64,000 bases of DNA from an uncultured Alphaproteobacteria bacterium (GTDB lineage Bacteria > Pseudomonadota > Alphaproteobacteria > JAPOUT01 > G958296285): contig OY282459.1 of the NCBI GenBank assembly GCA_958296285.1, forward strand, positions 1,282,762 to 1,346,761, in the 5' to 3' direction. The position numbers and the translations under genes were made by a program. Positions within the stretch are counted from its first letter, which is position 1, and the number at the start of each line of letters is the position of its first letter. The notes under the pieces are model-generated. The model was not told the DNA's origin. It searched no databases and saw only the letters and a list, made by a program, of their open reading frames with translations. Positions 1 to 64,000 of the stretch are shown piece by piece.

Positions 1-1
1 C

Positions 2-1564
2 CCCTTTGAGCATGGCGAAGTCTTCGTGACCGATGACGGCGCGGAAACCGATCTGGATCTCGGACATTATGAGCGCTTCACAGGAGTCGCCGCGAAACAA
101 AGCGACAATACGACCACAGGACGAATCTATGAAGAAATTCTTGCCCGTGAGCGCGAAGGAAAGTATCGGGGCGCGACTGTCCAAGTCATTCCGCATGTGA
201 CGAACGCCATACGCGATTTCATCACGGCGGAAATAGAGGATGTGGATTTCGTCCTTTGCGAGATCGGCGGCACAGTCGGCGATATTGAGAGCCTCCCCTT
301 CTTAGAGGCGATTCGTCAAATGCGCCATGAAATGGGCTCGGAGAAAACATTGTTCATCCATCTGACGCTGATTCCGCATTTAGAGGCGGTCGGCGAGATG
401 AAAACGAAGCCTACTCAACATTCAGTCGCGAATCTTCGGGCGATCGGCATTCAGCCTGACATCATCATTTGCCGCAGCGCGCGCCCTCTCCCGCCGGAGG
501 AGCGCCGCAAAATCGCACTTTTTTGCAGCGTGGCTAAAGAGTCCGTCATTGAAGGGCAGGATGTCCCTTCTATTTACCAAGTGCCGCTCTTCTATCACAA
601 GAACGGGCTGGACGATGCCGTTCTTGCGGCGCTCGGAATGCATGACGCGCCCAAGCCCGATCTCAAGAAATGGCGCAAGATCGGCAAACGATTGGAGAAG
701 CCCGAAGGCGGCGTCAATATCGCCATTGTCGGCAAATATGTCGGAGTGCGCGACGCCTATAAATCTTTGGAGGAGGCGCTGATCCATGGAGGCATGTCGC
801 AGAGAGTCGCCGTCAATCTCAAATGGCTGGAGGCCGAAAGGCTGGAGGAAAAAAACGGCATCCACCATCTAGAAGGCGTTCACGCTGTCCTCGTGCCGGG
901 AGGTTTTGGGAAGCGCGGGACGGAGGGCATGATTAGCGCTGCCCATTTCGCCCGCACGCGCCGCATTCCGTATCTCGGAATCTGCTTCGGAATGCAGATG
1001 GCAGTCATAGAGATTGGGCGCAATCTCCTCTCAATGAAAAACGCGATCTCGACAGAGTTTGATAAAATGCCTAATAACGAGGAGCCTTTGATTGGTGAGT
1101 CGTCTGAATGGGAGCAGCCTGCCCTTCTTCCAGGGGTGGAAAAGCCACTTTCAAAAAGCCATGGCGCTCTAGTGGGCTTGGCAACGGGATGGGAAAAAGA
1201 GGGTGAGTTTATAACAAGAACTACGAAAAGTCTTCGCGGAGGCACAATGCGCTTGGGAGACCAAGAAACGATCTTGATAAAAAGAAGCTTGATAGCCCAA
1301 ATCTACAACATAAACCGCATTTATGAACGACATCGCCACAGATACGAGGTCAATAAACGTTACATGCCTGCTTTTCACAAAGAAGGCGTTGTGATGTCTG
1401 GGCAGTCTCTTGATCGTCGTTTTCCCGAAGTCATAGAGATTCCCGATCACCCATGGTATATCGGCGTGCAATATCATCCTGAATTGAAATCGCGCCCTTT
1501 TGAACCCCATCCGCTGTTTAAGGCGTTTGTCGGGGCGGCGCTTGAGCAGAGTCGTCTGGTATAG
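2..1564 (+). CDS. pyrG: CTP synthase, 5'-truncated at window edge (N-terminal ~70 aa missing)
   Basis: Translation matches CTP synthase motifs EVFVTDDGAETDLDLGHYERF, GICFGMQ, GGTMRLG, ERHRHRYEVN. ORF runs off the window start in frame. Confidence 0.95.
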   Translation, partial: PFEHGEVFVTDDGAETDLDLGHYERFTGVAAKQSDNTTTGRIYEEILAREREGKYRGATVQVIPHVTNAIRDFITAEIEDVDFVLCEIGGTVGDIESLPFLEAIRQMRHEMGSEKTLFIHLTLIPHLEAVGEMKTKPTQHSVANLRAIGIQPDIIICRSARPLPPEERRKIALFCSVAKESVIEGQDVPSIYQVPLFYHKNGLDDAVLAALGMHDAPKPDLKKWRKIGKRLEKPEGGVNIAIVGKYVGVRDAYKSLEEALIHGGMSQRVAVNLKWLEAERLEEKNGIHHLEGVHAVLVPGGFGKRGTEGMISAAHFARTRRIPYLGICFGMQMAVIEIGRNLLSMKNAISTEFDKMPNNEEPLIGESSEWEQPALLPGVEKPLSKSHGALVGLATGWEKEGEFITRTTKSLRGGTMRLGDQETILIKRSLIAQIYNINRIYERHRHRYEVNKRYMPAFHKEGVVMSGQSLDRRFPEVIEIPDHPWYIGVQYHPELKSRPFEPHPLFKAFVGAALEQSRLV

Positions 1565-1574
1565 TGGGCGCGTT

Positions 1575-2408
1575 ATGAAGCCTCTGTCGGAAATCGCCGT
1601 TGCCGAGACCGTCAAGATCGGAAACGATCTGCCGCTCCGAATCATCGCAGGACCGTGCGCCTTGGAAAGCCGCGACCACGCGATGGAAATGGCGTCCGCC
1701 CTCAAAGAAATCGCCGAAAAAGTCGGCATCGGACTCATCTATAAAACCTCCTTTGACAAAGCGAACCGCACCAGCATGACAGGCAAGCGCGGAATCGGCT
1801 TGAAAGACGCCATCCCAATCTTCGCCGAAATCCGCGAGACATATCTGCCCGTCCTGACCGATGTCCATCTGCCGGAGCAATGCGCGCCTGTCGCCGAGGC
1901 GGTGGACGTCCTCCAAATCCCCGCTTTTCTCTGCCGACAGACCGATCTCCTTCTCGCCGCCGCGAAAACAGGCAAGCCGATCAATGTCAAAAAAGGACAG
2001 TTCCTCGCCCCATGGGATATGGAGCATGTCGCGCGTAAAATCCTCAGCGCCGGAAACGATCGGATCATGCTGACCGAGCGCGGCGTCTCTTTCGGATATA
2101 ACAGGCTCGTCTGCGACATGCGCTCCCTTGTCATTTTGCGCGAGACGGGCTGCCCGGTCGTCTTTGACGCGACTCACTCTGTCCAAGAGCCGGGCGGAAA
2201 GGGAAGCGCTTCGGGCGGAGAGCGCCGCATGGCGCCTGTCTTGGCGCGCGCGGCGGTCGCGGTCGGCGTGGCGGCTGTTTTTATGGAGACGCATCAGGAT
2301 CCGGACAACGCCCCATCGGACGGGCCGAATATGATCCGCCTCGCCGATATGGAAGCGCTCTTGCGACAGATCAAGGAATTTGACGCCATCGCCAAGAGGA
2401 AGTCGTGA
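1575..2408 (+). CDS. kdsA: 3-deoxy-8-phosphooctulonate (KDO8P) synthase
   Basis: Motifs [11 protein letters not shown] and [13 protein letters not shown]. Start chosen at MKPLSE (1575) because the ORF-track start at 1500 overlaps the pyrG end. pyrG-kdsA-eno order is typical. Confidence 0.93.
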
Positions 2409-3694
2409 AGATCGCCGAAATCAGAGTTTTGGAGATTTTGGACAGCCGAGGGCGTCCGGCGCTGGAGGTTGTCGCGCATTTGGAGGGGAATGGGCGGTCG
2501 GTCAGCGCGCGCGCGGCTGTGCCGTCCGGCGCTTCCACAGGACGGCATGAGGCGCTGGAACTCCGGGACGGCGACAAAAAGCGCTATCACGGCGGCGGAC
2601 TCCTCAAAGCATGCGCATCAGTGGAGGGCGAGATCGCCGAGGCGCTCGCCAAAATCAATCCGCTTGATCAGCGCCGCATTGACGAGACGATGATCCAGCT
2701 GGACGGAACGCCAAATAAGAGTCGCTTGGGCGCGAACGCGATTCTCGGCGTCTCTCTCGCTTTGGCGAAGGCGGCGGCGAAAAGCGCCGAAAAGCCCCTT
2801 TTCTGTCATCTCGCCGGCGATGGCGTCTCCCTCCTATTGCCGCGCCCGATGATGAACGTCCTCAATGGCGGCGCTCATGCCGACAATGCTCTGGATATTC
2901 AAGAATTTATGATTGTCCCCGCCGGCGCGTCTTCATTTCGCGAGGCGTGCCGCATCGGGGCGGAAGTTTTTCACGCCCTCAAAGATCGCTTGAGAAAGGC
3001 GGGGCATAGCGTCAATGTCGGCGATGAGGGGGGCTTCGCGCCCGATCTCCGATCTTCGCGCGAGGCGCTGGATTTTTTGATGGAGGCGATAAGCGCGGCA
3101 GGCTATCGCGCGGGAAAACAGGTTTTTCTCGCTCTTGATGTCGCCGCGAGCGAGATTCTTACGCCCGAAACGCGCTATCATCTTAAAGGGGAAGACGCAA
3201 TCTTAACTGCCGAAGAGATGACCGATACTCTCGCCAGCCTTGTCCAAGATTACCCGATCCTCTCCATTGAGGACGGACTCGCCGAAGATGATTGGGCGGG
3301 ATGGCGGCATATGACCGCCGCTTTGGGCGAAAAAACGATGCTGGTCGGCGACGACCTCTTCGCGACAAATATGGCGCGCCTCAAGCGCGGCATAAAAGAA
3401 CAATGCGCGACAGCGATTCTGATAAAACCCAATCAGATCGGAACCTTAACCGAGACTTTGGATGTCGTGTCTCATGCGCGAAATTGCGGCTTCGCTTGCG
3501 TGATCTCGCACCGATCGGGCGATACGGAGGATACGACCATCGCCGATCTGGCTGTCGCTCTCGGCACAGGCTGGATCAAGACCGGAGGACTCTCGCGCTC
3601 GGAGCGGACGGCGAAATATAATCGTCTGATGCGGATAGAGAAGATGCTCGGCAATGACGCCCGCTATGCCGGACTTGAGGGAATCCCAAGATGA
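2405..3694 (+). CDS. eno: enolase (phosphopyruvate hydratase), GTG start
   Basis: N-terminus (M)[21 protein letters not shown], length 429 aa, full-length enolase-like. Confidence 0.95.
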
Positions 3695-4590
3695 GTCTCG
3701 CGGCAGAAAGAGAACCTCTGAGAAAGCCCGCATGGATTCGCGCGCCCATTCCTTCAGGCAAAATCTACCATCAGACGCGCGCGCTGATGCGGGAACTCAA
3801 TCTGGCGACTGTCTGCGAGGAGGCGGCTTGCCCGAATATCGGGACATGCTGGAAAAGCGGACATGCGACAATCATGATTCTCGGAGAAATCTGCACCCGC
3901 GCCTGCGCCTTCTGCAATGTTCAGACCGGGAAGCCTCACGCGCCGGATCCGTTGGAGCCTCAGCGCGTGGCGGCGGCGCTGCGGCGTCTGCGTCTGCGGC
4001 ATCTTGTTATCACGTCTGTGGATCGGGATGATCTCGCCGATGGAGGCGCGGCGCATTGGGCGAAGGTTATCGGCGCGGCGCGGGCGGAATCGCCATCCAC
4101 GGTCATTGAGGCGCTGACCCCCGATTTTCGCAATAAGGGCGATGCGATAGAGCTCGTTCTGAAAACGCGTCCTGATGTTTTCAACCACAATTTGGAGACT
4201 GTGCCGCGTCTTTATGCGCGCATTCGTCCGGGGGCGCGATATTTTCATTCTCTGCGGCTTCTGCAGAGGGCGAAGGAGGCGAATCCGCGGCTTTTCACGA
4301 AGTCGGGGATCATGGTCGGTTTGGGCGAAGCCAAAGAGGAAGTCCTGCAACTGATGGACGATTTGCGCTCGGCGTCCGTGGATTTTCTGACGATCGGGCA
4401 GTATTTGCGTCCGACAAAAAATCACGCGCCTGTGGAGCGTTATGTTTCGCCTGACGAGTTCGCCTCTTACGCGACAATCGCTCGCGCGAAGGGCTTTTTG
4501 ATGGTCTCGTCCAGCCCTCTGACGCGCTCTTCCTATCACGCGGCCGAGGATTTCGCGGCTCTGAAGAAGAGGCGCGATGCCCAAGATTGA
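3691..4590 (+). CDS. lipA: lipoyl synthase
   Basis: Radical-SAM motif [10 protein letters not shown] plus N-terminal Cys cluster [13 protein letters not shown]. Confidence 0.93.
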
Positions 4591-5026
4591 CGTCCGCCGC
4601 CGCGTTCCGCGTCCCGCCAAGAAGATTTTCGCGCTGGTCGCCGATATTGAATCCTACCCCGAATTTCTGCCGGGCTGCGCGCGGGCGAGGCTTTTTGATC
4701 GCAAGGAGAAGAATCCGCGCGCCGAGCTTGTTTTCGCGTCCAAACGGCTGATGCTGATTGGCTTGCCGGGCGAGATCGCTTTCACGAGCGCCGTCTCGCT
4801 GAACCCCGAAGCGCTGACGATAGAAGCGCGGCAGATAGAAGGACTCTTTGAGAGTCTCACCTGCATCTGGCGATTCAAGCGGATTTCCAAAACCTCCTGC
4901 GATGTGAATTGCGCGCTGCGCTTCGCCTTCCGCGAAACATGGCTGCATCTCGCCGTGACGCCTCTGTTGAAAATCGCGATCTGGCAGACCATCGCCGCTT
5001 TTGAGGCGCGCGCGCTGAAGGACTAA
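4577..5026 (+). CDS. SRPBCC-family protein (RatA/CoxG/COQ10-like polyketide-cyclase fold)
   Basis: 149-aa protein immediately after lipA, as in many alphaproteobacteria. N-terminal pattern [18 protein letters not shown] is typical of the RatA/SRPBCC family. Confidence 0.7.
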
Positions 5027-5523
5027 CGGGCTTTATCCAAAATCTTATGCAGAAGCGCGAAACCGGCGATGACGGTTTCGGCGCGAACCTCGGCGCGTCC
5101 TTTGTTTGGAAAGCGGCAGAGTTCATTCAAGGTCAGGCTTTTCGCGGCGGCGGCGATATGCACCAAACCCGGCGGATGGGTCTCGCTTCCCCCGGGGCCT
5201 GCCACGCCTGTCACGGCAAGGGCGACATCCACCCCTGCCGCGCGCAGCGCGCCCTCCGCCATGGCGCGCGCGACTTCCTCGCTCACCGCGCCATGCTCTT
5301 GAAGCAGGTTTTTTGGGACGCTGAGAAATTTCATCTTCGCTCTGTTGGAATAGGTGGAGAAGCCGCAGTCAAAAACGCGGGAGGATCCGGGAATATCGGT
5401 CAGAGCCGCGCTGATAAGACCGCCCGTGCAGGATTCGGCTGTCGCGAGTCTCAGACCCGCCTCCTCCATGCGTTTGAGAATCTCGCGCGCTTGTCCTTCG
5501 GTTTCTCGCGGCAGAGCGATCAT
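5023..5523 (-). CDS. CinA C-terminal-domain protein (nicotinamide-nucleotide amidohydrolase PncC-like)
   Basis: Motif TAESCTGGLISAALTDIPGSS is characteristic of the CinA/PncC domain. Confidence 0.85.
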   Translation of the reverse strand: MIALPRETEGQAREILKRMEEAGLRLATAESCTGGLISAALTDIPGSSRVFDCGFSTYSNRAKMKFLSVPKNLLQEHGAVSEEVARAMAEGALRAAGVDVALAVTGVAGPGGSETHPPGLVHIAAAAKSLTLNELCRFPNKGRAEVRAETVIAGFALLHKILDKAR

Positions 5524-6260
5524 GGCAGAGGCTGGGAAGCCCGCGCGATCGCGATGAAAGACGCCGCGCGCAAACTCGCCCCTCCGACAAGCGCCCCTTC
5601 CACATGCGGCAGCGACAAAATCGCTTCGGCATTGTTCGGCGAAACCGATCCGCCATAGAGAAGGTGCGCCTCTCCATGCCCTTTCTTGCGCAGAGAATCC
5701 TTGATTTCCTCATGCATCGCCGAAATCTCCCGCCCATTGGGGGTGCGTCCTGTGCCGATCGCCCAAACAGGCTCATAGGCGACCGCCGCGCCATGACGAT
5801 AAGCCCTGTCGGCAAGAGACAGCAACTGCCTTTGAACAACGGCGGAAGCCTCGCCCCTTTCGCGCTCTTTTTCTGTTTCGCCAACGCAGAAGATTGGCAT
5901 AAGCCCTGCCCTCTCCGCCGCCAGAGCTTTTCTGCCAATGACGGCGTCATCTTCGCCCGCGGCGCGCCGCTCCGAATGTCCGACAATGACAGCCTTCGCG
6001 CCGAGATCGGCGAGCATCTCGGCGCTCACAGAACCGGTATAAGCCCCCGAAACTTCCGCATGACAATCCTGCCCCCCCAGAGTCAAGGGCGATTCGGCGA
6101 TCTCGGCGAAGGAGGCGAGAAGAGTCGCCGGCGGGCATAGGAGAATGTCGCAAGAGATCTCCTCGCCATGCGCCCGCAAAAAGCGCATGATCTCCTCCAG
6201 CTCGGCGCGACTCTCGCGCAGCCCGTTCATCTTCCAATTTCCGGCGATGAGCTGTCGCAT
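5520..6260 (-). CDS. tpiA: triosephosphate isomerase
   Basis: N-terminus MRQLIAGNWKMNG and AVIVGHSERR motif. Confidence 0.95.
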   Translation of the reverse strand: MRQLIAGNWKMNGLRESRAELEEIMRFLRAHGEEISCDILLCPPATLLASFAEIAESPLTLGGQDCHAEVSGAYTGSVSAEMLADLGAKAVIVGHSERRAAGEDDAVIGRKALAAERAGLMPIFCVGETEKERERGEASAVVQRQLLSLADRAYRHGAAVAYEPVWAIGTGRTPNGREISAMHEEIKDSLRKKGHGEAHLLYGGSVSPNNAEAILSLPHVEGALVGGASLRAASFIAIARASQPLP

Positions 6261-6305
6261 CAGCCAGCCTGCCCCGCTTGTCTGAACCCCTCAGAGAAGC
6301 CTATC

Positions 6306-8231
6306 ATGCGGGCGGGACTATCGCATAGGGGTCTTGTCATGCTGGATCGCCTCAGACGCGCCACCGCCCATTGGATGGCGCGCATTCTGATCGGATTGTT
6401 GGCGCTGAGTTTCGCCTTTTGGGGAGTCGGCGATCTTGTCGCGCCGTCTCGTGATCCGGCAATCGCCGAGGTCGGGGACGCCGTCATTCCGCAGACTGTC
6501 TTCCAGCGCTCGCTAAACATCCTCCGCGAAAATCTGCGACAGCAGGGGCGCGCCCTCGCTTTTGACGAAATCCGCCAACTCGGACTGGATCGGCAGGTTC
6601 TGAACCTGCTGACTCGTCAAGAAGCGCTGTCGCTCGGGGCGGCGGCGCTGGGTCTGGACATTTCAGACAGGCGAATCGCCGAGGAAATCCGCGATGATCC
6701 CGCCTTCCAAGGACCTTTCGGCGGATTTGATCGGCAGACCTTCCGCGTGATTCTCGCCGAAGCGGGCTTGAGCGAGCAGCGATTCGCCGAAGAGCGCCGC
6801 AAAGTGCATCTGCGCCGCCAACTCGCCGCGACTGTCCTCGCCTCGCCCCCCGCCTCCGATATTCTCGCCCGCGCGCTCATCAAGCACAGTTTGGAAAAGA
6901 GGATTTTGGAATATGCCCTCCTCCCGATCTCTCTCGCGCCGAAGCCAAAGAGCCCAAATGACGAAACGCTCAAAAAATTCCTAACCCGCGAGCCTTCTCT
7001 CTTCATTCGCCCTGAGCGGCGCGACATTCTTTTGTTGGAGCTGAAGCCGGAGCATTTTTTCTCGTCTCTCGCCGTCTCCGAAGACGAAATCCGCGCCGAT
7101 TACGACGAGCGGCGCATGAGTTTCCGAACCCCTGAAAAGCGCGAAGTAGAGCAAATCATCTTCGCCTCGCGCGATGAAGCCGATGCCGCCCATGCCCGCC
7201 TCAAGAAGGGCGTCTCTTTCGCCGCGATCGCCGGCGAGAAGGGTTTGTCGGAGGAAGATCGGAATCTGGGGCTTCTCTCTGAGCGGGAGTTTTTGTCGCC
7301 CTCTTTGGCGGAAGCGGCTTTCGCTCTCAAAAAGGGCGAAGTGAGCGCTGTCGTGGAGGGGCCTTTGGGGCCGGTTCTGCTGCGAGTTGCCAAAATCGCG
7401 CGAGGCGAGGAGCGAAGCCTCGCTTCCGTCCGCGATCGCGTCAGGAGAGACATTCTGCGCCGCAAATCCGCCGGCGAGATGGAGACCATGCGAAATATCG
7501 TGGAAGACGCGCTGGCAGGGGGCGCGTCTTTGCGCGAAGCGGCGTCTGATCATTCGCTGCCGATCTCGGAACTGAAGGGCGTCTCCGCCGATGGAACAAG
7601 CGCGAAAGGCGCGAAACTGCCCGAGAGGGAGGGGCTGCTTGCCGCCGCCTTCGCCGCCGCGGAACATGAAGAGAGCGCCGCGCGAGAAATGGAAGAGGGC
7701 GGATATTTTTGGCTGGAAGTGGAAAAAATCCATCCCTCGCGCATTCCGTCTTTTGACGAGATTAGGGACGAAGCGCGGAAAATCTGGCGGAAGGAAACGC
7801 GGCGTCTCGCTCTCATTCGGCTCGCGGCGGATCTTGCCGAGCGCGGAAATGGGGGCGAAGATTTGCGCGATCTTCTCAAGAAATATGACCGCGCGCCGTT
7901 GAAGACGCCCGAAATTGGTCGTTTTTTCCGAAGCGATGTTTTTTCGGCGGAGCTTGTGGAGGCGGCTTTCGCAAGACCCGAAGGTCGTTTTGTCGCCGGC
8001 TCTGCCGAGATCGGCGACAGCGTGGTTCTTGTTCGGACGGCGAAGATCGTCAAGCCCTCCCCTTCCCGCGAAGAGGAGAGCGCTTTTAGAGACGCGCTTG
8101 GCGCGCGCTTGGCGAATGAGTTTTTGGAGCAATATGTCGTTTTTCTTTTGGAGCGTTATGGCGTTGTCGTTCACGGCGATGTTTTGGAGAGCGCGGTTCT
8201 GTCTGGCGGCGGCGGCTTGCTCGCGCCATGA
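6306..8231 (+). CDS. ppiD: periplasmic chaperone/peptidyl-prolyl isomerase PpiD-like (SurA N-domain, N-terminal membrane anchor)
   Basis: N-terminal TM helix WMARILIGLLALSFAFWGVGDLV followed by a long SurA-like body. Start moved to MRAGLS (6306) to avoid overlap with divergent tpiA. ppiD-trpE adjacency is common in alphaproteobacteria. Confidence 0.75.
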   Translation: MRAGLSHRGLVMLDRLRRATAHWMARILIGLLALSFAFWGVGDLVAPSRDPAIAEVGDAVIPQTVFQRSLNILRENLRQQGRALAFDEIRQLGLDRQVLNLLTRQEALSLGAAALGLDISDRRIAEEIRDDPAFQGPFGGFDRQTFRVILAEAGLSEQRFAEERRKVHLRRQLAATVLASPPASDILARALIKHSLEKRILEYALLPISLAPKPKSPNDETLKKFLTREPSLFIRPERRDILLLELKPEHFFSSLAVSEDEIRADYDERRMSFRTPEKREVEQIIFASRDEADAAHARLKKGVSFAAIAGEKGLSEEDRNLGLLSEREFLSPSLAEAAFALKKGEVSAVVEGPLGPVLLRVAKIARGEERSLASVRDRVRRDILRRKSAGEMETMRNIVEDALAGGASLREAASDHSLPISELKGVSADGTSAKGAKLPEREGLLAAAFAAAEHEESAAREMEEGGYFWLEVEKIHPSRIPSFDEIRDEARKIWRKETRRLALIRLAADLAERGNGGEDLRDLLKKYDRAPLKTPEIGRFFRSDVFSAELVEAAFARPEGRFVAGSAEIGDSVVLVRTAKIVKPSPSREEESAFRDALGARLANEFLEQYVVFLLERYGVVVHGDVLESAVLSGGGGLLAP

Positions 8232-9772
8232 GCGCCCCTTTCCCTGACGCCTCCGCTTTCCGCGACATTCACAATGCAGGCAAGACGCAGATCGTTCGGC
8301 TGACGCTGCCTGCCGATTTGGAAACGCCTGTCGCCGCGATGATCAAATTGGCGGCGGGGAAGCGCGGCGCGTTCCTTTTTGAATCGGTGGAGGGCGGAGA
8401 GGCTCGCGGACGCTATTCCGTCATCGGCTTCGCGCCGGACGCCATTTGGCGATCTTACGGCGCGAGATGCGAGATCAATCGGCAGGCGGCGCGAGACCCT
8501 GACGCTTTTGAGATTTTGAAAGAGCCGCCTTTGGACGCGCTTCGCCGTTTCATCGCGGAGTCGCGTTTTGATCTGCCTGACGGTTTGCCGTCTTTGTCGG
8601 CGGGTTTGTTCGGCTATATGGGCTACGACATGGCGCGTCATGCCGAGCGTTTCGGGTCTCCGCCGCCTGACGCGATTGGCATTCCGGACAGCGTTTTCGC
8701 GCGTCCGTCTCGTCTTGTGGTTTTTGATTCGGTCAGCGACACGATGATTTGCATTGTTCGCTCGTCTCCGCGCCGGGGGCGCTCGGCTGACGAGGCTTAT
8801 GACGAAGCCTGTCGCGCTTTGCGCGAGATGCGGACGGCTTTGCAGAGGCCTCTGATGCCGAAGGAGCGCGGCGAGGATAGCCAGAGCGATGAAGGCGATG
8901 AAAGCGGCGGGGGCGGCGCGTCTTCGTCTGTTTCCATGCCGGTGCCGCGGTCCAACATGCAGCGCGCGCTTTATTTGGAGAAGGTTCGGCGCGTTAAGGA
9001 GTATATTTTCGCTGGCGACATTTTTCAGGCTGTTTTGAGTCAGCGTTTTTCGGCGTCTTTTTCGCTTTCGCCCATGACGCTGTATCGGTCTTTGCGGCGG
9101 ATAAATCCGTCTCCTTATCTTTATTATTTGGATTTTGGGGATTTTTCGGTTGTTGGCTCAAGTCCTGAGATTTTGGTTCGGCTGCGCGAGGGCGTGGTGA
9201 CGATTCGTCCGATTGCCGGGACTCGTCCGCGCGGGGGGTCGGCGGCGGATGATCTTCGCATTGGCGAGGAGTTGTTGTCGGATCCGAAGGAGCGCGCCGA
9301 GCATTTGATGTTGTTGGATTTGGGTCGGAATGATGTTGGGAGGGTATCGGAGATTGGTTCTGTTCGCGTGACGGAGCGTTTCGCGCTGCAGCGGACGTCT
9401 CATCTCATTCACATTGTTTCCAATGTTGAGGGTGTTTTGCGGCGCGGTTTGGAGGCTTTGGACGCTTTGATGGCGGGTTTTCCTGCTGGGACGGTTTCGG
9501 GCGCGCCGAAGATTCGGGCGATGGAGATTATTGATGAGTTGGAGGATGAGAAGCGGAGTTTATATGCGGGGGCGGTGGGGTATTTTTCGGCGAATGGGGA
9601 TATGGACAGTTGCATTGCCTTGCGGACGGCGTTGGTTAAGGATGGGGTGATGTATGTTCAGGCGGGGGGTGGGATTGTGGCGGATTCGGAGCCTGCTTAT
9701 GAGTATCGGGAGTCTGTGAAGAAGGCGGAGGTTTTGTTTCGGGCTGCTGAGGCTGTTGGAGGCTCCCGTTGA
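8228..9772 (+). CDS. trpE: anthranilate synthase component I
   Basis: 514 aa, chorismate-binding C-terminal domain. The last codons (GGSR-stop) lie inside repeat module X. Confidence 0.93.
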   Translation: MSAPFPDASAFRDIHNAGKTQIVRLTLPADLETPVAAMIKLAAGKRGAFLFESVEGGEARGRYSVIGFAPDAIWRSYGARCEINRQAARDPDAFEILKEPPLDALRRFIAESRFDLPDGLPSLSAGLFGYMGYDMARHAERFGSPPPDAIGIPDSVFARPSRLVVFDSVSDTMICIVRSSPRRGRSADEAYDEACRALREMRTALQRPLMPKERGEDSQSDEGDESGGGGASSSVSMPVPRSNMQRALYLEKVRRVKEYIFAGDIFQAVLSQRFSASFSLSPMTLYRSLRRINPSPYLYYLDFGDFSVVGSSPEILVRLREGVVTIRPIAGTRPRGGSAADDLRIGEELLSDPKERAEHLMLLDLGRNDVGRVSEIGSVRVTERFALQRTSHLIHIVSNVEGVLRRGLEALDALMAGFPAGTVSGAPKIRAMEIIDELEDEKRSLYAGAVGYFSANGDMDSCIALRTALVKDGVMYVQAGGGIVADSEPAYEYRESVKKAEVLFRAAEAVGGSR

Positions 9773-10070
9773 GGGGGGTTTGGGGGGGCGGCGAGCCGCC
9801 GCGGGCATCTTTTTCATAGAGAGGCATTTTGGCTTTACCCCAGGGGAACTAATGCATAGAAGCTTGAGGTGAAGGGGGGGTTGGGGGGCTTGCCCCCCAA
9901 GAAAAACCAAGCGGGCGCAAGCCCGCTACGGGCGGCGGGCTTCTCGCGCACTTGCGCTACGCGCTGCGTGCGCTTCGTTGCGCCACGCCCGCCGACCTTT
10001 TCGGGGGGGATTCCCCCCGACCCCCCCTTTCTCAAGGGGGGCTAGCCCCCCTTGACCCCCCTCAAGAGGT
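9773..10070. repeat. Repeat cluster A: module X (+) about 9786-9880, degenerate Z-like palindromes about 9905-9995, module Y (+) about 9995-10065
   Basis: Near-identical copies of X and Y recur at 17390-17547. Multiple G6-N-C6 micro-palindromes (ggggggattcccccc, aaggggggctagccccccttg, ggggggcttgcccccc). No coding potential. Confidence 0.85.
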
Positions 10071-10084
10071 GCTATAGTCGCCCC

Positions 10085-10672
10085 ATGATCCTCCTCATAG
10101 ACAACTACGACTCCTTCACATACAACCTCGTCCATTTCCTCGGCGAACTGGGCGCCAAAACCAACGTCCAACGAAACAACGCCACATCAGCATCAAAAGC
10201 CCTCGCCAAAAAACCCCAAGCCATCATCATCTCCCCAGGACCCAAAACCCCAAACGAAGCAGGAATATCCCTAAATCTCATAAAAACCGCCGCCAAACAC
10301 AATATCCCAACCCTCGGCGTCTGCCTCGGACACCAAACCATCGGACAAGCCTTCGGCGCGAAAATCACCCGCGCCATCCCCACCCACGGCAAAATCAGCG
10401 CCATCAACCACAACAGCAAAGGAGTCTTCCAAAAACTCCCCTCACCCCTCCAAGCCACCCGATACCACTCCCTCATCATAGAAGAAAATACGCTGCCCCA
10501 ATGCCTCGCCATCACCGCGAGAACATCAGACGGAACAATCATGGGAATCCAACATAAAACCCTCAACGCCCACGGAGTCCAATTCCACCCCGAAAGCATT
10601 GAAACCGAACACGGACACAAAATCCTCCAAAACTTCCTCAAACTCGCAGGAATAAAAGGAATAAAAAAATGA
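10085..10672 (+). CDS. trpG: anthranilate synthase component II (glutamine amidotransferase)
   Basis: MILLIDNYDSFTYNLVHFLGELG, catalytic GVCLGHQ motif. Start set at MILLID (10085), not the upstream ORF-track start. The coding strand is extremely C+A-rich and G-poor. Confidence 0.93.
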   Translation: MILLIDNYDSFTYNLVHFLGELGAKTNVQRNNATSASKALAKKPQAIIISPGPKTPNEAGISLNLIKTAAKHNIPTLGVCLGHQTIGQAFGAKITRAIPTHGKISAINHNSKGVFQKLPSPLQATRYHSLIIEENTLPQCLAITARTSDGTIMGIQHKTLNAHGVQFHPESIETEHGHKILQNFLKLAGIKGIKK

Positions 10673-11694
10673 GCGAAAACCTCAAAAAAACCCTCGCGCT
10701 TATCGCGTCAGGCGAAAAACTCGCGCCCGCCCAAGCCGAAACCGCCTTCCAACATCTCATGTCCGGCGAAGCCAAAGACGCCGAAATCGGCGCGCTCCTC
10801 ATGGGACTCCATATGCGCGGCGAAACAACAGACGAAATCGCCGCCGCCGCCAAAATCATGCGCGCCGCCGCCACGCCCGTCCAAGCCCCGAAAAACGCCA
10901 TAGACCTCTGCGGAACAGGCGGCGATATGAAAGGAAGCCTCAATATCTCCACCGCCGCGTCTTTTATAGTCGCCGCCTGCGGCGTCCCGGTGGCGAAGCA
11001 CGGAAACCGCGCGCTCTCGTCTCAGTCAGGCGCGGCGGACGTCCTTTTGGCGCTCGGCGCTGAAACCGCCCTCCCGCCCCAGACCATCGCCCAATGCATC
11101 AAGGAAACGGGCATCGGCTTCCTCTTCGCGCCCTCGCACCACCCCGCCGCGAGACATGTCGCGCCGGCGCGCGCGGCGCTCGGCATCAGGACAATCTTCA
11201 ACCTCCTCGGACCTCTCTGCAATCCCGCCTTCGTCAAACGGCAACTGATCGGAGTCTTCGCGCCCGAATGGCTGACGCCCCTCGCCGAAGTGCTGCGCGA
11301 TTTGGGAAGCGAGCGCGTTTGGATCGTTCATGGCTCGGACGGGATGGACGAAATCACCCTTTCCGGCGAAACCCGCGCCGCCGAACTCAAAAACGGCAAA
11401 GTCCGCCCCTTCACGATCACGCCCGAAGAAGCAGGACTTCCTCGCGCTCCATCGGAGAGTCTCAAAGGCGGGACGCCTCAACAGAACGCGGCGGCTCTGC
11501 GGAGACTGTTGGACAGCGAAAGCGAAAACGGGGCTTATAGAGACGCTGCCGTTCTGAACGCGGCGGCGGCGCTCGTCATCGCGGAGAAGGCAGGAGATTT
11601 GCGCGAAGGCGCGGCGCAAGCCTCCGAATCTCTTTCCAGCGGACGCGCCGCCGACACCTTTCACGCCTTTCGCAATTTCACGAAGAAGCCATGA
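10669..11694 (+). CDS. trpD: anthranilate phosphoribosyltransferase
   Basis: Motifs DLCGTGGD and SSQSGAADVL, length 341 aa. Confidence 0.93.
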   Translation: MSENLKKTLALIASGEKLAPAQAETAFQHLMSGEAKDAEIGALLMGLHMRGETTDEIAAAAKIMRAAATPVQAPKNAIDLCGTGGDMKGSLNISTAASFIVAACGVPVAKHGNRALSSQSGAADVLLALGAETALPPQTIAQCIKETGIGFLFAPSHHPAARHVAPARAALGIRTIFNLLGPLCNPAFVKRQLIGVFAPEWLTPLAEVLRDLGSERVWIVHGSDGMDEITLSGETRAAELKNGKVRPFTITPEEAGLPRAPSESLKGGTPQQNAAALRRLLDSESENGAYRDAAVLNAAAALVIAEKAGDLREGAAQASESLSSGRAADTFHAFRNFTKKP

Positions 11695-12503
11695 GGCATA
11701 TCCTCCAAACAATCCAAACCCGCAAGCGCGAGGAACTCGCCCGCGCGCGAAAAGACGCCCCCCCATCCGCGTTGGAAGCGCGGACAGGCGAAGCTCCCGC
11801 AATCCGTCTTTTCCGTGAATCTTTGGAAAAGAGGCGCGAGACAAGCCCCGCGATCATCGCCGAGATTAAAAAGGCGAGTCCTTCCAAGGGCGTCATCCGC
11901 GAGGATTTTGACCCCGCCGCTCTCGCGGAAAATTTGGAGAAAGGGGGCGCGGCGTGTTTGTCGGTGCTGACGGATAAGGATTTTTTTCAAGGCGCGGCGG
12001 AGCATCTTGGAGAGGCGAAAGAGGCGACCGCGCTCCCAATCTTGCGCAAAGATTTTCTGATAGACCCCTATCAGGCGCTAGAGAGCCGCGCTTGGGGCGC
12101 GGACGCCGTGTTGTTGATTATGGCTCTGCTGGAGCGCCAGCAAGCCGCCGAGATCGCCGCCGCCGCGAAGGAATGGGAGATGGACGTCCTCGCCGAAGCG
12201 CATGACGAGAAAGAGTTGGAAGAGGCGCTGCGCTTAGAACCCGACATGATCGGCATCAACAATCGGAATCTCAAAACTTTTGAAACCTCGCTGGATGTGT
12301 CTTTGCGTCTTGCGCGAGAGATTCCGCGAGACGCGCTCGCCATCGCCGAGAGCGGCATTGAGAGCCATGACGACATTTTGCGTCTTCAAGAGGCGGGGAT
12401 CCATTGCTTCCTCATCGGCGAAACTTTGATGCGCGCCGATGATCCGGCGCGGAAGATTCGGGAGTTGTTAGGAGAAGAGGATGAAGAAGACAAGCCATCT
12501 TGA
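11691..12503 (+). CDS. trpC: indole-3-glycerol-phosphate synthase
   Basis: IIAEIKKASPSKGVIREDFDP motif; follows trpD. Confidence 0.92.
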   Translation: MRHILQTIQTRKREELARARKDAPPSALEARTGEAPAIRLFRESLEKRRETSPAIIAEIKKASPSKGVIREDFDPAALAENLEKGGAACLSVLTDKDFFQGAAEHLGEAKEATALPILRKDFLIDPYQALESRAWGADAVLLIMALLERQQAAEIAAAAKEWEMDVLAEAHDEKELEEALRLEPDMIGINNRNLKTFETSLDVSLRLAREIPRDALAIAESGIESHDDILRLQEAGIHCFLIGETLMRADDPARKIRELLGEEDEEDKPS

Positions 12504-12960
12504 CGAGCGCGGGCGGGTCTCTATGGCGGATGTCTCGGCGAAGAAGACGACCGAGCGCCGCGCCGAAGCCGAAGCCGTCATCATTATGCGCCCCGAAACG
12601 CTGCGCGCTCTTTTAGAAGGCGAAGGCAAGAAAGGCGACGCCTTCGCCGCCGCGAGAATCGGCGGCATCATGGCGGCGAAAAAAACCGCCGATCTCATTC
12701 CGCTCTGCCATCCCCTGCCGCTTGATCATATCGCTCTCCGCTTTGAGACAGACGAGAAAAAAGGACGAATCCGCATCGCCGCCGCCGTCAAAACGACAGC
12801 CCGAACAGGCGCGGAGATGGAAGCGCTGACCGCCGCCGCCATCGCCTCCCTGACGCTCTACGACATGGCGAAAAGCGAGGAGAAAGGGATACGGATAGAA
12901 AGTCTGCGTCTTCTTTCCAAAAGCGGCGGCAAATCCAAAGATTTTAACGCCGATGGATAA
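12481..12960 (+). CDS. moaC: cyclic pyranopterin monophosphate synthase MoaC
   Basis: Motifs SMADVSAKKTT and LIPLCHPLPLD. Confidence 0.92.
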   Translation: MKKTSHLDERGRVSMADVSAKKTTERRAEAEAVIIMRPETLRALLEGEGKKGDAFAAARIGGIMAAKKTADLIPLCHPLPLDHIALRFETDEKKGRIRIAAAVKTTARTGAEMEALTAAAIASLTLYDMAKSEEKGIRIESLRLLSKSGGKSKDFNADG

Positions 12961-14161
12961 TCTCATCTCTGTGGAAGAGGCTCTGCGCCTGATGGAGGCG
13001 GCGGCGCGTCCTCTGCCTAAAACATCCGCGCCATTAAGCGAGGCGGTCGGGCGCGTTTTGGCGAAAGAGATCAAGGCGCGTCTGACGCATCCGCCCTTCG
13101 CCGTCTCGGCGATGGACGGCTTCGCGCTCCATGCCGAAGATGCGCGGACTATCCCGGCGCGTCTGAACCTCATCGGAGAGTCGGCGGCGGGGAAGCCTTA
13201 TCAAGGCGAGGTCTCTCGCGGCGAAGCGGTAAAAATCCAAACAGGCGCGAGCATCCCCTCCCCTCTTGACGCCATCGCGCCCAAAGAGATAACGAAAACC
13301 GAAGGCGAGCATGTCAAGATTCTGAAACCTGTTCTGATCAAGCGGTTCATTCGAGAGGCGGGGCAGGATTTTTCTCGCCGGGAGGTTCTTCTTCCGAAAG
13401 GGCATCTGTTGGACGCGGCGGCGATCGGTCTGGCGGCGGCGGGCGGACATGACGCGCTTATCGTTCCGAGAAAGCCGCGCGTTTCGGTTTTGGCGTCAGG
13501 GAGCGAGCTTGTCGCGGCAGGCGTCTCGCCCAAGCGCGGGCAGATCGTCTCGTCCAACTCTTACGTTTTGACGGCGCTCTTGAATCAGATGAACGCGGAA
13601 GTTGAAGATTTAGGGATTGCGTCCGATTCTCTCGCCGATTTGGAAAGCGCGCTCGCCAAAAGCGCCGCGCCCGATCTTCTGATCACTATAGGGGGCGTTT
13701 CGGTCGGCGAGCATGACCTCATTCTGCCCGCTCTTCGCAAGCGGGGTTTTGAGACAATTCTGCATGGCGTGGCAATGCGTCCGGGAAAACCTTTTCTTTT
13801 CGGACGTTTGGGCAAGGCTTTTGTCATGGGTCTTCCCGGGAATCCTGTCTCGGCGCTTGTCTGCGCGCATCTTTTCATAAGACCTTTCCTGCGCGCGCTC
13901 GGCGGACATGACGCGCCCTATCAAGACAAAAGCGAATCCGCGATCCTTGACAAAAGCATCCCCGCCAATGGCGCGAGGCAGTCTTATCTGCGGGGACGTT
14001 TAAGAAAAGACGGAGACGCGCTTCACGTCCTCCCCTTCGCGCGACAAGACAGCGCGCTCCTTCGGGATATGGCTTATGCAGACGCGCTCATTTCGCGCCC
14101 TCCGTCAAGCCCGTCGGCCGAAGCGGGCGATGAAACTCGGATCTTGCGCCTCGCTTTCTAG
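12953..14161 (+). CDS. moeA: molybdopterin molybdotransferase MoeA
   Basis: 402 aa, MoeA-like N-terminal and MoCF-binding regions. trpGDC-moaC-moeA order is conserved in alphaproteobacteria. Confidence 0.9.
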   Translation: MDNLISVEEALRLMEAAARPLPKTSAPLSEAVGRVLAKEIKARLTHPPFAVSAMDGFALHAEDARTIPARLNLIGESAAGKPYQGEVSRGEAVKIQTGASIPSPLDAIAPKEITKTEGEHVKILKPVLIKRFIREAGQDFSRREVLLPKGHLLDAAAIGLAAAGGHDALIVPRKPRVSVLASGSELVAAGVSPKRGQIVSSNSYVLTALLNQMNAEVEDLGIASDSLADLESALAKSAAPDLLITIGGVSVGEHDLILPALRKRGFETILHGVAMRPGKPFLFGRLGKAFVMGLPGNPVSALVCAHLFIRPFLRALGGHDAPYQDKSESAILDKSIPANGARQSYLRGRLRKDGDALHVLPFARQDSALLRDMAYADALISRPPSSPSAEAGDETRILRLAF

Positions 14162-14607
14162 AGCAGCCCCGCCTCCGTCAAAGCCGCGCGCAGCTCTTCG
14201 GGCATATCGTCCGACAAGCCCGCTCTTTCCAAATCGGGGGGCGCGTCTTTCGCTTCCAAATAGCGCCAGCCCTGAAAAGCGCGGCGCGGGAAGGGCTTCG
14301 TCAGAACGAGTTCCAAATCCAAATCCAAAAGACAGCGCTTCACGCCGTCTCGCCCCTTATGCGGACGAATATCCAGAATCCTCTGCCGCGCCGCGATGAC
14401 GCCCCGAAAAACCCAATAAAGAGAGCCGTTCCGCGGCGAGCCGCTCGCCAAAATCTCTTCGCGCCGCTTCGGCGTCATGCGCGTGATGTGGAAGAGTTCG
14501 GGCGACTGCCCTCTCGCTTTTTGAGAGGCGATCTCGTCTCGCTGCCATCGCGCGAGTTCGGCGGGCGACCCCACGCCCACGCACAATTTGACCAAATGCA
14601 GCGTCAT
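14158..14607 (-). CDS. DUF1489-family protein (alphaproteobacterial conserved hypothetical)
   Basis: N-terminus MTLHLVKLCVGV matches the DUF1489 signature. Start set at the internal Met (14607). Confidence 0.65.
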   Translation of the reverse strand: MTLHLVKLCVGVGSPAELARWQRDEIASQKARGQSPELFHITRMTPKRREEILASGSPRNGSLYWVFRGVIAARQRILDIRPHKGRDGVKRCLLDLDLELVLTKPFPRRAFQGWRYLEAKDAPPDLERAGLSDDMPEELRAALTEAGLL

Positions 14608-14614
14608 AAAGACC

Positions 14615-15985
14615 TCACAGCAGAAAATACGCCGCCAAGCCCAAAAAGGCGAAAAAGCCGACAACATCCGTGACTGTCGTCAAAAACACGCCGGACGAAA
14701 TGGCGGGATCGGCGCCGATTTTCTCTAATGCCAGAGGGATCAGAATTCCAGCGAGCGCGGCGGTCAGCATATTGACAATCACGGCGGCGAAAAGAACCAT
14801 CCCAAGCGCGAAATTCTTAAACCACGCGCCTCCAATCACCCCCAAAATCACGGCAAGCGATACGCCATTCAGAACTCCCACGCCGATCTCGCGCATGATG
14901 ATCCTGCGCTGATTCGCCGCGACAAGCTCGCGAGTCGCCAGCGCGCGCACGGCGACGGTGAGAGTCTGAATGCCCGCCACGCCTCCCATGGACGCCACGA
15001 TCGGCATCAGAACCGCCAGCGCCACCATTCCGGCGATCGCGTCCTCAAAAAGCGCGATGACGACAGACGCCAAAATCGCCGTCATCAGATTGACGAAGAG
15101 CCATAAAAAGCGTCTGCGCGCCGATTCCAGCACCGTGCCGGAGAGTCTGTCGCGTCCGACTCCGCCGAGCCTCTTGATGTCTTCGCTCGCTTCTTCGGTG
15201 ATGACTTCCACGATGTCGTCCGCCGTGATCATGCCCATCAGCATGCCGTTCTGATCCACGACGGGCGCGCTGACCAGATTATATCGGCGGAAGGCTTCGG
15301 CGACATCTTCGCGGTCTTTATGGGCTTCTATCTTGAGAGGCTCGCCCTGCATCAGGCTGTTCAGAGACTCTTCGCGCTTGGCGCGGACGAGGCGGCTCGT
15401 CAAGACGCTTCCGATGAGTCTCCATGTCGGGCTGACGATATAGATTTCGTAGAAATCCTTCGGGAGTTCGGCGCTTTGGCGCAGATGGTCTATGACGCGT
15501 CCTACGCTCCAGAAGGCGGGGACGGCGACCAGATCGCGCTGCATGAGGCGTCCTGCGCTGTCTATCGGGTAATCCAGTCCGCGCTCAATATCGGAGCGCG
15601 CGCGGAGGGGAACGCGATCTAGGATATTTCTTCGGCGGGTTTCGTCCAGCCCTTCCACGAGGGCGAGCGCGTCATCGGAGGCGATTGTGGCGAGGGCGGG
15701 CGCGAGTTTTTCGGGGGCGAGGAGCGGGAGGATATCGGCGAGGACGCCTTCTTCCAGTTCCGAGAGGATTTCGGGCTTGAGTTCGTCATTGAGGAGGGTG
15801 ATGAGTTTGTGTCGTTCTTCGGGTTTGAGGAGTTCTAGGATTTCGGCGGCGTCTGCGGCGTGGAGTTCGTGGATTTGGTTTTGGAGTTTCGCGCGATGTT
15901 CCGCGGTGATGGCTTCGCGCGTTTCTTGGAGGATATTTGGGACGGGCGTTTCGGTGGGTTCCGTGGTGTGGGGGGGATTAGACAT
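14615..15985 (-). CDS. mgtE: magnesium transporter MgtE
   Basis: 456 aa, with MgtE N-domain, CBS pair and a C-terminal TM domain containing PIVASMGGVAGIQT-like motifs. Confidence 0.9.
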   Translation of the reverse strand: MSNPPHTTEPTETPVPNILQETREAITAEHRAKLQNQIHELHAADAAEILELLKPEERHKLITLLNDELKPEILSELEEGVLADILPLLAPEKLAPALATIASDDALALVEGLDETRRRNILDRVPLRARSDIERGLDYPIDSAGRLMQRDLVAVPAFWSVGRVIDHLRQSAELPKDFYEIYIVSPTWRLIGSVLTSRLVRAKREESLNSLMQGEPLKIEAHKDREDVAEAFRRYNLVSAPVVDQNGMLMGMITADDIVEVITEEASEDIKRLGGVGRDRLSGTVLESARRRFLWLFVNLMTAILASVVIALFEDAIAGMVALAVLMPIVASMGGVAGIQTLTVAVRALATRELVAANQRRIIMREIGVGVLNGVSLAVILGVIGGAWFKNFALGMVLFAAVIVNMLTAALAGILIPLALEKIGADPAISSGVFLTTVTDVVGFFAFLGLAAYFLL

Positions 15986-16096
15986 ACGCCGCGCCTTTTT
16001 TGCTTTTTTGTCTGTGGCGTATATTTAGCCTATGGGGGCTGATTTATAAAAGCCCCCGACTCTTTTGGATCGGGGGCGAGTTTGTGAGATTTTGTT

Positions 16097-16426
16097 CTAG
16101 GATGCTAATTTGAGAAGGATTGCGCCTGTCAGAGTGAAATTCGCTATCATGAAGGTGATGGTGACTCCGAACATCCATTTTAGCAGGCGCATGTCGGCTT
16201 GGACTTCTCCGAAGCGTTTTTCCATGTCTATTCTGAGTTCTCCGATCTGCGCGTTCATATCGGCGCGGAGTTCTCCGACCCGTTCTTCCACGTTCCGAAG
16301 CCGTTCTTCTATGTTCCGAAGCCGTTGCTCATCGCGGTTGGCTTCCAGCGCTTCTATAGCGGCGGTGGCTTTGTGATCGCTGACTTTCGCTTCTTTGAGG
16401 GCATCATAGACTGCGACGAGGCTCAT
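16097..16426 (-). CDS. DUF1640-like coiled-coil protein with C-terminal membrane anchor
   Basis: Heptad-like repeats (LRNIEERLRNVEERVGELRADMNAQIGELRIDMEKRFGEVQADM), then LLKWMFGVTITFMIANFTLTGAIL hydrophobic tail. Internal nucleotide direct repeat ttccgaagccgttcttc x2. Confidence 0.6.
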   Translation of the reverse strand: MSLVAVYDALKEAKVSDHKATAAIEALEANRDEQRLRNIEERLRNVEERVGELRADMNAQIGELRIDMEKRFGEVQADMRLLKWMFGVTITFMIANFTLTGAILLKLAS

Positions 16427-16489
16427 GGTTTATCTCCTTATGGTTGTGTTTTTGTAGCATTTTTGGTTCTTCTGCCGCAATCTTTAGAA

Positions 16490-16650
16490 GAAAGAAAAGG
16501 GGGGTGTGGGGGGTCGGAGACCCCCCGCGAAAAAGGGGGGATCGGGGGGATTCCCCCCCGAAAAGCGCGTGGGTGGGGTGGGGAAAAGAGCATTTGCGAG
16601 CGAAGCGTAAGCGTAGCGAGCAAATGCGACCCCACCCACGCGCCCCCTGC
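16490..16650. repeat. Repeat cluster B: G6/C6 micro-palindromes plus a module Y fragment (about 16500-16560) and module Z (- orientation, about 16565-16645)
   Basis: The Z copy gcgcgtgggtggggtgggg...gcatttgcgagcg...cgagcaaatgcgaccccacccacgcgcc is the reverse complement of 17302-17393. Z is itself an imperfect ~90-nt palindrome. Confidence 0.85.
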
Positions 16651-16672
16651 TCGCAGGAGCTACTGATTCAGA

Positions 16673-17131
16673 TCAAAGATCGCCAAGCCTGCGCCGAAAC
16701 ACTTCATCAAACTTTTCTAATCTCTCCTTGAACCAAGCATATTGCGCGCATCTGTGGTTCATATTTTCCCAATCAGCTTCCTCTTCCCAGCTTTGGGTAA
16801 TAGATGGGAATCCCCATTGCAGTGGTGGAGGTGTGCCAATTTCCCTCTCAATGGCTTCTTTATCTGCATGCAGTTGGTTAAAACATTCCTTAGCGTAAAG
16901 CATGTCGGTGTCGGGGACAGGAAAACTTTTGCCATAGATAGAAAACCTAACAGCTACCTTGCGCGGCGGCGTCTTATAAAAACACGCCCATATGCGAAAG
17001 CCTGCTCTCCCCATAGAGAATCCTAGAGTGCTGCCAGACGACCGACAACGCCCGCGCCCAATATGTGAGTCAGACGCTCTGAGGCACTTAAGCAAACCTT
17101 GCCAATAGAGGCGGTGTTCTTCTTTAGACAT
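16673..17131 (-). CDS. hypothetical protein, DUF4268-like; low-GC (~47%) islet gene
   Basis: 152-aa ORF with a clean start 18 nt downstream of the tRNA-Leu 3' end. GC is far below surrounding DNA, and the ORF sits between inverted Z elements. Confidence 0.55.
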   Translation of the reverse strand: MSKEEHRLYWQGLLKCLRASDSHIGRGRCRSSGSTLGFSMGRAGFRIWACFYKTPPRKVAVRFSIYGKSFPVPDTDMLYAKECFNQLHADKEAIEREIGTPPPLQWGFPSITQSWEEEADWENMNHRCAQYAWFKERLEKFDEVFRRRLGDL

Positions 17132-17149
17132 TTGTCATTTCCGCAAAAA

Positions 17150-17236
17150 TGGTGCGGTCGAGAAGACTCGAACTTCCACGGGGTTGCCCCCACAGCGCCC
17201 TCAACGCTGCGCGTCTACCTATTCCGCCACGACCGC
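17150..17236 (-). tRNA. tRNA-Leu (anticodon GAG), 87 nt with long variable arm, CCA encoded
   Basis: Reverse complement GCGGTCGTGGCGGAATAGGTAGACGCGCAGCGTTGAGGGCGCTGTGGGGGCAACCCCGTGGAAGTTCGAGTCTTCTCGACCGCACCA folds as a cloverleaf with anticodon loop TTGAGGG. Confidence 0.85.
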
Positions 17237-17246
17237 ATCCAAAACA

Positions 17247-17275
17247 CAATTAGCAGAAATTAACCAACCCCTCAA
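17247..17275 (-). promoter_or_regulatory. putative sigma70-type promoter for tRNA-Leu (-35 TTGAGG, 17-nt spacer, -10 TAATTG)
   Basis: Read on the minus strand immediately upstream of the tRNA 5' end; hexamer spacing is canonical. Sequence-only inference. Confidence 0.3.
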
Positions 17276-17279
17276 CCTC

Positions 17280-17547
17280 GCTAGAAATCTTGCGAACAGG
17301 GGGCGCGTGGGTGGGGTCGCATTTGCTCGCTCGCTACGCCACGAGTGGCTTCTCTTCGCTCGCAAATGCTTTTTTCCCCACCCCACCCACGCGCTTTCGG
17401 GGGGATTCCCCCGAACCCCCTTTCTCAAGGGGGGCTAGCCCCCCTTGACCCCCCTTCACCTCAAGCTTCTATGAATTAGTTCCCCCTGGGGCAAACCCAA
17501 AATGCCTCTCTATGAAAAAAATGCCCGCGGCGGCTCGCCGCCCCCCC
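17280..17547. repeat. Repeat cluster C: module Z (+, about 17302-17393), module Y (+, about 17393-17455), module X (-, about 17451-17547)
   Basis: X(-) is the reverse complement of 9786-9880 with few mismatches. Y is a direct copy of 9995-10060. X abuts and extends into the cysH stop codon. Confidence 0.85.
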
Positions 17548-18312
17548 TTAACGGGAGCCTCCATGAATCCCGCACTCCTCCTTCTCTAAACCACCCCATC
17601 TACCATCACGATACGAACCCCCCGAACCAACAGAAGCCGTGCAAGGAACACACCCTATAGACAAATACCCACGCTTCACCAACGGATGAACAACCAAACT
17701 ATGCCGCTCAACATAAGAACCAAGAGCCTCCTGATCCCAATCCACAAGAGGATTAATGGAAAACCGCGCCACGCTCCCCGCCATCTCCCGAAACTCTATC
17801 GCCTCCAAAATCGCCCGACTCGCCGTCTGAAAACGCTTCCGACCCGTGATCACCGCCTCAAATCCCCCCAACGCCCGCCGCAACGGCAAAACCTTCCGAA
17901 AATGACAGCAAGCGTCAGGATCCTCGCTCCAAAGAGAACCATCCGAATCCAACCGCGCCCGATCCACAGGATCAGGACCAATGGAACGCAAATCCGTCAA
18001 ACCCAGCCGATCCTGCAATAAATCACGATAGCGAAGAGTCTCCGGAAACAACTTCCCCGTATTCAGAAAAATCACGGGAACAGACGGATCAATCTCCGAA
18101 ACCATATGCAGCAAAACCACCGACTCCGAACCAAAAGACGAAACCACCGCAATCCTGCCCGGAAAAACCTCCTTGATCATCGCCTCAAGAAGAGGCTTGC
18201 CGGACAGCGCATATTCACGCCGCAACATCTCAAGACGCGCCGCCGCCTCGGCAGGAACCTCCCCCGAAGCGCGAGGCATCGGAATCTCGGCGCGATTCTC
18301 TAAACCAGCCAT
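17548..18312 (-). CDS. cysH: phosphoadenylyl-sulfate/adenylyl-sulfate reductase (thioredoxin-dependent, Fe-S type)
   Basis: PAPS-reductase fold (SFGSESVVLLHM), CC...CxxC cysteine pairs (ACCHFRKV, CVPCT) and C-terminal ECGIH motif. The coding strand is extremely G+T-rich. Confidence 0.88.
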   Translation of the reverse strand: MAGLENRAEIPMPRASGEVPAEAAARLEMLRREYALSGKPLLEAMIKEVFPGRIAVVSSFGSESVVLLHMVSEIDPSVPVIFLNTGKLFPETLRYRDLLQDRLGLTDLRSIGPDPVDRARLDSDGSLWSEDPDACCHFRKVLPLRRALGGFEAVITGRKRFQTASRAILEAIEFREMAGSVARFSINPLVDWDQEALGSYVERHSLVVHPLVKRGYLSIGCVPCTASVGSGGSYRDGRWGGLEKEECGIHGGSR

Positions 18313-18845
18313 TTTTGATCCTCCATCATCGCGCGGCTTTTCTCACGGACAGCGCTCGGCGCTAATCCCTGATCGCGCCACCGATCCCGCGCCGCCGACA
18401 GCGCCAACAAACGATCGCGCCATTCCGCCCCATAATGGCGAGAGAGATCATCACGAAGCATCCGCGCCGCCGAAGGCGATCTGCCTCCGGTGGAAACGGC
18501 GAAAAGCAAATCCCCTCGCCGCAAAATGGACGGAACATGAAAATCGCACAAAGCCGGAATGTCTTCTGTGTTGACAAGAGCGCCGACAGCGCGCGCGCGA
18601 GCCGCGAGCGGACGGGCTTCCTCTTCCGAAAATCCCGCGATGAACAGAATCGCGCCGCGCATCTCCTCATCTTTCGGAAGACGCCGCCGAATCGGAAAAC
18701 TCATCAGAGCCTCACCGCGCGGCGCGTAGATTTCCGCCTCCATCTTTGCCGCTCCGATGAGCCGACAGCGTTTTAACAGCGGCTCGCCCTCGCCAATGAG
18801 GAGAATCTTTTTCCGATTCGGGTTAAGGACGATCGGCAGCATCAT
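18300..18845 (-). CDS. standalone siroheme-synthase N-terminal domain (precorrin-2 dehydrogenase/sirohydrochlorin ferrochelatase, SirC/Met8-like)
   Basis: Rossmann-like LLIGEGEPLLKRCRLIGAAKM, then motif PSILRRGDLLFAVSTGGRSPSAARMLRDDLS as in the CysG N-domain. Adjacent to cysH. Confidence 0.65.
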   Translation of the reverse strand: MMLPIVLNPNRKKILLIGEGEPLLKRCRLIGAAKMEAEIYAPRGEALMSFPIRRRLPKDEEMRGAILFIAGFSEEEARPLAARARAVGALVNTEDIPALCDFHVPSILRRGDLLFAVSTGGRSPSAARMLRDDLSRHYGAEWRDRLLALSAARDRWRDQGLAPSAVREKSRAMMEDQKWLV

Positions 18846-18916
18846 GCCTATAATATCGGACTTGCGCGGACGAAAAGCAAGCGCCCCCCTGCCTCCCCTG
18901 CCCTATAGACAATGCG

Positions 18917-19531
18917 ATGATCCGTTGGCAAATCTCATCCGATCCCGTCTCTTATGGAGAATCTGTCGGCGCGATGGAAAGCCATGTCGGCGAAATGATC
19001 GCCGGGCGCGAGGGCGAGAAAATCTGGCTTCTTCAGCATCCGCCCCTCTACACGATCGGCGCGAGAACTCAATCTTCCGACATCCTCCATAAAAAATTCC
19101 CGATCCACAAAACGAGTCGCGGCGGTCTCGCCACCTATCACGGGCCTGGGCAGAGGGTCGTCTATCTGATGCTCAATCTCAAAGAAAGAGGCTTGAAAGC
19201 GCGCCCCTTCGTCCAAAAATTGGAGGACTGGCTGATCCTCGCCCTCGCCCGCCTCGGCGCGAAGGGAGAGCGCCGACATGACCGCATCGGAATATGGATC
19301 GCCGACAAAAGCCGCGAAGACAAAATCGCCGCCATCGGCATCCGCGTCAGACGCGGAATCAGTTTTCACGGCGTCAGCGTCAATGTGAATCCCGATCTCT
19401 CCCATTATGACGGCATCGTGCCTTGCGGAATAGCGCGGCATGGCGTCACGAGCCTCCACGCGCTCGGAATCCCCGCCTCCATGCGGGAGGTGGATCAAGC
19501 GCTCCAAGATTCCTTCGCGGACATCTTTTAG
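18917..19531 (+). CDS. lipB: lipoyl(octanoyl) transferase
   Basis: Motifs IWLLQHPPLYTIGAR, TSRGGLATYHGPGQ and the conserved catalytic-region PCG. Confidence 0.92.
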   Translation: MIRWQISSDPVSYGESVGAMESHVGEMIAGREGEKIWLLQHPPLYTIGARTQSSDILHKKFPIHKTSRGGLATYHGPGQRVVYLMLNLKERGLKARPFVQKLEDWLILALARLGAKGERRHDRIGIWIADKSREDKIAAIGIRVRRGISFHGVSVNVNPDLSHYDGIVPCGIARHGVTSLHALGIPASMREVDQALQDSFADIF

Positions 19532-21522
19532 CCGAAGCGCAGAATCGGATCGTCCAGCGCGAGACTCTGTCCCTCCTCGCAGAAAATCTCTTTGACGACA
19601 GCGTCTTGCTCAGCGAAGAGGATGTTCTCCATCTTCATCGCCTCCACGACCGCGAGAGGCTGTCCCGCCTCCACGCGATCCCCCGCTTTGACATGAAGTT
19701 TCACGAGCTGCCCCGGCATCGGACAGAGAAGCCTGTCGGTCTTTTCCGAAGCCTCTCTCTTCGGCAGACGCGCTTCAAGCGCCGCCTGAAGCGGCGACAT
19801 CACCCGAAAGACGAACCGCGCCCCGCCATAGGACAGAATCCAAGATTGATCGCTGCGGCGAATCTGCATCAGAATCGTTCTGCCGTCCAGCTGACCGTGG
19901 AAAAGCCGCGCCCCAAACCGCCAATCGCTCTGAATCTTTCGCGTCAACCGTCCCGCGCCGTAGACGCTCGCGCCGTACGCCAAGCCCCCTTCCCTCTCCG
20001 AGACGGCGAATTCCTCGCGCGTCTCGCCTTCCATGACGGCAAGATGTTTCGGCATTCTCGCCCGCAATGGCAGCGCCGCCTCCTGACGCGCGCGCTTGAT
20101 GTTCTGCCATTCGGCGAAAAGCGCGACAGCGCGAGAATCTCTTCGCAAAACTTCCTCCTCCGTCTCGGCTTTAAAACCCTGCGGATATTCTTCTTCTATG
20201 AAAGATGTGGAGAGATCGCCCGCCGCGAAGCGCTTATGCGCGAAAATCGCCGACAGAAACAGACGATTATTCGGAAAGCCTTCCAACTCCAACCTCTCCA
20301 GCGCGGAGAGGATGGTTTTTCGCGCCGATTCCCTGTCCTCGCCCCAAGAGCAGAGTTTCATGATCATCGGATCGTAATAGACGCTGATCGCGTCTCCCTC
20401 TTCCACGCCGCTGTCTATGCGGACGGTCTGGCTCTCGTCAGGCGGACGGCAGCGCGAGAGCGTTCCGGTCTGAGGCAGAAAGCCGCGCTCAGGGTCTTCG
20501 GCGCAGAGCCGCGCCTCAAAAGCCCAGCCGGTGAAGCGGACGTCATTCTGCGTCAGACGCAGAGGCTCATCGGCGGCGATCCGAATCATCTCCTCCGCCA
20601 AATCCAATCCGGTGATGAGTTCGGATACGGGATGCTCCACTTGAAGCCGCGTATTCATCTCAAGGAAGTAAAAGACCTTATCCCGCCCGACCACGAACTC
20701 CACCGTCCCGGCGCTGTCATAGCCGACCGCCTTCGCCAACAGCAGCGCCTCTCTGCCCATCGCCTCGCGCATCGTCTTATTGAGCAGAGGGCTCGGCGCT
20801 TCCTCTATGATCTTTTGGTTGCGCCGCTGAATGGAACATTCGCGCTCGCCAAGATGAACGGCAGCGCCGCGCTTGTCGCAGAGAATCTGAATCTCAATAT
20901 GGCGGGGGTTCTCAATATATTTCTCCACGAAGACGCGCCCGTCTCCAAAAGACGCCTCCGCCTCGCGCCTCGCGGAAGCGGCAGCCTCAACGAGATTGTC
21001 GCCTTGACGCGCGATTCTCATGCCCTTGCCGCCGCCGCCCGCCGCCGCCTTGATCATCACCGGATAGCCTATCGTTTCGGCGATGGCGCCGATCTCGTCC
21101 GCGCTTGTCAGAGCGTCTTGATGGCCCGGGATCGTGGAGACGCCCGCCTTTTTCGCAAGAATCTTGGATTCAATTTTGTCGCCCATTCGCGCGATGGCTT
21201 CGGCGTTCGGTCCGATGAAAGCGATGCCTTCCCTCTCGCAATCTCTTGCGAAATCGGCGTTTTCGGAAAGGAAGCCATAGCCCGGATGAAGCGCTTCCGC
21301 GCCTGTCTGACGCGCCGCCTCCAAGATTTTCTCCCCGCGCAAATAGGATTCCGCCGCCGCCGCGCCCCCGATGAAAACCGCTTCATCCGCCATCGCGACA
21401 TGAAGCGCGCGGGAATCGGCGTCAGAATAAACGGCGACAGTCTTGACGCCCATCCGCCGCGCCGTCTTGATGACGCGGCAGGCGATCTCTCCTCGGTTGG
21501 CGATCAAAATCTTCTTAAACAC
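19528..21522 (-). CDS. pccA: propionyl-/acetyl-CoA carboxylase alpha subunit (biotin carboxylase + biotinyl domain)
   Basis: MFKKILIANRGEIACRVIKTARRMG, ATP-grasp region, C-terminal biotinyl motif EAMKMEN. Directly upstream of the carboxyltransferase gene. Confidence 0.9.
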   Translation of the reverse strand: MFKKILIANRGEIACRVIKTARRMGVKTVAVYSDADSRALHVAMADEAVFIGGAAAAESYLRGEKILEAARQTGAEALHPGYGFLSENADFARDCEREGIAFIGPNAEAIARMGDKIESKILAKKAGVSTIPGHQDALTSADEIGAIAETIGYPVMIKAAAGGGGKGMRIARQGDNLVEAAASARREAEASFGDGRVFVEKYIENPRHIEIQILCDKRGAAVHLGERECSIQRRNQKIIEEAPSPLLNKTMREAMGREALLLAKAVGYDSAGTVEFVVGRDKVFYFLEMNTRLQVEHPVSELITGLDLAEEMIRIAADEPLRLTQNDVRFTGWAFEARLCAEDPERGFLPQTGTLSRCRPPDESQTVRIDSGVEEGDAISVYYDPMIMKLCSWGEDRESARKTILSALERLELEGFPNNRLFLSAIFAHKRFAAGDLSTSFIEEEYPQGFKAETEEEVLRRDSRAVALFAEWQNIKRARQEAALPLRARMPKHLAVMEGETREEFAVSEREGGLAYGASVYGAGRLTRKIQSDWRFGARLFHGQLDGRTILMQIRRSDQSWILSYGGARFVFRVMSPLQAALEARLPKREASEKTDRLLCPMPGQLVKLHVKAGDRVEAGQPLAVVEAMKMENILFAEQDAVVKEIFCEEGQSLALDDPILRFG

Positions 21523-21533
21523 CGCGCCCTCTC

Positions 21534-23072
21534 CTAGAGAGGGATATTGTCGTGCTTTTTCTTCGGGTTTGTCATCTGTTTCGCTTTCAGCATCGCCAAG
21601 CCGCGAATGACGCGGCGGCGCGTCTCTTTCGGGGCGATGATGTCGTCAATATAGCCCCGCTCCGCCGCGACAAAAGGGTTTAAGAATCGCGCCTCATAAG
21701 CCTCGGCGCGTTTGGCGATTTTGTCGGGATTGCCGATCTCGTCTCTGTGGAGAATCTCCGCCGCGCCCTTCGCCCCCATGACGGCGATCTCGGCGCTCGG
21801 CCAGGCATAGTTCAGATCGCCCCTGATATGTTTGGACGCCATGACGTCATAGGCTCCGCCATAGGCTTTGCGCGTGATGAAGGTGATTTTCGGCGCTGTC
21901 GCCTCGGCATAGGCGAAGAGGAGCTTCGCGCCGTGCTTGATGATGCCGCCTTCCTCCTGAGCCTGCCCGGGCAGAAAGCCCGGCACATCCACGAGGGTGA
22001 GAATCGGAATGTCAAAACAATCGCAGAAGCGGACGAACCGCGCGGCTTTGCGACTGGCGTCCGAATCCAAAACGCCGGCGAGAATGAGAGGCTGATTCGC
22101 CACAATGCCGACAGTCGCGCCGTCCATCCGCGCGAAGCCAATGACGATGTTTTTAGCGAAATCCCGCTGAATCTCAAAAAAATCCTCCTCATCCACAAGA
22201 GCGAGAATCGCGCGCTTGATGTCATAGGGCGTGTTCGGATTGGCGGGGACGAGTTTCTCCAGAGCCGGCGCGTCTCTATTCGGATCGTCATGGCTTTCGC
22301 GGCGGGGCGGCTTCTCGCGGTTGGAGGCGGGGAGGAAATCAAGAAGGCGGCGGATCTCTTGAAGCGCTTCGGCGTCATTGTCGTAAGCGCCGTCAGCGAC
22401 GCCGGATTTCTTCATATGGACGCTCGCGCCTCCGAGCTGTTCGGCGGATATGTCCTCATTCATCACGGTCTTGACGACATTGGGGCCGGTCACGAACATC
22501 GTGGACGTCCCGCGCGCCATGAAAATAAAATCCGTCATGGCGGGGGAATAGACATCGCCGCCGGCGCAGGGGCCCATAATGACCGAAATCTGCGGAATCA
22601 CTCCGGACGCCAAAACGTTCCGCAAGAAGACCTCGCCATAACCGCCAAGCGCCTCCACGCCCTCCTGAATGCGCGCGCCGCCGGCGTCAAAAAGCCCGAC
22701 AATCGGCGCGCCGACCCGAAGCGCCATGTCCTGAACTTTCGTGATCTTCGCCGCGTGAGTCCGCGAGAGCGATCCGCCAAAGACCGTGAAATCCTTGGCG
22801 AAAAGATAGACGGGTCTGCCATTGACCGTTCCCCATCCGGTGATGACGCCGTCCCCTGGGATCGCCGTCCCTTCCATGTCAAACTCATGGCTTTGATGCT
22901 CCACGAACATGTCAAACTCCTCAAAACTTCCGTCATCCAAGAGGAGCGCGACTCTTTCGCGCGCCGAGAGTTTGCCCTTCGCGCGCTGCGCCTTGAGACG
23001 CTTCTCGCCGCCGCCTGCCAGCGCCGCCGCGCGGCGCTTTTTCAATTCATCCCGAATCGCCTTATCTTTCAT
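21534..23072 (-). CDS. pccB: propionyl-CoA carboxylase beta subunit (carboxyltransferase)
   Basis: N-terminus MKDKAIRDELKKRRAAALAGGGEKRLKAQRAKGKLSARERV...FEEFDMFVEH is typical of PccB/MmdA. Start at internal Met (23072). Confidence 0.9.
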   Translation of the reverse strand: MKDKAIRDELKKRRAAALAGGGEKRLKAQRAKGKLSARERVALLLDDGSFEEFDMFVEHQSHEFDMEGTAIPGDGVITGWGTVNGRPVYLFAKDFTVFGGSLSRTHAAKITKVQDMALRVGAPIVGLFDAGGARIQEGVEALGGYGEVFLRNVLASGVIPQISVIMGPCAGGDVYSPAMTDFIFMARGTSTMFVTGPNVVKTVMNEDISAEQLGGASVHMKKSGVADGAYDNDAEALQEIRRLLDFLPASNREKPPRRESHDDPNRDAPALEKLVPANPNTPYDIKRAILALVDEEDFFEIQRDFAKNIVIGFARMDGATVGIVANQPLILAGVLDSDASRKAARFVRFCDCFDIPILTLVDVPGFLPGQAQEEGGIIKHGAKLLFAYAEATAPKITFITRKAYGGAYDVMASKHIRGDLNYAWPSAEIAVMGAKGAAEILHRDEIGNPDKIAKRAEAYEARFLNPFVAAERGYIDDIIAPKETRRRVIRGLAMLKAKQMTNPKKKHDNIPL

Positions 23073-24042
23073 CGCTTCGCCCTCGCTTGAATAAAGCGGC
23101 GCTGTTTTCCCACAAAGCGCCTTTGAGGTCAAAATCCAAAATCCGCCAGCTCTCTTCCATATGGGGCGGCAGAGGCGCGCGGGCGGTCAGAATCTTGCCC
23201 GAAGGCAGACGCAAAGACATCTCCCGCGCATGAAGATGAAGTCCGCGACCCAATCCTTTCGCGGCGCTCTCTTTTCCATATTTTTTGTCGCCGACAATCG
23301 GCGTTCCGATCTCTGAGAGATGGATGCGAAGCTGATGCTTTCGTCCCGTATGGGTCATCAGGGCGAGCCATGCGAAGCGCTGTCCGGCTTTCCGCGCTAA
23401 AACGTAGTCCGTCCGCGCGCGCTTTTCGTCTCCGCCTTCTTTTTCGGACGCGATCGGCGAGACAAGACGCCCGCGCGTCTCTTTGGGCGCGGAGATCGTC
23501 AAAGCCCAGTAAATTTTCCGAACCTCCCGCTTTCTAAAACGTTCGGCGAGATGCGCCGCCGCCGCCGCCCTCCGCGCGAGAATGAGAACGCCGCTCGCCT
23601 CCTTATCCAACCTATGGACGAGTTTCGGACGCTCCGCCGCGTCAAAGCGGAGGGCGTCCAGCAATCCGTCCAGATGGCGCGAGACGCGACTCCCTCCCTG
23701 CGCCGCCAATCCGGCAGGCTTGTTGATGACGATGACGTCGTGATCGCGGTGAAGAATCCGCGCCCTCAGATCGGCGCTCTCTCGGCGCGAGGGCGGCGGC
23801 AGCAGAGCGGATCGCCGCGCCGCGCCCTCCTTGAGACGTTTGGGCAGACGAAGACGCTCGCCCTTTCTCAAGCGCTGTCCGGCGCGCGCCTTCGCGTCTT
23901 CCACCCGTATCGCGCCCCGCCGCAGAAGATTCTCCAAACGCGAATGCGGCACGCTCGGCAGATGCCTCTTGAACCAGCGATCCAGCCTGATGCCGTCATC
24001 CTCGGCGGCGATTGTTTTTTCCAAGAGAGGGCTGTCGGTCAT
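23062..24042 (-). CDS. RluA-family 23S rRNA pseudouridine synthase (RluC/RluD-like) with S4 domain
   Basis: S4-like LDRWFKRHLPSVPHSRLENLLRRGAIRVE and catalytic motif HRLDKEASGVLILAR. Start set at MTDSPL. Confidence 0.85.
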   Translation of the reverse strand: MTDSPLLEKTIAAEDDGIRLDRWFKRHLPSVPHSRLENLLRRGAIRVEDAKARAGQRLRKGERLRLPKRLKEGAARRSALLPPPSRRESADLRARILHRDHDVIVINKPAGLAAQGGSRVSRHLDGLLDALRFDAAERPKLVHRLDKEASGVLILARRAAAAAHLAERFRKREVRKIYWALTISAPKETRGRLVSPIASEKEGGDEKRARTDYVLARKAGQRFAWLALMTHTGRKHQLRIHLSEIGTPIVGDKKYGKESAAKGLGRGLHLHAREMSLRLPSGKILTARAPLPPHMEESWRILDFDLKGALWENSAALFKRGRSDER

Positions 24043-25337
24043 TCTGTCTTTCTTTTCTGCCGCAATTTGTCCCACCATGCGAGTCTCTTCTTGATTTCGC
24101 GCTCAAAGCCCAGATCGGTCGGCGCGTAGATTTTCTGCCGCGCGATTGTGTCGGGAAAATAATTCTGCCCGGCGAATCTGTCAGGCTGATCGTGATCGTA
24201 GCGGTAGTTTTCGCCATAGCCCAGAGTTTTCATCAGACGGGTCGGGGCGTTGAGCGCGTGTTTCGGCGGCGGGAGCGATCCGGATTCCTTCGCCAGCGCC
24301 TTCGCCTCTTTGGACGCCCGATAGACCGCGTTGGATTTCGGCGCGGACGCCAAATAAAGAACCGCCTGCGCCAGAGCGAGCTCGCCCTCCGGCGAGCCAA
24401 GCGCTTCATAGGCGCGGCGCGCGGCTTCGGCTTGATGGAGAGATTCGGGATCGGCGAGACCGATATCCTCCACCGCCATGCGTATCAGCCGCCGCGCGAT
24501 GTAAAGAGGATCTTCGCCGCCGGCGAGCATTCTCTCCAGCCAATAGAGCGCGGCATCGGCATCGCTCCCGCGCACCGATTTATGCAGAACGCTGATCAAA
24601 TTATAATGCTCCTCGCCCGCTCTGTCGTAAAGAGGGGCGCGTTTCTGCAAGACATCGCCCAAAGTTTCGGGGGTCAGAGGCGGCGCGTCTTTGTTTTTTT
24701 CGCTTCGCGCGAAAATCTCTTCCGCCATATTGAGAAGGAAGCGTCCGTCTCCGTCCGCCATGCCGATGAGCGCGCGGCGCGTCTCTTCGTCAAGCGGCAG
24801 GGTTTCGCCTGTGATCTCTTCGGCGCGTTTGAGAATCTCTTCCAGCGCTTCCGAATCCAGCCTGTTCAAGACAAAAACGCGGCAGCGCGAGAGCAGCGCC
24901 GCCCCAAGCGTGAAAGAGGGATTCTCTGTCGTCGCCCCCGCCAAGACAATCTCGCCGGTCTCCGCCCAAGGAAGGAAACTGTCCTGCTGCGTCCGCGTCA
25001 GGCGATGGATTTCGTCAATGAAGAGAAGGGTTTCTATGCCGTTTTGTCTTCTGGCGAGGGCTTCGTCATGGATTTTTCGGAACTCGGCGAGTCCGGCGGA
25101 TGTCGCCGAAGCCTGCGCGAAAACATAGCCCGACAGCGAAGAGAGAATGCGGACGATTGTCGTCTTGCCCGATCCCGGAGGCCCCCACAAAATGAAGGAG
25201 ACGAGTTTCTCTCGCGCCGCCATTCGCGCGATCGGCGCGTCCTCATTCAGGAGATGCGGCTGTCCGAAAATCTCGGAGAGGTTCCGCGGACGCAGCCGCT
25301 CGGCGAGCGGCGAAGCGCGCCTTGCATCCCGCTTCAT
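24039..25337 (-). CDS. rarA: replication-associated recombination protein A (AAA+ ATPase RarA/MgsA)
   Basis: Walker A LWGPPGSGKTT and overall MgsA architecture, 432 aa. Confidence 0.9.
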   Translation of the reverse strand: MKRDARRASPLAERLRPRNLSEIFGQPHLLNEDAPIARMAAREKLVSFILWGPPGSGKTTIVRILSSLSGYVFAQASATSAGLAEFRKIHDEALARRQNGIETLLFIDEIHRLTRTQQDSFLPWAETGEIVLAGATTENPSFTLGAALLSRCRVFVLNRLDSEALEEILKRAEEITGETLPLDEETRRALIGMADGDGRFLLNMAEEIFARSEKNKDAPPLTPETLGDVLQKRAPLYDRAGEEHYNLISVLHKSVRGSDADAALYWLERMLAGGEDPLYIARRLIRMAVEDIGLADPESLHQAEAARRAYEALGSPEGELALAQAVLYLASAPKSNAVYRASKEAKALAKESGSLPPPKHALNAPTRLMKTLGYGENYRYDHDQPDRFAGQNYFPDTIARQKIYAPTDLGFEREIKKRLAWWDKLRQKRKTE

Positions 25338-26785
25338 CTGACCGCGACAACAACGCGCCGTCCGCCGCGCTCTAATACCAGACGGCGCGGCGGATTGGCG
25401 CTCTGAAATATCGCCGCCAGCGCCGCGACATCGGCGACAGCCGTCCCTCCCGCCTCGCGAATAATATCCCGCGCCGTGATGAGCCGCGCGGCGGGCGATC
25501 CCGTCTTGACGGAAAGAACGACCACGCCCGCCGCCCCATAATCCATATTCAACGCGCCGGCCAAGGCCGGAGACAAATTCGCCACTGTCACGCCGTTCAA
25601 AATATGCGCGCCGGACAATGCCCGCTCATCTTTAGGCACAGTCTCAGGCAGCGCCGCGACCCGAACCTCGGCGCGGCGCGCGCGCGCCTCCCGCGCATAT
25701 TCTATTTCTACGACAGAATCCTCCCGCGAGGTCTCTATCCTATATTTGAGAGCGAAGAGATCGGGCGCGTCATGGAGGCCGAATTTCCGCACGACATCCC
25801 CGACTTGCAGTCCGGCGAGACTGGCGGGGCTGTCCGGATAGATTTTCGTGATCAGAACGCCGGACGGGCTTTCTAGCGCCATCGCCTCGGCAATATCCGC
25901 CGTGACGCTTTGGAAATCCGCGCCGATCCAAAGACGGCGAAGCGGCTCGCCCTTCTCGGCAGCCTCCACGACTCGGCGCACGAGATTCGCCGGGATCGCG
26001 AAGCCAATGCCGACCGATCCGCCCGTTTGCGAGTAAATCGCCGTGTTGATGCCCGCCAGCCTGCCGTCCAACGTCACCAGCGCGCCGCCCGAATTCCCAA
26101 CATTGATCGCCGCGTCCGTCTGCAGAAAAAATCCGATATTGGATATGCCAGGACGCGCCCGCGCGGGCGCGGAAATAATCCCATTCGTCACCGTCTGTCC
26201 AAGACCAAAAGGATTCCCAATGGCGAGAACAATATCCCCGGTCTCCAGCGCGTCAGAATCGCCAAAAGGCAGAACCGACAAGCTCCTGCCCGCCGCCTTC
26301 GCGCCGTTCCCTTTCCCGCTCTGAAAATCAATTTTTAGAACCGCCAAATCGCTCCCCTCATCGGAAAGAATGAGATCCGCCCGAAACTCGCGGCGATCAT
26401 TTAAAGCGACAGTCAGCGCCTCGCTGTCGCGGACGACATGGTAATTCGTCACGACAATGCCGTCCTCGCCCAAAACAACGCCCGATCCCAGCGCGCGCTC
26501 AATGCGATCGCGGGGAATGCCGAAACCGCGCGGAAGCCCGCGAAAAAAATGCTCAAAAAAAGGATTGCGCCAAAGCGGCGTCCTCCGCCTGACGACACGG
26601 CGCGCATAGACGGTCACGACAGACGGCGCCGATTTCTTGACCGTCTCCGCGAAAGAAAACGCCAAAGACTCAGAAGAAGGACGAGACGTCCGCGCGAGAT
26701 GATTCTCCACAGCCCAAAACGCCGCGACTGCCGTCAAAAACGCGACGCCCAAAAGCCCCCCAAAGAAGAAAGGTTTCACCTTCAA
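25334..26785 (-). CDS. degP: Do-family serine endoprotease (DegP/HtrA) with PDZ domains
   Basis: Signal/TM N-terminus, trypsin-like motif GNSGGALV, two PDZ-like regions. Confidence 0.9.
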
Positions 26786-27201
26786 TCCGCGGACTCGTCT
26801 CTTTTAGGCGGCGGCGGTCCGGAATCTTGTCCGCGCGCCTTTTCGTCCCGCTCCACGAATTCCATAATGGCGCGCGGCGCGTCATCGCCTCGGCGGAAGC
26901 CCGCTTTAACAATCCGCGTATAGCCGCCGTCCCGCTCGGCATAGCGCGGCGCAAGCACCGCGAAAAGTTTCCGAACCCCCTTCTCCTCGCGCAGACGCGC
27001 CGCCGCGAGCCTCCGCCGCGACAATCCCCCGCGCTTCGCCAAACTCACCAACTTCTCCACAAAAGGACGCAAAGCCTTCGCTTTCGGCAGAGTCGTGACG
27101 ATCTGCTCATGCTTGATCAGCGCCGCCGCCATATTGGCGAACATCGCGCGTCTATGGCTGGAGCGCCGCCCCAATTTCGCCACCGATTTCCTATGACGCA
27201 T
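26782..27201 (-). CDS. rplQ: 50S ribosomal protein L17
   Basis: [28 protein letters not shown]. Confidence 0.95.
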
Positions 27202-27223
27202 CGCGCGACCTCAACAAAATCCG

Positions 27224-28240
27224 TCAATATTGAGACTGGTAGCGTTTCGCCAGCATCTCAATATTCTCAGGCGGCCAATCCGGAACCTCCATCCCCAGAC
27301 TCAAACCCATATTGGCGAGAACCTCTTTGATCTCGTTCAAGGATTTGCGTCCGAAATTAGGGGTGTTCAGCATCTCCATCTCGGTCTTTTGGACAAGTTC
27401 GCCGATATAGTAAATGTTGTCGTTCTTCAGACAATTCGCCGAGCGGACGGAAAGTTCCAGATCCTCCACTTTGCGAACGAGATTCGGATTGATGCCCGGC
27501 ACAGGCTGCGGCTTCTCCTCCACGGCGACCTCTTCCTCCTCAAAGGAGACGAAAGCCTGCGCTTGATCCTGCAAAATCCGCGCCGCCAGAGAAACCGCCT
27601 CTTCAGGCTGAATCGCGCCATTGGTCTCAACGTCCATCGTCAATTTGTCGTAGTCCAAGACCTGTCCGGATCGGGTGTTCTCCACCTTATAGGAGACAGT
27701 GCGGACAGGGCTGAAAAGCGCATCCACCGGAATAAGACCAATCGGCGCGACCTCCATGCTGTCGGGACGCGCCGGGACATAGCCCTTGCCGGTCTCCACC
27801 GTGAACTCTATGCGAATGGAAGAGCCTTTCTCCACAGTGCAGAGAATCTGATCAGGGTTCAGAATCGTGACATGCGCGCCCGTCTCAATATCGTCTCCGG
27901 TGACGGCGCACGGCCCCTCTTTTTCCAGCGTCATGCGGACGGGACCTTCGCTCTCAATTTTGAGGGTTAAACTTTTCACGTTCAAGATAATCTCGGTGAT
28001 GTCTTCGCGGACGCCGTCTATGGACGAGAATTCATGCAGCACGCCGTCTATCTTGACCGACGTGATCGCCGCGCCTCTGAGCGAGGAGAGCAAGATTCGC
28101 CGCATCGCGTTGCCGAGCGTATAGCCGAAGCCTCTCTCCAGAGGCTCAGCGACAACGCGCGCCGCGCGCGCCGGATCCGCGCCCGGCATGATTTCCAGCC
28201 TTGTCGGCTTTTTCAAAGCCTGCCAGTTCTTATTGAGCAC
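27224..28240 (-). CDS. rpoA: DNA-directed RNA polymerase alpha subunit
   Basis: 338 aa, N-terminal assembly domain and C-terminal alpha-CTD motifs ([10 protein letters not shown]). Confidence 0.96.
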
Positions 28241-28261
28241 TGCCCCACTCCTCTCCTGCGT

Positions 28262-28663
28262 TTAGCCGCGGCGCTTCTTGCGCGGACGGCATCCATTATG
28301 CGGGATCGGCGTTACGTCGCGAATGGCGGTGATCGTGAAGCCGACCGCCTGCAGCGCGCGGAGCGCCGATTCGCGTCCCGATCCCGGACCTTGGACATGA
28401 ACTTCCAGCGTTTTCATGCCATGCTCCATCGCTTTTCTGCCTGCGTTCTGCGCGGCGAGCTGCGCGGCATAAGGCGTGGATTTGCGAGACCCCTTAAAGC
28501 CGTTCTGCCCCGCCGAAGACCACGCGATCGCGTTGCCCTGCAAATCAGCGATTGTGATCAGCGTGTTGTTGAAGGTGGCATTGACATGGGCGATGCCCGT
28601 CAGAATGTTCTTGCGATCTTTGCGCTTGATCCGAGTCGCGTCTTTGGCTTCTGTTTCGCTCAT
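28262..28663 (-). CDS. rpsK: 30S ribosomal protein S11
   Basis: MSETEAK...[23 protein letters not shown]. The ORF-track upstream extension is rejected. Confidence 0.95.
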
Positions 28664-28668
28664 AGGGG

Positions 28669-29040
28669 CTAGGCCTTCTTCTTGCCGGCGATGGGTCTCG
28701 CCTTTCCTTTGCGGGTTCTGGCATTGGTGTGGGTGCGCTGTCCTCGGACCGGCAGCCCGCGCCGATGCCGCAAGCCGCGATAGGTTCCCAAATCCATCAT
28801 CCGCTTGACATTCATGCCGACATCGCGCCGCAAATCGCCCTCCACGACATAATCGGCGTCTATGATCTCCCGAATGCGGATGACCTCGGCGTCTCCCAAT
28901 TTGGCGACTTTCTCCTGTTGGGAGATTCCGGCTTTGTCGCAAATTTCTCGCGCCTTCACCGGCCCAATGCCGTAAATATAGGTCAGCGACGCCCAAATCT
29001 GCTTGTCCGAAGGGATATTAACGCCCGCTATGCGCGCCAT
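28669..29040 (-). CDS. rpsM: 30S ribosomal protein S13
   Basis: [26 protein letters not shown]. Confidence 0.96.
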
Positions 29041-29103
29041 AGGCCTGCAAGTCTCCGTTGGTGATGACTGTTCGGTGGGGGTTTCGCGGAGGAAGCGCGG
29101 GCA

Positions 29104-29706
29104 TTATACGGACTGCGCCTCGTCCGTCAAGAGCGCGCGGCTTCGCAAAATGCTCTCTATCGCGGCGGAGACCTCGGCGATGCTCGCCATGCCGTCCAGT
29201 TTCTCCAAGAGTCCTTTCTTCTGATAATAGGAGACGAGCGGCCGCGTTTGCCTTTTATAGACTTCCAGGCGATGGCGGAAGACCTCCTCGGCGTCATCGG
29301 CGCGGACAGAGCCGCCGGCTTGACTCGCCCGCTCTGTGATCCTTTGGAAAAGCGCGTCCAAATCGCACTCAACCATGATGACGGCGTCAATCCGCCTTGT
29401 CGGATTCTTGCCTTTGAGGCGAGCCTCCAGCATCTCCGCCTGGCCGATCGTGCGGGGGAAGCCGTCCAAAATGACGCCCCCGGCGCAGTCGGGATCGTCC
29501 AAACGCTCGGCGATGAGATCGGTCACGACTTCATCGGGCAGAATGGCTCCGCGATTCATCAGCGCGCGCAGTTTCTCATCCAGCCTGTCGCCGGCGCTGC
29601 GGAGCATGTCGCCTGTCGCCAAATGCGCCAGACCATAACGCCGCGCGAAATGGGCGGCTTGCGTCCCTTTGCCGGCGCCGGGCGCGCCCAGAAAAACCAA
29701 ATTCAT
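29104..29706 (-). CDS. adk: adenylate kinase
   Basis: P-loop MNLVFLGAPGAGKGTQA. Confidence 0.95.
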   Translation of the reverse strand: MNLVFLGAPGAGKGTQAAHFARRYGLAHLATGDMLRSAGDRLDEKLRALMNRGAILPDEVVTDLIAERLDDPDCAGGVILDGFPRTIGQAEMLEARLKGKNPTRRIDAVIMVECDLDALFQRITERASQAGGSVRADDAEEVFRHRLEVYKRQTRPLVSYYQKKGLLEKLDGMASIAEVSAAIESILRSRALLTDEAQSV

Positions 29707-31031
29707 CGCCGACCTCCGCGCAATCGGGATTTCTTGATCAGACCCTCATATTGATGCGCCAAGAGATGACTCTGCACTTGGGCGATCGTATCCATTGTGA
29801 CGCTGACGACAATCAGAAGCGAGGTGCCTCCGAAATAAAACGGCACGCGATATTGCGAGATCAGAAACTCCGGCAGCAGGCAGACGATCGTGATATAGGC
29901 GGCGCCGACCGCCGTCAGGCGCGTCAGGACGTAATCTATATATTCGGCGGTGTTGCGCCCGGGGCGCACGCCGGGGATAAAACCCCCATATTTTCTGAGA
30001 TTGTCCGCCGTCTCGGTCGGATTCAGCACGATGGAGGTGTAGAAGAAGCAGAAAAAGATGATGCCGACCGCATAAAGAGTCATATAGAGAGGCTGGCCGG
30101 GACCGACATAGGCGGTCAGCGTGTTGAGCCAGCCGGGACCCGCCCCCGCCGTAAAACCCGCCGCCGTGAACGGAAACAGCAGAATCGCCGAGGCGAAAAT
30201 CGGCGGAATCACGCCCGCCGTGTTCAATTTCAGAGGAAGATGCGCCGCCTCTCCGCCGAAGATTCGGCGTCCGACCTGCCTCTTCGGATATTGAATCATC
30301 AGACGGCGCTGCGCCCGCTCCATATAGACGATGAAACCGATGACCGCCACGACCATCCCCAGCAGGAAAATCAGCAGAAGCGTGGAGAGCGCGCCCTGCC
30401 GTCCGAGCTCCAGCGTCCCGACCAGCGCCGACGGGAGCTCGGCGACAATCCCGGCGAAGATGATAAGAGAAATCCCGTTTCCGACCCCGCGCTGCGTGAC
30501 TTGCTCGCCGATCCACATCAGGAAGATCGTGCCTCCGATCAGCGTGATCACAGTGGAGATGCGGAAAAAGAACCCCGGCGCGATGACCACGCCCAAATTC
30601 TCCAGCAAGATGGAGATGCCATAAGCCTGCATTCCGGCGATCAGCACCGTGCCGTAGCGCGTATATTGATTGATCTGCTTTCGTCCCTGCTCGCCCTCTT
30701 TCTTCAGCTGCTCCAAATGGGGCGAGGCTGCCGTCAAAAGCTGAACGATGATGGACGCCGTGATATAGGGAATCACATTGAGCGCGAAAATCGCCATGCG
30801 TCCGATCGCGCCGCCGGCGAACATGTTGAACATGCCGACAATCCCCGATTGATTCTGCTCAAAGACGCGGGCGAGCTCGCCGGGATCAATCCCAGGCACA
30901 GGAATATACGTCCCCAGACGATAAACGATCAGCGCGCCCAGCGTGAACCATATGCGCTTTTTTAACTCTGTCGCTTTGGCGAAGGAGGCGAAATTCAGAT
31001 TCGCGGCGAGTTGCTCGGCGGCGGAAGCCAT
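29703..31031 (-). CDS. secY: preprotein translocase subunit SecY
   Basis: Start at MASAAEQL (31031). The Arg-rich upstream extension in the ORF track overlaps rplO and is rejected. Ten-TM SecY body. Confidence 0.94.
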   Translation of the reverse strand: MASAAEQLAANLNFASFAKATELKKRIWFTLGALIVYRLGTYIPVPGIDPGELARVFEQNQSGIVGMFNMFAGGAIGRMAIFALNVIPYITASIIVQLLTAASPHLEQLKKEGEQGRKQINQYTRYGTVLIAGMQAYGISILLENLGVVIAPGFFFRISTVITLIGGTIFLMWIGEQVTQRGVGNGISLIIFAGIVAELPSALVGTLELGRQGALSTLLLIFLLGMVVAVIGFIVYMERAQRRLMIQYPKRQVGRRIFGGEAAHLPLKLNTAGVIPPIFASAILLFPFTAAGFTAGAGPGWLNTLTAYVGPGQPLYMTLYAVGIIFFCFFYTSIVLNPTETADNLRKYGGFIPGVRPGRNTAEYIDYVLTRLTAVGAAYITIVCLLPEFLISQYRVPFYFGGTSLLIVVSVTMDTIAQVQSHLLAHQYEGLIKKSRLRGGRR

Positions 31032-31032
31032 A

Positions 31033-31623
31033 TCAGTCTTTCCCCTTCTCTTTTTTCTGCTGTTTCGGCGGCGGCGCTTTCGGCGCTTTCGCGGGCTGGA
31101 CGGCTTTGGCGGCTTTCGGCGATGGCGTCTTGGACGCGAGCGTCTTCGGCGCGCGCGTCTTTGGCGCGATAAGATGAACTTTTCCGCCCGCCGCTTCCAC
31201 CTTCTCCAGCGCTTTTTTGGAAGCGCCCGCCGCCTCAATCTTGACGGCGGCGGAGATTTCTCCCTTCGCCAAGAGCCTTATGCGCTCGCGCGGATGACGC
31301 GCCAGTCCCGCCTCTTTCAGATGCTCCGCCGTCAGTTTTTTAGAAATGTCCAGCCTTTTGGCGTCTATCGCGTCCTGAAGGCGTCCCAGATTGACAACCC
31401 GCCACAATTTGCGAAAGCGCTTATTGCCAAAACCTCTTTTCGGCAGGCGCATATGGAGAGGCGTCTGCCCGCCCTCAAACGCGCCGACCGCCGACCCCGC
31501 CCGCGACTTAAATCCCTTATGCCCGCGCCCCGATGTCTTGCCGCGACCGGATCCGATCCCGCGCCCTATGCGCCGCCGCGATTGTTTCGCGCCTTTGGGA
31601 TCGCGCAATTGGTTGAGTTTCAC
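31033..31623 (-). CDS. rplO: 50S ribosomal protein L15 with ~40-aa K/A/P-rich C-terminal extension
   Basis: [37 protein letters not shown]; tail APKTLASKTPSPKAAKAVQPAKAPKAPPPKQQKKEKGKD. Confidence 0.93.
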   Translation of the reverse strand: MKLNQLRDPKGAKQSRRRIGRGIGSGRGKTSGRGHKGFKSRAGSAVGAFEGGQTPLHMRLPKRGFGNKRFRKLWRVVNLGRLQDAIDAKRLDISKKLTAEHLKEAGLARHPRERIRLLAKGEISAAVKIEAAGASKKALEKVEAAGGKVHLIAPKTRAPKTLASKTPSPKAAKAVQPAKAPKAPPPKQQKKEKGKD

Positions 31624-31922
31624 TTGGCGTCCCCTTCCACGATTCTGACCATATGAGCGACTTTGCGAATCTGTCCGCGCATTTCGGGGCAGTCGGCGAC
31701 CGCGCGGCGCTTTCCGATTCTGCCCAAGCCCAGCGCGCGGAGCGTTCTGCGCTGCGTTTGAGGACGCCGTATCGCGCTGGCATATTGCTCCACGACAAGA
31801 TGCGTCTTTTTTTCAGGCGGCTTTGTCTTGCTCGCGGGTTTTTTCACGGGCTTTTTCGCGGCGGGCTTTTTCACGACCGCTTTTTTCTTCGCGGCGGGCG
31901 TTTTTTTCTTCTCGGCGCTCAT
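31620..31922 (-). CDS. rpmD: 50S ribosomal protein L30 with ~38-aa K/A/P-rich N-terminal extension
   Basis: L30 core [34 protein letters not shown], preceded by [39 protein letters not shown]. Confidence 0.88.
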
Positions 31923-32674
31923 TTCTTCGCCTCTTTTGTCTTTTTCGCGGCTTTAGCCTTCGCATCCTTTTTGGCGGAGGCTGTCGCTTTTTTCACGGAT
32001 TTTTCCCTGCCCTTCTTCTCCGCCCCTTTTTTGGCGTCCTTCTTCTTGGCGTCTTTCTTTTTGGCGGAGGCGGGCGCGGCTTTCTTCCCCTGCGTCTTAG
32101 AGGCTTGCGTCTTAGAGGCGGGCGTCTCAGACTCAGGCGTCTGCTTTCCGCGCTTCATCCGAGGGCGTCCGACCAAAACATCGCTGACCTTCATGCCTCG
32201 CCGCGCCGCGACCATGCGCGGACTCGCCTGCTTCTTCAGAGCGTCAAAGACGGCGCGCACCATATTGTTCGGATTGGAACTCCCCAAAGATTTGGCGACA
32301 ATGTCCTGCGCGCCAAGAGCGTCAAAGACGGCGCGCATCGGTCCGCCGGCGATGATGCCGGTGCCGGGAGGCGCGGCGCGCAGAAGCGCCCGACCCGCCC
32401 CCGACGACCCCAAAACGTCATGATGAAGCGTCCGACCTTCGCGCAGAGGCACGCGGATCATGGAGCGCTTGGCGACTTCGGTCGCTTTGCGAATCGCTTC
32501 CGGCACTTCCCGCGCCTTGCCTCGTCCGAAGCCGACCTTCCCCCTCTGATCGCCGGCGACCACGAGCGCCGCGAAGCCGAAGCGCCGTCCGCCTTTGACA
32601 ACCTTCGCCACGCGATTGATATGAACGAGGCGATCTACGATCTCGCCTTCCGCCGCTTCCGTTCTCTTGCTCAT
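31919..32674 (-). CDS. rpsE: 30S ribosomal protein S5 with ~75-aa K/A-rich C-terminal extension
   Basis: Core [30 protein letters not shown]. Tail contains [17 protein letters not shown] repeats. Start at MSKRTEA. Confidence 0.92.
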
Positions 32675-32690
32675 GCCGATGCCCAGCCCC

Positions 32691-33050
32691 CTAGAATTGC
32701 AGTCCGCCTTCGCGCGCCGCTTCCGCGAGCGCCCTGACGCGACCATGATACAAACAGCCGCCGCGGTCAAAGACAACCTTCTCCACGCCGATTTTCTTCG
32801 CGCGCTGGGCGAGTCTGACGCCCGTTTGTCGGGCGGCTTCGGTCGGCGCGGCTTTCGCGCCGCCCCGCGCCTCCTTGTCCAGCGAGGAGGCCGCGGCGAG
32901 CGTATGCCCTTTCTCGTCGTCTATGATCTGCGCGTGAATATGCCGTATTGACCGAAAGACCGAAAGTCTGGGTCTGCCTCTCGCGGCTTTGCGCAATTTG
33001 ATCCGCGTCCGCCGCGCGCGGCGCTCTGACGGAGACAGGACAGTCCTCAT
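32691..33050 (-). CDS. rplR: 50S ribosomal protein L18
   Basis: [24 protein letters not shown]. Confidence 0.95.
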
Positions 33051-33580
33051 TTCTTCTTCCCCTCCTTGCGGATGATATATTCGCCGGCATAAGCGACTCC
33101 CTTGCCCTTATAGGGTTCGGGCTTGCGCCATGCTCGGATTTCGGCTGCCGTCTGCCCGACCTTCTGCTTGTCAATGCCGCTGACGAGAACCGCGCCGGCG
33201 CGAGGCACCGCCAACTCCACCCCGTCAGGCGCTTTATAAACGACATCATGGCTGAAGCCCAAAGCGAGTTTGAGATCCTTCCCCTGCATCTGCGCCCGAA
33301 AACCCACCCCCGAAATGACAAGCTCGCGCGAAAATCCCTCGCTGACCCCCTTGACCATATTCGCGATGCGCGATCGGTTCGTCCCCCAAAGGGCGCGGGT
33401 TTGACGATGATCGTCTTTCGGGATGACGTGGAGGGCGCGATCCTTCTCTTCCAGACGGAGAGACGCGCCGATCGTCATGGAGAGCGCGCCTTTCGGGCCT
33501 TGGATGGCGATCTGTCCGTCTCCGATCTCGGCTTTGACGCCTTCGGGAAGCGCGATCGGCTGTTTTCCTGTCCTAGACAT
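33047..33580 (-). CDS. rplF: 50S ribosomal protein L6
   Basis: [15 protein letters not shown], 177 aa. Confidence 0.95.
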
Positions 33581-33600
33581 GACGCTGGCTCCTGTCTCCG

Positions 33601-33999
33601 CTAGAAGACGCGGCAGAGAATCTCGCCGCCGACATTATTCTTCCGCGCCGCGCCGTCCGACATCACTCCCTTCGGCGTGGAAAGAATGGAGATGCCGAGA
33701 TTGGCGTGAAAAACCGGAATGTCTCGGACGGAAGAATAGACTCGGCGTCCGGGCTTGGAGATTCGCTCTATCCGCCTGATGACCGGCGCGCCTTCATGAT
33801 ATTTGAGCTCTATGTGAATCTCGGCTTTTCCGCCGTCAAAATCGGCGCGGCTGTAGCCCTCAATATAGCCCTCCTTGACGAGGACGTCCAGCACGCGGGC
33901 GCGGAGCGCGGACGCCGGCGTCTTGACGAAAGACAGTCCGCGCATTTGCGCGTTGCGGATGCGGGTGAGCATGTCGCCCAAAGGATCGGTCATTGTCAT
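33601..33999 (-). CDS. rpsH: 30S ribosomal protein S8
   Basis: [17 protein letters not shown]. Confidence 0.95.
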
Positions 34000-34011
34000 C
34001 GCGGCGTCCCC

Positions 34012-34317
34012 CTACCAGCTCGCTTTGATCATGCCCGGAATGAAGCCCTGAGACGCCAAAGCGCGGAGCTCTATTCGCGACATATCCACTTTGCGATAAT
34101 ATCCGCGCGGGCGTCCTGTCAGAGCGCATCGGTTGCGGATGCGGGTCGGCGAGGAATTGCGCGGCATTTTCGCCAAAACCAAAGACGCCTGAAAGCGCGC
34201 CGTCCCCGGCGTGGATCGGTCGTGAATGATTCTCTTCAGACGCGCGCGCTTCTCGGCATAGCGATCCGTCATGCGCTTGCGCTTCTTGTTTCGCTCAATC
34301 GCGCTTTTTTTCGCCAT
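34012..34317 (-). CDS. rpsN: 30S ribosomal protein S14
   Basis: [28 protein letters not shown]. Start at the internal Met of the longer ORF-track frame. Confidence 0.93.
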
Positions 34318-34346
34318 AGCGGTGTCCTCCTCTTCTTTCTTCTTTC

Positions 34347-34994
34347 TCAATGCGCCGCGAAGGGAAAGCGGAAGGCTTCCAACAGAGCCTGCGCTTCCTC
34401 GTCTTTCTTGGCGCTCGTGCAGACCGAGATGTCCATGCCCCAAATCTGATCGGCTTTGTCATAGTCAATCTCCGGAAAGACGATATGCTCGCCAATGCCG
34501 AAGGAATAATTGCCGTGTCCGTCAAAACTTTTGGGGCTGAGCCCCCGAAAGTCGCGGGCGCGAGGGAGCGCGATCGTGATCAGACGATCTATGAACTCAT
34601 ACATGCGATCGCGGCGCATCGTGACTTTCGCGCCGATCGGCTGTCCGGCGCGGAGTTTGAAACCCGCCTCCGACCGCCGCGCCCGCGTAATGACGGCGCG
34701 CTGTCCGGCGATCAGCGTCAGATCGTTCTGCGCGGCTTCCACTTTCTTGCGATCCTGCGTCCCCTGTCCAACGCCGATATTGACGACGACCTTCTCCAAT
34801 TTCGGCGCGGCGAGAGGATTGCCTCCGCCAAAGCGCTTCGCCAAATCCGGACGGATCGTCTGATAATAGGCGATTTTTAGACGCGGCGGCGTTCTCTTTT
34901 CCGCCCCGTCCGCCGCGCCCGCTTTGTCCGCCTTTTTGGGCTTGGCGGTCTTGACGGTCTTGACCGCCTTTTTGACTGTCTTCTTGTCAGCCAT
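34347..34994 (-). CDS. rplE: 50S ribosomal protein L5 with ~35-aa K/A-rich N-terminal extension
   Basis: Extension [34 protein letters not shown] precedes L5 core [19 protein letters not shown]. Confidence 0.92.
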
Positions 34995-35319
34995 TGGGGA
35001 TCGCCTCGCCGGATTTTCTCGCGATTCGCGCCTTCGCGCCGTCTTCCATGATCTTAAACCCGACCTTTGTCGCTTTCTTCGTGGAAGGATCCATCAGCGC
35101 GATGTTGGAGATATGAATCCTAGACTCGCGCTCTTGAATGCCGCCCGGTCCCGTCTGCGATGGTCTTTGATGGCGCTTGACGATATGAACGCCCTGCACG
35201 AGCGCGCGATTCTCCCGCGCGAAGACGCCAATGACCTCGCCAATCTTGCCCTTGTCGCGCCCGGAAATGACGATCACGCGATCGCCTTTGCGGATTTTCA
35301 TCTTCGGTCGCGTCATCAC
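34987..35319 (-). CDS. rplX: 50S ribosomal protein L24
   Basis: [22 protein letters not shown] (KOW motif). Confidence 0.95.
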
Positions 35320-35684
35320 AGCACCTCCGGGGCGAGCGAGATGATTTTCATCAGACGGCGCGCGCGGAGCTCTCGCGTGACGGGCCCGAAAATGCGCGTG
35401 CCGATCGGCTCGCCCTGATTATTGACGAGAACGGCGGCGTTGCGATCAAAGCGTATCGCGGTGCCGTCAGGGCGGCGGATGCTCGCCGCCGTCCGCACGA
35501 CAACGGCGCGCAGCAATTCGCCCTTCTTGACGCGCCCGCGCGGGATCGCGTCTTTGACCGTGATGACGACCGTGTCGCCGACAGAGGCGTAGCGCCTCTT
35601 AGAGCCGCCCAAAACCTTGATGCATTCCACGAGGCGCGCCCCGGAATTGTCGGCGACTGTCATTTCGGTCTGCATTTGGATCAC
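35316..35684 (-). CDS. rplN: 50S ribosomal protein L14 (GTG start overlapping rpsQ stop)
   Basis: (M)[16 protein letters not shown]. The longer ORF-track start is rejected. Confidence 0.93.
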
Positions 35685-35932
35685 TTGGCGGCGTCCTCCT
35701 GCTCGGGCGGCAGAGTTTTCCACCGCTTCAATTTGGACAAGGGGCGCGATTCCCGTATCCGAACCCTGTCGCCGATTCGGAAGCGGTTCTCTTCGTCATG
35801 GGCGTGATATTTCTTGCCGCGCCGCAGGATTTTCTTCAGAAGCGGATCTTTGAAGATTCGCACCACGCGGACGACCACAGTCTTGTCGCTCTTGTCGCCG
35901 ACAACCACGCCGCTCAAGATTCGTTTGGGCAT
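35681..35932 (-). CDS. rpsQ: 30S ribosomal protein S17
   Basis: [23 protein letters not shown]. Confidence 0.95.
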
Positions 35933-35935
35933 GGC

Positions 35936-36133
35936 TCAGCCTCCCTTCCCGACACGCTGACGGCGCTCGGTTTTCAAGCGGGCGATGTCGCGGCGGAGCG
36001 CGCGCAGCTGCGCCGTGTTCTTCAACTGCCCGGTCGCCTGCTCAAAGCGCAGATTCATCGCGTCCCGCGAGAAATTGCGGATGCGATCGCCAATCTGATC
36101 CAGCGAAAGATCTCGGACTTCCTGCGGCTTCAT
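35936..36133 (-). CDS. rpmC: 50S ribosomal protein L29
   Basis: MKPQEVRDLSLDQIGDRIRN. The longer upstream ORF-track start is rejected. Confidence 0.9.
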   Translation of the reverse strand: MKPQEVRDLSLDQIGDRIRNFSRDAMNLRFEQATGQLKNTAQLRALRRDIARLKTERRQRVGKGG

Positions 36134-36144
36134 CATCGCTCTCC

Positions 36145-36564
36145 TTAGAGATTCTCGCTCTCGCGGCTGACATGGCGGCATGGGATCGGCAGTTTCGCCG
36201 CGCCCCGCCTCAGCGCCTCATAGGCGAGAGTTTCCGAGACGCCATCCACCTCAAACATGACGCGGCCGGGCTTCACCCGCGCCGCCCAATACTCCACCTG
36301 TCCCTTGCCCTTGCCCATGCGAACCTCTGTCGGCTTCGCCGAGACCGGGAGATCAGGGAAAATGCGAATCCAGACGCGCCCCGCCCGCTTCATATGCCGC
36401 GTGATCGCCCGCCGCGCCGCCTCAATCTGCCGAGACGTCACCCGCGCCGGGCGGGTCGCCTTGATCCCGTGCGATCCGAAATTCAGCCTCGTTCCGGTCT
36501 GCGCGCGCCCATGGATGCGCCCCTTATGCGCCTTGCGATATTTGGTCTTTTTCGGCTGCAGCAT
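36145..36564 (-). CDS. rplP: 50S ribosomal protein L16
   Basis: [19 protein letters not shown]. Confidence 0.96.
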
Positions 36565-36566
36565 GA

Positions 36567-37280
36567 TTACCCCTCCGTCGAAGCGATCCGCGAGGTGGAT
36601 CGCATATGCTCATGGGGGGCGGTGTTGCGTCTGTCCTGCGCCATCGGATCATGCTCCATGATCTCGCCGTGGAAGACCCAAACCTTAATGCCGCAGACGC
36701 CATAGGTCGTGAAGGCTTCGGCGCGGGCGTAATCCACATCGGCGCGCAGAGTATGAAGAGGGACGCGCCCTTCCAAATACCATTCCGTCCGAGCGATCTC
36801 CGCGCCGCCGAGCCTCCCTGTGCAGCTGACGCGAATGCCTTGCGCGCCCATCCGCATCGCCAGCTGAACGGCGCGCTTCATCGTGCGGCGGAAGGCGGCG
36901 CGGCGCTCCAGCTGCTGCGCGATGCCCTCGGCGATCAGACAGGCATTGGTTTCAGGCTTGCGAACCTCAACGATGTTAATCTCCACGCGCAAGCCGATCA
37001 TCTTCGTCAGCTCTTCCGCCATCTTGCCGATATCCGCGCCTTTCTTCCCAATGACCACGCCGGGACGCGCCGTGTGAATCAGAACCTTGCAGCGCCGATG
37101 CGGACGCTCTATCAGAATCCGCGAGATCGCCGCCTGCTGAAAACGCTTCTGAAGATGATCCCGAATCTTCAAATCCTGATGCAGCAGTTCCGAATAATTG
37201 CCGTCCGCGGCGAACCAGCGCGAATCCCAAGTGCGGTTGATTCCGAGACGCATGGAGATCGGATTGACTTTCTGTCCCAT
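36567..37280 (-). CDS. rpsC: 30S ribosomal protein S3
   Basis: [24 protein letters not shown]. Confidence 0.96.
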
Positions 37281-37282
37281 GG

Positions 37283-37693
37283 TCAGCCCCCCTCCGCTTT
37301 CGCTTCGGCTTCCGCTTCTCGCGCTCTTTCGCGCAAGATAATCGTGATCTGGCTGAACGGCTTCAAAATGCGCCCGACCCGTCCGCGCGCTCTAGGACGC
37401 CATCTCTTCATGACGAGGTTTTTCCCGACATGCGCCTCAGCGACAAAAAGCGCGTCTATGTCCAAATTGTGATTGTTCTCGGCATTGGCGATCGCCGAAG
37501 CCAAAACCTTGCGGACGTCTTTCGCGACCCCCTTGCGCGAGAAAGCGAGAAGGTTCATCGCCGCGCCGGCTTCCTTCCCGCGAATGCCCCGCGCGACCGC
37601 ATTGAGTTTGATCGGACTCACCCTGATGGATCGCCCGACCGCTTGGGCTTCGGTATCGGGGAGGCGTCTTGGCTTGGCGGGCTTTCCCATCAC
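37283..37693 (-). CDS. rplV: 50S ribosomal protein L22
   Basis: [26 protein letters not shown]. Confidence 0.94.
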
Positions 37694-37965
37694 TTGCGCC
37701 CTTTCTTGTCGGCGAGATGGCCGTGATAGGTTCGGGTCGGCGCGAATTCGCCGAATTTATGCCCGACCATGTCCTCCGTGATCAGCACCGGAATATGCTT
37801 CCGCCCATTGTGAATCCCGAAAGTGAGACCGACAAATTGCGGCAGGATCGTGGAGCGGCGGCTCCACATCTTGATGACGCTCTTGCGTCCGTCCTTATGG
37901 GCGGCTTCGGCTTTCTTCAGGAGATAGCCATCCACGAAGGGTCCTTTCCAAACGGATCGCGCCAT
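37690..37965 (-). CDS. rpsS: 30S ribosomal protein S19
   Basis: [18 protein letters not shown]. Confidence 0.96.
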
Positions 37966-37977
37966 GAGCTGAGCCTC

Positions 37978-38820
37978 CTATCGCGCCCGCCGTCTATGAC
38001 GGCTTCGGATGATCAAACGGTTGGAGCGTTTTTTGGATCGCGTGCGGTGTCCTTTGGTCGGTCTGCCCCACGGCGTGACGGGATGGCGTCCGCCTGACGA
38101 TCGCCCTTCGCCGCCGCCATGCGGGTGATCCACAGGGTTTTTGGCGACCCCCCGCACGATCGGACGGCGTCCGAGCCAGCGATTCCGTCCGGCTTTGGCA
38201 AGACGTCTGTTCACGTGATCCGGGTTGGAGACGGTTCCCACAGTCGCCATGCAGGCGGACGGCACAAGACGCTGCTCGCCGGAAGATAAGCGCAAAATCG
38301 CGTAATCATTCTCATAGCCCTGAAGCTGCGCCGAAGAGCCGGCGGCGCGGGCGATCTGTCCGCCTTTGCCGGGCTTCATCTCCACATTATGCACCTGCGC
38401 GCCGACAGGCATGTCGGCGAGTTTCATCGCGTTTCCGATCTTCATGCCGACATCCGATCCCGACAGCACGACATCCCCTGTCTTCAAGCCCTGCGGCGCG
38501 AGAATATAGGCGAGTTCGTCATCCTCATAGCGTATCAGCGCGATGAAGGCGCTGCGGTTGGGATCATATTCCAAGCGCTCCACAGTGGCGGAAATGCCTG
38601 TCTTGGCGCGGCGGAAATCCACGCGGCGATAGCGTCTTTTATGCCCGCCGCCCTTGCGCCGCGCCGTCAGACGCCCATGATTGTTGCGCCCCCCGCTCTT
38701 GGAAGCCCCCGCCGTCAGACGCTTCTCAGGACCCGATTTCCAAAGCCCCGAGCGCGCGACCAAGACCAATCCGCGCCGAGCCGGGCTTGTCGGCTTATGC
38801 CGTTTGAGCGCCATCGTCAA
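37978..38820 (-). CDS. rplB: 50S ribosomal protein L2
   Basis: 280 aa, motif [22 protein letters not shown]. Confidence 0.96.
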
Positions 38821-39149
38821 GCCCTCGCCCCGCCGGAGAGATCAATGCTGCTCCCCTCTTTGAGACGCACCATCGCCTTTTTGACCATCTTGCGCTGTCC
38901 TTCGCGTCCCTGAAAGCGCTTCACCTTGCCCTTCCGCCTTAACGTATTGACCGACACGACCTCCACTTTAAAGATTTCCTGCACGGCTTTTTTGATCTGC
39001 GGCTTGGTAGCGCGAACATCCGTCTCAAAGACGATCTGATTCGCCTCGCTCAGACGGGTCGCCTTCTCGCTGATGACAGGCTTCCTGATCAGATCGTGAA
39101 GATCGCGGCGGCGGGGCGTCTTGACGCGGGGCGTCTTGACGCGGGTCAT
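38817..39149 (-). CDS. rplW: 50S ribosomal protein L23 (N-terminal RVKTP tandem duplication)
   Basis: Core [15 protein letters not shown]-terminus [15 protein letters not shown] is encoded by a 15-nt tandem duplication. Confidence 0.92.
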
Positions 39150-39793
39150 GGCGCAGCCTTCCGAGAACTGTCGGCGAAGCGCGAGGGCAGCGCCTTCAGA
39201 GCCTCTTGCGTCAGGGCGAGCGTCTCATGGGCGAGAATGTCATAGACATTGAGCGCCGCCAAAGGCACGAAAGAGAAGCCCGGAATGTTCCTTGAGGCGA
39301 GGGAGAAATTCTTGTCCATCTCCGCCGACCCCTCCACGAGAAGCGCCTTGGCGATGCCGATCGTCTCCATTTGGGGTCGGAGCGCGGCGGTTTTGTGGGT
39401 CTTCGCGGACGCCTTCTCCACAATGACGATCGCGCCGGATTTCGCCTTCGCCGAGAGCGCGTGCTTGAGCGCGAGACGTCTGAATTTCTTCGGCAGATCA
39501 TGACCGTGATCGCGGACGAGAGGCCCATGCGCCTTGCCGCCGCCGCGAAAGATATTGACGCGCCGCGAGCCATGACGCGCGCCGCCCGTCCCCTTCTGCC
39601 GATAAATCTTGCGCGTGGAGCCTCGGATTTCGCCGCGCCTCTTCGTCTTGCGCGATCCCGTCCGCCGCCGCGCCAGATGGTAGCGCGTCATTCTGTGGAG
39701 AATATCGGCGCGAGGCGTCAGACCGAACAGAGCCTCGTCCAGCTCCGCCTCGCCGACCTTTTTGTTCTCCAGCGTCAGAACGGGGAGTTTCAT
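39146..39793 (-). CDS. rplD: 50S ribosomal protein L4
   Basis: [18 protein letters not shown], 215 aa. Confidence 0.95.
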
Positions 39794-40569
39794 TTTTTCT
39801 CTCCCTGCTCTTTCGGCTCTTCGGACTCTTGCGTCTCTTGAGGCTCTTGAGCTTGTTGAGGCTCTTGAGTCTCTTGAGCCGCCTCTTTCTCCTGCTTCAT
39901 GCCCACGAGACCGGCCGGCATCGGCGCCTCCTTCGGCAGAGGTTTTTTAACCGCATCGCGGAGAAAAACCCATCCGCCCTTGGAACCCGGCACCGCGCCC
40001 TTGACGACAACCCAGCCCTTCTCTTCATTGATGTCGCAGATTTCCAGATTTTGGACAGTCACGCGCGCCGCGCCCATATGTCCCGCCATCTTCTTGCCCT
40101 TAAAAACGCGCCCCGGATCTTGGCACTGCCCTGTAGAGCCTTGACTTCGGTGATTGACCGAAACGCCGTGGCTCGCGCGCAAGCCTGCGAAATTATGGCG
40201 CTTCATCACGCCGGCGAAGCCCTTGCCGATGCTCTGTCCGACGGCATCCACATGCTGCCCGACGACAAAATGCGCCGCCGAAAACTCCGCGCCTTCTTCC
40301 AGCATCGCCTCTTGATCCACGCGGAACTCGGCGACAATGCGAGGCGGCGTCATGCTCTTCGCCTCATAGACGCTGCGCTGCGGCTTGGCGACATTCTTGG
40401 GTTTGCGCCGCCCCGCGCCTAGAACGACAGCGCTGTAGCCGTCTTTTTCCGGCGCGCGCGCGCCGACAACGCGGCAGGAATCCATCTTTAAGACCGTCAC
40501 CGGAATCTGCGCCCCGTCCCGATAAATTTGACTCATGCCGAGTTTCTTGACTATCACGCCCGATCGCAT
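39790..40569 (-). CDS. rplC: 50S ribosomal protein L3 with acidic Q/E/P-repeat C-terminal tail
   Basis: [16 protein letters not shown] core. Tail [31 protein letters not shown] is encoded by tandem repeats. Confidence 0.94.
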
Positions 40570-40578
40570 CTTGAACTC

Positions 40579-40893
40579 CTACAGTTTGATTTCCACATCC
40601 ACGCCGGCGGCGAGGTCTATTTTCATCAGAGCGTCCACGGTTTGCGGGGTCGGATCCACAATGTCTATCAGGCGCTTATGGGTGCGTATTTCAAATTGCT
40701 CGCGGCTTTTCTTGTCAATATGAGGGGAGCGCAGCACCGTGAAGCGCTCAAAGCGAGTCGGCAGCGGAATCGGACCCAGCACGCGCGAGCCTGTCCGCTC
40801 GGCGGTATGGACAATCTCCTTCACCGAAATGTCCAGCACCCGATGATCAAAGGCTTTCAAGCGAATGCGTATGTTCTGCTGCCGCGCCTGCAT
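40579..40893 (-). CDS. rpsJ: 30S ribosomal protein S10
   Basis: [21 protein letters not shown]. Start at the internal Met. Confidence 0.95.
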
Positions 40894-40904
40894 AACTCCG
40901 CCCC

Positions 40905-43004
<2,100 letters not shown>

Positions 43005-43023
43005 GATGGTCTCCGTATCGTCC

Positions 43024-43494
43024 TTACCAGCGATAATGGGAGAAGGCGCGATTGGCTTCCGCCATGCGGTGGGCGTCCTCGCGCTTCCTGACCGCGCCGC
43101 CTCGGTTGTTGGAGGCGTCTAGGAACTCGCTGCGGAGCCGCGCCGACATGGACTGTTCAGATCGCGCGCGCGCGGCGTGAATAAGCCATGAGATGGCGAG
43201 GGCGCGTCCGCGCTCCGGGCGGACTTCCACCGGGATTTGGTATGTCGCGCCGCCGACTCGGCGCGAGCGCACTTCCGCCGACGGCGTCACATTTTTAAGA
43301 GCCGTGTCAAAAAGTTCCAGAGGCTCCGCGCCGGCCTTTTCGGCGGCTTCGGCGAGGGCGTCATAGAAAATCTTGGCGGAAACGGATTTCCTGCCCTCGC
43401 GCATCATGCAATTCATAAATTTGCTGACGACAACGCTCCCATATTTCGGGTCGGGGATCATTTCGCGCTTATGGGTTCTGCGGCGGCGGGACAT
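43024..43494 (-). CDS. rpsG: 30S ribosomal protein S7
   Basis: [26 protein letters not shown]. Confidence 0.96.
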
Positions 43495-43512
43495 GGCGAG
43501 GTTCTCTTTTCT

Positions 43513-43884
43513 TTATTTCGGACGCTTCGCGCCATATTTGGATCGGCGCTGCTTGCGATCTTTGATTCCGTGCGTGTCCAATGATCCTCGCACGATATGG
43601 TATCGGACGCCGGGGAGGTCTCGGACGCGCCCGCCTCGCACCAAAACGACAGCATGTTCTTGGAGATTATGTCCTTCGCCCGGAATATAGGCGGTCACCT
43701 CGCGCCCATTGGTCAGACGGACGCGCGCGACTTTTCGGAGCGCCGAGTTCGGTTTTTTCGGCGTGGTCGTATAGACGCGCGTGCAGACGCCGCGCTTCTG
43801 CGGACAAGACATCAGCGCCGGCGCCTTATTGTGTCTCACGACTCTGCGGCGCGGATGGCGTATCAGCTGGTTGATCGTCGGCAC
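43513..43884 (-). CDS. rpsL: 30S ribosomal protein S12 (GTG start)
   Basis: (M)[13 protein letters not shown]...[11 protein letters not shown]. The upstream ORF-track extension is rejected. Confidence 0.95.
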
Positions 43885-44095
43885 GCGAGACCCCTTTCCA
43901 TGCAAAGCAAGACTGTCCGACACGCGCGACACGCCTGCCTTTGGGACAGGCATTGTCAAGCGGAAGGAACAGCGCCTCAATTGTTCTTTTCGCCAACGCG
44001 CCGCCGGCGTTTGGACTTCTCCACCGCCCCGGCAACGCGAAGGTGGTCAAAAAATAGCCGCGAAGCCCTCTTCGGTCAAGCCCCAAAGGGAGTTT

Positions 44096-44845
44096 TCATA
44101 CCCAGCCGCGAGACATGCAGGCCGGGCAGTGGCATGAATCTGTTGGAATCTTGTAATGGACCAAGCCGTGCATCACACCCTTATTTTTATCAAAGCGTCC
44201 GGCAATGTGATCAAAATAGCGAGCGTCCTTTTGCTCATAGCGCCTCCAAACCGCCCAAGCCAAGAGATCCGCAATTTGAATCAGGCGCGAAGCGGCGGAA
44301 TCGACAAATAAAGGGACTTCGGCAAGATTATGAAGTTTGCCCCATTGTGTGCCTTGCTGACGAAACCGCTGCGCGAGTCCTTGCAGAGTATTCTCATAAT
44401 GGGATTTATCCATGACGATCAGCCCACGATGAATATCCTGATTTTTTGACGCTGACCGAAAGAGGAACATGTTGAAGCGGTTGCAGATTTCTTCAAAGGC
44501 GTATTCAACAGAGTCGCCAGTCGTTCGCGCTCCCTTATCCACGATGACAGCAAAAGCCTTCACGCTCCAATGCGCGCTGTTAAGCAAATTCAACCCTTGC
44601 TCAATAGTATCAAGACGCTTCTGCCGCGCCATGCCTTTCCATGGCGCTCTCTTTCCTGTCGCCATCAAACTGGCATGAAGCTCAACATCGCCAGGGGCGC
44701 CAATCCCTAGAGACTCAACGAAATTGTCTGCTTCAGAAATGAGGTGATAGATTTGCCGCTCAAAAACCGCAACTCCGGCAAGAACAAAATGGCGCTCATT
44801 CGGGTTCCTAACGGAACCAGAACCGTCCAAATAAAGCAAATACAT
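44096..44845 (-). CDS. DUF3800-family protein, low-GC gene inserted between rpoC and the rpsL leader
   Basis: N-terminal MYLLYLDGSGS (YxDxSG-type motif), C-terminal RLIQIADLLAWAV (QxADL motif), ~250 aa. GC is ~48-50% versus >60% flanks. No ortholog expected at this conserved junction. Confidence 0.6.
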   Translation of the reverse strand: MYLLYLDGSGSVRNPNERHFVLAGVAVFERQIYHLISEADNFVESLGIGAPGDVELHASLMATGKRAPWKGMARQKRLDTIEQGLNLLNSAHWSVKAFAVIVDKGARTTGDSVEYAFEEICNRFNMFLFRSASKNQDIHRGLIVMDKSHYENTLQGLAQRFRQQGTQWGKLHNLAEVPLFVDSAASRLIQIADLLAWAVWRRYEQKDARYFDHIAGRFDKNKGVMHGLVHYKIPTDSCHCPACMSRGWV

Positions 44846-44996
44846 GAAAGACAGCCTCCAAAAAGGCAAATGCAGCCAGGTGGAGCATTAACTCGCTCCA
44901 GCAGACCGTGACAGCCACAGCCTTCCCGACCACAAAAGGAAATTTGGCGCGGCTAACGCCGAAAGTCAAGAACAAAAGCCGAAAGCAACGACAACA

Positions 44997-47900
44997 TTAA
45001 ACGGGATTGCCCTCTTTGACGACAAGATTCTCGTCAGCCTCAGGCGGCGGCAGAACAGGCTGCTCGGAAGAAGGATCCGGGCGAATCGTCTGCCGCGCCT
45101 CCAACTCCTTTCGCGCCTCTTCATCACGGCGCTCCGCCTCGCGGCGCAGCTGCTGAAGCATCCTGCCCGTCCCCGCCGGAATAAGCCGTCCGACAATGAC
45201 ATTCTCCTTCAGCCCCGTCAGCGAATCCACGCGCCCCTTGGCGGCGGCGTCCGTCAGAATCCGAGTCGTCTCCTGAAAAGACGCCGCCGATATGAAAGAC
45301 CGCGTCTGCAAAGACGCCTTCGTAATCCCAAGCAGAACAGGCTTGCCCTTGGCGGGCTTCTTCCCCTCCTCCTCCAGCGCGCGATTCGCGTCTTCAAAAT
45401 CCAGCCTGTCCTCTTGGTCGCCGACAAGAAAATGCGAATCGCCAACCTCCGTGATCTCAACCTTCTGCAGCATCTGCCGAATGATCACCTCTATATGCTT
45501 GTCGCTGATCCGAACCCCTTGAAGCCGATAGACTTCCTGAATGCCGTCTATCAGATAATGGGCGAGAGTCTCCACGCCGAAAATATCCAGAATGTCATGC
45601 GGCGCGGAATGTCCGTCCAGCAGGAGTTCGCCCTTCTCCACTTCGTCTCCGTCCCGCACCAAGAGATGCTGCCCTTTCGGAATGAGATACTTTACCGGCT
45701 CGCCGTCAGAGCCTTCCGGCGGATCAATGCGGATGCTTCGCTTGCTCTTATAGTCGCTGGCGAAGACGACTCTGCCGCTAATATCGGCGATGATCGCGCA
45801 ATCGCGGGGTCGTCTCGCCTCAAACAATTCGGCGACTCGGGGAAGTCCGCCGGTGATGTCGCGGGTTCTGGCGCTCTCCACCGAGATTCGCGCCATGACG
45901 TCGCCGGCGCGAATCGTCATGCCGGGCTCGCAGGAGAGAATCGCGTCCACCGACAGAAGATAACGCGCCTCGCCGCCATTCTTGAGGCGCGAGATTTCGC
46001 CGTCCTTGCCCTTGATGACGAGCGCCGGACGCAGTTCGGCGCTGCCCTGATGAAGATGCCAGTCCAAAACAACCCTCTGCACGATGCCTGTCGTCTCATC
46101 GGCGACCTCCTTCATGGAGATGCCGTCTCGCAAATCCTCATAGCCCACCACGCCGTCCAGATCGGCGATGATGGGCTTGGTGTAGGGATCCCATTCGGCA
46201 AGACGCTCGCCGGCTTTGACCTTCGCCTTGTCGGAGACTTTCAGAATCGCGCCCTGGGTCAATTTGTGAGACATCCGCTCCACGCCTTTGCCGTCCAGCA
46301 GACGGAGCAGAGTCTGCCGCCCCATCGCGACCATGTCGCCGGCGGAATTCTTGACGATTTCGCCCTTCTCAATCAGAATCTTGCCGGCGCAGATCGATTC
46401 CACAAAAGACGCGTCCACAAGCTGCGCCGCCCCGCCAATATGGAACGTCCGCATCGTCAGCTGCGTCCCCGGCTCGCCAATGGACTGCGCCGCGATGATC
46501 CCGATCGCTTCGCCGACATTGATCAGAGTCCCGCGCGCCAAATCGCGCCCATAGCACAGGCCGCAAACGCCCTCGCGCGTCTGGCACGTCAGAGCCGATC
46601 GGACCCGCGCCTGCGACAAATCCGCCTTGCCAATCGCTTCGGCTGTCGCCTCTTCAATCAGCTGGTTCGCCGGGGCGAGAATCTCGCCGCTTTCAGGATC
46701 TTTGATGTCCTCAATCGGGACGCGCCCCAAAAGGCGCAGCGACAGCGGCGTCAAGATTTGCCCGCCCTCCTCCACAGAGCGCAGAACAATGCCCTCCTTC
46801 GCGCCGCAATCCTCCTCCACGATCACGCAGTCCTGCGCGACATCCACCAGACGCCGCGTCAAATAGCCCGAATTGGCGGTCTTGATCGCCGTGTCCGCCA
46901 AGCCCTTTCGCGCGCCGTGGGTGGAGTTGAAATATTCCAAGACCGTCAGACCTTCCTTAAAATTGGAAATGATCGGCGTCTCAATGATCTCGCCGGACGG
47001 ACGCGCCATCAGACCGCGCATCCCGGCAAGCTGCTTCATCTGCGCCGGCGATCCCCGCGCGCCCGAATGCGCCATCATATGGAGCGAATTGTTCGGAGTC
47101 TGCCGCCCCGTCTTTTTGTCAAAGGCGGGGCTGGAAATGCCGCTGCTCATCACATCGGCGACCCGATCCGTGCATTTAGACCAAGCGTCCACGACCTTAT
47201 TATATTTCTCGCCCCGCGTGATCAAGCCTTCGGCATATTGCTTCTCATATTCGGCGGTGAGGCGGCGCGTTTCTTCCACGAGAGCGTTCTTCTCCGGCGG
47301 CACCAGCATGTCGTCCTTGCCCAGCGAAATGCCCGCCTTGCAAGCCTCGCCGAAGCCCATCTCCATAATGCGATCGCAGAAAATCACCGTCTCCTTCTGC
47401 CCGCAATGGCGATAGACGGCATCCACCATCTCGGAGATCTCGCCCTTCGTCAGAAGGCGATTGATCAGATCGTATGACAAATTGGGATGCTCCGGCAGAA
47501 GCTCGCCCAATCTCATGCGTCCCGGGGTCGTCTCCACGATCTCTTCGCCGCGGCGGGCGCGTATTTTGGCGTGGAGAGTCACGACCCCCGCTTCCAAAGC
47601 ATGCTCTATTTCGGGGACGCTTCCGAAGATCATGCCTTCGCCCGGCTCTTTCTCGCGCATCATGGAGAGATAATAGAGTCCCAGAACAATGTCCTTGCTG
47701 GGAACGATGATCGGCGTGCCGTCGGCGGGGTGGAGAATGTTGTTCGTGGACATCATAAGCACGCGCGCCTCTATCTGCGCTTCCAAAGAGAGCGGAACAT
47801 GGACGGCCATCTGATCGCCGTCAAAATCGGCGTTGAAGGCGGCGCAGACCAACGGGTGCAGCTGAATGGCTTTCCCCTCCACAAGGACAGGCTCAAAGGC

Positions 47901-49211
47901 TTGAATGCCCAGCCTGTGAAGAGTCGGCGCGCGATTCAGAAGAACAGGATGCTCGCGGATGACGGCGTCCAGCATATCCCAAACTTGCGGATCGCCGATC
48001 TCTATCAGTTTTCGCGCATGTTTCAGAGTCGTGCAGATGCCATAGGCGATCAAGCGCGAATAGACGAAAGGCTTGAAAAGTTCCAAAGCCATGCGCTTCG
48101 GCAGTCCGCATTGATGGAGTTTTAACTCCGGCCCCACCACGATCACCGAGCGCCCCGAATAATCCACGCGCTTGCCCAGCAGATTCTGCCGAAAACGTCC
48201 CTGCTTGCCCTTCAGCATGTCGGACAGGGATTTTAATGCCCTCTTGCCGATTCCGGTGATGGCGCGGGCGCGGCGTCCATTGTCAAAGAGGGCGTCCACC
48301 GCCTCCTGAAGCATCCGCTTCTCATTGCGGATGATGATGTCCGGCGCGCGGAGCTCGGAAAGACGTTTTAAGCGATTGTTCCGATTGATGACGCGCCGAT
48401 AGAGATCGTTCAAATCGGAGGTGGCGAAACGTCCGCCGTCCAGCGGCACGAGAGGGCGCAGATCGGGCGGCAGCACCGGCAGAACCGTCAGAATCATCCA
48501 TTCCGGACGATTGCCCGAATCGATGAACGCCTCCGTCAATTTGCGGCGCTTGATGAGTTTTTTCAATTTCGCCTCAGAGCGGGTTTTCTCCATCTCGGCG
48601 CATATTTTCTCGCGGAGCTCCTTCAGATCCAACTCGGCGAGAATGGCGCGCACGGCTTCCGCGCCCATGCCGGCGGTGAAAGCGTCTTCGCCGAAATCTT
48701 CCTTTCTCGCCTGATATTCCTCCTCTCTGAGAGTCTCGCCGATTTTGAGCTCCGTCATGCCCGGCTCCACGACGATATATTTCTCAAAATAGAGAACCTG
48801 CTCCAGCTCTTTGAGAGACATTTCCAGCATCAGCGCGATGCGGCTCGGCAGCGATTTCAAGAACCAGATATGCGCCACAGGCGCGGCGAGATCAATATGC
48901 CCCATCCGCTCGCGGCGCGTCTTGGAAAGAGTCACCTCCACGCCGCATTTCTCGCAGACCACCCCCTTATGCTTCATGCGCTTATATTTCCCGCACAGAC
49001 ACTCATAATCTTTGGTCGGGCCAAAAATGCGCGCGCAGAACAATCCCTCGCGCTCCGGCTTAAAAGTGCGATAATTGATCGTCTCAGGCTTTCTGATCTC
49101 GCCATGAGACCAAGCATGAATGCGCTCAGGACTCGCGATCCCGATCTTGATCGCGTCAAAGCCCTGCCCGGCGCCCGCCGGATTCAACAGATTGACAATG
49201 TTCTGATTCAT
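44997..49211 (-). CDS. rpoC: DNA-directed RNA polymerase beta' subunit
   Basis: 1404 aa, NADFDGDQM active-site motif. Confidence 0.98.
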
Positions 49212-52200
49212 TCCTGAACCTCCGGAAGTGCGGGCGCGACAGGCTGCGCGCGAGGAGATTCCACATTTAAGCCGAGAGCGCGCATTTCCATCATCAGGAC
49301 GTTAAAACTCTCAGGGATTCCTGCCGAGAAGGTGTCGCCGCCCTGCACGATTTGCTCATAGGCTTTGGTGCGTCCGGCGACATCGTCCGATTTGATCGTC
49401 AGCATTTCTTGGAGCGTATAGCAGGCGCCATAGGCTTCCAGCGCCCAGACTTCCATCTCGCCGAAGCGCTGTCCTCCGAACTGCGCCTTCCCGCCCAAAG
49501 GCTGCTGCGTCACCAAACTGTAGGGGCCAACGGAGCGCGCGTGAATCTTCTCATCCACCAGATGATGCAGTTTGAGCATATAGATATAGCCGACTGTCAC
49601 ATCGCGCGCGAAAGGATCGCCGGTGCGCCCGTCATAAAGCGTGACTTGTCCCGAAGGATCCAGTTCGGCATTTTTCAGAAGTTCCGCGATCTCCTTCTCC
49701 TGAACCCCCTCAAAGACAGGACCCGCCACAGGAACGCCTTCGGAAAGAATATCGCCGATCGCGGCGGCGTTATCGTCCGAAAGGGAGGAGATTTTCTGAT
49801 CCTGATAGAGATCGGCGATTTTCTCTTTCAGATCTTTGCTGTCGTTGGAATCCCGATAGGCTTGCAAGGCGCGTCCGATCTGCTGTCCCATGCCGGCGCA
49901 GGCCCAGCCCAGATGCGTTTCCAAAATCTGTCCGACATTCATCCGAGACGGCACGCCCAGCGGATTGAGAACAATATCCACAGGCGTTCCGTCTTCCAGA
50001 TGCGGCATGTCCTCTATCGGGAGAATCTTGCTGACCACGCCCTTATTGCCGTGCCGCCCCGCCATTTTGTCGCCCTGCTGAATCTTGCGCTTGACGGCGA
50101 CAAACACCTTGACGACCTTCATCACGCCGGGCGGCAGATCGTCTCCCTGCTGAAGTTTTCCGGACTTGGCGTTAAAAATATCTTCCAGACGCTTGCGCCC
50201 TTCGTCAAAACTGGCGCGGAGCGTTTCCACCTCGCGCATCGCCGGATCGCTCTTGAGGGATATGTCCCACCATTGATGGCGGGGCGTCTCGTCCAGCATG
50301 GCATCGGTGATCCGCGCCGGGCGCTTGTTGATGACGGCTTGCTTGTTCAGAAGGAGCTCGTGAAGACGCTGATAGACATTGCGGCTCAAAACGGCGAGTT
50401 CGTCATCGCGGTCGCGGGCGAGGCGATCCACGCCGTGGCGCTCCACCGAAAGGGCGCGCTCGTCCTTCTCCACGCCGTGGCGGTTGAAAATGCGAACCTC
50501 CACGACCGTCCCTGACGCGCCCGGCGGCAGACGCAAAGAGGTATCCCGCACCTCGGACGCCTTCTCGCCAAAAATGGATCGCAGCAGCCTTTCTTCCGGG
50601 GTCATCGGCATTTCGCTTTTCGGGGTCGTCTTGCCGATCAGAATGTCGCCGGCCTGCACCTGCGCGCCGATATAGGCGATTCCGACTTCGTCCAAATGGC
50701 GCAGCGCTTCTTCGCCGGCATTGGGGACATCGCGGGTGATCTCTTCAGGCCCGAGTTTCGTGTCGCGGCACGCCGCCTCAAACTCCTCTATATGAATGGA
50801 GGTGAAGGTGTCGTCTATGACGAGGCGCTCGGAAATCAGGATGGAATCCTCAAAATTGTAGCCGTGCCACGGCATGAACGCCGCCAAGACATTCCGACCC
50901 AGAGCAAGCTCGCCATGATCAATCGCCTGTCCATCGGCGATGATCTCGCCTTTCTCCACGCGCTGCCCTCTATGGACGAGGGTTATTTGGTTGATGCAGG
51001 TGCTTTGGTTGGATCGCTGGAATTTGCGAAGATTGTAAATATCCACGCCCGGATCGGACGGATCCAGACTCTCGGTCGCCCGAATGAAAATGCGCTTCGC
51101 ATCCACCTGATCCACAACGCCCGACCGCCGCGCCACGACCGCCGCGCCAGAATCGCGCGCGACAACCGATTCCATGCCCGTCCCGACAAGCGGCGCCTGC
51201 GATTTCAACAGCGGAACCGCCTGCCTCTGCATATTGGAGCCCATCAGCGCGCGGTTGGCGTCATCATTTTCCAAAAACGGAATCAGCGCCGCCGCGATGG
51301 AAACGATCTGTCTCGGCGAAACATCTATCAGATCCACTTTCTCCGGCGACACGGTCTCAAAGCCGCCATTGAAGCGGCAATTGATCGATTCCTCGGTGAT
51401 GCGCTTTTTGTCGTCCAGCGCGATGCTCGCCTGGGCGATATGGTAGCGATTCTCCTCAATCGCCGAGAGATAGACGATCTCCTCCGTGACCCGCGCGTTC
51501 TTGACCCGACAATAGGCGCTCTCAATCAGACCATATTGGTTGATCCGCGCATAGGTCGCGAGCGAATTGATCAGACCGATATTCGGCCCCTCCGGCGTCT
51601 CCACAGGGCAGATGCGTCCGTAATGAGTCGGATGGACGTCCCGCACCTGAAAGCCGGCGCGCTCCCGCGTCAGACCGCCGGGGCCGAGCGCCGAGATGCG
51701 TCTTTTATGCGTGACTTCCGAGAGCGGATTGGTCTGATCCATAAATTGCGACAATTGCGAAGAGCCGAAAAACTCCTTGACCATCGCCGTGACAGTCTTG
51801 GCGTTGATCAGATCCTGCGGCATGATGTTGTCAATCTCCACCTGATTCATGCGCTCGCGGACAGCGCGCTGCATCCGCGCCAAGCCCATCCGATATTGGT
51901 TTTCCATCAGCTCGCCGACTGAGCGGACGCGTCTGTTGCCCAGATTGTCAATATCGTCCACCTCGCCTTTGCCGTCTCGCAGATCTATCAGGGTTCGCAT
52001 GACGGCGAGAATGTCGTCTTTCCTGAGGGTTCCCATATCGTCCGGCGCGTCCAGATTGAGGCGGATGTTCATCTTGACGCGCCCCGCCGCCGAAAGATCG
52101 TAGCGCTCTTTGTTGAAGAAGAGATCTTGGAACATTTTTTTCGCGGCTTCGGCGGTCGGCGTGTCGCCCGGACGCATGACGCGATAGACTTCCTGCAGCG

Positions 52201-53308
52201 CTTCTTCCTGATTCTCGCATTTGTCGGCTTCCAAAGTCGCGCGGATATAGGCTTTCCCCAAAGATTCCACATCCAGCACGTCAAAATTCTTGACGCCGCT
52301 CTCTTGGAATTTTTGAGACAATTCGGCGTCTATCTCCGCGCCGGCGGCGGCGAGAATCTCGCCCGTGTCGGAATGGACGACAGCGGACGCCAAATAGCGA
52401 TCCCGCATGGACTCCCACAGCGCGAAGAGACCCTTCTTGCCTTTCTCAGACAAAAGACGGCTGATCCGCCCGGTGATCTTCTCGCCGGCCTCCACAAGGC
52501 GCGTCCCTTCGGAATCATGGAGATCATGCGGCACGCGAAGCCCTCGCAGAGAATCCGGAGACGCCATCATGCGCCAGCCATTCGCCGCGCGCTTATAAGA
52601 CAGAGTCCCATGAAAAGCGCGCAAAATCTCCTCCTTCTCCATGCCCAGAGCGTAGAGCAGAACGGTCGCCGGAATCTTGCGCCGCCGATCCATCCGCGCA
52701 TGCAGAACGTCCTTCGCGTCAAATTCAAAATCCATCCAAGAGCCGCGATACGGAATGATCCGCGCCGCGAAAAGAAATTTTCCCGAAGAATGAGTCTTGC
52801 CCTTGTCGTGATCAAAAAAGACGCCCGGACTCCGATGCATCTGCGAAACGACAACCCGCTCCGCCCCATTAACGACAAAAGTGCCATTGTCGGTCATCAG
52901 CGGCAGATCGCCCATATAGACCGACTGCTCTTTGGAATTCTTCATCGTCTTCGCGCCCGTTTTCTCGTCAATGTCAAAGACGATGAGCCTGAGCGTCAAT
53001 TTGATCGCGGCTTCATAGGTCATGCCGCGATGGCGGCACTCTTCCACGTCATATTTCGGATCGTCAAACTGGTAGTCCAAGAAATGCAGCTCGGCGTTCC
53101 CCTGATAATTCTCTATCGGGAAAGCGCCGCCGAGCGCCGCTTGCAAGCCGATCTCCTCGCGCTTGCCCTTCTTGGGCTTCGCCAGCTGCAGAAAACCGGC
53201 GTAAGACGATTTTTGCACCTCAATGAGATTCGGCATATGCCCGGCGCGCCGACTGTCGCCGAAGAATTTGCGAAGCCTCATGCGCTGAGGCGCGGAAAGA
53301 TGAGTCAT
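49208..53308 (-). CDS. rpoB: DNA-directed RNA polymerase beta subunit
   Basis: 1366 aa. RLRKFFGDS...[13 protein letters not shown]-terminus. Exact start (M1 vs M10) uncertain. Confidence 0.97.
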
Positions 53309-53333
53309 GTCAGAAGAATCCCAAAAAGCGTGA

Positions 53334-53708
53334 TCATTTCAGCTCCACGCCGGCGCCGGCGGCTTCCAGCTTTTTCTTGATCTCTTCGGCTTCGCCTTTA
53401 GGCACGTCGCTCTTGACGTCTTTCGGCGCGCCCTCCACCAAATCCTTCGCCTCCTTCAAGCCTAGACCGGTGATGGCGCGAACCTCCTTGATGACGTTGA
53501 TCTTCTTGTCGCCGACAGAGACGAGGTGAACGGTGAAACTGTCCTTCTCCTCCGCCGCCGAGCCTTCCGCGCCCGCCGCCGCCGCGACAGGCGCGGCGAC
53601 CGCCGCCGCCGAAACGCCCCATTGCTCTTCCAGCATCTTGGCGAGTTCCGCCGCCTGCAGCACTGTCAGTTTGGACAGATCTTTGGCGATTTTTTCCAGA
53701 TCAGGCAT
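53334..53708 (-). CDS. rplL: 50S ribosomal protein L7/L12
   Basis: [31 protein letters not shown]. Confidence 0.96.
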
Positions 53709-53726
53709 GGTGATTCTCCTTTAGGG

Positions 53727-54257
53727 TTATTCCGATTTTCCTGCCGAAGCGGCGTAAGCCCCGAAAAGACGGGCGAGATGCGATGCAGGCGCGTTCATCT
53801 GCGCCGCCAACTTCGCGGCAGGCGCCTGCAGAATGCCGACAATCTTGGCGCGGAGCGCGTCCAAAGACGGCAGTTTGGCGAGCGCCTCAATCGCTTCCGG
53901 CGCGAGCGCCGCGCCATCCATGACGCCGCCCAAAATCCTCATGCTCTCATGCTCTTCCGCGAAAGAGATCAGCGCCTTCGGAAGAGCGGTCGCATCGCTT
54001 CCCCACGCGATGGCGGTCGGGCCTTTGAAAAGCGGCGAGAGACTGTCCTCGCAAGGCAGACCTTTTAGCGCCCGAAGCGCGAAACTGTTCTTCGTCACGC
54101 GAAAGAAACTCCCGCTCTCCGACAAATCCGCGCGCAGCTCGGTCAGCGCCGCCACATCCAGCCCGGAATAATGGGCGACGATCACCGTCTCCGCCTCCGC
54201 GAAGACTCCATGAAGAGAGCGCACGCGCTCTTCCTTATCTTGTCGCTGGAGACTCAA
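53727..54257 (-). CDS. rplJ: 50S ribosomal protein L10 (TTG start overlapping rplA stop)
   Basis: [34 protein letters not shown] aligns to L10 N-terminus. Confidence 0.9.
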
Positions 54258-54967
54258 ACTCGCGCCTCCCGCGTCAGAACGGTCGCGGCGCGCGGATCCA
54301 CTTTGATGCCGGGACCCATTGTCGCCGAGAGCGCGATCCGCTTGACATAATTGCCTTTCGCGCCGGAAGGCTTCGCCTTCATCAGCGCCTGCAGAAAGGC
54401 TTTCGCATTGGCGAGGAGCTCTTTCTCTCCGAAACTCGCCTTGCCGATCCCAGCATGGACAAGCCCCGCCTTCTCCACGCGAAACTCCACCGCGCCCTGC
54501 TTGATGCGGCGGACAGTCTGTCCGACATCCGCCGTGACCGTGCCTGTTTTCGGATTCGGCATCAAGCCGCGCGGGCCGAGAATCTTCCCCAAACGCCCGA
54601 CCAAAGGCATCATGTCCGGCGAGGCGACACAGCGATCAAAATCCACCGCGCCTTTGGAAATTTTCTCCGCCAGCTCTTCCGCGCCGATTATGTCGGCGCC
54701 GGCCTTTTTCGCCTCCTCCGCCTTGTCGCCGCGCGCGAAAACCGCGACCCGAACTTTGCGCCCCGAGCCATGCGGCAGATCGCAAACGCCGCGCACCATC
54801 TGATCGGCATGTTTGGGATCCACGCCCAAATTGACCGCCATCTCCACAGTCTCGTCAAATTTCGCCTTCGGATGCGCTTTGAGACGCGCGATCGCCTCTT
54901 CCATAGAGAGCAGCGCGTCATCCATGGCTTCGCGGGCTTTTTTCATGCGTTTGCCTTCCTTCGCCAT
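54254..54967 (-). CDS. rplA: 50S ribosomal protein L1
   Basis: 237 aa, [19 protein letters not shown]. Confidence 0.96.
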
Positions 54968-55419
54968 TATTGCCGCACCTCCAGCCCCATGGATCGCGCC
55001 GTGCCGGCGATGATCTTCACGGCGGCGTCTTCATCGGAAGCGCTGAGGTCTTTCATTTTCTCGCGGGCGATCTCGCGGCATTGCGCGACCGTGACTTCGC
55101 CCGCCGTCTCGCGCCCCGGAGTCTTGCCGCCCTTCTCCAACTGCGCCGCGCGCTTCAGATACCAAGAAGCGGGGGGCGTCTTGACGGCGAATTTGTAAGA
55201 TTTGTCGGCATAGATCGTGATGAGAGTCGGCAGAGGAGCGTTTTTCTCCATCGCCTTCGTGGCATCGTTGAACTTGGCGCAGAACTCGGCGATGTTGAGA
55301 CCTCTCTGACCGAGCGCAGGGCCGACAGGCGGCGCGGGATTCGCCTGCCCCGCCGGAAGCTGCAATTTCAGATAGCCCTCAATCTTTTTAGAGGTCTTTT
55401 TCGCCCGCCGTTCCGCCAT
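54967..55419 (-). CDS. rplK: 50S ribosomal protein L11
   Basis: [33 protein letters not shown]. Confidence 0.95.
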
Positions 55420-55421
55420 GA

Positions 55422-56180
55422 TCAGCCCTTCTCCACTTGATTGTATCCGAGCTCCACCGGCGTGGATCTGCCGAAAATGGAGACCGAAACTTTTAACCGC
55501 GAGCGCTCCACATCCACATCCTCCACAACGCCGTTGAAGGAGGCGAACGGCCCGTCCGAAACGCGAACCTGCTCGCCGATGGAGAAAATGACCGAAGGGC
55601 GGGGTCTGTCCACGCCCTGCCGCATCTGCCCCAAGATTCTATCCACCTCGCCCTGCGACAGAGGCTGCGGGGAATCGGCGTCCCCCAAAAAGCCCGTCAC
55701 GCGAGGCAGATTGCGTATGAAATGCTGCGTCTCTCCGTTCATCTCCATTTTTAGAAGCAGATAGCCAGGGAACAATTTGCGCTTGACCTCTTTATTTTGC
55801 CCGCGCCGCATCTCCAGCACTTCCTCCACAGGCACGAGCATTTCGTCAAAATACTCCGCCAAGCCTTGAGGAACCATGCGCTCCTTTATGGTGTCGCAGA
55901 CGCGCTGCTCAAAATTGGATTGCGTATGCACGATATACCACGCCTTCTTCTCGTCTTGATCTTCGCCGTCAGGCTTGTTGCCCGCAGGTTCGCCCGAGGG
56001 CTCGCCGCCGGCAGGCTTGCCGCCGGCAGGTTCGCCCGAGAGCTCGCCAGAGGGTTCGCCGCCGGCAGGTTCGCCGCCAGCAGGCTCGCCCGAGGGCTCG
56101 CCGCCGGCAGGCTCGCCCGAGAGCTCGCCGCCTGCGGCTTCGCTCGGCAGTTCTTTCTCAACCTTATCGCTGTCGGTCAT
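55422..56180 (-). CDS. nusG: transcription termination/antitermination factor NusG with ~80-aa acidic ([10 protein letters not shown])n N-terminal repeat extension
   Basis: NGN core [17 protein letters not shown] and KOW motif. Start at MTDSDK; the ORF-track upstream Gly/Phe-rich extension is rejected. Confidence 0.9.
55975..56160. repeat. in-frame 15-nt tandem repeat array inside the nusG 5' region, encoding ([10 protein letters not shown])n
   Basis: Direct repeats ggttcgcccgagggctcgccgccggcaggc... visible in the sequence. Confidence 0.8.
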
Positions 56181-56194
56181 GCTCTCTCTTCCCT

Positions 56195-56482
56195 TCAAGC
56201 GAAAACCCGCAGGATATAGCCCACCGCCGAAGACAGAATCTGATCCGCCAAGAAAAAAAACACCGCCGCCAAAAAAACCATGATGAAAACCATCACCGTC
56301 GTGACAACCGTCTCGCTCCGCGTGGGCCAAGTGACGCGCGCGGCTTCGGAGCGCACCTCGCGCAGAAAAATGAGCGGATTGCTCTTTTTCTTCGGCTCTT
56401 GAGGCGGCGGCGCGAGAGCCTCGCGCTCATCATGCCTCATAGAGGCGAGCCTCTTTTTCGCGGTTGATGCCATAGATTCCAT
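56195..56482 (-). CDS. secE: preprotein translocase subunit SecE
   Basis: C-terminal motif EVRSEAARVTWPTRSETVVTTVMVFIMV. Exact start uncertain. Confidence 0.88.
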   Translation of the reverse strand: MESMASTAKKRLASMRHDEREALAPPPQEPKKKSNPLIFLREVRSEAARVTWPTRSETVVTTVMVFIMVFLAAVFFFLADQILSSAVGYILRVFA

Positions 56483-56517
56483 TTCAATCGGACAATCCCA
56501 AGCGCGTTGGGCAGGGG

Positions 56518-56591
56518 CAGGAGTGGAGGGACTCGAACCCCCAACCCCCGGTTTTGGAGACCGGCGCTCTAACCAGTTGAGCTACACTCCT
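56518..56591 (-). tRNA. tRNA-Trp (anticodon CCA); 3' CCA not encoded
   Basis: Reverse complement AGGAGTGTAGCTCAACTGGTTAGAGCGCCGGTCTCCAAAACCGG...CACTCCTG. Typical tuf-tRNA-Trp-secE-nusG context. Confidence 0.85.
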
Positions 56592-57782
56592 TCAGGCAAG
56601 CACCTTGGATACCACGCCCGCGCCGATCGTCTTGCCGCCTTCGCGGATGGCGAAGCGGAGCTTCTCGTTCATCGCGATGGGCGCGATGAGTTCCACTTCC
56701 ATTTGGGCGTTGTCGCCGGGCATGATCATCTCCGTGCCTTTCGGGAGGGTGATCGTGCCTGTGACGTCGGTCGTGCGGAAGTAGAACTGCGGACGATAAT
56801 TGCTGAAGAACGGCTTATGCCGTCCGCCCTCCTCCTTATTGAGGATATAGGCTTCGGCTTTGAACTTGGTGTGCGGCGTGACTGTCCCCGGCGCCGAGAG
56901 AACTTGTCCGCGCTCCACGGCTTCGCGCTCCACGCCCCGCAGCAGCACGCCGACATTGTCTCCCGCCTCGCCCTGATCCAGAAGTTTGCGGAACATTTCC
57001 ACGCCTGTGCAGGTCGTCTTGCTCGTATCTTTAAGCCCGACAATCTCAATTTCCTCGCCGACCTTGACCACGCCCTGCTCAATGCGCCCCGTCACGACCG
57101 TCCCGCGCCCCGATATGGAGAAGACGTCTTCTATCGGCATCAGGAAGGGCTGATTTTTCGGGCGATCAGGCTGAGGAATCGTGGAATCCACGGCTTCCAT
57201 CAATTTGAAGATGGAGTCTTTGGCGTTTTCGCCATCCTTGCCTTCCAGCGCTTGGAGCGCCGAGCCTTTGATGATCGGGATGTCGTCCCCCGGGAACTCG
57301 TAATTGGAGAGAAGCTCGCGCACTTCCACTTCCACCAGTTCCAGCAATTCGGGATCGTCCACCTGATCCACTTTGTTCAGATAGACGACAAGGGCAGGCA
57401 CGCCGACCTGTCGCGCGAGGAGGATATGCTCGCGCGTCTGCGGCATCGGCCCGTCGGCGGCGGAGACCACGAGAATCCCGCCATCCATTTGCGCCGCGCC
57501 TGTGATCATGTTTTTGACATAGTCGGCATGTCCCGGGCAATCCACATGGGCATAGTGGCGTTTTTCGGTTTCGTACTCCACATGGGCGGTGGAGATGGTG
57601 ATTCCGCGCTCTTTTTCTTCCGGCGCGTTGTCTATCTCCTCATAGGCGGAGAATTCCGCGCCGCCTTTCTCAGACAGCACTTTGGTGATCGCGGCGGTGA
57701 GGGTTGTTTTGCCGTGATCCACATGGCCTATCGTTCCGATGTTGCAGTGCGGTTTATTGCGCTGGAATTTTTCTTTCGCCAT
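56592..57782 (-). CDS. tuf: elongation factor Tu
   Basis: [32 protein letters not shown], 396 aa. Confidence 0.98.
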
Positions 57783-57834
57783 GATGTCTCCTCGTGGTTG
57801 GCGTTTGACGTGGTTCCTTCACGGAGCGGGTGAA

Positions 57835-57905
57835 GGGAATCGAACCCTCGTCTTCAGCTTGGAAGGCTGCGGCTCTACCATTGAGCTACACCCGCCGTGT
57901 GAAAG
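57835..57905 (-). tRNA. tRNA-Gly (anticodon UCC)
   Basis: Reverse complement GCGGGTGTAGCTCAATGGTAGAGCCGCAGCCTTCCAAGCTG...TTCGATTCCCTTCACCCGCT. Confidence 0.8.
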
Positions 57906-57970
57906 CGCGCTTCCTCCTTGTTTTCCGCGTTTCTTCGCGCCATGGCTTGGGCGTCCTGTGTGGTGGAGGG

Positions 57971-58055
57971 GGTTGGATTCGAACCAACGTAGGCATAGCC
58001 AACGGGTTTACAGCCCGTCCCCTTTAACCGCTCGGGCACCCCTCCTTTCACGCGA
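57971..58055 (-). tRNA. tRNA-Tyr (anticodon GUA), long variable arm, CCA encoded
   Basis: Reverse complement GGAGGGGTGCCCGAGCGGTTAAAGGGGACGGGCTGTAAACCCG...GGTTCGAATCCAACCCCCTCCACCA. Confidence 0.85.
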
Positions 58056-58253
58056 CCGCGACAGACAAGCCTTCCGCGCGAAACGAGAGCGCCACGGATG
58101 TAAGGCAAAGTTTCTCCCGCATTTGGACTGAGTGATGCCAATGATGTGCAAAGAACCGCTCTCCGCCGCGGGTCATTCCGGGCAGATGGCGAAAAATAGA
58201 ACGATTCGGCTATGTCTTGCAAGAGTTTTTTTAACGCTCGCGGGGATTAAATT

Positions 58254-61200
58254 TCAAAATGCTCCTGCAACGCCAAAACGAATGAAACGATCCGAAGAGC
58301 CTCTGATATGCCCCGCTTCCCTATGCCAGCCCGCCGAAATCTTCATAGAAACCCCATCCGACAACGGCTTGACATAAAGCGCCTCCAAGTGAATCGCCCG
58401 CCCGGAAGGTTTTAAAGACCCCTCTGCCCTCTGATCAATGAGAGACCCGTCTCGGCGGCGGGAAACGGCGTAATCCAAGGCGAAGCCGCCCTTCTCCACC
58501 CGCAAAGGCTGACGCGCGCGCAGGGCGATCCAATCTTCCTGCGAGAAAACGCCGCGCTTGCCCAAGCCCGCCGTGAAAGCGCTCATCACGATCGGGCCTT
58601 TTAACGACAAAAGCGAAACGCCGTCAATCTTCGGCGACATGAAGCCCGCCTCGGCGCTGATAAAGAGATGCCAGCCGCGCGCGAGCGCCTTCTCATGCGA
58701 GACGCCAAAAAACCAATTTTCTCGCGCGCCGTCCGCATGGAACGCGCCATCGCTCCAGCCCCCCAAAAGCCGATCTTCCTCGCGCAAAAGTCCGGCATGA
58801 AGATTCCAGCCCTCCCAAGCGAAATGCGCCAGCAAAGCGTATGAGGCTTTTTCTTCGCGGCTCGCGTCCCGCGCGTGATCCTGCCAGAGAGGCTTGCCTG
58901 AAAAAAGACCAAGATTCATAGAATAATCGCCGCCCTCCCAAGACAGCCCCGCGCCCACGCCATCGGCGATCAAAGAAAAATGCGCCGGAGACCTCTCGCG
59001 CCAAAGAGGCGACCGCGTCTCCGCCGCCATCAGAGCGGCGGGATGCTGAATGCCGAAAACCCGCGCCCCCAAAAGACGATAAGGCTCAACGCGGCGCTTC
59101 GCGCCGAGCGGTCTCAGAAAATCCCCCATCGCGTCAGGCGCGGCAAGGCTGAAATAACGACCAAGAGACGAATAAAAGGGCGCGCTCAACGCGTCAAACC
59201 GCGCGATGATCCTGCCCCGCAAAGCGCGGGCGAGACTGTCGCCGAGAGCCGGCGGCGCGACAAAGAAACTCTCCGCCGACAAAAAGGACGCTCTTGAGCC
59301 GCCCGCCCCCGCCGCCCCGCTCATGGAAGTCGCGCCGACAGGACGAGTCGCGGCGTCTATGTCTAAAAGCCCATGCCCGTAAATGTCGCTGTCGGCATAG
59401 ATGCCGGAACTGTCCGCCGTCTGCAGCAGACGCCATGCCAATTCCGGCGCGCCCATCGTGTCGCCGAAGGCTTCCATCAGGATCGCCAAAGCGCCCGCCA
59501 CATGCGGCGCGGCGAAAGAGGTGCCTTGCACAAGAACATCCGCGCGATCCGTGCCTTTCGCCGACACGCCTTCTCCGAAAGCGGCGAGACACCACTCCTT
59601 CGCATGACCGCATTTGTGATAGTTCGGAATAAGAGCCCCTGCCGTGTAGCGGGTTCTCGCTTCATTCAGAACCCTCCGCAGGGCGACAACGGCGAGGATC
59701 AGAGGCCTGTTCCTGTCCGCGCCGAGAAGATCGGGGAAATAGAAGGGCGTGTCGGAGAAGAGTCGGGGATGATCTTCATCCCAGCCGGGCCCTATAATCA
59801 TCCCTTCAGGGTTTCGAATATCCTCTGCGATATTCCCTGCGGAATAGACATAGACCGTCCTGTCCTCTTCGGGCGTATCATTTTGGCGGAAGACCTCATA
59901 ATAGTTGATGCTCGGGTTATTGATTCTTGCCTTTATCCTCGCTATCTCGCTTTCGGTGGCGGTCTCATAGTCGGCGATCACAATTTGCGTGATACCGTCA
60001 AAGAAGAGGATAGACTGGCTGACATTGACGATCTTCACATGATTTTGGAAATAGGCGAGACCGCTGGTGCTGGCCGTTGTTCCTGAATGGAGGAGAATCT
60101 TGGCGTTGAAAGCGATTCCATGAAAATCGGTGAGGCTGCCGCCGGCATCCCCCCTCTTCGCCGCGACAACGCCGCTCACGTGATTCCCATGCAGCAAAGT
60201 GATGCCGCTGTTCATGCCCACCAAGATTTCGCAATCTGTCGCGCTCGCGACCGTGCCGGCGGCAGGGCAATTCCTCACGCGGATCAGATCGGTATAAAGA
60301 CCATCGCTCGCCTGCGCATCGGTCAGAAGCGTCCGCCCTGCAGGAAGGCGGAATTGTTGGGCTGTGATCGTCGTTTCCATGGTGACGGGATCGGTGTTCG
60401 TTTCGCCTATCGCGCAATTGGTCGTTGTCGGCGTGGTGACGTCGGCGGGATTGAGCGCCGCGCCGGTGCAATTGTCCGCCGGCAGATAATATCTGTCCAC
60501 GCCCAACACTCCCCTGTCATGGGCGACGGTGAGCCTGCCGGCATAAGCGTTCACGAGAGAGGCGTCCCAGAGATGTCCCTCCAGCACGCCGACCGTCTGC
60601 CCCGCGCCGGTGAAGCCTCGCGCATAGGCTTCGGCGGCGCCGGACGCCTCAAAGCCGGGCTGCGTGCGATATTCCTGCGTCCTCCAAAAAACCGCCGAGC
60701 GAGAGAGCGTAGGCACGGTGATGCTCCAAACCTTCTGCGTGGCGTGTTTTGTCAGCGTGAAGCCGCCTAGAGTCGTGAGATCGCCCACGGTGAAGGTTCC
60801 CGTCCCGGTGAAAAGATTGATGACCGTCCCTGAGGCGGTGCTGGAGGGAAGGCTTACGCGGAGATTCCCCTTCAACGTCACATTCGCCGCGCCGAAATCA
60901 AGAAGCGCGGTCGCGCCTGACGGAAGGACGCGAATCTGAAAGGTCAGTTCGCCGCCGTCATTTTGCAAAAAAGTCTCCAAACCCTGAATCGCGAGCCTGC
61001 TGCCCATGATCCGAAGGTTCAGATCGCCGCTGTTGGTGAAACTGTCGCCCGTGCCGCCGCCGAAATTGGCATTGGCGGTCAGAGTCATGCGGGCGTCCGC
61101 CATATTGGTGACCGTGTCGCTGCCCGCGCCGAGGTCAAAGCCGCCGATGAAAGCGCCGTGATTGTTAAAAACATCCGCCGCGCCGCTCGCCGTGATGCTG

Positions 61201-63992
61201 GAGGAGCCGGCGTCCAAAATGCCGCGATTCGTGATTGTCCCCTTCCGATTGCCTGTGATCAAGACAGGATAGTCTCGCCTCTCGCCCGCTGGAATCTCTA
61301 TCGTGTAATCGCCGAGCGTGAAGAAGTAAGCGCTGCCGCGCGGGTTCTTCATCAGCGTCCCGCCCCGCACAGTGAGATTCGCCTGATCAATGCCGAATGA
61401 GGTTGAAGCGAAAAACAGCCGCAGCACAGGCGCTGTCCCGGTGAAGTCGCCCGTGAGAACATCCAGCTCGCCGCCTGCGAAATTGAAAAACGCGCCTTGG
61501 AAATCCACGAACTCATATCTTGTCGGCAGAGTGTCAATATCAATATCCCGCAGATCAAAAATCAACTTGCCGCCGGCATTCTGCATGAAAAGTCCCAAAT
61601 TTGACACAACAATGCTCCTCATGCGGAGAGCCACGCTGCTCGGCTTGAAAATGAGCCTTCCTGTATTGTTGATACTGTCAAAATCGTCTGCGCCGAACGC
61701 AAGACCGCCCGAGACCGTCATGACTCCGCCAGCCTCGTTCAGCAGATTGTCGTTTCCTGGGCCGAACTCCACGACCGATGAGATTGACATAATGCCGCCG
61801 GACTTGTTCTCAAGCCTGTCGTCCCCGGTGTCAAAATCCACGCCGGAGGAGATCGTCATCATTCCGCCGTCTTCGTTCCGCGCGAGATCGTTCCCGCCAG
61901 CCAACTCAAAAATGCCGCTAAAAGTTCCGTGATTGATCAAATGATCCTCCGAATTTCCAGAGCTCGTCAGATCGCCGGTGAGCGTCCCGCGCACCGTGAT
62001 CCGCGCGCGCCGAGGAGAAGGGACGGTGATGTCAAGAGCGCTGGTCTCGCCTAACGGAATCGTCTTAGTGAAATCCGGCGTGAAGAGAAGCAGATTGCTG
62101 CCTGTCGACAATACGCCGTTTTCTGCCGTCAGACTGTCCGCGCTGATCGTCCCTGTGCTTCGTAAAAGAGTGATTGTCGTCAGCGTGTCGGGAATCGTCC
62201 CCGTTTTGACCTCCAGCGTTCCGGCGAGCGTCAGCGCCGCGCTTCCGAAATCCACATAGGCGTCGTCGGCGGGCGGCGTGGAAAGGTCTCTTTCCGTCAG
62301 ATCAAGAATCAGCGCGCCGCCCGCCCTTTGCGTGAAGGTTTCCAAACCCGAAACGGCAAGAGCCGGATCGCCGCTAAAAATCTTAAAAGTCACAGTTCCG
62401 TCATTCCTAAAACTGTCGCTCCCTGATCCGAAAGTGATGCCCCCATCAAAACTCATCATGCCGCCCGCCCTGTTCCGCAGATTGTCGCTGCCGCCTCCCA
62501 AATTGAACTCTTGATCCCATGTTCCGTAATTATCCACCGTGTCATCGGCGCTCCCGGCGGTGATCCCGCCATTGAGCGTGCCGCGAATCGTGATTGTCGT
62601 CTTGCGATTGCCGGAGACACTGATACTCGCGCTGCGGGTCGTGCCGACAGGAATCTCTATCTCCAAGTCCGGCGCGAAGGTTCTTATCGTGGAGTCCGTG
62701 CCGTGCTCCTCCAGCCGACCGCCTTGAACCGTCAGACTGTCTGTCGTGATCGTCCCGGAACTTTGGAAAAGATTAATCGCCCCCAGCGTTTCGGGAACCG
62801 TCCCCAGATTGACTTGGAGCGTCCCGGCGAGCGTGATCGTGGAATCTCCGAAATCCACGACGATGCCGTTTGGATTCGCCGCGAGATCCACCGAGCTCAA
62901 ATCAAAAATCAGAGTGCCGCCGCCATTTTGCGCCAAAATCTCCATATTGCTGAGCGCGAAATTGCTGTCCAGAAAAAAGGTCAGAGTTCCGTTGTTGGTG
63001 AGATTGTCGGTGCCGCCTCCCAAATCGGAAGCGCCGGCGAGACTCACCGCGCCATTGTTCGTCAATCTGTCGCTGCCGTCGCCTAGATTGATATTGCCGC
63101 TCATGCTGCCGCCCGCTTGAATCGTGATCATGTCGGCTTCCTCCGATCCGATGACGCCGCCATTAAGCCGTCCCGCCACCTGAATTCGTCCGGCGCGTCC
63201 GTGAGGCACCCGCACCGCTTCGGTTCTGGTTGTCGCGGCGGCGACGGTGAGATCGTAATTCGGATCCAGCGTCAAACTGAAAACTCCGCCGGAGACCGAA
63301 AAATCATAGTCCCCGATAATGGAAAGGCCTGTCGTCCTGATCGCGCCCGAACTGCGGAAGAGATTGACGATCCTCCTCATGCGCGTCCAAGACGCCCAAT
63401 CCACCTGCAGCGTCCCTTCAAGGGTGAGCGCCGCGCTTCCGAAATCCACGACCGCGCCCGAGGGGAGGCTCGTCAGATCAATGTCAAAGACGAGCCTGCC
63501 CGTTGAGGTCTGCCGAAAAACCTCCAAGCCGCTTATCCCGAAATTTTCCTCCGAGATTCGCAGGGTCAGAGTTCCGCTGTTCGTCAGAGCGTCTGACGAT
63601 CCGCCGCCAAAGTCGGAACTCCCGACCAAAGTCGTTCTGCCGTTATTCGTGAATCTGTCATTCCCGTCTCCGAAAGAGAGAGTGCCGACCATTTCTCCGT
63701 TTCTGACCACTGTCGCGCGATCCGCCTCGCCCGCCCCCATAATGTTGGCGGCGAGCGTTCCGAGAACCTCTATTGTGCCCTCCTGTCCTTGAGGCACGGT
63801 GATGGGGAGCGTCCGAGAATCCCCCGCCGCCACCGTGAACGAAAAGGAAGGGGCAGGCGGGGGCGTCACCGGCGGAGAGGGGGGCGAAGGCTGAGACGGC
63901 GAAGGCGTCCCGCCGCCTCCATCACCGCCGCCGCTCGTATCGCCTCCGCCGCCGCCCCCGCTGCACGCCCCTAAGACGCAGACCAGAGCCAA
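58254..63992 (-). CDS. large surface lipoprotein-type autotransporter: lipobox signal, ~1100-aa beta-helical repeat passenger, S8 subtilase-like domain, C-terminal beta-barrel translocator
   Basis: N-terminus MALVCVLGAC (lipobox) plus Gly/Pro-rich linker. Repeated ~150-aa modules (LTNNG..SLAGASDLGGG.DNLTNNGTLTF). S8 His motif LLHGNHVSGVVAA and Ser motif GTSFAAPHVAGALAIL. C-terminal autotransporter barrel ending ...RFGVAGAF. Confidence 0.8.
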   Translation of the reverse strand: MALVCVLGACSGGGGGGDTSGGGDGGGGTPSPSQPSPPSPPVTPPPAPSFSFTVAAGDSRTLPITVPQGQEGTIEVLGTLAANIMGAGEADRATVVRNGEMVGTLSFGDGNDRFTNNGRTTLVGSSDFGGGSSDALTNSGTLTLRISEENFGISGLEVFRQTSTGRLVFDIDLTSLPSGAVVDFGSAALTLEGTLQVDWASWTRMRRIVNLFRSSGAIRTTGLSIIGDYDFSVSGGVFSLTLDPNYDLTVAAATTRTEAVRVPHGRAGRIQVAGRLNGGVIGSEEADMITIQAGGSMSGNINLGDGSDRLTNNGAVSLAGASDLGGGTDNLTNNGTLTFFLDSNFALSNMEILAQNGGGTLIFDLSSVDLAANPNGIVVDFGDSTITLAGTLQVNLGTVPETLGAINLFQSSGTITTDSLTVQGGRLEEHGTDSTIRTFAPDLEIEIPVGTTRSASISVSGNRKTTITIRGTLNGGITAGSADDTVDNYGTWDQEFNLGGGSDNLRNRAGGMMSFDGGITFGSGSDSFRNDGTVTFKIFSGDPALAVSGLETFTQRAGGALILDLTERDLSTPPADDAYVDFGSAALTLAGTLEVKTGTIPDTLTTITLLRSTGTISADSLTAENGVLSTGSNLLLFTPDFTKTIPLGETSALDITVPSPRRARITVRGTLTGDLTSSGNSEDHLINHGTFSGIFELAGGNDLARNEDGGMMTISSGVDFDTGDDRLENKSGGIMSISSVVEFGPGNDNLLNEAGGVMTVSGGLAFGADDFDSINNTGRLIFKPSSVALRMRSIVVSNLGLFMQNAGGKLIFDLRDIDIDTLPTRYEFVDFQGAFFNFAGGELDVLTGDFTGTAPVLRLFFASTSFGIDQANLTVRGGTLMKNPRGSAYFFTLGDYTIEIPAGERRDYPVLITGNRKGTITNRGILDAGSSSITASGAADVFNNHGAFIGGFDLGAGSDTVTNMADARMTLTANANFGGGTGDSFTNSGDLNLRIMGSRLAIQGLETFLQNDGGELTFQIRVLPSGATALLDFGAANVTLKGNLRVSLPSSTASGTVINLFTGTGTFTVGDLTTLGGFTLTKHATQKVWSITVPTLSRSAVFWRTQEYRTQPGFEASGAAEAYARGFTGAGQTVGVLEGHLWDASLVNAYAGRLTVAHDRGVLGVDRYYLPADNCTGAALNPADVTTPTTTNCAIGETNTDPVTMETTITAQQFRLPAGRTLLTDAQASDGLYTDLIRVRNCPAAGTVASATDCEILVGMNSGITLLHGNHVSGVVAAKRGDAGGSLTDFHGIAFNAKILLHSGTTASTSGLAYFQNHVKIVNVSQSILFFDGITQIVIADYETATESEIARIKARINNPSINYYEVFRQNDTPEEDRTVYVYSAGNIAEDIRNPEGMIIGPGWDEDHPRLFSDTPFYFPDLLGADRNRPLILAVVALRRVLNEARTRYTAGALIPNYHKCGHAKEWCLAAFGEGVSAKGTDRADVLVQGTSFAAPHVAGALAILMEAFGDTMGAPELAWRLLQTADSSGIYADSDIYGHGLLDIDAATRPVGATSMSGAAGAGGSRASFLSAESFFVAPPALGDSLARALRGRIIARFDALSAPFYSSLGRYFSLAAPDAMGDFLRPLGAKRRVEPYRLLGARVFGIQHPAALMAAETRSPLWRERSPAHFSLIADGVGAGLSWEGGDYSMNLGLFSGKPLWQDHARDASREEKASYALLAHFAWEGWNLHAGLLREEDRLLGGWSDGAFHADGARENWFFGVSHEKALARGWHLFISAEAGFMSPKIDGVSLLSLKGPIVMSAFTAGLGKRGVFSQEDWIALRARQPLRVEKGGFALDYAVSRRRDGSLIDQRAEGSLKPSGRAIHLEALYVKPLSDGVSMKISAGWHREAGHIRGSSDRFIRFGVAGAF

Positions 63993-64000
63993 AATGCCCC

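What the first reader, a model, noticed from the sequence alone, without database searches (positions are those of the whole stretch)
9755..9885. Repeat module X supplies identical terminal codons (GGSR-stop) to two unrelated genes, trpE and cysH
The last 14 nt of trpE (ggaggctcccgttGA) and of cysH (reverse complement of 17535-17550, ggaggctcccgttAA) are identical, and both run into the same ~100-nt repeat module (X, 9786-9880 and inverted at 17451-17547). Both proteins therefore end ...GGSR. Insertion of a MITE/REP-like element into the 3' ends of the two genes appears to have replaced their native C-termini and stop codons.
Basis: seen in the sequence. Interest (0 to 1): 0.65.

Follow-up and report, generated by a model that had tools for sequence, protein, structure and literature searches.

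The report
Repeat tips that end genes
The identical last codons of trpE and cysH come from the outermost tip of a mobile-looking, G-rich hairpin repeat that supplies the stop codon of many genes in this bacterium, and the ~1 kb of gene sequence outside each repeat end has been mutated in a strikingly one-stranded way.

Summary
GGAGGCTCCCGTT plus a stop codon ends trpE (9758-9772, +) and cysH (17562-17548, -), and both run into a shared ~95-nt module X.

In a 99%-identical strain, trpE keeps the same tail but lacks X. The codons instead come from an 11-12-nt tip, (C)GCTCCCGTTRA. This tip is the outer end of the terminal inverted repeat of a ~310-nt MITE-like element built of G-run hairpins; X is an optional inner module.

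In ~150 kb of this lineage, the tip's TRA is the stop codon of seven unrelated genes, always in one frame. Orthologues and a repeat-free relative end differently.

Repeats that overlap gene 3' ends are a known kind. This family matched nothing in Rfam or in two DNA-pattern scans.

The surprising part is next to it. Outside almost every element end (26 of 29), the strand pointing into the element reaches 82-94% G+T at third codon positions, decaying over ~1 kb. This holds whichever way the gene is transcribed, and the repeat-free relative lacks it. It looks like recurrent single-strand exposure, but the trigger is unresolved. I found no description of it in four searches of the held paper library.

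The parts
8228..9772 (+). trpE (anthranilate synthase component I, 514 aa). Its last three codons and stop lie in the element tip.
   Evidence: ORF list. Hit to NCBIfam TIGR00564 covering model positions 1-454 of 455 and residues 29-507. Orthologues.
9758..9772 (+). Shared 13-mer GGAGGCTCCCGTT plus stop TGA. The family-wide tip (leader) is GCTCCCGTTGA at 9762-9772.
   Evidence: It folds as a mini-hairpin CTCCC/GTTGA/GGGGG with the stop codon in the loop.
9762..9789 (+). Left terminal inverted-repeat arm of element 1.
   Evidence: 79% complementary over 28 nt to 10045-10072.
9789..9882 (+). Module X, copy 1 (CGGCGAGCC...CATAGAAGCTTGAGGTGAA, then G7TT). An optional inner module, absent from this site in strain L001/L002.
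   Evidence: It is bounded by GGGGGGTTTGGGGGG and GGGGGGGTTGGGGGG.
9883..9927 (.). Hairpin GGGGGGCTTGCCCCCC (9883-9898) and tetraloop hairpin AGCGGGC-GCAA-GCCCGCT (9910-9927).
9930..10072 (.). Internal palindrome (9930-9996), hairpins 10003-10018 and 10036-10051, and right inverted-repeat arm 10045-10072. The arm ends 12 nt before the trpG ATG.
10085..10672 (+). trpG (glutamine amidotransferase). Its 5' end faces element 1, and its coding strand is 94% A+C at third codon positions.
8800..9757 (+). Left skewed flank of element 1. G+T on the + strand is 0.65-0.70, and third-position G+T rises from 0.55 to 0.93 towards the element.
10085..10950 (-). Right skewed flank of element 1 (trpG and the start of trpD). 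G+T on the + strand is 0.25-0.31, so the - strand is the G/T-rich one.
15500..16100 (+). Skewed flank over the 5' part of mgtE, outside the left-type half-element. G+T on the + strand is 0.65-0.71.
16490..16660 (+). Left-type half-element: G-run hairpins at 16508-16559 and a long palindrome arm at 16555-16658.
   Evidence: (I3-I5).
17280..17454 (-). Inner part of the cysH-side element: palindrome arms 17288-17404, hairpins 17399-17412 and 17429-17444.
17455..17547 (-). Module X, copy 2 (core 17540-17455), preceded by G7 at 17547-17541.
   Evidence: Its 5' hairpin is flagged as weakly terminator-like.
17548..17562 (-). Shared 13-mer plus stop TAA. The tip GCTCCCGTTAA lies at 17558-17548.
17548..18312 (-). 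cysH (PAPS/APS reductase family, 254 aa). The tail GGSR follows the catalytic ECGIH motif directly.
17563..18400 (-). Skewed flank covering cysH and running into the next gene. G+T on the + strand is 0.29-0.35, and third-position G+T on the coding strand is 0.84-0.91.

Best explanation
**What it is.** The GGSR-stop shared by trpE and cysH is the outermost 11-12 nt, (C/G)GCTCCCGTTRA, of the terminal inverted repeat of a lineage-specific, MITE-like composite repeat.

**Anatomy of one end, read inwards.**
- tip
- G6
- TCAA or TTT
- hairpin GGGGGGCTWGCCCCCC
- spacer
- G5-7
- hairpin GGGGG-AWW-CCCCC
- long internal palindromes

The other end is the mirror image. Module X is an optional block nested just inside the tip.

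**How it works.**
- The tip lies flush against the end of the conserved protein core. In one reading frame it encodes (Arg/Gly/Ser)-Ser-Arg-stop.
- The host gene therefore finishes inside the repeat, and its dispensable native tail and stop codon are gone.
- Because both ends carry the tip, one element between convergent genes can terminate both.

**Shown:** the architecture, the repeat origin of the codons, their use by seven genes, and the different tails in relatives.

**Inferred:** how the tip got there. Either it inserted at or into the 3' end, or repeated small deletions at an unstable element boundary pulled it in. In both cases only in-frame junctions would survive. trpE and cysH share five further bases (TGGAG) and both carry X, so I infer these two tips are sister copies.
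For: **Identity and repeat homology.** The 13-mer is exact and homology continues beyond the stop.

**X is not needed.** L001 and L002 trpE carry the tail without X.

**The tip is a family feature.**
- I found 29 outer termini in ~150 kb of non-redundant sequence from this lineage.
- The base before the G-run is A in 29 of 29, the one before it is A or G in 28 of 29, and G-T dominates positions -5 and -4.
- Twelve termini carry the GCTCCCGTTRA class of tip.

**Inverted-repeat arms.**
- window 9762-9789 with 10045-10072: 79%
- L109 2549-2585 with 2824-2860: 76%
- L109 7661-7686 with 7947-7972: 85%
- L107 19806-19859 with 20078-20131: 74%

**Seven genes stop in the tip, all in the same frame.**
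- trpE and cysH: GGSR*
- xth: LGSG*
- an acyltransferase: GRSR*
- prephenate dehydrogenase: RRSR*
- ymdB: PSSR*
- metX-metW: TRSS*

Seven other copies of the tip are intergenic.

**The tip sits at the end of the protein core.** Full-length NCBIfam models end 1-7 residues before the protein's C-terminus, that is at or within a few residues of the tip-encoded tail, in TrpE, CysH, MetW, PDH and Xth.

**Relatives end differently.** The repeat-free syntenic relative L003 and 23 further orthologues have other tails.

**Codon bias.** The tail codons break the local bias.

**Precedent.** QMITE1 of Coxiella overlaps the C-termini of ubiB, pntAA, mutT and other genes (PMC5896051).
Against: - No target-site duplication is visible at any of the four elements I inspected.
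- No transposase could be looked for, so mobility rests on the X presence/absence difference between strains and on copy number alone.
- Only trpE and cysH could be compared with a repeat-free relative. For the other five genes, replacement of the native tail is inferred from where the profile alignments end.
- The extra loci were reached through a small ORF family that sits next to these elements. The proportion of genes ended by a tip (7 of about 16 gene ends facing an element) is therefore not a genome-wide estimate.
- All seven junctions use the same frame, which simple random insertion does not predict. Selection for the shortest tail is assumed to explain it.
Confidence: 0.85

Rival explanations
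1. One reading: module X itself carries the terminal codons, and its insertion replaced the two C-termini.
For: In the window both gene ends are followed by X, 95% identical over 65 nt.
Against: - trpE of L001 and L002 has the identical tail but no X.
- X copies at L001 18507-18615, L109 ~9700-9790 and L109 ~10930 have no GGAGGCTCCCGTT in front of them.
- Five other genes end in the tip with no X present.
Confidence: 0.07
2. Private gene conversion or inversion-type recombination between the two inverted copies 7.6 kb apart homogenised the ends of trpE and cysH. On this view the identity is a local accident, not a family property.
For: The two copies share five bases (TGGAG) beyond the family consensus, both carry X, and they lie in inverted orientation.
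Against: The same tip ends five other genes at unlinked loci of the 1.72-Mb contig. Conversion between the two copies may explain the extra five bases, but not the phenomenon.
Confidence: 0.25
3. Stop-codon erosion. Strong A-to-G pressure on the coding strand near an element destroys native stop codons (TAA/TAG/TGA to TGG). Reading frames then run on to the first stop that the repeat keeps intact.
For: - A makes up only 2.4% of four-fold sites on that strand, so stop codons are rare in every frame.
- This is also why long spurious ORFs appear on the G/T-rich strand (10105-10641 -, 9560-9910 -).
Against: - TrpE and CysH are shorter after their last conserved motif than their orthologues, not longer.
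- Family profiles end 1-7 residues before the protein's C-terminus.
- All seven junctions are in one frame, whereas erosion predicts all three.
Confidence: 0.1
4. The tail is a selected functional peptide or a termination-context signal acquired independently by each gene.
For: The frame is constant and the ending is the recurrent ...S-R-stop.
Against: - The same nucleotides occur in intergenic copies.
- Variants encode SG* and SS*.
- The conserved CTCCC pairs with the following G-run, which points to a nucleic-acid constraint rather than a protein one.
Confidence: 0.03

Closest known systems
Bacterial MITEs that overlap the 3' ends of ORFs, for example QMITE1 of Coxiella burnetii (PMC5896051)
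   Same: - A non-coding element of a few hundred nucleotides with inverted ends and tens of copies.
- It overlaps the C-terminal codons of functional genes by 2-50 bp.
   Different: - No direct repeats flank the element here.
- The overlap is always the same 11-12-nt tip in the same frame.
- The ends are built of G-run hairpins.
- The flanks carry a polar mutational footprint.
REP/BIME elements of enterobacteria and the intergenic mosaic elements (RIME) of rhizobia (from my own knowledge)
   Same: - Mosaic clusters of short GC-rich palindromes.
- They sit at the 3' ends of genes and between convergent genes.
- They vary between strains.
   Different: - The conserved bases before the palindrome are GT(T/G)RA followed by G6, not GTAG.
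- Units are organised as ~310-nt elements bounded by inverted repeats.
- The stop codon lies inside the element.
- An associated RAYT transposase could not be looked for.
Rickettsia palindromic elements (from my own knowledge: Ogata et al., Science 2000)
   Same: A selfish palindromic repeat that becomes part of the coding sequence of housekeeping genes in an alphaproteobacterium.
   Different: RPEs insert in frame inside ORFs and are translated as internal segments. Here only 3-4 terminal codons and the stop are supplied.
E. coli replication risk sequences, RRS (10.1101/2023.10.01.560376; PMC13308219; PMC10287960)
   Same: - A GC-rich repeat with G-runs on one strand.
- RRS cause single-stranded gaps on the G-strand template that are greatest next to the element and trail off over up to 2 kb.
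- That is the same side, strand and length scale as the bias seen here.
   Different: - RRS number two per genome and act in vivo only when the G4 strand is the lagging-strand template.
- Here both orientations within one locus are equally affected.
- E. coli RRS flanks show no compositional bias.
- Gap formation was not tested here.
Strand asymmetry of animal mitochondrial DNA (from my own knowledge), and poly-G 'mutation at a distance' in yeast (PMC4928981)
   Same: - C-to-T and A-to-G enrichment on the strand that spends time single-stranded, graded with exposure.
- In yeast, a G-run raises the substitution rate in neighbouring DNA through a 0.8-3 kb single-stranded patch.
   Different: Here the effect occurs at many chromosomal sites in a bacterium. 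It is tied to the polarity of a repeat end and saturated at synonymous sites.

Membership tests
MITE (miniature inverted-repeat transposable element) | Terminal inverted repeats | tested here: met
   Arms of 26-54 nt at 74-85% complementarity in four elements, including window 9762-9789 with 10045-10072.
MITE | Small (under ~500 nt), non-coding and multicopy | tested here: met
   Complete elements span ~310-330 nt. I found 29 outer termini in ~150 kb of the lineage, and no ORF was called inside them.
MITE | Target-site duplication flanking the inverted repeats | tested here: not met
   The bases just outside both tips of four elements share no direct repeat. I therefore call it MITE-like, not a MITE.
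MITE | Presence/absence polymorphism, or a cognate transposase | tested here: inconclusive
   Only module X differs between 99%-identical strains. Whole elements are shared. The genome could not be scanned for a transposase.
REP / REPIN | A 20-40-nt imperfect palindrome preceded by a conserved GTAG | tested here: not met
   The palindromes are preceded by GT(T/G)RA plus G6, and GTAG is absent.
REP / REPIN | A RAYT (Y1 transposase) gene in the genome | not testable with these tools
   Only ~170 kb of the 1.72-1.73-Mb genome could be fetched.
Rickettsia palindromic element type | In-frame insertion inside an ORF, translated as an internal segment | tested here: not met
   All seven overlaps are terminal, each 3-4 codons plus the stop.
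RRS-like gap-triggering element | A G-quadruplex-forming strand that blocks polymerases | tested here: inconclusive
   Four G5-7 runs lie within ~50 nt on the inward-pointing strand. ViennaRNA with its G-quadruplex option places two-tetrad quadruplexes there, but that energy model is not validated for DNA.
RRS-like gap-triggering element | Acts only when the G strand is the lagging-strand template | tested here: not met
   Left-type and right-type termini in the same locus show equal bias.
Any Rfam RNA family | A match at the family's gathering score | tested here: not met
   Nothing was found in the two clusters at gathering score. A permissive scan of 9700-10150 gave only sub-threshold chance matches.

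The most novel reading that the evidence does not exclude
Each end of this repeat family marks a polar zone of about 1 kb in which the strand pointing 5'->3' into the element has been driven to ~90% G+T at synonymous sites.

- **Composition.** At four-fold sites that strand is A 2%, C 9%, G 59%, T 30%, against A 5%, C 42%, G 40%, T 13% elsewhere.
- **Effect on proteins.** The bias is strong enough to shift the amino-acid composition of housekeeping proteins such as TrpG, TrpE, CysH, MgtE, BioB and DAHP synthase.
- **Reading.** It would be the evolutionary footprint of recurrent single-strandedness of that strand (deamination-type C-to-T and A-to-G changes). The trigger would be either polymerase blockage at the G-run/hairpin end, leaving daughter-strand gaps, or a nick or break at the tip followed by 5'->3' resection.
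- **Why it is new.** If so, this is a natural, genome-wide case of repeat-induced 'mutation at a distance' in a bacterium. The four literature searches found no description of it.
Probability: 0.5. Interest if true: 0.85.

Novelty: new variant of a known kind. Interest (0 to 1): 0.7.

Why it matters
**For annotation.** In this lineage the last codons and the stop of many housekeeping genes belong to a repeat. C-termini there are not orthologous, and long antisense ORFs in the flanks are artefacts.

**For biology.**
- The element ends appear to impose a strong, strand-specific and distance-graded mutational regime on neighbouring essential genes.
- The regime is strong enough to flip codon usage within a single operon: trpE reaches 93% G/T at third positions and trpG 94% A/C.
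- It can also flip within single genes (bioB, DAHP synthase).

If this reflects programmed or recurrent single-stranded gaps, it offers a natural system with about a dozen skewed sites in the 150 kb sampled and presumably many more in the whole genome. That system could test how structured repeats create single-stranded DNA, how long it persists, and what it costs. The E. coli RRS work has only just opened this question with two sites per genome.

Tried and rejected
**Looking for X elsewhere.**
- The exact X 21-mer found nothing in 185,579 representative genomes.
- A degenerate X 22-mer found nothing in JGI metagenomes.
- The lineage is present only as ENA/NCBI contigs of 1.733 Mb and 1.724 Mb plus a few small ones.

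**Hairpin pattern scan.**
- The pattern TTTCGGGGGN{3,7}CCCCCGANCCCCC gave more than 100 loci in other taxa, including a Magnetospirillum MAG, Ca. Viridilinea and actinomycetes.
- These belong to unrelated repeat families, and none shows the flanking bias.

**RNA and signal scans.**
- Rfam found nothing relevant.
- The sigma-70 promoter scan found nothing in the clusters.
- Only weak terminator-like hairpins appeared, including the 5' hairpin of X at cysH.

**Explanations of the bias that I rejected.**
- *Transcription-coupled asymmetry or R-loops:* genes whose 5' end faces an element (trpG, mgtE, bioB, DAHP synthase, a HAD hydrolase) have the opposite coding-strand bias from genes whose 3' end faces one.
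- *Translational codon selection:* rejected for the same reason.
- *Outward strand-displacement synthesis or outward promoters:* these predict the opposite polarity.
- *Misinsertion of G opposite T during gap filling:* also predicts the opposite polarity.
- *Horizontal transfer of the biased segments:* the gradients are smooth, synteny with L003 is kept, and bias flips occur within genes.
- *Assembly artefact:* the pattern is the same in three independent assemblies with intact ORFs.
- *Ongoing hypermutation:* flank divergence between the 99%-identical strains is not raised. This neither supports nor excludes a continuing biased process at equilibrium.

**Dead ends.** Look-ups of P0123, P0126 and the window's own TrpE failed, because the 1.733-Mb NCBI contig is not in the positional index.
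Full report
**1. The observation**

The window reads ...GCT GTT GGA GGC TCC CGT TGA at 9752-9772. On the other strand it reads ...ATT CAT GGA GGC TCC CGT TAA at 17568-17548.

- The 13-mer GGAGGCTCCCGTT occurs only at these two places, with none expected by chance.
- The two ORFs are a 514-aa anthranilate synthase component I and a 254-aa PAPS/APS-reductase family protein.
- Past the stop codons both run into G-runs and then a shared module. That module is 95% identical over 65 nt and 79% over a further 72 nt, in inverted orientation 7.6 kb apart.

**2. Where the window comes from, and the comparators**

The gene order ppiD-trpE-trpG-trpD-trpC-moaC-moeA, then DUF1489, mgtE, tRNA-Leu, cysH on the other strand, is alphaproteobacterial.

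- The best protein matches are unnamed contigs: P0001 (98% identical, on a 1,723,605-bp ENA contig) and P0002 (64%).
- Everything else is 61% identical or less.
- A protein of the window matches exactly a gene on a 1,733,000-bp NCBI/ENA contig, presumably the source genome.

I fetched four kinds of comparator.

- The same region from the sister strain: L001, and L002 from another sample.
- The syntenic region of the 64% relative, L003.
- Six further ~20-kb loci of the lineage, L107-L112, five of them on the 1.72-Mb contig.
- L106, which duplicates the L107 region in another sample.

**3. X is not the supplier**

- In L001 and L002, trpE ends with the same GGAGGCTCCCGTTGA. It is followed directly by GGGGGGTTT and the hairpin GGGGGGCTAGCCCCCC, and X is missing.
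- In the window, X sits between two near-identical G-run motifs (GGGGGGTTTGGGGGG and GGGGGGGTTGGGGGG). It is therefore an insertion/deletion difference between strains that are ~99% identical.
- Other X copies have no GGAGGCTCCCGTT in front of them.

**4. What the supplier is**

I listed every G-run hairpin of the lineage with its context. This shows a fixed order at each element end, read inwards.

- A tip, (C/G)GCTCCCGTTRA.
- G6.
- TCAA or TTT.
- The hairpin GGGGGGCTWGCCCCCC, closed by the matching TTGA or AAA. That is a compensatory pair of variants.
- A spacer, then G5-7.
- A second hairpin, GGGGG-AWW-CCCCC.
- Long internal palindromes.

The opposite end is the reverse complement. Complete elements of ~310-330 nt are thus bounded by imperfect inverted repeats of 26-54 nt. 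In the window the whole trpE-trpG spacer, 9762-10072, is one such element with X nested in it. The relative L003 has 45 nt there and no repeat.

Other properties of the tip:

- It folds as a mini-hairpin (CTCCC pairing with the G-run) with the stop codon in the loop. This explains why C-rich bases survive there.
- A second tip type, (CA)TAGAAGCTTGAGGTGAA, is the 3' end of X. Its TAG coincides with the stop of two further genes.
- No target-site duplication is visible, so I call the family MITE-like rather than a MITE.
- It has no Rfam match. It is absent from the two large DNA collections at the patterns tried.

**5. Generality of the borrowed stop**

The tip's TRA is the stop codon of seven unrelated genes:

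| Gene | Ending |
|---|---|
| trpE | GGSR* |
| cysH | GGSR* |
| xth | LGSG* |
| an acyltransferase | GRSR* |
| prephenate dehydrogenase | RRSR* |
| ymdB | PSSR* |
| metX-metW fusion | TRSS* |

- All seven use the same frame.
- Seven other tip copies are intergenic. Several abut a native stop codon (bioB, pcnB, DAHP synthase).
- Full-length family profiles end 1-7 residues before the C-terminus, at or just before the tip-encoded residues, in TrpE, CysH, MetW, PDH and Xth.
- TrpE orthologues continue after ...RAAEEA with 3-20 unrelated residues, commonly 8-11.
- L003 CysH continues after ECGIH with 13 residues. Solved homologues align only to ECG(L/I)H plus at most two residues.

The element therefore sits exactly at the edge of the conserved core and replaces a dispensable tail. 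Repeats that overlap C-termini are known, for example QMITE1 (PMC5896051). The constant tip and frame are the particular feature here.

**6. The unexpected part: a polar strand bias**

Composition profiles showed extreme G+T content on the + strand. It is 0.65-0.70 at 8900-9900 and 15600-16200, and 0.25-0.33 at 10000-10900 and 17400-18300. The window mean is 0.49 with sd 0.06.

At third codon positions, G+T on the coding strand behaves as follows:

| Gene | Third-position G+T | Direction |
|---|---|---|
| trpE | 0.55 to 0.93 | rising towards the element |
| trpG | 0.06-0.07 | uniformly low |
| trpD | 0.20 to 0.44 | recovering away from the element |
| mgtE | 0.17, then rising | from the 5' end |
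| cysH | 0.84-0.91 | uniformly high |
| L003 orthologues | 0.39-0.61 | no trend |

Amino-acid replacements follow the same direction.

The pattern recurs at most G-run hairpin clusters of the other loci.

- I pooled 17 gene ends, 12 with the 3' end and 5 with the 5' end facing an element.
- On the strand pointing into the element, four-fold sites are A 0.024, C 0.089, G 0.585, T 0.303.
- The background is A 0.046, C 0.418, G 0.404, T 0.132.
- Third-position G+T is 0.82-0.94 in every case.
- Two genes with an element at each end, bioB and DAHP synthase, flip within the gene.

The bias is one-sided.

- It lies only outside a terminus, on the strand that also carries the spacer G-runs.
- Isolated half-elements bias one flank only.
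- Three of the 29 termini have no bias.

**7. Reading the bias**

The polarity rules out the following:

- transcription-coupled effects
- codon selection
- outward synthesis
- G-opposite-T misinsertion during gap filling

It fits loss of C and A by deamination-type changes on a strand that is repeatedly single-stranded for up to ~1 kb, most often next to the element. Mitochondrial heavy strands show the same logic.

Three triggers give that intermediate.

- Polymerase arrest at the G-run/hairpin end, leaving a daughter-strand gap beyond it. The E. coli RRS behave this way, with RecA loading greatest at the element and trailing off over ~2 kb (10.1101/2023.10.01.560376; PMC13308219). Yeast poly-G tracts are similar (PMC4928981).
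- A nick or break at the tip with 5'->3' resection.
- Nick-directed mismatch repair.

Three points count against a simple RRS analogy.

- Both orientations are equally affected.
- The RRS acts in vivo only in the lagging-template orientation.
- The flanks of the two E. coli RRS (L113 7019-7289, L114 5116-5387) show no bias.

Divergence between the strains is not raised in the flanks. That is compatible with a biased process at equilibrium and does not decide the matter.

**8. Verdict**

- **Observation:** confirmed.
- **Interpretation:** partly supported. A repeat supplies the terminal codons and stop, but it is the inverted-repeat tip of a composite element rather than X. It does so for many genes.
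- **Kind:** the element is a new family of a known kind.
- **Most interesting result:** the polar, near-saturated strand bias outside its ends. I found no description of it in the four literature searches. Its mechanism is inferred, not shown.

Noticed in passing
window 16097-16426 (-); paralogues in L001 17878-18395, L107 10001-10914, L109 9290-10714 and L112 9481-10372: A small coiled-coil protein with a hydrophobic C-terminus (80-145 aa, weak DUF7310/CCDC90-like hits) forms a multicopy family. It gave 36 database hits, all from this lineage, with about 15 copies per genome. The copies sit inside or beside the repeat clusters, often in tandem.
   Followed up: partly
window 16673-17131 (-), compared with L001 18764-19438: The segment next to the 3' end of tRNA-Leu(GAG) (17150-17236, -) differs between the 99%-identical strains: a DUF4268 ORF here and a glutathione S-transferase there. 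GC content is ~50%. It looks like a small integration hotspot between two half-elements. The relative L003 has only the tRNA.
   Followed up: partly
window 10105-10641 (-), 9560-9910 (-), 16199-16666 (+): Long ORFs antisense to trpG and to the trpE 3' end, or running through the repeats, are by-products of the A-poor strand having few stop codons. They are not genes.
   Followed up: yes
window ~8870-8940, inside trpE: TrpE carries a lineage-specific Gly/Ser/Asp/Glu-rich insert (...QSDEGDESGGGGASSSVSM...) that the 500-505-aa orthologues lack. It lies where the strand bias begins.
   Followed up: no
L040 ~850-1040 and L046 ~5290-5480 (Magnetospirillum sp. MAG XM6_XAHMGE1bin.13): An unrelated ~190-nt MITE has the inverted ends TTAACAGGRTGCGGAAAAAC. 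In L040 the TAA stop of the upstream gene lies in that end. This is an independent example of a repeat tip supplying a stop codon. Its flanks show at most a faint bias.
   Followed up: partly
L113 7019-7289 and L114 5116-5387 (E. coli K-12, beside lysO and dusC): The two RRS repeats were recovered as a 272-nt match at 94% identity. Their flanks have G+T of 0.41-0.59, so there is no compositional footprint.
   Followed up: yes
window 44873-44932 (-): A match to the Rfam DUF3800-VI RNA motif (40.6 bits against a gathering score of 35), in a lower-GC stretch next to rpoC.
   Followed up: no
window 55964-56144 and 58254-63992 (-): A coding tandem repeat with 12/15/27-nt spacing (GCCGGCAGG-type units), and a very large ORF of at least 1912 aa with ~590-nt internal repeats that runs off the end of the window.
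   Followed up: no
L108 12900-13400, 14600-15100 and 19200-19800: In a lower-GC island rich in defence-type genes (HNH-methylase, SIR2, RmuC, Tle1-like) there are weaker G+T-rich patches with no G-run hairpin nearby. They may be relics of lost elements or something unrelated.
   Followed up: partly

What the first reader, a model, noticed from the sequence alone, without database searches (positions are those of the whole stretch)
8900..11100. Extreme, symmetric strand-composition gradient centred on repeat cluster A (trpE 3' half G+T-rich; trpG C+A-rich)
Direct base counts on the + strand give, at 9421-9480, G 42%, T 35%, C 15%, A 8%, and at 9121-9180, G 33%, T 47%, C 12%, A 8%. Just across the repeat, 10201-10260 gives C 45%, A 37%, G 10%, T 8%. 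Both genes are transcribed from the + strand, so this is not a sense-transcription effect. The bias decays over ~1 kb on each side, balanced by ~8800 and ~11500. It reshapes third codon positions (trpG almost never uses G-ending codons) and amino-acid content: the TrpE tail is V/G/L/S/R/F-rich and TrpG is K/N/T/P/Q/H-rich. On both flanks the strand whose 3' end points at the repeat is G+T-rich. That is the signature expected from cumulative C->T and A->G deamination of 3'-ended single strands, for example recurrent breakage at the hairpin-forming repeats followed by 5' resection. Local skew of this magnitude is far beyond replication-associated GC skew.
Basis: partly seen in the sequence, partly recalled or inferred. 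Interest (0 to 1): 0.85.

Follow-up and report, generated by a model that had tools for sequence, protein, structure and literature searches.

The report
Mutation-skew halos around palindromic repeat elements
In this small alphaproteobacterial genome, every cluster of G-run/C-run hairpin repeats is flanked for about 1 kb on each side by DNA whose silent codon positions are almost all G/T on one strand, which points to a very strong, local, strand-specific mutation process that I could not find described for bacteria.

Summary
Left of repeat cluster A (9773-10084) the + strand is G+T-rich and right of it A+C-rich. Third-codon-position keto skew is +0.75 in the trpE 3' part and -0.87 in trpG; 25 background genes give -0.04 +/- 0.12. 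A second locus in the window (mgtE | repeats+cargo+tRNA-Leu | cysH, genes on the other strand) has the same polarity. So do four more clusters fetched from a sister strain's 1.72-Mb genome.

A syntenic relative without the repeats (L004) shows no skew. Unrelated organisms carrying the same hairpin motif show none either.

Purine content is unchanged, so the bias consists of transitions only: C>T and A>G on the strand whose 3' end faces the element. The profile is the same on four flanks: plateau for 0-800 nt, shoulder to about 1.2 kb, baseline beyond about 1.4 kb. Cargo between the element arms is unskewed. Proteins remain under purifying selection, and the flanks are not more polymorphic between strains than control regions.

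Best reading: a mutational footprint of recurrent single-strandedness of the 3'-facing strand. The most likely cause is breakage or excision at the palindromic element followed by outward 5' resection. The break itself is inferred, not shown. A polar replication block that leaves daughter-strand gaps is the main rival.

The parts
8470..9772 (+). Left flank of element A (trpE 3' two-thirds). The + strand is G+T-rich. Third-position keto skew is 0.4 at 8470-8950 and 0.65-0.85 at 8950-9772.
9773..10084 (.). Element A: a 312-nt nested GC-rich palindrome with no cargo. The left end has G-run doublets (9773, 9874), and sub-element X lies at 9782-9898. Hairpins are G6CTTGC6 (9883), G7ATTC6 (10003) and G6CTAGC6 (10036). 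The right end has C-run doublets (10013, 10046). The skew changes sign here.
   Evidence: (ssDNA fold -97 kcal/mol, z -5.5)
10085..11400 (+). Right flank of element A (trpG and the 5' two-thirds of trpD). The + strand is A+C-rich. Third-position keto skew is -0.87 in trpG and -0.65 to 10900, then decays to about -0.1 by 11400.
15150..16496 (-). Left flank of element B (mgtE 5' part 15150-15985 and orf109 16097-16426, both on the - strand). The + strand is G+T-rich, with third-position skew +0.53 and +0.38.
16497..16668 (.). Element B, left arm. It holds G-run doublets (16499, 16535), the G6ATTC7 hairpin, the long GCGTGGGTGGGG...CCCCACCCACGC hairpin, and half of the central CCCCCTGCT hairpin.
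   Evidence: (z -7.1)
16673..17131 (-). Cargo ORF (152 aa, DUF4268). It is low in GC (0.45-0.53) and unskewed (third-position skew -0.10). In sister strain L002 a GST gene takes its place.
17150..17236 (-). tRNA-Leu(GAG), which is ancestral at this position. It is present and 98% identical in the repeat-free relative L004, and here it lies between the two arms.
17275..17547 (.). Element B, right arm. It is the inverted counterpart of the left arm (I3, I4). It carries hairpins G6ATTC5 (17399) and G6CTAGC6 (17429), C-run doublets (17408, 17439), and sub-element X in reverse orientation (17430-17547).
   Evidence: (z -6.7)
17548..18850 (-). Right flank of element B (cysH and a siroheme-synthase-like gene, both on the - strand). 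The + strand is A+C-rich. Third-position skew is -0.76 over cysH and decays by about 18850.

Best explanation
The skew is a mutational footprint, not a product of selection. The genome carries many copies of a modular, nested GC-rich palindromic element. Its left end consists of G-run doublets and its right end of the complementary C-run doublets. It is about 310 nt long when empty and can carry cargo genes in its centre.

Over evolutionary time, the DNA just outside each end has repeatedly existed with only one strand intact. The strand whose 5' end abuts the element is removed for roughly 0.8-1.4 kb. The strand whose 3' end faces the element is left single-stranded. On that exposed strand, deamination-type transitions (C>T and A>G) accumulate. 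They become fixed when the partner strand is resynthesised, until silent sites approach a new equilibrium.

The most likely trigger is a double-strand break at the element. This could be hairpin cleavage of the SbcCD type, or excision by an end-cutting enzyme, followed by outward 5'->3' resection and repair from the sister chromosome. Such repair recopies the element and its cargo without exposing them.

Shown: the association with the elements, the polarity, the transitions-only spectrum, the common distance profile, the absence in a repeat-free relative, the unskewed cargo, and intact purifying selection.

Inferred: single-strandedness, the break, resection, and deamination as the chemistry.

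I put about 0.7 on 'recurrent exposure of the 3'-facing strand' and about 0.45 on the specific break-plus-resection route.
For: 1. Association. The only two G-run/C-run hairpin loci in the 64-kb window coincide with its only two extended runs of strongly skewed 200-nt windows. Four more clusters in 20-kb neighbourhoods of the sister genome behave identically. Left flanks give third-position skew +0.38 to +0.75 and right flanks -0.30 to -0.87, against 25 background genes at -0.04 +/- 0.12.
2. End-type polarity. Of 27 G-doublet ends, 20 have outward skew above +0.2 and none below -0.2. Of 26 C-doublet ends, 14 are below -0.2 and none above +0.2. Inner sides are about 0.
3. Causality controls. 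The syntenic relative L004 has no elements at either locus and no skew. Unrelated contigs with the same palindromes, 35 for one and 1 for the other, show no skew.
4. Spectrum. At synonymous sites the purine fraction is unchanged against L004 (44/39, 37/39, 57/62 and 57/63%), while T/C odds go from 0.43 to 3.8 and G/A odds from 2.3 to 11.5. The bias is present in all dinucleotide contexts. The four flanks converge on the same composition: G .36, T .31, C .18, A .14.
5. A common length scale on four flanks: plateau 0-800 nt, shoulder 800-1200 nt, baseline beyond 1400 nt.
6. The skew is independent of gene orientation. bioB, which sits between two elements, flips sign in mid-gene.
7. Cargo between arms is unskewed, including a 1.2-kb RmuC gene in both halves. 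Cargo also differs between near-identical strains. A break or excision that is repaired from the sister would produce exactly this.
8. The elements fold far better than shuffles as single strands (z -5.5 to -7.1).
9. Precedents. Resected DSB ends give strand-coordinated ssDNA mutation clusters that switch strand at the break (PMC6786661, PMC3521656). SbcCD cleaves palindrome hairpins in E. coli, and repair comes from the sister chromosome (PMC3315005, PMC4752480). Vertebrate mtDNA shows C>T and A>G bias on the strand left single-stranded during replication (PMC3269012; the gradient with exposure time is from my own knowledge).
Against: - There is no direct evidence of breaks, nicks or single-stranded DNA.
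- Flank divergence between three strains equals controls, and differences are not directional (27 vs 27). The process could therefore be at equilibrium, for which I calculate only a 1.3-2.6-fold rise in neutral flux, or it could be extinct.
- A>G is boosted nearly as much as C>T, whereas hydrolytic adenine deamination is much slower than cytosine deamination. This needs preferential uracil repair, nitrosative chemistry or another source.
- AddAB/RecBCD-type enzymes degrade both strands up to a Chi site, so single-stranded DNA would not start exactly at the break.
- No transposase, SbcCD gene or other nuclease candidate was seen in about 165 kb sampled.
- Unskewed cargo may simply be young.
- A few elements lying in island-like DNA have no flank skew.
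Confidence: 0.45

Rival explanations
1. Polar replication block. DNA polymerases leaving the element are stalled by the hairpin or G-run structures at its ends. The template beyond the end then stays single-stranded as a daughter-strand gap until repriming or the previous Okazaki fragment, which is about 1 kb away. The exposed template accumulates C>T and A>G. One passing fork exposes both flanks on the observed strands.
For: The polarity matches for any polymerase blocked at the element. The strand beyond the block is the one whose 3' end faces the element (geometry worked out). The 0.8-1.4 kb length scale is similar to Okazaki or post-replication gap sizes, which I take from established knowledge. 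The ends are polar, with G-runs always on the strand that is keto-rich outside. The structures are very stable. In the window the right flanks are slightly stronger than the left ones (-0.87 vs +0.75 and -0.76 vs +0.53). That could reflect a lagging/leading difference if forks move leftward, as the orientation of the ribosomal operons suggests.
Against: If blocks occurred at the first structure met, the cargo interior should be skewed, and it is not. Canonical G-quadruplex motifs are nearly absent at the ends. The flanks are close to symmetric, although the leading and lagging situations are very different. The model does not explain strain-variable cargo.
Confidence: 0.25
2. Nick-directed strand replacement. 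A nick at each element end repeatedly directs excision of the nicked strand outward, by mismatch-repair-like or RecJ-type 5'->3' removal with tracts of about 1 kb. Errors or lesions on the surviving strand are then always copied, and those on the removed strand are always erased. Uncorrected G:T mispairs give A>G and C>T at similar rates.
For: The bias is transitions only, with A>G boosted about as much as C>T. That resembles mismatch-repair-deficient spectra, which I take from established knowledge. The kilobase tract length fits. Polarity by end type fits. Very frequent double-strand breaks are not required.
Against: No nicking enzyme or motif has been identified. The model requires the nick always to be on the strand whose 5' end faces outward. 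A locally raised transition rate of this kind should raise divergence between strains, and none is seen.
Confidence: 0.1
3. A dedicated enzyme system: a deaminase or other mutator is recruited to the element ends and travels outward on one strand, giving natural targeted hypermutation.
For: The effect is specific to this lineage. The same hairpin motif elsewhere gives no skew. Both A and C are affected. The reach is sharp and reproducible.
Against: There is no sequence-context preference. No deaminase-like gene was found in about 165 kb sampled. The targets are housekeeping genes under purifying selection, so no benefit is apparent.
Confidence: 0.05
4. Selection rather than mutation. G+T-rich 3'-ended strands are favoured next to fragile elements because they carry Chi-like or RecA-loading sequences in the active orientation, or because the composition avoids pairing with the element.
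For: The orientation is the one in which Chi acts and RecA prefers GT-rich DNA (established knowledge). G-runs and C-runs are enriched in the flanks.
Against: The bias affects nearly every silent site (third-position skew 0.7-0.9) and all contexts, which is far more than motif selection needs. It also pushes amino-acid composition against purifying selection.
Confidence: 0.05
5. An ordinary source of skew: a replication origin or terminus, transcription, horizontally acquired DNA, or an assembly artefact.
For: The sign change has terminus-like polarity.
Against: There are two sign changes within 7 kb and 17 clusters in 165 kb. The magnitude is 5-10 times normal. The coding strand is the wrong one in half of the flanking genes. 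The flanking genes are as similar to orthologues as their neighbours are. The pattern is present in three independent assemblies, one of them a circular HiFi contig, with intact reading frames.
Confidence: 0.02

Closest known systems
Strand-coordinated mutation clusters at resected double-strand breaks (yeast and cancer 'kataegis'; PMC6786661, PMC3521656)
   Same: The mutated strand is the 3'-ended one. The mutated strand switches at the break. The reach is on the kilobase scale. The cause is damage to single-stranded DNA.
   Different: Those are single somatic or experimental events, mostly C-specific with a deaminase or chemical motif. Here the bias is fixed and near equilibrium at evolutionary scale. 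It involves both C>T and A>G with no motif, and it is anchored on repeat elements in a bacterial chromosome.
Asymmetric mutation gradients in vertebrate mitochondrial DNA (reviewed in PMC3269012)
   Same: C>T and A>G accumulate on the strand that spends time single-stranded, making that strand G+T-rich. The strength is graded with exposure.
   Different: In mtDNA there is one gradient per genome, set by strand-displacement replication. Here there are many short, mirror-symmetric gradients centred on palindromic elements.
SbcCD-cleaved palindromes in E. coli (PMC3315005, PMC4752480)
   Same: A long palindrome or interrupted inverted repeat forms a hairpin and is cut once per replication. The break is repaired from the sister chromosome by converging synthesis.
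   Different: That is an engineered 246-bp palindrome. No compositional footprint has been reported there. The nuclease in the present lineage is unknown.
REP/BIME, Correia, RPE and other MITE-like palindromic repeats
   Same: Short GC-rich imperfect palindromes, modular and multicopy, lying between genes. They sometimes extend reading frames (here ...GGSR* of TrpE and CysH), and their content varies between strains.
   Different: No such family is known to carry kilobase-scale strand-skew halos. The present elements can hold cargo genes between their arms. No RAYT or transposase was found in the DNA sampled.
Replication-associated GC/keto skew with sign change at the terminus; bidirectional asymmetries at human CpG islands (PMC2817419)
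   Same: A sign change of G-C and T-A skew at a defined point, attributed to asymmetric strand exposure.
   Different: Here the magnitude is 5-10 times larger, the reach is only about 1.4 kb, there are many sites per genome, and the pattern is independent of replication origin and of gene orientation.

Membership tests
Replication-associated strand skew (ori/ter switch) | One sign change at the origin and one at the terminus per replicon | tested here: not met
   Two mirror-symmetric sign changes lie 7 kb apart in the window. There are 17 clusters in 165 kb.
Replication-associated strand skew (ori/ter switch) | Modest, chromosome-arm-wide magnitude | tested here: not met
   Third-position keto skew is 0.7-0.9, confined to about 1.4 kb. 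Background genes give -0.04 +/- 0.12.
Transcription-associated skew | The non-template (coding) strand is the G+T-rich one | tested here: not met
   The coding strand is A+C-rich in trpG, mgtE 5', orf192, bioB 5' and HAD.
Single-strand-exposure deamination gradient (mtDNA type) | Excess of C>T and A>G on one strand, with transversions unaffected | tested here: met
   The purine fraction at synonymous sites is unchanged against the orthologue, while T/C odds rise about 9-fold and G/A odds about 5-fold. This is inferred from equilibrium composition, not from polarised substitutions.
Single-strand-exposure deamination gradient (mtDNA type) | Strength graded with exposure or distance | tested here: met
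   A plateau-shoulder-baseline profile is shared by four flanks.
Single-strand-exposure deamination gradient (mtDNA type) | A demonstrated single-stranded intermediate | not testable with these tools
   Needs ssDNA-seq, END-seq or 2D gels.
Resection-associated strand-coordinated clusters | The mutated strand is the 3'-ended one and switches at the break site | tested here: met
   11 of 11 flanks measured in detail follow this, and the end-type census gives 34 ends with the predicted sign and 0 with the opposite beyond |0.2|.
Resection-associated strand-coordinated clusters | Deaminase target motif (for example TC for APOBEC) | tested here: not met
   The bias is raised in every 5' and 3' neighbour context.
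Resection-associated strand-coordinated clusters | A physical double-strand break at the site | not testable with these tools
   No read-level or experimental data are available.
REP/BIME / MITE-like palindromic repeats | Multicopy, short, imperfect GC-rich palindromes between genes, with terminal inverted ends | tested here: met
   Shared modules occur at 17 clusters. The G-doublet left end is the reverse complement of the C-doublet right end. The elements form strong single-strand folds.
REP/BIME / MITE-like palindromic repeats | A cognate transposase (RAYT or DDE) in the genome; target-site duplication | tested here: inconclusive
   None was found among the genes of about 165 kb sampled. 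Target-site duplication was not tested.
Integron gene cassettes (attC) | intI integrase with attI and an array of co-oriented cassettes, each ending in attC | tested here: not met
   There is no integrase nearby. The elements are dispersed among housekeeping genes and cargo orientation varies.
Diversity-generating retroelement | Reverse transcriptase, a template/variable repeat pair, adenine-specific changes in a target gene | tested here: not met
   There is no RT or TR/VR pair. Both C and A are affected, mainly at silent sites of housekeeping genes.

The most novel reading that the evidence does not exclude
The palindromic elements are active agents of a previously unrecognised, element-anchored local hypermutation process in bacteria. 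Each copy, through its own ends and a host or element-encoded enzyme (an end-cutting nuclease, or even a strand-tracking deaminase), drives strand-specific C>T and A>G mutagenesis of about 1 kb of neighbouring host DNA on each side. At the roughly 1 cluster per 10 kb seen in the sampled DNA, this would remodel a substantial part of the genome's silent sites and shift the composition of adjacent proteins.
Probability: 0.15. Interest if true: 0.95.

Novelty: new variant of a known kind. Interest (0 to 1): 0.85.

Why it matters
If this is a mutational footprint, it is a natural, evolution-scale record of where and on which strand a bacterial chromosome is recurrently single-stranded. The effect (5-9-fold shifts in transition odds, silent sites nearly saturated) is much stronger than replication skew.

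It would show that small palindromic repeats can dominate the local mutation regime of neighbouring housekeeping genes such as trpE, trpG, cysH, bioB and sdhC. They would bias codon usage and, to a lesser extent, protein composition.

It would also give a sequence-only read-out of resection or gap tract length (about 0.8-1.4 kb) in an uncultured organism. That makes testable the open question of whether hairpin repeats are chronic break or stall sites in wild genomes.

There are practical consequences too. Such halos will mislead skew-based origin finding, codon-usage-based detection of horizontal transfer, and substitution models.

Tried and rejected
- Rfam scan of 8-19 kb: only the tRNA scored; nothing matched the repeats.
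- Exact scan of species-representative genomes with the 24-nt palindrome: one unrelated Solirubrobacterales MAG, without skew. The source genome is not among those representatives.
- Metagenome scan with the core of element X: 0 hits.
- Second metagenome scan with TTGGGGGGCTAGCCCCCCAA: 35 unrelated contigs, none skewed. These are useful only as a negative control.
- A 2289-aa chimeric six-frame 'repeat peptide' query meant to fish out spurious ORFs over other copies: nothing at E<=0.001.
- Exact look-ups of the window's own TrpE and TpiA: not on record, so the window's own 1.733-Mb genome could not be walked.
- Polarising recent substitutions with three strains: almost all flank differences lie on the unrooted window branch. 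Pooled direction is 27 vs 27, which is uninformative about an ongoing process.
- G-quadruplex block idea: canonical motifs are almost absent.
- Promoter scan: no consensus sigma-70 site in the elements. Outward transcription, outward strand displacement and nick translation were rejected because each predicts the opposite polarity.
- Inversion between the inverted X copies of loci A and B: rejected, because it predicts block-wise skew rather than edge-peaked skew.
- Literature searches: no description of such halos was found.

Full report
OBSERVATION

On the + strand, GC skew climbs to +0.55 at 9500-9700 and AT skew is about -0.3 to -0.5. Both reverse inside the trpE-trpG intergenic repeat cluster and reach about -0.5 and +0.5 at 10100-10400.

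Expressed as keto skew (G+T-A-C), the values are +0.42 and -0.50. The window median is -0.03 with a robust sd of 0.10. A left-minus-right 'flip score' peaks at 9900 with 0.71, the largest in the window, and 500 block shuffles never exceeded 0.41.

trpG third positions are C113 A69 G7 T6. By codon position the signal sits overwhelmingly at third positions: +0.65 to +0.85 in the last 800 nt of trpE, -0.87 in trpG, and -0.65 in the first 230 nt of trpD.

THE SAME THING OCCURS ELSEWHERE

The window holds a second locus with identical polarity: keto-rich at 15150-16496 and amino-rich at 17548-18850. The flanking genes there (mgtE, orf109, cysH) lie on the minus strand, so the polarity follows the chromosome coordinate and not gene orientation.

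Between these flanks lie two inverted repeat arms (16497-16668 and 17275-17547). They bracket a low-GC cargo ORF (DUF4268) and tRNA-Leu.

G-run/C-run hairpins (G5+ N3-6 C5+) occur only at these two loci in 64 kb. None has the opposite C...G arrangement.

RELATIVES

A TrpE search found a 98%-identical protein on a circular-looking 1.72-Mb contig and on a 15.8-kb contig of another sample. It also found a 64%-identical protein on a 470-kb contig. Everything else was at or below 61% and came from alphaproteobacterial MAGs.

The two close strains (L002, L003) carry repeat clusters at both loci and show the same skews. The 64% relative (L004) is syntenic, but has only 45 bp between trpE and trpG and 235 bp between mgtE and cysH, including the same tRNA-Leu. 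It shows no skew at either place.

The hairpin motif alone is not sufficient. One unrelated genome contig with TCAAGGGGGGCTAGCCCCCCTTGA and 35 unrelated metagenome contigs with TTGGGGGGCTAGCCCCCCAA have no flanking skew.

GENERALITY WITHIN THE LINEAGE

The small ORF next to locus B (orf109) turned out to belong to a multicopy family found almost only in this lineage. I used its paralogues to fetch about 100 kb of further DNA from the sister strains.

Four additional strict clusters examined in detail behave the same way:
- Exo_endo_phos +0.71 | orf192 -0.52 and bioB 5' -0.64
- bioB 3' +0.63 | HAD -0.69
- PolyA_pol 3' +0.74 | (locus end)
- SIR2 +0.57 | cargo RmuC +0.08 | antiporter -0.75

bioB sits between two elements and changes sign in mid-gene.

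An automatic census of 17 clusters, sorted by end type, gave these results:
- G-run-doublet ends: outward (left) skew above +0.2 in 20 of 27, and never below -0.2.
- C-run-doublet ends: outward (right) skew below -0.2 in 14 of 26, and never above +0.2.
- Inner sides: about zero.
- A few elements embedded in island-like DNA have no halo. That fits slow accumulation after insertion.

WHAT THE ELEMENTS ARE

They are nested GC-rich palindromes built from shared modules:
- an outer G-run doublet on the left and its reverse complement on the right;
- G6-N4-C6 hairpins;
- a GTCGGCGGGC...GCCCGCCGAC hairpin;
- a central CCCCCTGCT...AGCAGGGGG hairpin.

Empty copies are about 310-320 nt long (window 9773-10084; L040 19792-20140). 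Filled copies hold cargo in the centre: DUF4268, GST, HTH, RmuC.

As single strands they fold far better than shuffles, with z from -5.5 to -7.1. Module content and cargo differ between strains that are 96-99% identical. No Rfam family matches them. I saw no transposase, integrase or deaminase in the sampled DNA.

NATURE OF THE BIAS

I compared codons that encode the same amino acid in the window and in L004:

| Region | Window third positions | L004 third positions |
|---|---|---|
| trpE 3' part | G82 T81 C24 A2 | G44 T53 C62 A30 |
| trpG | G6 T3 C68 A35 | G22 T28 C40 A22 |

cysH and mgtE behave analogously.

The purine fraction is unchanged in all four flanks while the keto/amino ratio shifts greatly. 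The bias is therefore made of transitions: C>T and A>G on the strand whose 3' end faces the element. Pooled odds move from T/C 0.43 to 3.8 and from G/A 2.3 to 11.5.

The bias appears in every dinucleotide context. Read on their keto-rich strand, the four flanks converge on one composition (G .36, T .31, C .18, A .14), which is what an equilibrium would give. The distance profile is strikingly uniform: about 0.7 for 0-800 nt, about 0.37 for 800-1200 nt, 0.2 to 1400 nt, then baseline.

CONSEQUENCES FOR PROTEINS AND POLYMORPHISM

- The skewed half of TrpE is no more diverged from 57 outgroups than the L004 protein is (0.69-0.71 against 0.66-0.67 identity).
- Amino-acid shifts exist but are moderate.
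- Between the three strains, the flanks are not more divergent than controls (1.2-1.8% against 1.2-3.2%).
- Transition differences show no directional excess (27 vs 27).
- The repeat clusters themselves are highly variable.

So the skew is stationary on the time scale of strain divergence. The predicted 'elevated SNP density' is not seen. My own calculation says an equilibrium bias of this size would raise neutral flux only 1.3-2.6-fold.

MECHANISM

Several explanations predict the wrong polarity or the wrong pattern and are rejected:
- sense transcription, because half of the flanking genes have the 'wrong' strand enriched;
- outward transcription from the element;
- outward strand-displacement synthesis;
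- nick translation;
- a replication origin;
- inversion of the segment between loci A and B.

A terminus has the right polarity, but it cannot occur many times per 100 kb.

What fits is any process in which the strand whose 5' end abuts the element is missing over about 1 kb, so that the complementary strand is single-stranded or is the only template.

I rank break or excision at the element with outward 5' resection first, for four reasons. It is naturally symmetric. It acts only outward from the ends. It leaves the cargo untouched, because the cargo is recopied from the sister chromosome. And it accounts for cargo turnover. There are precedents in SbcCD cleavage of palindromes (PMC3315005, PMC4752480) and in strand-coordinated ssDNA mutagenesis at resected breaks (PMC6786661, PMC3521656). 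The pairing of C>T with A>G on an exposed strand is the pattern known from mitochondrial DNA (PMC3269012).

The main rival is a polar polymerase block at the structured ends that leaves daughter-strand gaps. It gives the same polarity and length scale. However, it predicts skew inside old cargo and a dependence on replication direction, and canonical G4 motifs are lacking.

Nick-directed strand replacement, a dedicated mutator and selection for GT-rich 3' tails are less likely, but my data do not exclude them.

The comparable boost of A>G and C>T argues against simple hydrolytic deamination. None of the models explains it fully.

COMPARISON WITH WHAT IS KNOWN, AND NOVELTY

The elements resemble REP/BIME or MITE-type palindromic repeats. 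The bias resembles mtDNA-type and resection-type single-strand mutagenesis. The sign change resembles a replication terminus.

I found no report of kilobase-scale, near-saturated, mirror-symmetric transition-skew halos anchored on palindromic repeats in a bacterial chromosome (the literature covered was limited). I therefore class it as a new variant of a known kind, namely compositional strand asymmetry caused by asymmetric strand exposure. It is of high interest because of its magnitude and reproducibility, and because it offers a sequence-only record of chronic DNA fragility or stalling at repeats.

LIMITS

- The whole genomes could not be read. Sampling of extra loci was guided by orf109 paralogues, which are themselves associated with the elements.
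- Substitution direction is inferred from equilibrium composition against a distant relative, not from polarised changes.
- Breaks, single-stranded DNA and the enzymes involved are all inferred.

Noticed in passing
window 16097-16426 (-); also L040 10001-10914, L043 6617-7045 and 10001-10321, L045 10001-10441, L046 5501-5893, L048 10001-10324: orf109 belongs to a multicopy family of small coiled-coil plus C-terminal TM proteins that is restricted to this lineage. The search gave 36 hits, nearly all from the two 1.7-Mb genomes, and two of them hit PF07798/DUF1640. The genes usually sit directly beside or inside a palindromic element and share a conserved 5' leader (AAAGATTGCGG...AAAAATGCTACA...AAGGAGATAARCC-ATG).
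   Followed up: partly
window 9758-9772 and 17548-17562: Sub-element X supplies the last codons and the stop (...GGSR*) of both TrpE and CysH, in opposite orientations. The repeat has therefore become the 3' end of two unrelated housekeeping genes.
   Followed up: partly
window 16673-17131 vs L002 18764-19438: The cargo between the arms at the tRNA-Leu locus differs between strains that are 96-99% identical: a DUF4268 ORF in one and a glutathione S-transferase in the other. Elsewhere the arms bracket HTH_3, RmuC and MTase-HNH genes. The elements mark hot spots of gene turnover.
   Followed up: partly
window 10049-10085: The right end of element A contains TTGACC-N15-TATAGT, ending 9 nt before the trpG ATG. 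This could be an element-borne promoter giving a near-leaderless trpG mRNA. The consensus scan did not score it because the spacer is 15 nt.
   Followed up: no
window 10003-10018, 16544-16559, 17399-17412; L040 9828-9843: The hairpin loops carry short methylation-type palindromes: GANTC (GATTC/GAATC, the CcrM-type site of Alphaproteobacteria), GATC and CTAG.
   Followed up: no
L005-L039 (for example L010 1733, L021 678, L028 693, L032 940): The palindrome TTGGGGGGCTAGCCCCCCAA, often followed by ACCCCCC, recurs in 35 unrelated metagenome contigs with GC content from 35 to 69%. This hints at a widely dispersed small palindromic module. None of these contigs shows flanking skew.
   Followed up: partly
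L040 8754-9764: Biotin synthase lies between two elements 1.7 kb apart. Its third-position skew flips from -0.64 in the 5' part to +0.63 in the 3' part within the one gene.
   Followed up: yes
L045 11667-11714; L046 5902-6125: Elements embedded in island-like, defence-gene-rich DNA (PDDEXK, ThsB_TIR, MTase) have little or no flanking skew. This is consistent with recent arrival of the element or of its flanks.
   Followed up: partly
L043 7072-7097: There is a poly-C tract of 17 nt between an orf109 paralogue and a 926-aa ORF. It could be a slippage or phase-variation site.
   Followed up: no
window 55422-56330 (-), repeats at 55964-56144: The NusG ORF has a 128-aa N-terminal extension that contains seven copies of a 27/15-nt tandem repeat. 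Whether this is a real low-complexity extension or an over-long ORF call is unclear.
   Followed up: no
window 58254-63992 (-): A 1912-aa ORF with a subtilase (Peptidase_S8) domain and internal repeats of about 590 nt (62126, 62729, 63320). It is probably a large secreted or surface protein.
   Followed up: no

What the first reader, a model, noticed from the sequence alone, without database searches (positions are those of the whole stretch)
9773..17547. Modular GC-rich palindromic repeat family (X/Y/Z) in three clusters; inverted X copies bracket a 7.4-kb trpG-D-C-moaC-moeA-DUF1489-mgtE block
Clusters occur at 9773-10070, 16490-16650 and 17280-17547. Module Z is itself a ~90-nt imperfect hairpin, Y carries G6-N-C6 micro-palindromes, and X occurs once direct and once inverted. 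Order is A = X(+)...Y(+), C = Z(+) Y(+) X(-), B = Y-fragment Z(-). This looks like a REP/RIME/MITE-like non-autonomous element family. The inverted X copies bracketing 10070-17450 are substrates for segment inversion, and Z(-)/Z(+) bracket the low-GC islet.
Basis: seen in the sequence. Interest (0 to 1): 0.55.

Follow-up and report, generated by a model that had tools for sequence, protein, structure and literature searches.

The report
Palindromic repeat clusters with skewed flanks
Three clusters of GC-rich hairpin repeats around the trp genes of a little-known alphaproteobacterium are real and differ between close strains, and the roughly 1 kb of essential genes beside each cluster has an extreme mirror-image base bias that suggests the clusters are long-standing DNA break or stall sites.

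Summary
Clusters A (9757-10069), B (16497-16662) and C (17282-17563) share modules at 80-86% identity (E 1e-33 to 1e-45). There are no other copies in the 64 kb window.

X begins with a terminator-like hairpin and, together with the G-run before it, supplies the last four codons (GGSR*) of both trpE and cysH.

Two relatives at 97-99% identity are collinear, so no inversion is seen, but their clusters hold different module sets. B is an inverted copy of C in both genomes. These arms enclose tRNA-Leu and a gene that differs between strains.

Genome-wide dispersal could not be tested. No transposase, TIRs or Rfam match were found.

The unexpected result is the flanks. In all four old flanks, third codon positions are 84-94% G+T on the strand whose 3' end points to the cluster (background 47 +/- 10%), decaying over about 1.3 kb. 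This mirrors the footprint of bidirectional resection at a double-strand break.

Best reading: recombining palindromic mosaic elements that are chronic break or stall sites.

The parts
9757..9788 (+). Left edge of the repeat in cluster A. It holds the last 4 codons and stop of trpE (TGGAGGCTCCCGTTGA, 9757-9772), then G6-TTT-G7.
   Evidence: The same 16 nt end cysH on the other strand (I12; alignment). Both proteins end GGSR*.
9789..9873 (+). X core, copy 1 (85 nt, not palindromic). Its 5' end forms the hairpin GGCGGC-GA-GCCGCC followed by a T-run, a terminator-like site directly after trpE.
   Evidence: about 90% identical to 17455-17540 inverted. It has no overall structure (z -0.13). The terminator-like hit was scored on the cysH copy. 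This core is absent from cluster A of both relatives, where a single G6TTTG6 stands in its place.
9874..9901 (.). G-hairpin 1: G7-TT-G6-CTTG-C6. Together with 9773-9788 it forms the 15-16 nt direct repeat that flanks the X core.
9900..9927 (-). S module: hairpin AGCGGGC-GCAA-GCCCGCT with a T-run on the minus strand. It is a terminator-like site facing the opposite way to X.
   Evidence: terminator-like, minus strand. (dG -9.7, z -4.7). Copies in L001 have T7 runs.
9930..9996 (.). W module: a ~67-nt imperfect hairpin with outer stem GGCGGGC/GCCCGCC.
   Evidence: dG -25.4, z -2.6. Homologous copies are in L001 clusters A', B' and C'.
9997..10069 (+). Y module, copy 1: G7-ATT-C6-GA-C7 followed by TCAAG6-CTAG-C6TTGA-C6. 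It ends 15 nt before the trpG start codon.
   Evidence: 40-nt perfect match to 17416-17455..
16497..16564 (-). Cluster B, inverted Y-type part: G6-TGT-G6-TCGGAGA-C6 and G6-ATC-G6-ATT-C7 hairpins.
16565..16643 (-). Z hairpin, inverted copy.
   Evidence: (I3, I4). (dG -29.9, z -6.95).
16643..16662 (.). Boundary 20-mer CCCCCTGCTCGCAGGAGCTA. It is the last sequence shared with the relative before the variable gene, and it is the left half of a small palindrome whose right half is at 17282-17303.
   Evidence: 95% to L001 16866-16885. Read directly. The undivided palindrome is seen in L001 cluster A'.
16663..17149 (-). Variable low-GC cassette. ORF 16673-17131 is a fragment matching only the C-terminal half of DUF4268/PDC-S11 proteins. 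The relative carries a glutathione S-transferase gene here instead.
   Evidence: GC is 0.48-0.49. It has no composition skew.
17150..17236 (-). tRNA-Leu(GAG), enclosed by the inverted B and C arms.
17282..17394 (+). Cluster C: right half of the boundary palindrome (17282-17303) and the Z hairpin, direct copy (17304-17394).
   Evidence: (dG -28.3, z -5.7).
17395..17454 (+). Y module, copy 2.
17455..17563 (-). X core copy 2 (17455-17540, inverted), then C7, then the last 4 codons and stop of cysH (17548-17563). On the minus strand the X hairpin and T-run lie directly after cysH.
8530..9756 (+). Skewed flank, left of A (3' part of trpE). Third-position G+T on the + strand rises from 0.66-0.74 to 0.84-0.94.
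10085..11420 (-). Skewed flank, right of A (all of trpG and the 5' part of trpD). Third-position G+T on the + strand is 0.06-0.08, then 0.18-0.36, so the minus strand is the G/T-rich one.
   Evidence: TrpG amino-acid composition is an outlier.
15086..16096 (+). Skewed flank, left of B (5' part of mgtE). Third-position G+T on the + strand reaches 0.80-0.86. It is weaker (0.64-0.72) in the adjoining orf109, 16097-16426.
17564..18845 (-). Skewed flank, right of C (all of cysH, fading through the sirohaem synthase gene). Third-position G+T on the minus strand is 0.82-0.92, then 0.60-0.74.
   Evidence: CysH amino-acid composition is shifted.

Best explanation
The three clusters are mosaics of REP/BIME-like hairpin modules. 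They sit at gene ends and in intergenic DNA of a deep-branching alphaproteobacterium with a ~1.73-Mb genome.

Shown:
- The modules are strong hairpins, and a whole cluster is a nested palindrome.
- Module content at the same three sites differs between genomes that are 97-99% identical elsewhere.
- The arms on either side of tRNA-Leu stay inverted copies of each other in both genomes, although their content differs.
- The X and G-run unit has replaced the C-terminal tails of TrpE and CysH.

Inferred function: X and S act as opposed intrinsic terminators that insulate neighbouring transcription units.

Inferred dynamics: modules are copied between clusters mainly by ectopic recombination or gene conversion, possibly helped by a hairpin-specific enzyme encoded elsewhere.

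Inferred consequence: because the clusters are long palindromes, they are chronic sites of hairpin formation during replication. The hairpins would be cut by an SbcCD-type nuclease or would stall the fork. On both sides this would expose, or force resynthesis of, the strand whose 3' end points to the cluster. Over evolutionary time that strand would lose C and A and gain T and G across about 1 kb. This gives the mirror-image skew, and repair from other clusters would explain the module shuffling.
For: - Repeats and folds.
- Strain comparison: cluster A has the X core only in the window, while L001 and L102 have a Z-like hairpin there instead. L001 carries X in cluster B. B is an inverted copy of C in both genomes: 80% over 174 nt in the window, 82% over 244 nt in L001.
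- Terminator-like sites on opposite strands.
- Truncated C-termini. CysH homologues carry about 12 residues after ECGIH, where this protein has GGSR*. TrpE is about 16 residues shorter than a syntenic homologue.
- Skew, third positions. G+T oriented to the cluster is 0.84-0.94 in trpE, trpG and cysH and 0.80-0.86 in mgtE. It is about half of maximum at ~900 nt and near zero beyond ~1.4 kb. Background is 0.47 +/- 0.10 in 340 blocks with only isolated extremes.
- Skew, all sites. All 11 windows of 400 nt with |G+T skew| >= 0.3 lie within 1 kb of a cluster.
- The skew ignores transcription direction. trpE and trpG are on the same strand and have opposite skew.
- Codon position 3 is more affected than position 1, and position 1 more than position 2.
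- Protein composition is shifted. A/C-codon residues are 39.5% in TrpG against 27.5 +/- 2.1% in 119 homologues, and 15.4% in CysH against 22.9 +/- 1.7%.
- 9 of 11 single-step TrpG replacements are G>A or T>C on the coding strand.
- The strain-variable cassette has no skew.
- A syntenic relative (GCA_023423275.1) has neither clusters nor skew: G+T at third positions is 0.44-0.54.
- Literature. A 246-bp palindrome in E. coli is cut by SbcCD at each replication and repaired from the sister chromosome (PMC4213011). Bidirectional 5'-3' resection at a break gives mutated C on the top strand to the left and mutated G to the right (PMC6786661). This is the same geometry.
Against: - No breaks, stalls or transcript ends were measured.
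- The genome's repair genes (sbcCD, addAB/recBCD) are unknown.
- Divergence between the window and L001 is not raised in the skewed flanks: 0-1% against about 1% overall. This is expected once composition has reached equilibrium, but it gives no positive support.
- In E. coli the chronic palindrome break did not raise rifampicin-resistance mutation rates. RecBCD-type enzymes degrade both strands up to Chi, so a persistent 3' tail next to the break is not assured.
- CysH replacements show no clear excess of transitions.
- No Chi-like motif and no dinucleotide context was found.
- Only three clusters at one locus were seen, so the link between clusters and skew rests on four flanks.
Confidence: 0.45

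Rival explanations
1. The modules are non-autonomous transposable elements (REPIN or MITE type) moved by a transposase, for example a RAYT, encoded elsewhere in the genome. The clusters arise by repeated insertion into or next to existing copies. On this view the skew is a separate matter.
For: - The X core is present or absent at cluster A between strains and is flanked by 15-16 nt direct repeats, G6TTTG7 and G7TTG6.
- Z and W look like REPIN-sized hairpins.
- G5CTTGC5 is the core of Pseudomonas fluorescens REPs, and REPIN clusters form by insertion next to existing REPINs (PMC3116915).
Against: - The X core has no terminal inverted repeats.
- No GTAG-type 5' tetranucleotide is seen at the hairpins.
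- No transposase was seen among the window genes scanned.
- There are no copies outside the 8-kb region in 68 kb.
- The two arms around tRNA-Leu change in concert, which fits gene conversion better than independent insertions.
Confidence: 0.25
2. It is a purely local structure: one ancestral hairpin-rich spacer was duplicated and inverted within this 8-kb region, and there is no family beyond it.
For: - All copies lie within 8 kb. There are none in the remaining 56 kb of the window, in 3.8 kb beyond it, or in public metagenome, viral and plasmid collections.
- B is an inverted copy of C.
Against: - The same unit ends two unrelated genes, trpE and cysH, in frame. That needs at least two separate insertion or conversion events.
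- Modules have moved among the three sites since the strains split at about 1-3% divergence.
Confidence: 0.2
3. The skew records replication forks pausing at, or converging on, the clusters, as at a terminus or fork barrier, without breakage. The lagging-strand template behind a paused fork and the leading-strand gap ahead of the block are single-stranded for long periods.
For: - The sign of the skew is terminus-like: G/T-rich + strand to the left, C/A-rich to the right.
- The length scale is close to one Okazaki fragment.
- The + strand GC skew is negative from 18 to 64 kb even in the + oriented lipB.
- The locus lies at 0.54 of the circular relative contig, though the contig start is arbitrary.
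Against: - Three separate mirror points within 8 kb cannot all be the terminus.
- No dif-like site was found.
- The first 8 kb of the window shows no clear positive replication skew.
- This rival differs from the break model only in the intermediate and cannot be separated from it with sequence alone.
Confidence: 0.2
4. The skew is caused by transcription converging on the clusters (R-loops or exposure of the non-template strand), or by selection for structure-free flanks so that the hairpins fold on their own.
For: - Terminator-like hairpins face both ways in cluster A.
- A strand made almost only of G+T or of C+A cannot form Watson-Crick hairpins with itself.
Against: - It needs strong antisense transcription across trpG/trpD and the 5' end of mgtE, starting about 1 kb away in each case, for which there is no evidence. 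No promoter-like site was found in or beside the clusters (the coding flanks themselves were not scanned).
- Known transcription-linked skews are far weaker than 0.8-0.9 at third positions (general knowledge).
- Selection on several hundred synonymous sites, and against conserved residues of TrpG and CysH, is implausible.
Confidence: 0.07

Closest known systems
REP / BIME / REPIN elements of gamma-proteobacteria (E. coli BIMEs; Pseudomonas fluorescens REPINs, PMC3116915)
   Same: - Short GC-rich imperfect palindromes, including a G5-6-CTTG-C5-6 hairpin like the P. fluorescens REP core.
- REPIN-sized 70-95 nt hairpins.
- Mosaic clusters in alternating orientation at gene ends.
- Roles in termination or mRNA stabilisation are plausible.
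   Different: - Copy number and dispersal are unknown. Only three clusters at one locus were seen.
- No RAYT was seen.
- There is no conserved GTAG-type 5' tetranucleotide.
- One module (the X core) is not palindromic.
- The repeat reaches into coding sequence.
- I know of no report of a flanking composition skew for REPs.
RIME (Rhizobium-specific intergenic mosaic elements) and other alphaproteobacterial mosaic repeats (from my own knowledge: Osteras et al. 1995)
   Same: - The host is an alphaproteobacterium.
- Intergenic mosaics built from large palindromes.
   Different: No sequence similarity to Sinorhizobium or other replicons in PLSDB. No RIME consensus was available here to test directly.
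Rickettsia palindromic elements (RPE) and enterobacterial small mobile sequences that enter ORFs (PMC2759123)
   Same: A palindromic repeat contributes in-frame codons to host genes. Here it supplies the last four codons and the stop of trpE and cysH and replaces their native tails.
   Different: RPEs insert inside genes as whole 100-150 nt units in many copies. Here only gene 3' ends are involved and only two cases are known.
Engineered 246-bp interrupted palindrome in E. coli lacZ, cleaved by SbcCD (PMC4213011, PMC4125073, PMC4787754)
   Same: A long palindrome in a chromosome. There, it forms a hairpin on the lagging-strand template in each replication cycle, is cut, and is repaired by RecA/RecBCD from the sister chromosome without loss of the palindrome. 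This is the proposed mechanism for the clusters.
   Different: That system is artificial and short-term, and no local mutational footprint was reported for it. Here cleavage is inferred only from an evolutionary composition footprint.
'Single-switch' strand-coordinated mutation clusters at resected double-strand breaks in yeast (PMC6786661)
   Same: The geometry is the same. C is lost on the top strand to the left and G on the top strand to the right of one point, as expected from 5'-3' resection on both sides.
   Different: Those are one-off clusters caused by an expressed deaminase or a chemical mutagen. Here the pattern is a fixed, near-saturated composition domain in essential genes of a wild bacterium. 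A is lost as well as C, and transversions may contribute.

Membership tests
REP/BIME/REPIN | Short imperfect palindromes (REP, 20-40 nt), often paired as 70-110 nt hairpins (REPIN), arranged in mosaic clusters | tested here: met
   G-hairpins are 28-37 nt. Z and W hairpins are 67-92 nt with z from -2.6 to -7. Cluster A is a nested palindrome.
REP/BIME/REPIN | Extragenic location | tested here: inconclusive
   Mostly intergenic, but the repeat includes the last 4 codons and the stop of trpE and cysH.
REP/BIME/REPIN | Many dispersed copies per genome (tens to hundreds) | not testable with these tools
   The source genome (1,733,000 bp) is withheld from look-ups. Within 64 kb plus 3.8 kb, all copies lie in one 8-kb region.
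REP/BIME/REPIN | A cognate RAYT (Y1 transposase) gene flanked by the REPs | tested here: inconclusive
   None was found among the window proteins scanned with Pfam or in the gene lists of related loci. Not every window ORF was scanned, and the rest of the genome was unseen.
REP/BIME/REPIN | Conserved 5' GTAG-type tetranucleotide next to the hairpin (a feature recalled from the RAYT literature) | tested here: not met
   The hairpins are preceded by TGAA, TTTTC, CTCAA, AAAAG or AAGC. No shared GTAG was seen.
MITE | Terminal inverted repeats and a short target-site duplication around a discrete unit | tested here: not met
   The ends of the X core are not inverted repeats. It is flanked by 15-16 nt G-run direct repeats, which also occur on their own as part of the G-hairpin module.
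RIME (Rhizobium) | Sequence similarity to the RIME consensus of Sinorhizobium/Rhizobium | tested here: not met
   blastn of clusters A and B-C against PLSDB, which holds Sinorhizobium replicons, matched only tRNA-Leu and a 33-nt G-hairpin in Helicobacter plasmids. This is an indirect test.
Integron gene cassette / attC | An intI integrase nearby. attC hairpins with RYYYAAC / GTTRRRY core sites at the cassette boundaries. | tested here: not met
   No integrase was found among the annotated genes. The cassette is bounded by CCCCCTGCTCGCAGGAGCTA and the 3' end of the tRNA, without such core sites.
tRNA-linked genomic island | An integrase gene, and a direct repeat of the tRNA 3' end at the far boundary | tested here: not met
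   The variable segment is 487 nt (734 nt in L001) with a single gene and no integrase. No repeat of the tRNA 3' end is present at 16640-16680.
Known RNA families (Rfam 15) | A match at the gathering score | tested here: not met
   Only the tRNA reached the gathering score. All other hits were far below it.

The most novel reading that the evidence does not exclude
Natural palindromic repeat clusters in this bacterium are permanent, self-renewing DNA break sites. Hairpin cleavage at replication followed by resection on both sides has, over evolutionary time, driven about 1 kb of essential coding sequence on each side to near-saturated G+T on the 3'-ended strand and has changed the proteins' amino-acid composition. 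Repair from other clusters spreads and shuffles the modules. This would be the first evolutionary-scale 'single-switch' break footprint seen in a bacterial chromosome, and a way to find natural fragile sites from sequence alone.
Probability: 0.3. Interest if true: 0.85.

Novelty: new variant of a known kind. Interest (0 to 1): 0.68.

Why it matters
As a repeat family this is an ordinary kind of object, REP/BIME-like, in an unstudied lineage.

What is not ordinary is the footprint around it. Adjacent genes on the same strand have third-position G+T of 0.94 and 0.06, and this bias is tied to the distance from the palindromic clusters and is strong enough to reshape the composition of TrpG and CysH. 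I found no report of such local mirror-image skew beside bacterial repeats.

If the link holds genome-wide, three things follow:
- Long natural palindromes would be shown to be lasting sites of single-strand exposure or breakage in wild bacteria.
- Composition alone could be used to map such sites and their tract lengths.
- The spread of mosaic repeats would be linked to break repair rather than to transposition.

All of this can be tested on the complete genomes that already exist.

Tried and rejected
1. Finding the rest of the genome.
- Exact look-ups of the window's TrpG, TrpE and MoeA failed. The source is a 1,733,000-bp NCBI/ENA contig that is withheld.
- Two metagenome scans, with a 22-mer from X and a 23-mer from W, found nothing.
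- Viral scans gave nothing for W and two chance hits for a Z 19-mer.
- PLSDB blastn matched only the tRNA.
- A concatenated six-frame translation of the clusters used as a protein query found nothing. This is uninformative: the database holds only cluster representatives and the candidate list was saturated.
- A left extension through KdsA returned only a contig already held.

2. Known RNAs. Rfam at gathering and permissive thresholds found nothing.

3. Terminus markers. No dif-like site was found.

4. Is the skew general to such hairpins? There is no skew around the G6 hairpin motif in 98 loci from other genomes.

5. Chi-like motifs or deaminase context in the skewed strands. None was found. 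Dinucleotide ratios match the background.

6. Raised divergence in the flanks between strains. None was seen. This was judged not decisive, because at compositional equilibrium the substitution flux is limited by the slow reverse changes.

7. Integron, tRNA-island and defence-system readings of the islet were rejected. The ORF is only a C-terminal DUF4268/PDC-S11 fragment.

8. Sigma-70 promoter scan of the clusters: no hits.

Full report
OBSERVATION

Self-BLAST of the clusters against the whole window, refined, gives four matches:
- A 9757-9898 matches C 17563-17429 in inverted orientation (86% over 144 nt, E 4e-45).
- A 9999-10062 matches C 17395-17455 directly (94% over 64 nt). This includes a 40-nt perfect stretch.
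- B 16497-16655 matches C 17456-17291 inverted (80% over 174 nt, E 5e-38).
- A 9943-10062 matches B 16620-16498 inverted (74%).

No other copy exists in the 64 kb, and runs of six or more G or C are concentrated in the clusters. Z folds as an 80-92 nt hairpin (z -5.7 to -7.0). Cluster A as a whole folds as a nested ~300-nt palindrome (dG -101.5 kcal/mol, z -6.2). B and C are also far more stable than shuffles.

ANATOMY

Reading the sequence against the alignments gives more modules than X, Y and Z.
- Cluster A starts inside trpE. TGGAGGCTCCCGTTGA (the last four codons and the stop) is part of the repeat, and the same 16 nt end cysH on the other strand. Both proteins therefore end GGSR*.
- G6TTTG7 follows, and then an 85-nt X core (9789-9873) with no overall structure (z -0.13).
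- The 5' end of X is the hairpin GGCGGC-GA-GCCGCC plus a T-run. The scan scores this as a terminator on the cysH copy.
- Next come a G7TTG6-CTTG-C6 hairpin and a small GNRA-loop hairpin, S (9910-9927). S has a T-run on the minus strand, so it is a terminator-like site facing the other way.
- Then come a ~67-nt hairpin, W (9930-9996), and the two G/C-run hairpins of Y. Y ends 15 nt before the trpG start codon.
- B is two G/C-run hairpins plus Z.
- C is Z, then Y, then inverted X.
- X therefore points the same way as the gene it follows in both places. This explains 'once direct, once inverted'.

CysH homologues carry about 12 more residues after the ECGIH motif. A syntenic TrpE is about 16 residues longer. 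The repeat has therefore replaced the native C-terminal tails of both proteins.

RELATIVES

TrpG has one cluster of close relatives. Every other homologue is at 69% identity or less, so this is an isolated alphaproteobacterial lineage.
- The window's TrpG is identical to a protein on a 1,733,000-bp NCBI/ENA contig. That contig cannot be looked up.
- Two other strains could be read: a circular 1,723,605-bp contig (L001 and L100) and a fragmented assembly (L101 and L102).
- They are 97-99% identical to the window and collinear across the whole block. No inversion is seen.

The clusters differ between strains.
- In both relatives cluster A lacks the X core and one copy of the G-run repeat. It carries a Z-like hairpin and a small palindrome instead.
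- In L001, cluster B carries X+S+W and cluster C carries W+S+X.
- In each genome B is an inverted copy of C: 174 nt at 80% in the window and 244 nt at 82% in L001. The two arms have changed together even though the tRNA-Leu between them is conserved.

The segment between the B arm and the 3' end of the tRNA also differs.
- The window has a 487-nt low-GC piece with a fragment of a DUF4268/PDC-S11-type gene.
- L001 has a 734-nt piece with a glutathione S-transferase gene.
- Both pieces begin right after the shared 20-mer CCCCCTGCTCGCAGGARCTA.
- A more distant syntenic genome (tpiA-ppiD-trpE-...-trpG-trpD-trpC-moaC-moeA) has no such clusters.

WHAT COULD NOT BE SETTLED

- Module-specific patterns found nothing in JGI metagenomes or IMG/VR, and the plasmid collection holds nothing similar.
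- Neither the remaining 56 kb of the window nor 3.8 kb beyond it in two relatives holds a copy. That part of the window is mostly tightly packed ribosomal-protein and RNA polymerase operons.
- No transposase, RAYT or integrase was seen among the genes scanned. There is no Rfam match.

THE FLANKS

Composition profiles show a strong skew that is tied to the clusters.

All sites:
- All 11 windows of 400 nt with |G+T minus A+C| >= 0.3 lie within 1 kb of a cluster.
- The window mean is -0.03 and the SD is 0.11.

Third codon positions, G+T on the + strand:
- 0.84-0.94 over the last 800 nt of trpE.
- 0.06-0.08 over all of trpG, and 0.18-0.36 in the first half of trpD.
- 0.80-0.86 in the first 300 nt of mgtE, a minus-strand gene.
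- 0.08-0.18 over all of cysH, also a minus-strand gene.
- Background blocks have mean 0.47 and SD 0.10 (n = 340), with only isolated extremes.

Oriented to the nearest cluster, the skew is about 0.85 for the first 600-700 nt. It is near half of that at ~900 nt and near zero beyond ~1.4 kb, in all four flanks.

The rule is geometric: on each side, the strand whose 3' end points to the cluster is rich in G and T.
- Transcription direction does not explain it. trpE and trpG are co-oriented neighbours with opposite skew.
- The effect is strongest at position 3, weaker at position 1 and weakest at position 2.
- It reaches the proteins. Residues with A/C-only first two codon bases make up 39.5% of TrpG against 27.5 +/- 2.1% in 119 homologues, and 15.4% of CysH against 22.9 +/- 1.7%.
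- Of 11 lineage-specific TrpG replacements explainable by one base change, 9 are G>A or T>C on the coding strand. CysH gives a mixed picture.
- The strain-variable cassette has no skew, and orf109 next to B has less.
- The syntenic relative without clusters has third-position G+T of 0.44-0.54 throughout.
- Loci from other genomes that carry the same G-hairpin motif show no skew.
- Three independent assemblies carry the same intact genes, so this is not an assembly artefact.

INTERPRETATION

The pattern matches what bidirectional 5'-3' resection at a double-strand break produces. Damage to the 3' tails removes C on the top strand to the left and G on the top strand to the right (PMC6786661). 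A 246-bp palindrome in E. coli forms a hairpin on the lagging-strand template in each replication cycle. SbcCD cuts it, and it is repaired from the sister chromosome without losing the palindrome (PMC4213011).

A ~300-nt nested palindrome, and 170-240 nt inverted arms about 0.6-0.9 kb apart, are plausible substrates for the same reaction. Repair that sometimes uses another cluster as template would explain three things: the shuffling of modules between sites, the concerted change of the B and C arms, and the gain or loss of the X core between G-run repeats.

I therefore read the clusters as REP/BIME-like mosaic hairpin elements. They probably serve as opposed terminators, and they are probably chronic break or stall sites. 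Only the anatomy, the strain differences and the skew are shown. Breakage, termination and the copying mechanism are inferred.

Alternatives that sequence alone cannot exclude:
- Fork pausing without breakage, which predicts the same sign.
- Strand-specific errors of repair synthesis rather than deamination.
- A transposase acting in trans.

Divergence between strains is not raised in the flanks. That does not argue against a mutational cause once composition has reached equilibrium, but it also gives no support. No Chi-like motif or sequence context was found, and no dif site.

COMPARISON AND VERDICT

By anatomy the clusters work like REP/BIME/REPIN elements. The G5-6-CTTG-C5-6 hairpin is even the core of Pseudomonas fluorescens REPs.

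Membership cannot be claimed:
- Copy number and a cognate RAYT are untested.
- No GTAG-type tetranucleotide is present.
- One module is not a palindrome.

MITE, integron cassette and tRNA-island readings each fail a defining feature. The inverted X pair could support inversion only weakly, with 27 nt as the longest identical run, and none is seen.

As a repeat family this is a new member of a known kind. The mirror-image skew of the flanking essential genes is, as far as I could find, undescribed, and it is what makes the locus worth following up.

Noticed in passing
window 8530-9756, 10085-11420, 15086-16096, 17564-18845: Extreme mirror-image strand composition in the coding flanks of every cluster. 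Third-position G+T reaches 0.94 and falls as low as 0.04-0.08 on the + strand, decaying over about 1.3 kb. It is independent of gene direction and strong enough to shift TrpG and CysH amino-acid composition.
   Followed up: yes
L002-L099, e.g. L006, L017, L021, L039 (Rhodobacterales); L019, L020, L024 (Amycolatopsis); L053, L071 (cyanobacteria): The motif G6-N2-4-G6-CT[A/T]G-C6 occurs in many phyla. The bases between the G runs usually pair with the bases after the C run. In Rhodobacterales it sits in a conserved context (CCCCCC-AGAGTATTT-N-AAGATGAAAG). In Amycolatopsis and Streptomyces it is followed by a conserved GGCTGGGGTCTGGGGCTCGGCCCCAG. These look like lineage-specific repeat families. 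None matches Rfam and none shows flank skew.
   Followed up: partly
window 16663-17149 vs L001 16886-17619: The single gene between cluster B and the 3' end of tRNA-Leu differs between strains that are 97-99% identical. The window has a fragment of a DUF4268/PDC-S11-like gene and L001 has a glutathione S-transferase gene. There is no integrase and no att-like repeats.
   Followed up: partly
window 9757-9772 and 17548-17563: TrpE and CysH both end in GGSR* encoded by the repeat. Their native C-terminal tails (about 16 and about 12 residues in homologues) are missing.
   Followed up: yes
window 10052-10087: trpG has no Shine-Dalgarno sequence. A TATAGT box lies 6 nt before its ATG and a TTGACC from the Y module lies 15 nt upstream of that, so the mRNA may be leaderless with a repeat-borne -35. 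The -35 is not conserved in L001.
   Followed up: no
window 11700-12000 (start of trpC): A patch of 12% divergence from L001 within a region that differs by about 1-4%. It is probably a recombination import from a more distant strain.
   Followed up: no
window 16097-16426 vs L001 16009-16526: orf109 (a coiled-coil protein with a C-terminal hydrophobic segment) lies next to cluster B. In L001 the region is partly duplicated (extra 61-aa ORF; window 16243-16300 matches twice). In L102 mgtE is called as a shortened 269-residue product, possibly a frameshift in that assembly.
   Followed up: no
window 44873-44932 and 44096-44869: A DUF3800-VI RNA motif (Rfam RF02915, 40.6 bits) lies directly upstream of a DUF3800 gene, in a low-GC stretch (GC 0.51) between ribosomal-protein genes and rpoC.
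   Followed up: no
window 26500-27100: A weaker isolated skew spot. Third-position G+T on the + strand is 0.16-0.22 in two blocks, spanning the 5' end of the degP-like gene and rplQ. No repeat cluster is nearby.
   Followed up: no

What the first reader, a model, noticed from the sequence alone, without database searches (positions are those of the whole stretch)
15300..18700. Second, matching strand-composition gradient around repeat clusters B/C and the tRNA-Leu islet
Same polarity as at cluster A. On the + strand, 15901-15960 gives G 42%, T 32%, C 18%, A 8% (mgtE 5' region and the DUF1640 gene, both coded on the - strand). Right of cluster C, 17581-17640 gives C 43%, A 33%, G 12%, T 12% (cysH, coded on the - strand), decaying to balance by ~18600. 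CysH is consequently G/V/L/S/R-rich. The gradient ignores gene orientation, so it is not codon or transcription bias; it tracks the repeat clusters. Two independent loci 7 kb apart with identical polarity argue for a repeat-associated mutational process.
Basis: partly seen in the sequence, partly recalled or inferred. Interest (0 to 1): 0.8.

Follow-up and report, generated by a model that had tools for sequence, protein, structure and literature searches.

The report
Two-sided mutation gradients at gene junctions
On both sides of certain gene junctions in this small alphaproteobacterial genome, about 1 kb of DNA has lost nearly all C and A from the strand whose 3' end points at the junction; this matches the known signature of repeated single-strand exposure next to DNA breaks, and I found no description of it in bacteria.

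Summary
Left of cluster B the + strand is G/T-rich. Right of cluster C it is C/A-rich. About 90% of third codon positions follow this bias in the first 400-600 nt, and it fades to background by about 1.2 kb. The sign ignores gene orientation.

It is absent from two distant relatives with the same gene order that lack the insertions. A 98%-identical strain shares it. Substitutions polarised against the outgroups show that the window lineage lost C and A (C>T, A>G, C>G) from the strand whose 3' end faces the centre.

Two further 20-kb loci from the sister genome hold seven more steps, all + then -, with nearly the same profile. Every hairpin-repeat cluster seen sits at a step, but three steps have no cluster. 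The common feature is an intergenic junction that often holds inserted DNA.

The B/C locus has one centre, probably between cluster B and the ancestral tRNA-Leu.

Best reading: DNA ends recur at these junctions, 5'->3' resection follows, and the exposed 3' tails are damaged. The same polarity and bases occur at human meiotic break hotspots. The main rival is blocked replication that leaves single-strand gaps. No physical break was shown.

The parts
14900..16489 (.). Left flank of the B/C locus, G/T-rich on the + strand. It covers the mgtE 5' half, the spacer 15986-16096 and the cc109 gene.
   Evidence: Third-position KM on the + strand rises +0.33, +0.35, +0.50, +0.65 towards 15985. The non-coding spacers have K (G+T fraction) of 0.67 and 0.70. 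The third-position G/T fraction is 0.83 next to the mgtE start and reaches baseline within about 1 kb.
14615..15985 (-). mgtE (Mg2+ transporter). Its 5' third is coded with C/A-rich codons.
   Evidence: Pfam MgtE, MgtE_N and CBS. The N-terminus is rich in P, T, H, N and Q compared with the outgroups.
16097..16426 (-). cc109, a coiled-coil, tail-anchored small protein. It belongs to a multicopy family specific to this lineage. It lies just downstream of the centre and points away from it.
   Evidence: 35 homologues, almost all on two roughly 1.7-Mb contigs. Paralogues lie next to four other centres. The gene is absent from outgroups L014 and L016.
16490..16665 (.). Cluster B: nested G-run/C-run hairpins that form an imperfect palindrome. 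It is an inverted copy of part of cluster C.
   Evidence: Inverted repeats I3 and I4, 94-95% complementary to 17288-17404. Single-strand DNA fold -56.6 kcal/mol, z=-7.7.
16673..17131 (-). Strain-specific low-GC islet gene (DUF4268) at or near the centre. It has no skew.
   Evidence: Pfam DUF4268. Third-position KM about 0 and GC at four-fold sites 0.51. The sister strain L013 carries a GST gene at this place instead.
17150..17236 (-). tRNA-Leu(GAG). It is ancestral at this position.
   Evidence: ARAGORN and Rfam. It is 97.8% identical to the copy at the same place in L014 and is also present in L016.
17237..17279 (.). Spacer between the tRNA gene and cluster C. It is already C/A-rich, which places the centre to its left.
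   Evidence: G .05, T .16, C .35, A .44, K=0.21.
17280..17429 (.). Cluster C, hairpin part. It is an inverted copy of cluster B plus small G6-N-C6 hairpins.
   Evidence: The fold of 17280-17547 is -63.8 kcal/mol, z=-6.6.
17430..17563 (-). X module: a terminator-like element that also supplies the last codons of cysH (GGSR-stop). The same module follows trpE at cluster A.
   Evidence: I1, I2 and I12 are 79-95% complementary to 9757-9898. A terminator-like hairpin lies at 17541-17527. TrpE and CysH both end in GGSR and are shorter than in the outgroups.
17548..18312 (-). cysH (PAPS/APS reductase), coded almost entirely with G/T-ending codons.
   Evidence: Pfam PAPS_reduct, 4.5e-40. Four-fold sites on the + strand: C .47, A .43, G .09, T .01. 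The protein's keto score is z=+3.5 against 119 homologues.
17548..18850 (.). Right flank of the B/C locus, C/A-rich on the + strand.
   Evidence: Third-position C/A fraction per 200 nt: 0.87, 0.88, 0.94, 0.79, 0.72, 0.65, 0.55.
18300..18845 (-). Sirohaem-synthase-like gene that carries the tail of the gradient.
   Evidence: Pfam NAD_binding_7 and Sirohm_synth_M. Third-position KM is -0.42, then -0.23.
9773..10084 (.). Cluster A: an X module, a hairpin of about 170 nt and small hairpins, lying between trpE and trpG. This is the sister locus with the same polarity.
   Evidence: The fold of 9773-10051 is -86.4 kcal/mol, z=-5.3. trpG really starts at the ATG at 10085.
8500..9772 (.). Left flank of cluster A (trpE 3' part), G/T-rich on the + strand.
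   Evidence: Third-position KM rises from +0.42 to +0.82. Four-fold sites: G .48, T .34, C .16, A .02.
10085..11400 (.). Right flank of cluster A (trpG and the trpD 5' part), C/A-rich on the + strand.
   Evidence: Third-position KM runs from -0.78 to -0.87 and then decays through -0.65, -0.35, -0.28. Four-fold sites: C .69, A .22, G .08, T .01.

Best explanation
The gradient is the accumulated footprint of a strand-specific mutational process centred on fixed intergenic junctions. On each side of a centre, the strand whose 3' end points to the centre has repeatedly been single-stranded for about 0.8-1.2 kb. While exposed, its C and A bases were damaged or misread, by deamination, by N3-C/N1-A alkylation, or both, followed by error-prone fill-in. 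This gave C>T, A>G and C>G changes on that strand. Selection removed most amino-acid changes, so synonymous sites drifted to about 90% G/T while the proteins stayed functional.

The most likely source of the exposure is recurrent DNA ends at the centre: a double-strand break or paired nicks, followed by 5'->3' resection and repair from the sister chromosome. The breaks could arise by cleavage of the long palindromes or hairpin arrays, or by excision and insertion of the small mobile modules and cassettes that pile up there.

Shown: the polarity, the base specificity, the extent, the lineage specificity and the link with junctions and repeats. Inferred: the single-strand exposure, the breaks and the resection.
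For: 1. The pattern is two-sided and always + then -. There are two steps in the window, four in L033 and three in L035.

2. It is strongest at third and four-fold positions, up to 92% G/T or C/A, and its sign ignores gene orientation.

3. Parsimony against two syntenic outgroups assigns the changes to the window lineage. On the strand with its 3' end at the centre, changes towards G/T versus away from it are 69:8, 83:8 and 70:12, and 43:28 for mgtE. Controls are about 1:1. The main types are C>T, A>G and C>G.

4. The outgroups lack both the insertions and the skew at the same positions.

5. Nine flanks share one profile: a plateau near 0.88 and a half-distance of about 800 nt.

6. There is no sequence-context preference. 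The C/(C+T) odds fall 6-12 fold in every neighbouring-base context, and the A/(A+G) odds fall 7 fold.

7. The centres are unstable. The module content of clusters differs between strains that are 98% identical. The islet is DUF4268 in one and GST in the other. The X module, including a gene's last codons, has been copied to two unrelated genes. In L035 the gradient right of the second centre is displaced outward by a later cc-gene insertion.

8. Human meiotic break hotspots show the same geometry. Single-stranded DNA lies left of the break on the forward strand and right of it on the reverse strand. C>N and A>N asymmetry is seen in the flanking 2 kb, with C>G and A>G prominent (PMC7615360). 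Break-nucleated mutation clusters in yeast show strand polarity or bipolarity (PMC3628087).

9. The clusters fold strongly as single strands, z from -5.3 to -7.7.

10. At the B/C locus the spacer composition points to one centre rather than two equal hairpin blocks.
Against: No physical break or single-stranded DNA has been observed; everything rests on sequence composition.

Three centres (near 6557-6616, 9915-10660 and 11841-14700 in L033) have no palindromic cluster, so palindrome cleavage cannot be the only source of ends.

The very uniform tract length is not what Chi-dependent RecBCD/AddAB processing would give (inference from established knowledge). It fits an intrinsic length such as a repriming distance.

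The fold change for A>G equals that for C>T, although hydrolytic adenine deamination is much slower than cytosine deamination (established chemistry). Plain spontaneous deamination therefore cannot be the whole chemistry.

Divergence between the two strains is not raised in the skewed zones, so present-day activity is not shown.

All loci come from one lineage, two genomes 98% identical. The two extra loci were found through cc-gene paralogues, so the sampling is biased.
Confidence: 0.45

Rival explanations
1. Replication blocks without breaks. DNA polymerases copying either template stall at the structured or protein-bound junction. Synthesis restarts downstream. This leaves a daughter-strand gap of about 1 kb on the template, on the 5' side of the block. 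That is the same strand and the same polarity as in the break model. Damage in the gap, or error-prone gap filling, gives the bias.
For: The polarity is identical by geometry (inference). The clusters are exceptionally stable hairpins. All nine flanks have nearly the same tract length, with a half-distance of about 800 nt and a width of about 170 nt. That suits a repriming or Okazaki-scale length better than resection ending at variable sites. The process would recur at every replication. Reviews describe repriming past DNA secondary structures (PMC12708500, listed but not read in detail).
Against: Clusters B and C are inverted copies and should block equally. Yet the spacer between the tRNA gene and C is strongly C/A-rich, not balanced. 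Three centres lack hairpin clusters. The model needs similar blocking on leading and lagging templates to explain the left-right symmetry. It does not by itself explain why foreign DNA and modules insert exactly at the centres.
Confidence: 0.25
2. A targeted enzymatic hypermutation system. A deaminase or mutagenic polymerase is recruited to the repeats or to the cc-gene cassettes. It would be a bacterial counterpart of repeat-induced point mutation (RIP) or somatic hypermutation, acting on one strand outward from the recruitment site. It might serve to diversify the adjacent multicopy cc genes.
For: The effect is extremely strong and sharply bounded. It is confined to one lineage. Multicopy, diverged cc genes (34-77% identity) sit right next to many centres, always in the same orientation.
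Against: There is no sequence-context preference, unlike AID/APOBEC, DddA or RIP. Both C and A are affected to the same degree, which would need two activities. Pfam searches of the genes around the two window loci and at both ends of the window found no deaminase, reverse transcriptase or polymerase gene, and none appears in the precomputed annotations of L013, L033 and L035. The middle of the window was not searched. Many centres have no cc gene, and the skew is stronger in the housekeeping neighbours than in the cc genes themselves.
Confidence: 0.08
3. DNA ends arise outside the chromosome. Fragments that begin at the junctions are taken up or injected and then recombined into clonemates. 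The junctions would act as uptake-signal or packaging-initiation sites for transformation or a gene-transfer agent. Only the 3'-ended strand survives entry or resection and carries the damage.
For: The geometry is the same: each segment between two centres is C/A-rich at the 5' end and G/T-rich at the 3' end on both strands. In some bacteria, uptake sequences occur as intergenic inverted repeats, and alphaproteobacteria often carry gene-transfer agents (both from my own knowledge).
Against: There is no evidence here for competence, a gene-transfer agent or site-specific cutting. The hairpin modules are heterogeneous rather than one conserved signal. Three centres lack them.
Confidence: 0.07
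4. Convergent transcription or R-loops. RNA polymerases run towards the junction from both sides and stall there, which exposes the non-template strand.
For: In all eight centres where both flanks can be read, at least one flanking gene is transcribed towards the centre (the ninth, at 19792-20116 in L035, is cut off by the locus end). The X module looks like a terminator at the 3' ends of trpE and cysH. Non-template-strand C>T bias is established knowledge.
Against: In roughly half of the flanks (trpG/trpD, mgtE, cc genes, HAD, SdhC) the G/T-rich strand is the template strand of the resident gene. The scan found no promoter-like sites in the clusters. The gradient rises towards the centre rather than being flat along a transcript.
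Confidence: 0.05
5. The pattern has no mutational cause. It could be codon-usage or amino-acid selection, mosaic horizontal transfer, or an assembly or sequencing artefact.
For: Skewed genes do show shifted amino-acid composition. The loci come from metagenome assemblies.
Against: The sign depends on the side of the junction, not on the coding strand. One gene, BioB in L035, carries both signs. The gradients run smoothly across gene boundaries in genes that are syntenic with the outgroups. Two independent assemblies share the pattern, and the reading frames are intact with strong Pfam scores.
Confidence: 0.02

Closest known systems
Strand-asymmetric mutagenesis flanking human meiotic double-strand-break hotspots (Hinch et al. 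2023, PMC7615360)
   Same: A two-sided pattern around a point. C and A are the mutated bases on the strand that is single-stranded after 5'->3' resection: left of the break on the forward strand, right of it on the reverse strand. The extent is 1-2 kb, and C>G and A>G are prominent.
   Different: There it is a small excess of rare variants pooled over thousands of hotspots. Here it is fixed and close to saturation at synonymous sites of single loci, in a bacterium, with no known break-making enzyme. C>T is also a major class here.
Break-associated mutation clusters (kataegis) and hypermutation of resected single-stranded DNA in yeast and cancers (Taylor et al. 2013, PMC3628087; Roberts et al. 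2012 as cited there)
   Same: Strand-coordinated mutations over kilobases next to a break. Polarity switches across the break. The cause is attributed to damage of single-stranded DNA during resection.
   Different: Those are single somatic events driven by AID/APOBEC enzymes with a TC or WRC context, and only C is hit. Here there is no context preference, A is hit as strongly as C, and the pattern is an evolutionary accumulation.
Heavy-strand compositional gradient of vertebrate mitochondrial DNA (my own knowledge: Reyes et al. 1998; Faith and Pollock 2003)
   Same: C>T and A>G accumulate on the strand that stays single-stranded. This gives a G/T-rich strand, with a gradient that follows the time spent single-stranded and is strongest at synonymous sites.
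   Different: That gradient covers a whole genome and is tied to one replication mode. Here there are many local, two-sided gradients of about 1 kb in a bacterial chromosome.
Palindrome-induced breaks by SbcCD, and break-proximal mutagenesis in E. coli (my own knowledge: Eykelenboom et al. 2008; Shee et al. 2012)
   Same: Long palindromes are cleaved after replication and repaired from the sister chromosome. Mutation is raised within the first few kb of a break.
   Different: These are laboratory constructs, and no natural compositional footprint has been reported for them. Neither SbcCD dependence nor break formation was tested here.
REP/BIME elements of enterobacteria and RIME elements of rhizobia: intergenic mosaic palindromic repeats (my own knowledge; RIME is mentioned in PMC2573895, listed)
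   Same: Short imperfect palindromes assembled in variable mosaics in intergenic regions, mostly after the 3' ends of genes, and repeated around the genome.
   Different: No sequence similarity to them was found or shown. No associated transposase was seen in the 104 kb examined. I know of no report of flanking strand skew for REP, BIME or RIME elements.

Membership tests
Replication-associated strand skew (origin/terminus switch) | Chromosome-scale skew with one switch at the origin and one at the terminus | tested here: not met
   There are nine sign switches in 104 kb, and each decays within about 1.2 kb. The background skew of the window stays the same on both sides.
Transcription-associated strand asymmetry | The G/T-rich strand is the non-template strand of the resident gene | tested here: not met
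   This holds for trpE and cysH. It is reversed for trpG/trpD, mgtE, the cc genes, HAD and SdhC.
Codon-usage / translational selection | The bias follows the coding strand and is uniform along a gene | tested here: not met
   The sign follows the side of the junction. It forms gradients within trpE, trpD and mgtE, and BioB carries both signs.
Break/resection-associated strand-coordinated mutagenesis | Two-sided switch of the mutated strand at a point | tested here: met
   Every step is + then -. The cluster A step is +1.56, against a null sd of 0.17.
Break/resection-associated strand-coordinated mutagenesis | The mutated bases are C and A on the strand whose 3' end is at the break | tested here: met
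   Polarised substitutions: C>T, A>G and C>G far outnumber their reverses in three of four flanks; the fourth, mgtE, is weak. Four-fold sites hold 1-3% A and 8-19% C on that strand.
Break/resection-associated strand-coordinated mutagenesis | Extent comparable with a resection tract (about 1-2 kb) | tested here: met
   The pooled half-distance is about 800 nt and baseline is reached by about 1.2 kb.
Break/resection-associated strand-coordinated mutagenesis | A physical double-strand break at the centre | not testable with these tools
   Only indirect evidence is available: rearranging modules and inserted DNA at the centres.
AID/APOBEC-type or DddA-type deaminase signature | Strong preference for a neighbouring base (TC, WRC); cytosine only | tested here: not met
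   The odds shift 6-12 fold in all 5' and 3' contexts, and adenine is affected equally.
Repeat-induced point mutation (RIP) | C>T on both strands within duplicated DNA, dinucleotide preference, strong AT enrichment | tested here: not met
   The affected DNA is single-copy housekeeping genes. The effect is strand-specific, includes A>G, and lowers GC only from about 0.61 to about 0.54.
Diversity-generating retroelement | A reverse transcriptase, a template/variable repeat pair, and adenine-specific changes | tested here: not met
   No reverse transcriptase among the window genes searched with Pfam or in the precomputed annotations of the loci. No repeat pair covers the skewed zones. C is mutated as much as A.
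REP/BIME/RIME-type intergenic palindromic repeats (for the clusters themselves) | Imperfect palindromes that fold, arranged in mosaic clusters in intergenic regions, with several copies per genome | tested here: met
   Fold z from -5.3 to -7.7. Shared modules occur in A, B, C and in L013, L033 and L035.
REP/BIME/RIME-type intergenic palindromic repeats (for the clusters themselves) | Sequence homology to a described family, or an associated RAYT-type transposase | tested here: inconclusive
   No Rfam family matched. The plasmid collection gave only chance G-run matches. No transposase was seen in the DNA examined, but the rest of the genome could not be read.
Integron cassette array / clusters of attC sites without integrase | Small same-strand ORFs separated by palindromic recombination sites with conserved core motifs, plus an integrase | tested here: inconclusive
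   L035 6636-8119 has three clusters alternating with small ORFs on one strand. By eye I saw no GTTRRRY-type core, and no integrase is present in the loci.

The most novel reading that the evidence does not exclude
This lineage may have a dedicated, site-specific machinery that makes DNA ends at intergenic junctions. That machinery could be the one that moves the hairpin modules, the cc-gene cassettes and the islets, or it could be self-transformation or packaging that starts at these sites. It would act often enough to create heritable hypermutation zones of about 1 kb. These zones would recode the neighbouring housekeeping genes and speed up the divergence of the multicopy cc family. Break hotspots of a bacterial chromosome would then be directly readable from its sequence.
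Probability: 0.2. Interest if true: 0.9.

Novelty: new variant of a known kind. Interest (0 to 1): 0.8.

Why it matters
If this reading is right, a bacterial genome carries a permanent, base-resolution record of where its DNA is repeatedly broken or left single-stranded, and of which strand is exposed.

That would make three things measurable from sequence alone, each of which is otherwise hard to obtain for uncultured bacteria: the length of resection or gap tracts in vivo (about 0.8 kb here), the mutational chemistry of single-stranded DNA in nature (C>T, A>G and C>G), and the link between fragile sites and insertion hotspots for repeats and islands.

It also shows that local mutation pressure can recode whole housekeeping genes (trpG, cysH) and shift their amino-acid composition. 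This matters for phylogenetics, for codon-usage-based inference of expression or horizontal transfer, and for gene finders.

Tried and rejected
- **Species-genome scan:** I searched for the G6-CTAG-C6 hairpin. It gave 12 hits in unrelated taxa, none with skew, and the source genome is not in that collection.
- **Metagenome scans:** The X-module pattern gave 0 hits. The H-element end gave 16 hits, all chance matches inside coding sequence, with no skew.
- **Viral scan:** 0 hits.
- **Plasmid search with cluster A:** only G-run matches in Helicobacter.
- **Exact look-ups of window proteins:** CysH, TrpG, enolase and the 149-aa protein are not on record, and neither are the paralogues from the 1,733,000-bp contig. 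The window's own genome therefore could not be walked.
- **Rfam:** only the tRNA; two sub-threshold sRNA matches on G-run hairpins were discounted.
- **Promoter scan:** no promoter-like sites in the clusters.
- **Organism names:** none available.
- **Literature:** five of the six searches looked for a bacterial description of local two-sided skew at repeats and found none.
- **Explanations considered and rejected:** replication origin or terminus, sense-transcription bias, codon usage, RIP, diversity-generating retroelement, rolling-circle or oriT-type nicking (the displaced strand would have the opposite polarity), a local origin bubble (opposite sign), horizontal-transfer mosaic, and sequencing artefact.
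- **Polarising window against L013:** too few differences, and no excess in the skewed zones.

Full report
**1. The observation**

I use KM = (G+T-C-A)/N as the skew measure. In 300-nt windows the background over the 64-kb window has sd 0.087. KM reaches +0.43 at 15551-16250 and -0.42 at 17351-18400. Around cluster A it reaches +0.41 at 8851-9950 and -0.51 at 9951-11000.

mgtE is at 14615-15985 (-), followed by a 109-aa coiled-coil gene at 16097-16426 (-) and a DUF4268 gene at 16673-17131 (-). tRNA-Leu is at 17150-17236 (-), cysH at 17548-18312 (-) and a sirohaem-synthase-like gene at 18300-18845 (-). At cluster A the order is trpE (+), the cluster, then trpG and trpD (+).

**2. The pattern is mutational and does not follow gene orientation**

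Third codon positions carry most of the effect. On the + strand, third-position KM rises from +0.03 to +0.82 along trpE. It is -0.78 to -0.87 in trpG. It rises from -0.23 to +0.65 along mgtE towards its 5' end, and it is -0.72 to -0.80 in cysH. First and second positions move much less.

At four-fold sites, the strand whose 3' end faces the cluster holds only 1-3% A and 8-19% C. Background blocks of 80 codons have sd 0.19 and never exceed 0.55 in absolute value.

trpE and trpG are both on the + strand and have opposite signs. mgtE and cysH are both on the - strand and have opposite signs. This excludes codon usage and sense transcription. Non-coding spacers are skewed too, with a G+T fraction of 0.67-0.70 left of cluster B.

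**3. What the comparison with relatives shows**

CysH has a 98%-identical homologue on a 1.72-Mb contig, and nothing else above 68%. That locus, L013, has the same gene order and is about 98% identical in DNA. It carries repeat clusters at the same places and shows the same skews.

Two distant relatives with the same gene order, L014 and L016, are 55-65% identical in protein.
- In them trpE and trpG are 45 nt apart or overlapping.
- cysH, tRNA-Leu and mgtE are separated only by ordinary spacers.
- They have no repeat clusters and no skew at these positions.

I then took sites where the two outgroups agree and the window differs, and oriented each change on the strand whose 3' end faces the centre. 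Changes towards G/T versus away from it were:
- 69:8 for the trpE 3' part;
- 83:8 for trpG and the trpD 5' part;
- 70:12 for cysH;
- 43:28 for the poorly conserved mgtE N-terminus.

Control segments give about 1:1. C>T, A>G and C>G dominate.

Proteins are affected as well. The CysH keto score is z=+3.5 against 119 homologues (S and V up; T, D, K, Q and N down). TrpG is shifted the opposite way. Overall identity to the outgroups is no lower than for neighbouring genes.

Divergence between the window and L013 is not raised in the skewed zones. The skew therefore predates their split.

**4. Anatomy of the clusters and of the centre**

The clusters are mosaics of three kinds of module:
- small G6-N-C6 hairpins;
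- imperfect palindromes of about 95-170 nt, with ends such as GGTCGGCGGGC...GCCCGCCGACC or GCGTGGGTGGGGT...ACCCCACCCACGC;
- a terminator-like X module.

They fold far better than shuffled sequence, with z of -5.3, -7.7 and -6.6.

Clusters B and C are inverted copies. They flank the tRNA gene and the islet.

The X module follows both trpE and cysH and gives both the same GGSR-stop tail. Both tails are shorter than in the outgroups.

Module content differs between the two 98%-identical strains. The islet is DUF4268 in the window and GST in L013.

tRNA-Leu is ancestral. The 43-nt spacer between the tRNA gene and cluster C is already C/A-rich, with K=0.21. The locus therefore has a single centre to the left of the tRNA gene. 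That is where the strain-specific DNA sits.

**5. The pattern is widespread in this lineage**

The 109-aa gene belongs to a multicopy family specific to this lineage. It has 35 homologues, almost all on the window's own 1.733-Mb contig and on the 1.724-Mb sister contig. Two paralogues gave two new 20-kb loci from the sister genome.

L033 contains four more + then - steps:
- TauD | cc paralogue;
- hyp926 | cc cassette | VWA;
- VWA | methylase-HNH and BrnA islet | AAA;
- SIR2 | RmuC islet plus a hairpin cluster | antiporter.

The third-position KM reaches -0.91 in the antiporter gene.

L035 contains three more steps, all with hairpin clusters at the centre. One 1-kb gene there, BioB, is C/A-biased in its 5' half and G/T-biased in its 3' half.

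Over window + L033 + L035, intergenic gaps with at least three G5/C5 runs have a median step of +0.68 (n=11). Other gaps have +0.02 (n=37), Mann-Whitney p=7e-4.

Every hairpin cluster seen lies at a step, but three steps have no cluster.

cc paralogues always lie just downstream of a centre and point away from it.

Nine flanks share one profile. The biased fraction at third positions per 200 nt is 0.88, 0.87, 0.82, 0.77, 0.65, 0.59, 0.54, with a half-distance of about 800 nt. At one centre the profile is shifted outward by about 1 kb of cc genes. This implies that the cassette was inserted later, at the centre itself.

The same G6-CTAG-C6 hairpin in other taxa has no skew around it.

**6. Mechanism**

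*Geometry.* On both sides, the strand depleted of C and A is the one whose 3' end points to the centre. C and A are the two bases whose single-strand-specific lesions miscode: deamination to U and hypoxanthine, and N3-methyl-C and N1-methyl-A (established chemistry). The same pair of changes builds the G/T-rich heavy strand of mitochondrial DNA (my own knowledge).

*Precedents.* The geometry is exactly that of 5'->3' resection from a two-ended break. At human meiotic hotspots the single-stranded DNA lies left of the break on the forward strand and right of it on the reverse strand. C>N and A>N changes show that asymmetry over the flanking 2 kb, with C>G and A>G prominent (PMC7615360). Break-nucleated clusters in yeast show the same polarity or bipolarity (PMC3628087).

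*Enzyme versus chemistry.* There is no sequence-context preference, and the shift for A equals that for C. This argues against an APOBEC-like or DddA-like enzyme and against plain hydrolytic deamination alone. It fits lesion bypass or error-prone filling on a damaged single-stranded template.

*Scale (inference, using a rate recalled from the literature).* Single-stranded cytosine deaminates at roughly 1e-10 per second. An exposure of tens of minutes in 1-10% of generations would then add about 1e-9 to 1e-8 per site per generation. That is enough to give the observed shift in equilibrium of at least 7-fold.

*Why I favour ends at the centre.*
- The centres are where modules are shuffled and where islets and cassettes insert.
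- A gene's last codons were copied between loci.
- The B/C locus behaves as one centre rather than as two equivalent hairpin blocks.

*The main rival.* Polymerase stalling at the junction with downstream repriming exposes the same strand. It explains the uniform tract length better, but it fits the B/C spacer and the cluster-free centres less well.

*Rejected on geometry or data.* Outward strand displacement, a local origin, rolling-circle nicking, sense or divergent transcription, codon usage, RIP, diversity-generating retroelements, horizontal-transfer mosaics and artefacts.

**7. Limits**

- Everything rests on sequence composition. No break or single-stranded DNA was observed.
- All loci come from one lineage.
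- The two extra loci were reached through cc paralogues, so the sampling is biased.
- No relative of intermediate divergence exists in the databases searched, so the process cannot be dated.
- The window's own genome could not be walked.

**8. Novelty**

Five of the six literature searches looked for a bacterial report of local, two-sided strand-composition gradients at intergenic repeats or junctions and found none.

The underlying principle, strand-coordinated mutation of resected single-stranded DNA, is known in eukaryotes. I therefore rate this as a new variant of a known kind. What is unusual is that the pattern is fixed, near saturation, repeated at many sites, and found in a bacterium.

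Noticed in passing
window 16097-16426 (-); L013 12234-12748; L033 6617-7042 and 10001-10318; L035 10001-10405 and 10606-10911: The 109-aa coiled-coil, tail-anchored protein belongs to a multicopy family specific to this lineage. It has 35 homologues, almost all on two roughly 1.7-Mb contigs, and two of them carry a precomputed PF07798 annotation. Every copy seen lies just downstream of a skew centre and points away from it. The family is absent from the outgroup loci.
   Followed up: partly
window 9757-9898 and 17430-17563: The X module, which resembles a terminator, is shared in opposite orientation by the 3' ends of trpE and cysH. It includes their last codons, so both proteins end in GGSR and are shorter than in the outgroups. 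This looks like copying between loci across a gene boundary.
   Followed up: partly
window 16673-17131 versus L013 11191-11865: Two strains that are 98% identical carry different low-GC genes at the same junction: DUF4268 in the window and a glutathione S-transferase in L013. Neither gene is skewed.
   Followed up: partly
window 11000-12000: Divergence from L013 is about 69 differences per kb here (trpD end and trpC start). Most other 500-nt bins hold about 2-20 differences. The substitution types are symmetric and there are six indels. This may be an imported recombination tract.
   Followed up: no
window 44416-44996, 58132-58253 (next to tRNA-Gly and tRNA-Tyr) and 35724-36144: Weaker steps of the same + then - polarity occur here, with a third-position step of +0.42 to +0.50. 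They lie at the top of the null range and have no repeat cluster. They could be faint or old centres, or chance.
   Followed up: no
L035 6636-8119: Three hairpin clusters alternate with small ORFs on one strand (76 aa, an 88-aa HTH protein, 192 aa). The arrangement resembles a cassette array. The ORFs between the clusters are unskewed and the outer flanks are strongly skewed.
   Followed up: no
L035 8754-9764 (BioB): A single 1-kb housekeeping gene lies between two centres 1.5 kb apart. It is C/A-biased at third positions in its 5' half (-0.66) and G/T-biased in its 3' half (+0.71).
   Followed up: yes
L033 11976-17575: The DNA between the centres carries genes typical of defence islands: a methylase-HNH fusion, a BrnA antitoxin, an AAA ATPase, SIR2 and RmuC. 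The methylase-HNH, BrnA and RmuC genes are low in GC and unskewed, whereas the AAA ATPase and SIR2 genes carry strong gradients.
   Followed up: no
window 10052-10085: The mechanical ORF for trpG starts at a TTG at 10052. Alignment with the outgroups puts the real start at the ATG at 10085 (MILLIDNY...), so cluster A extends to about 10084.
   Followed up: yes
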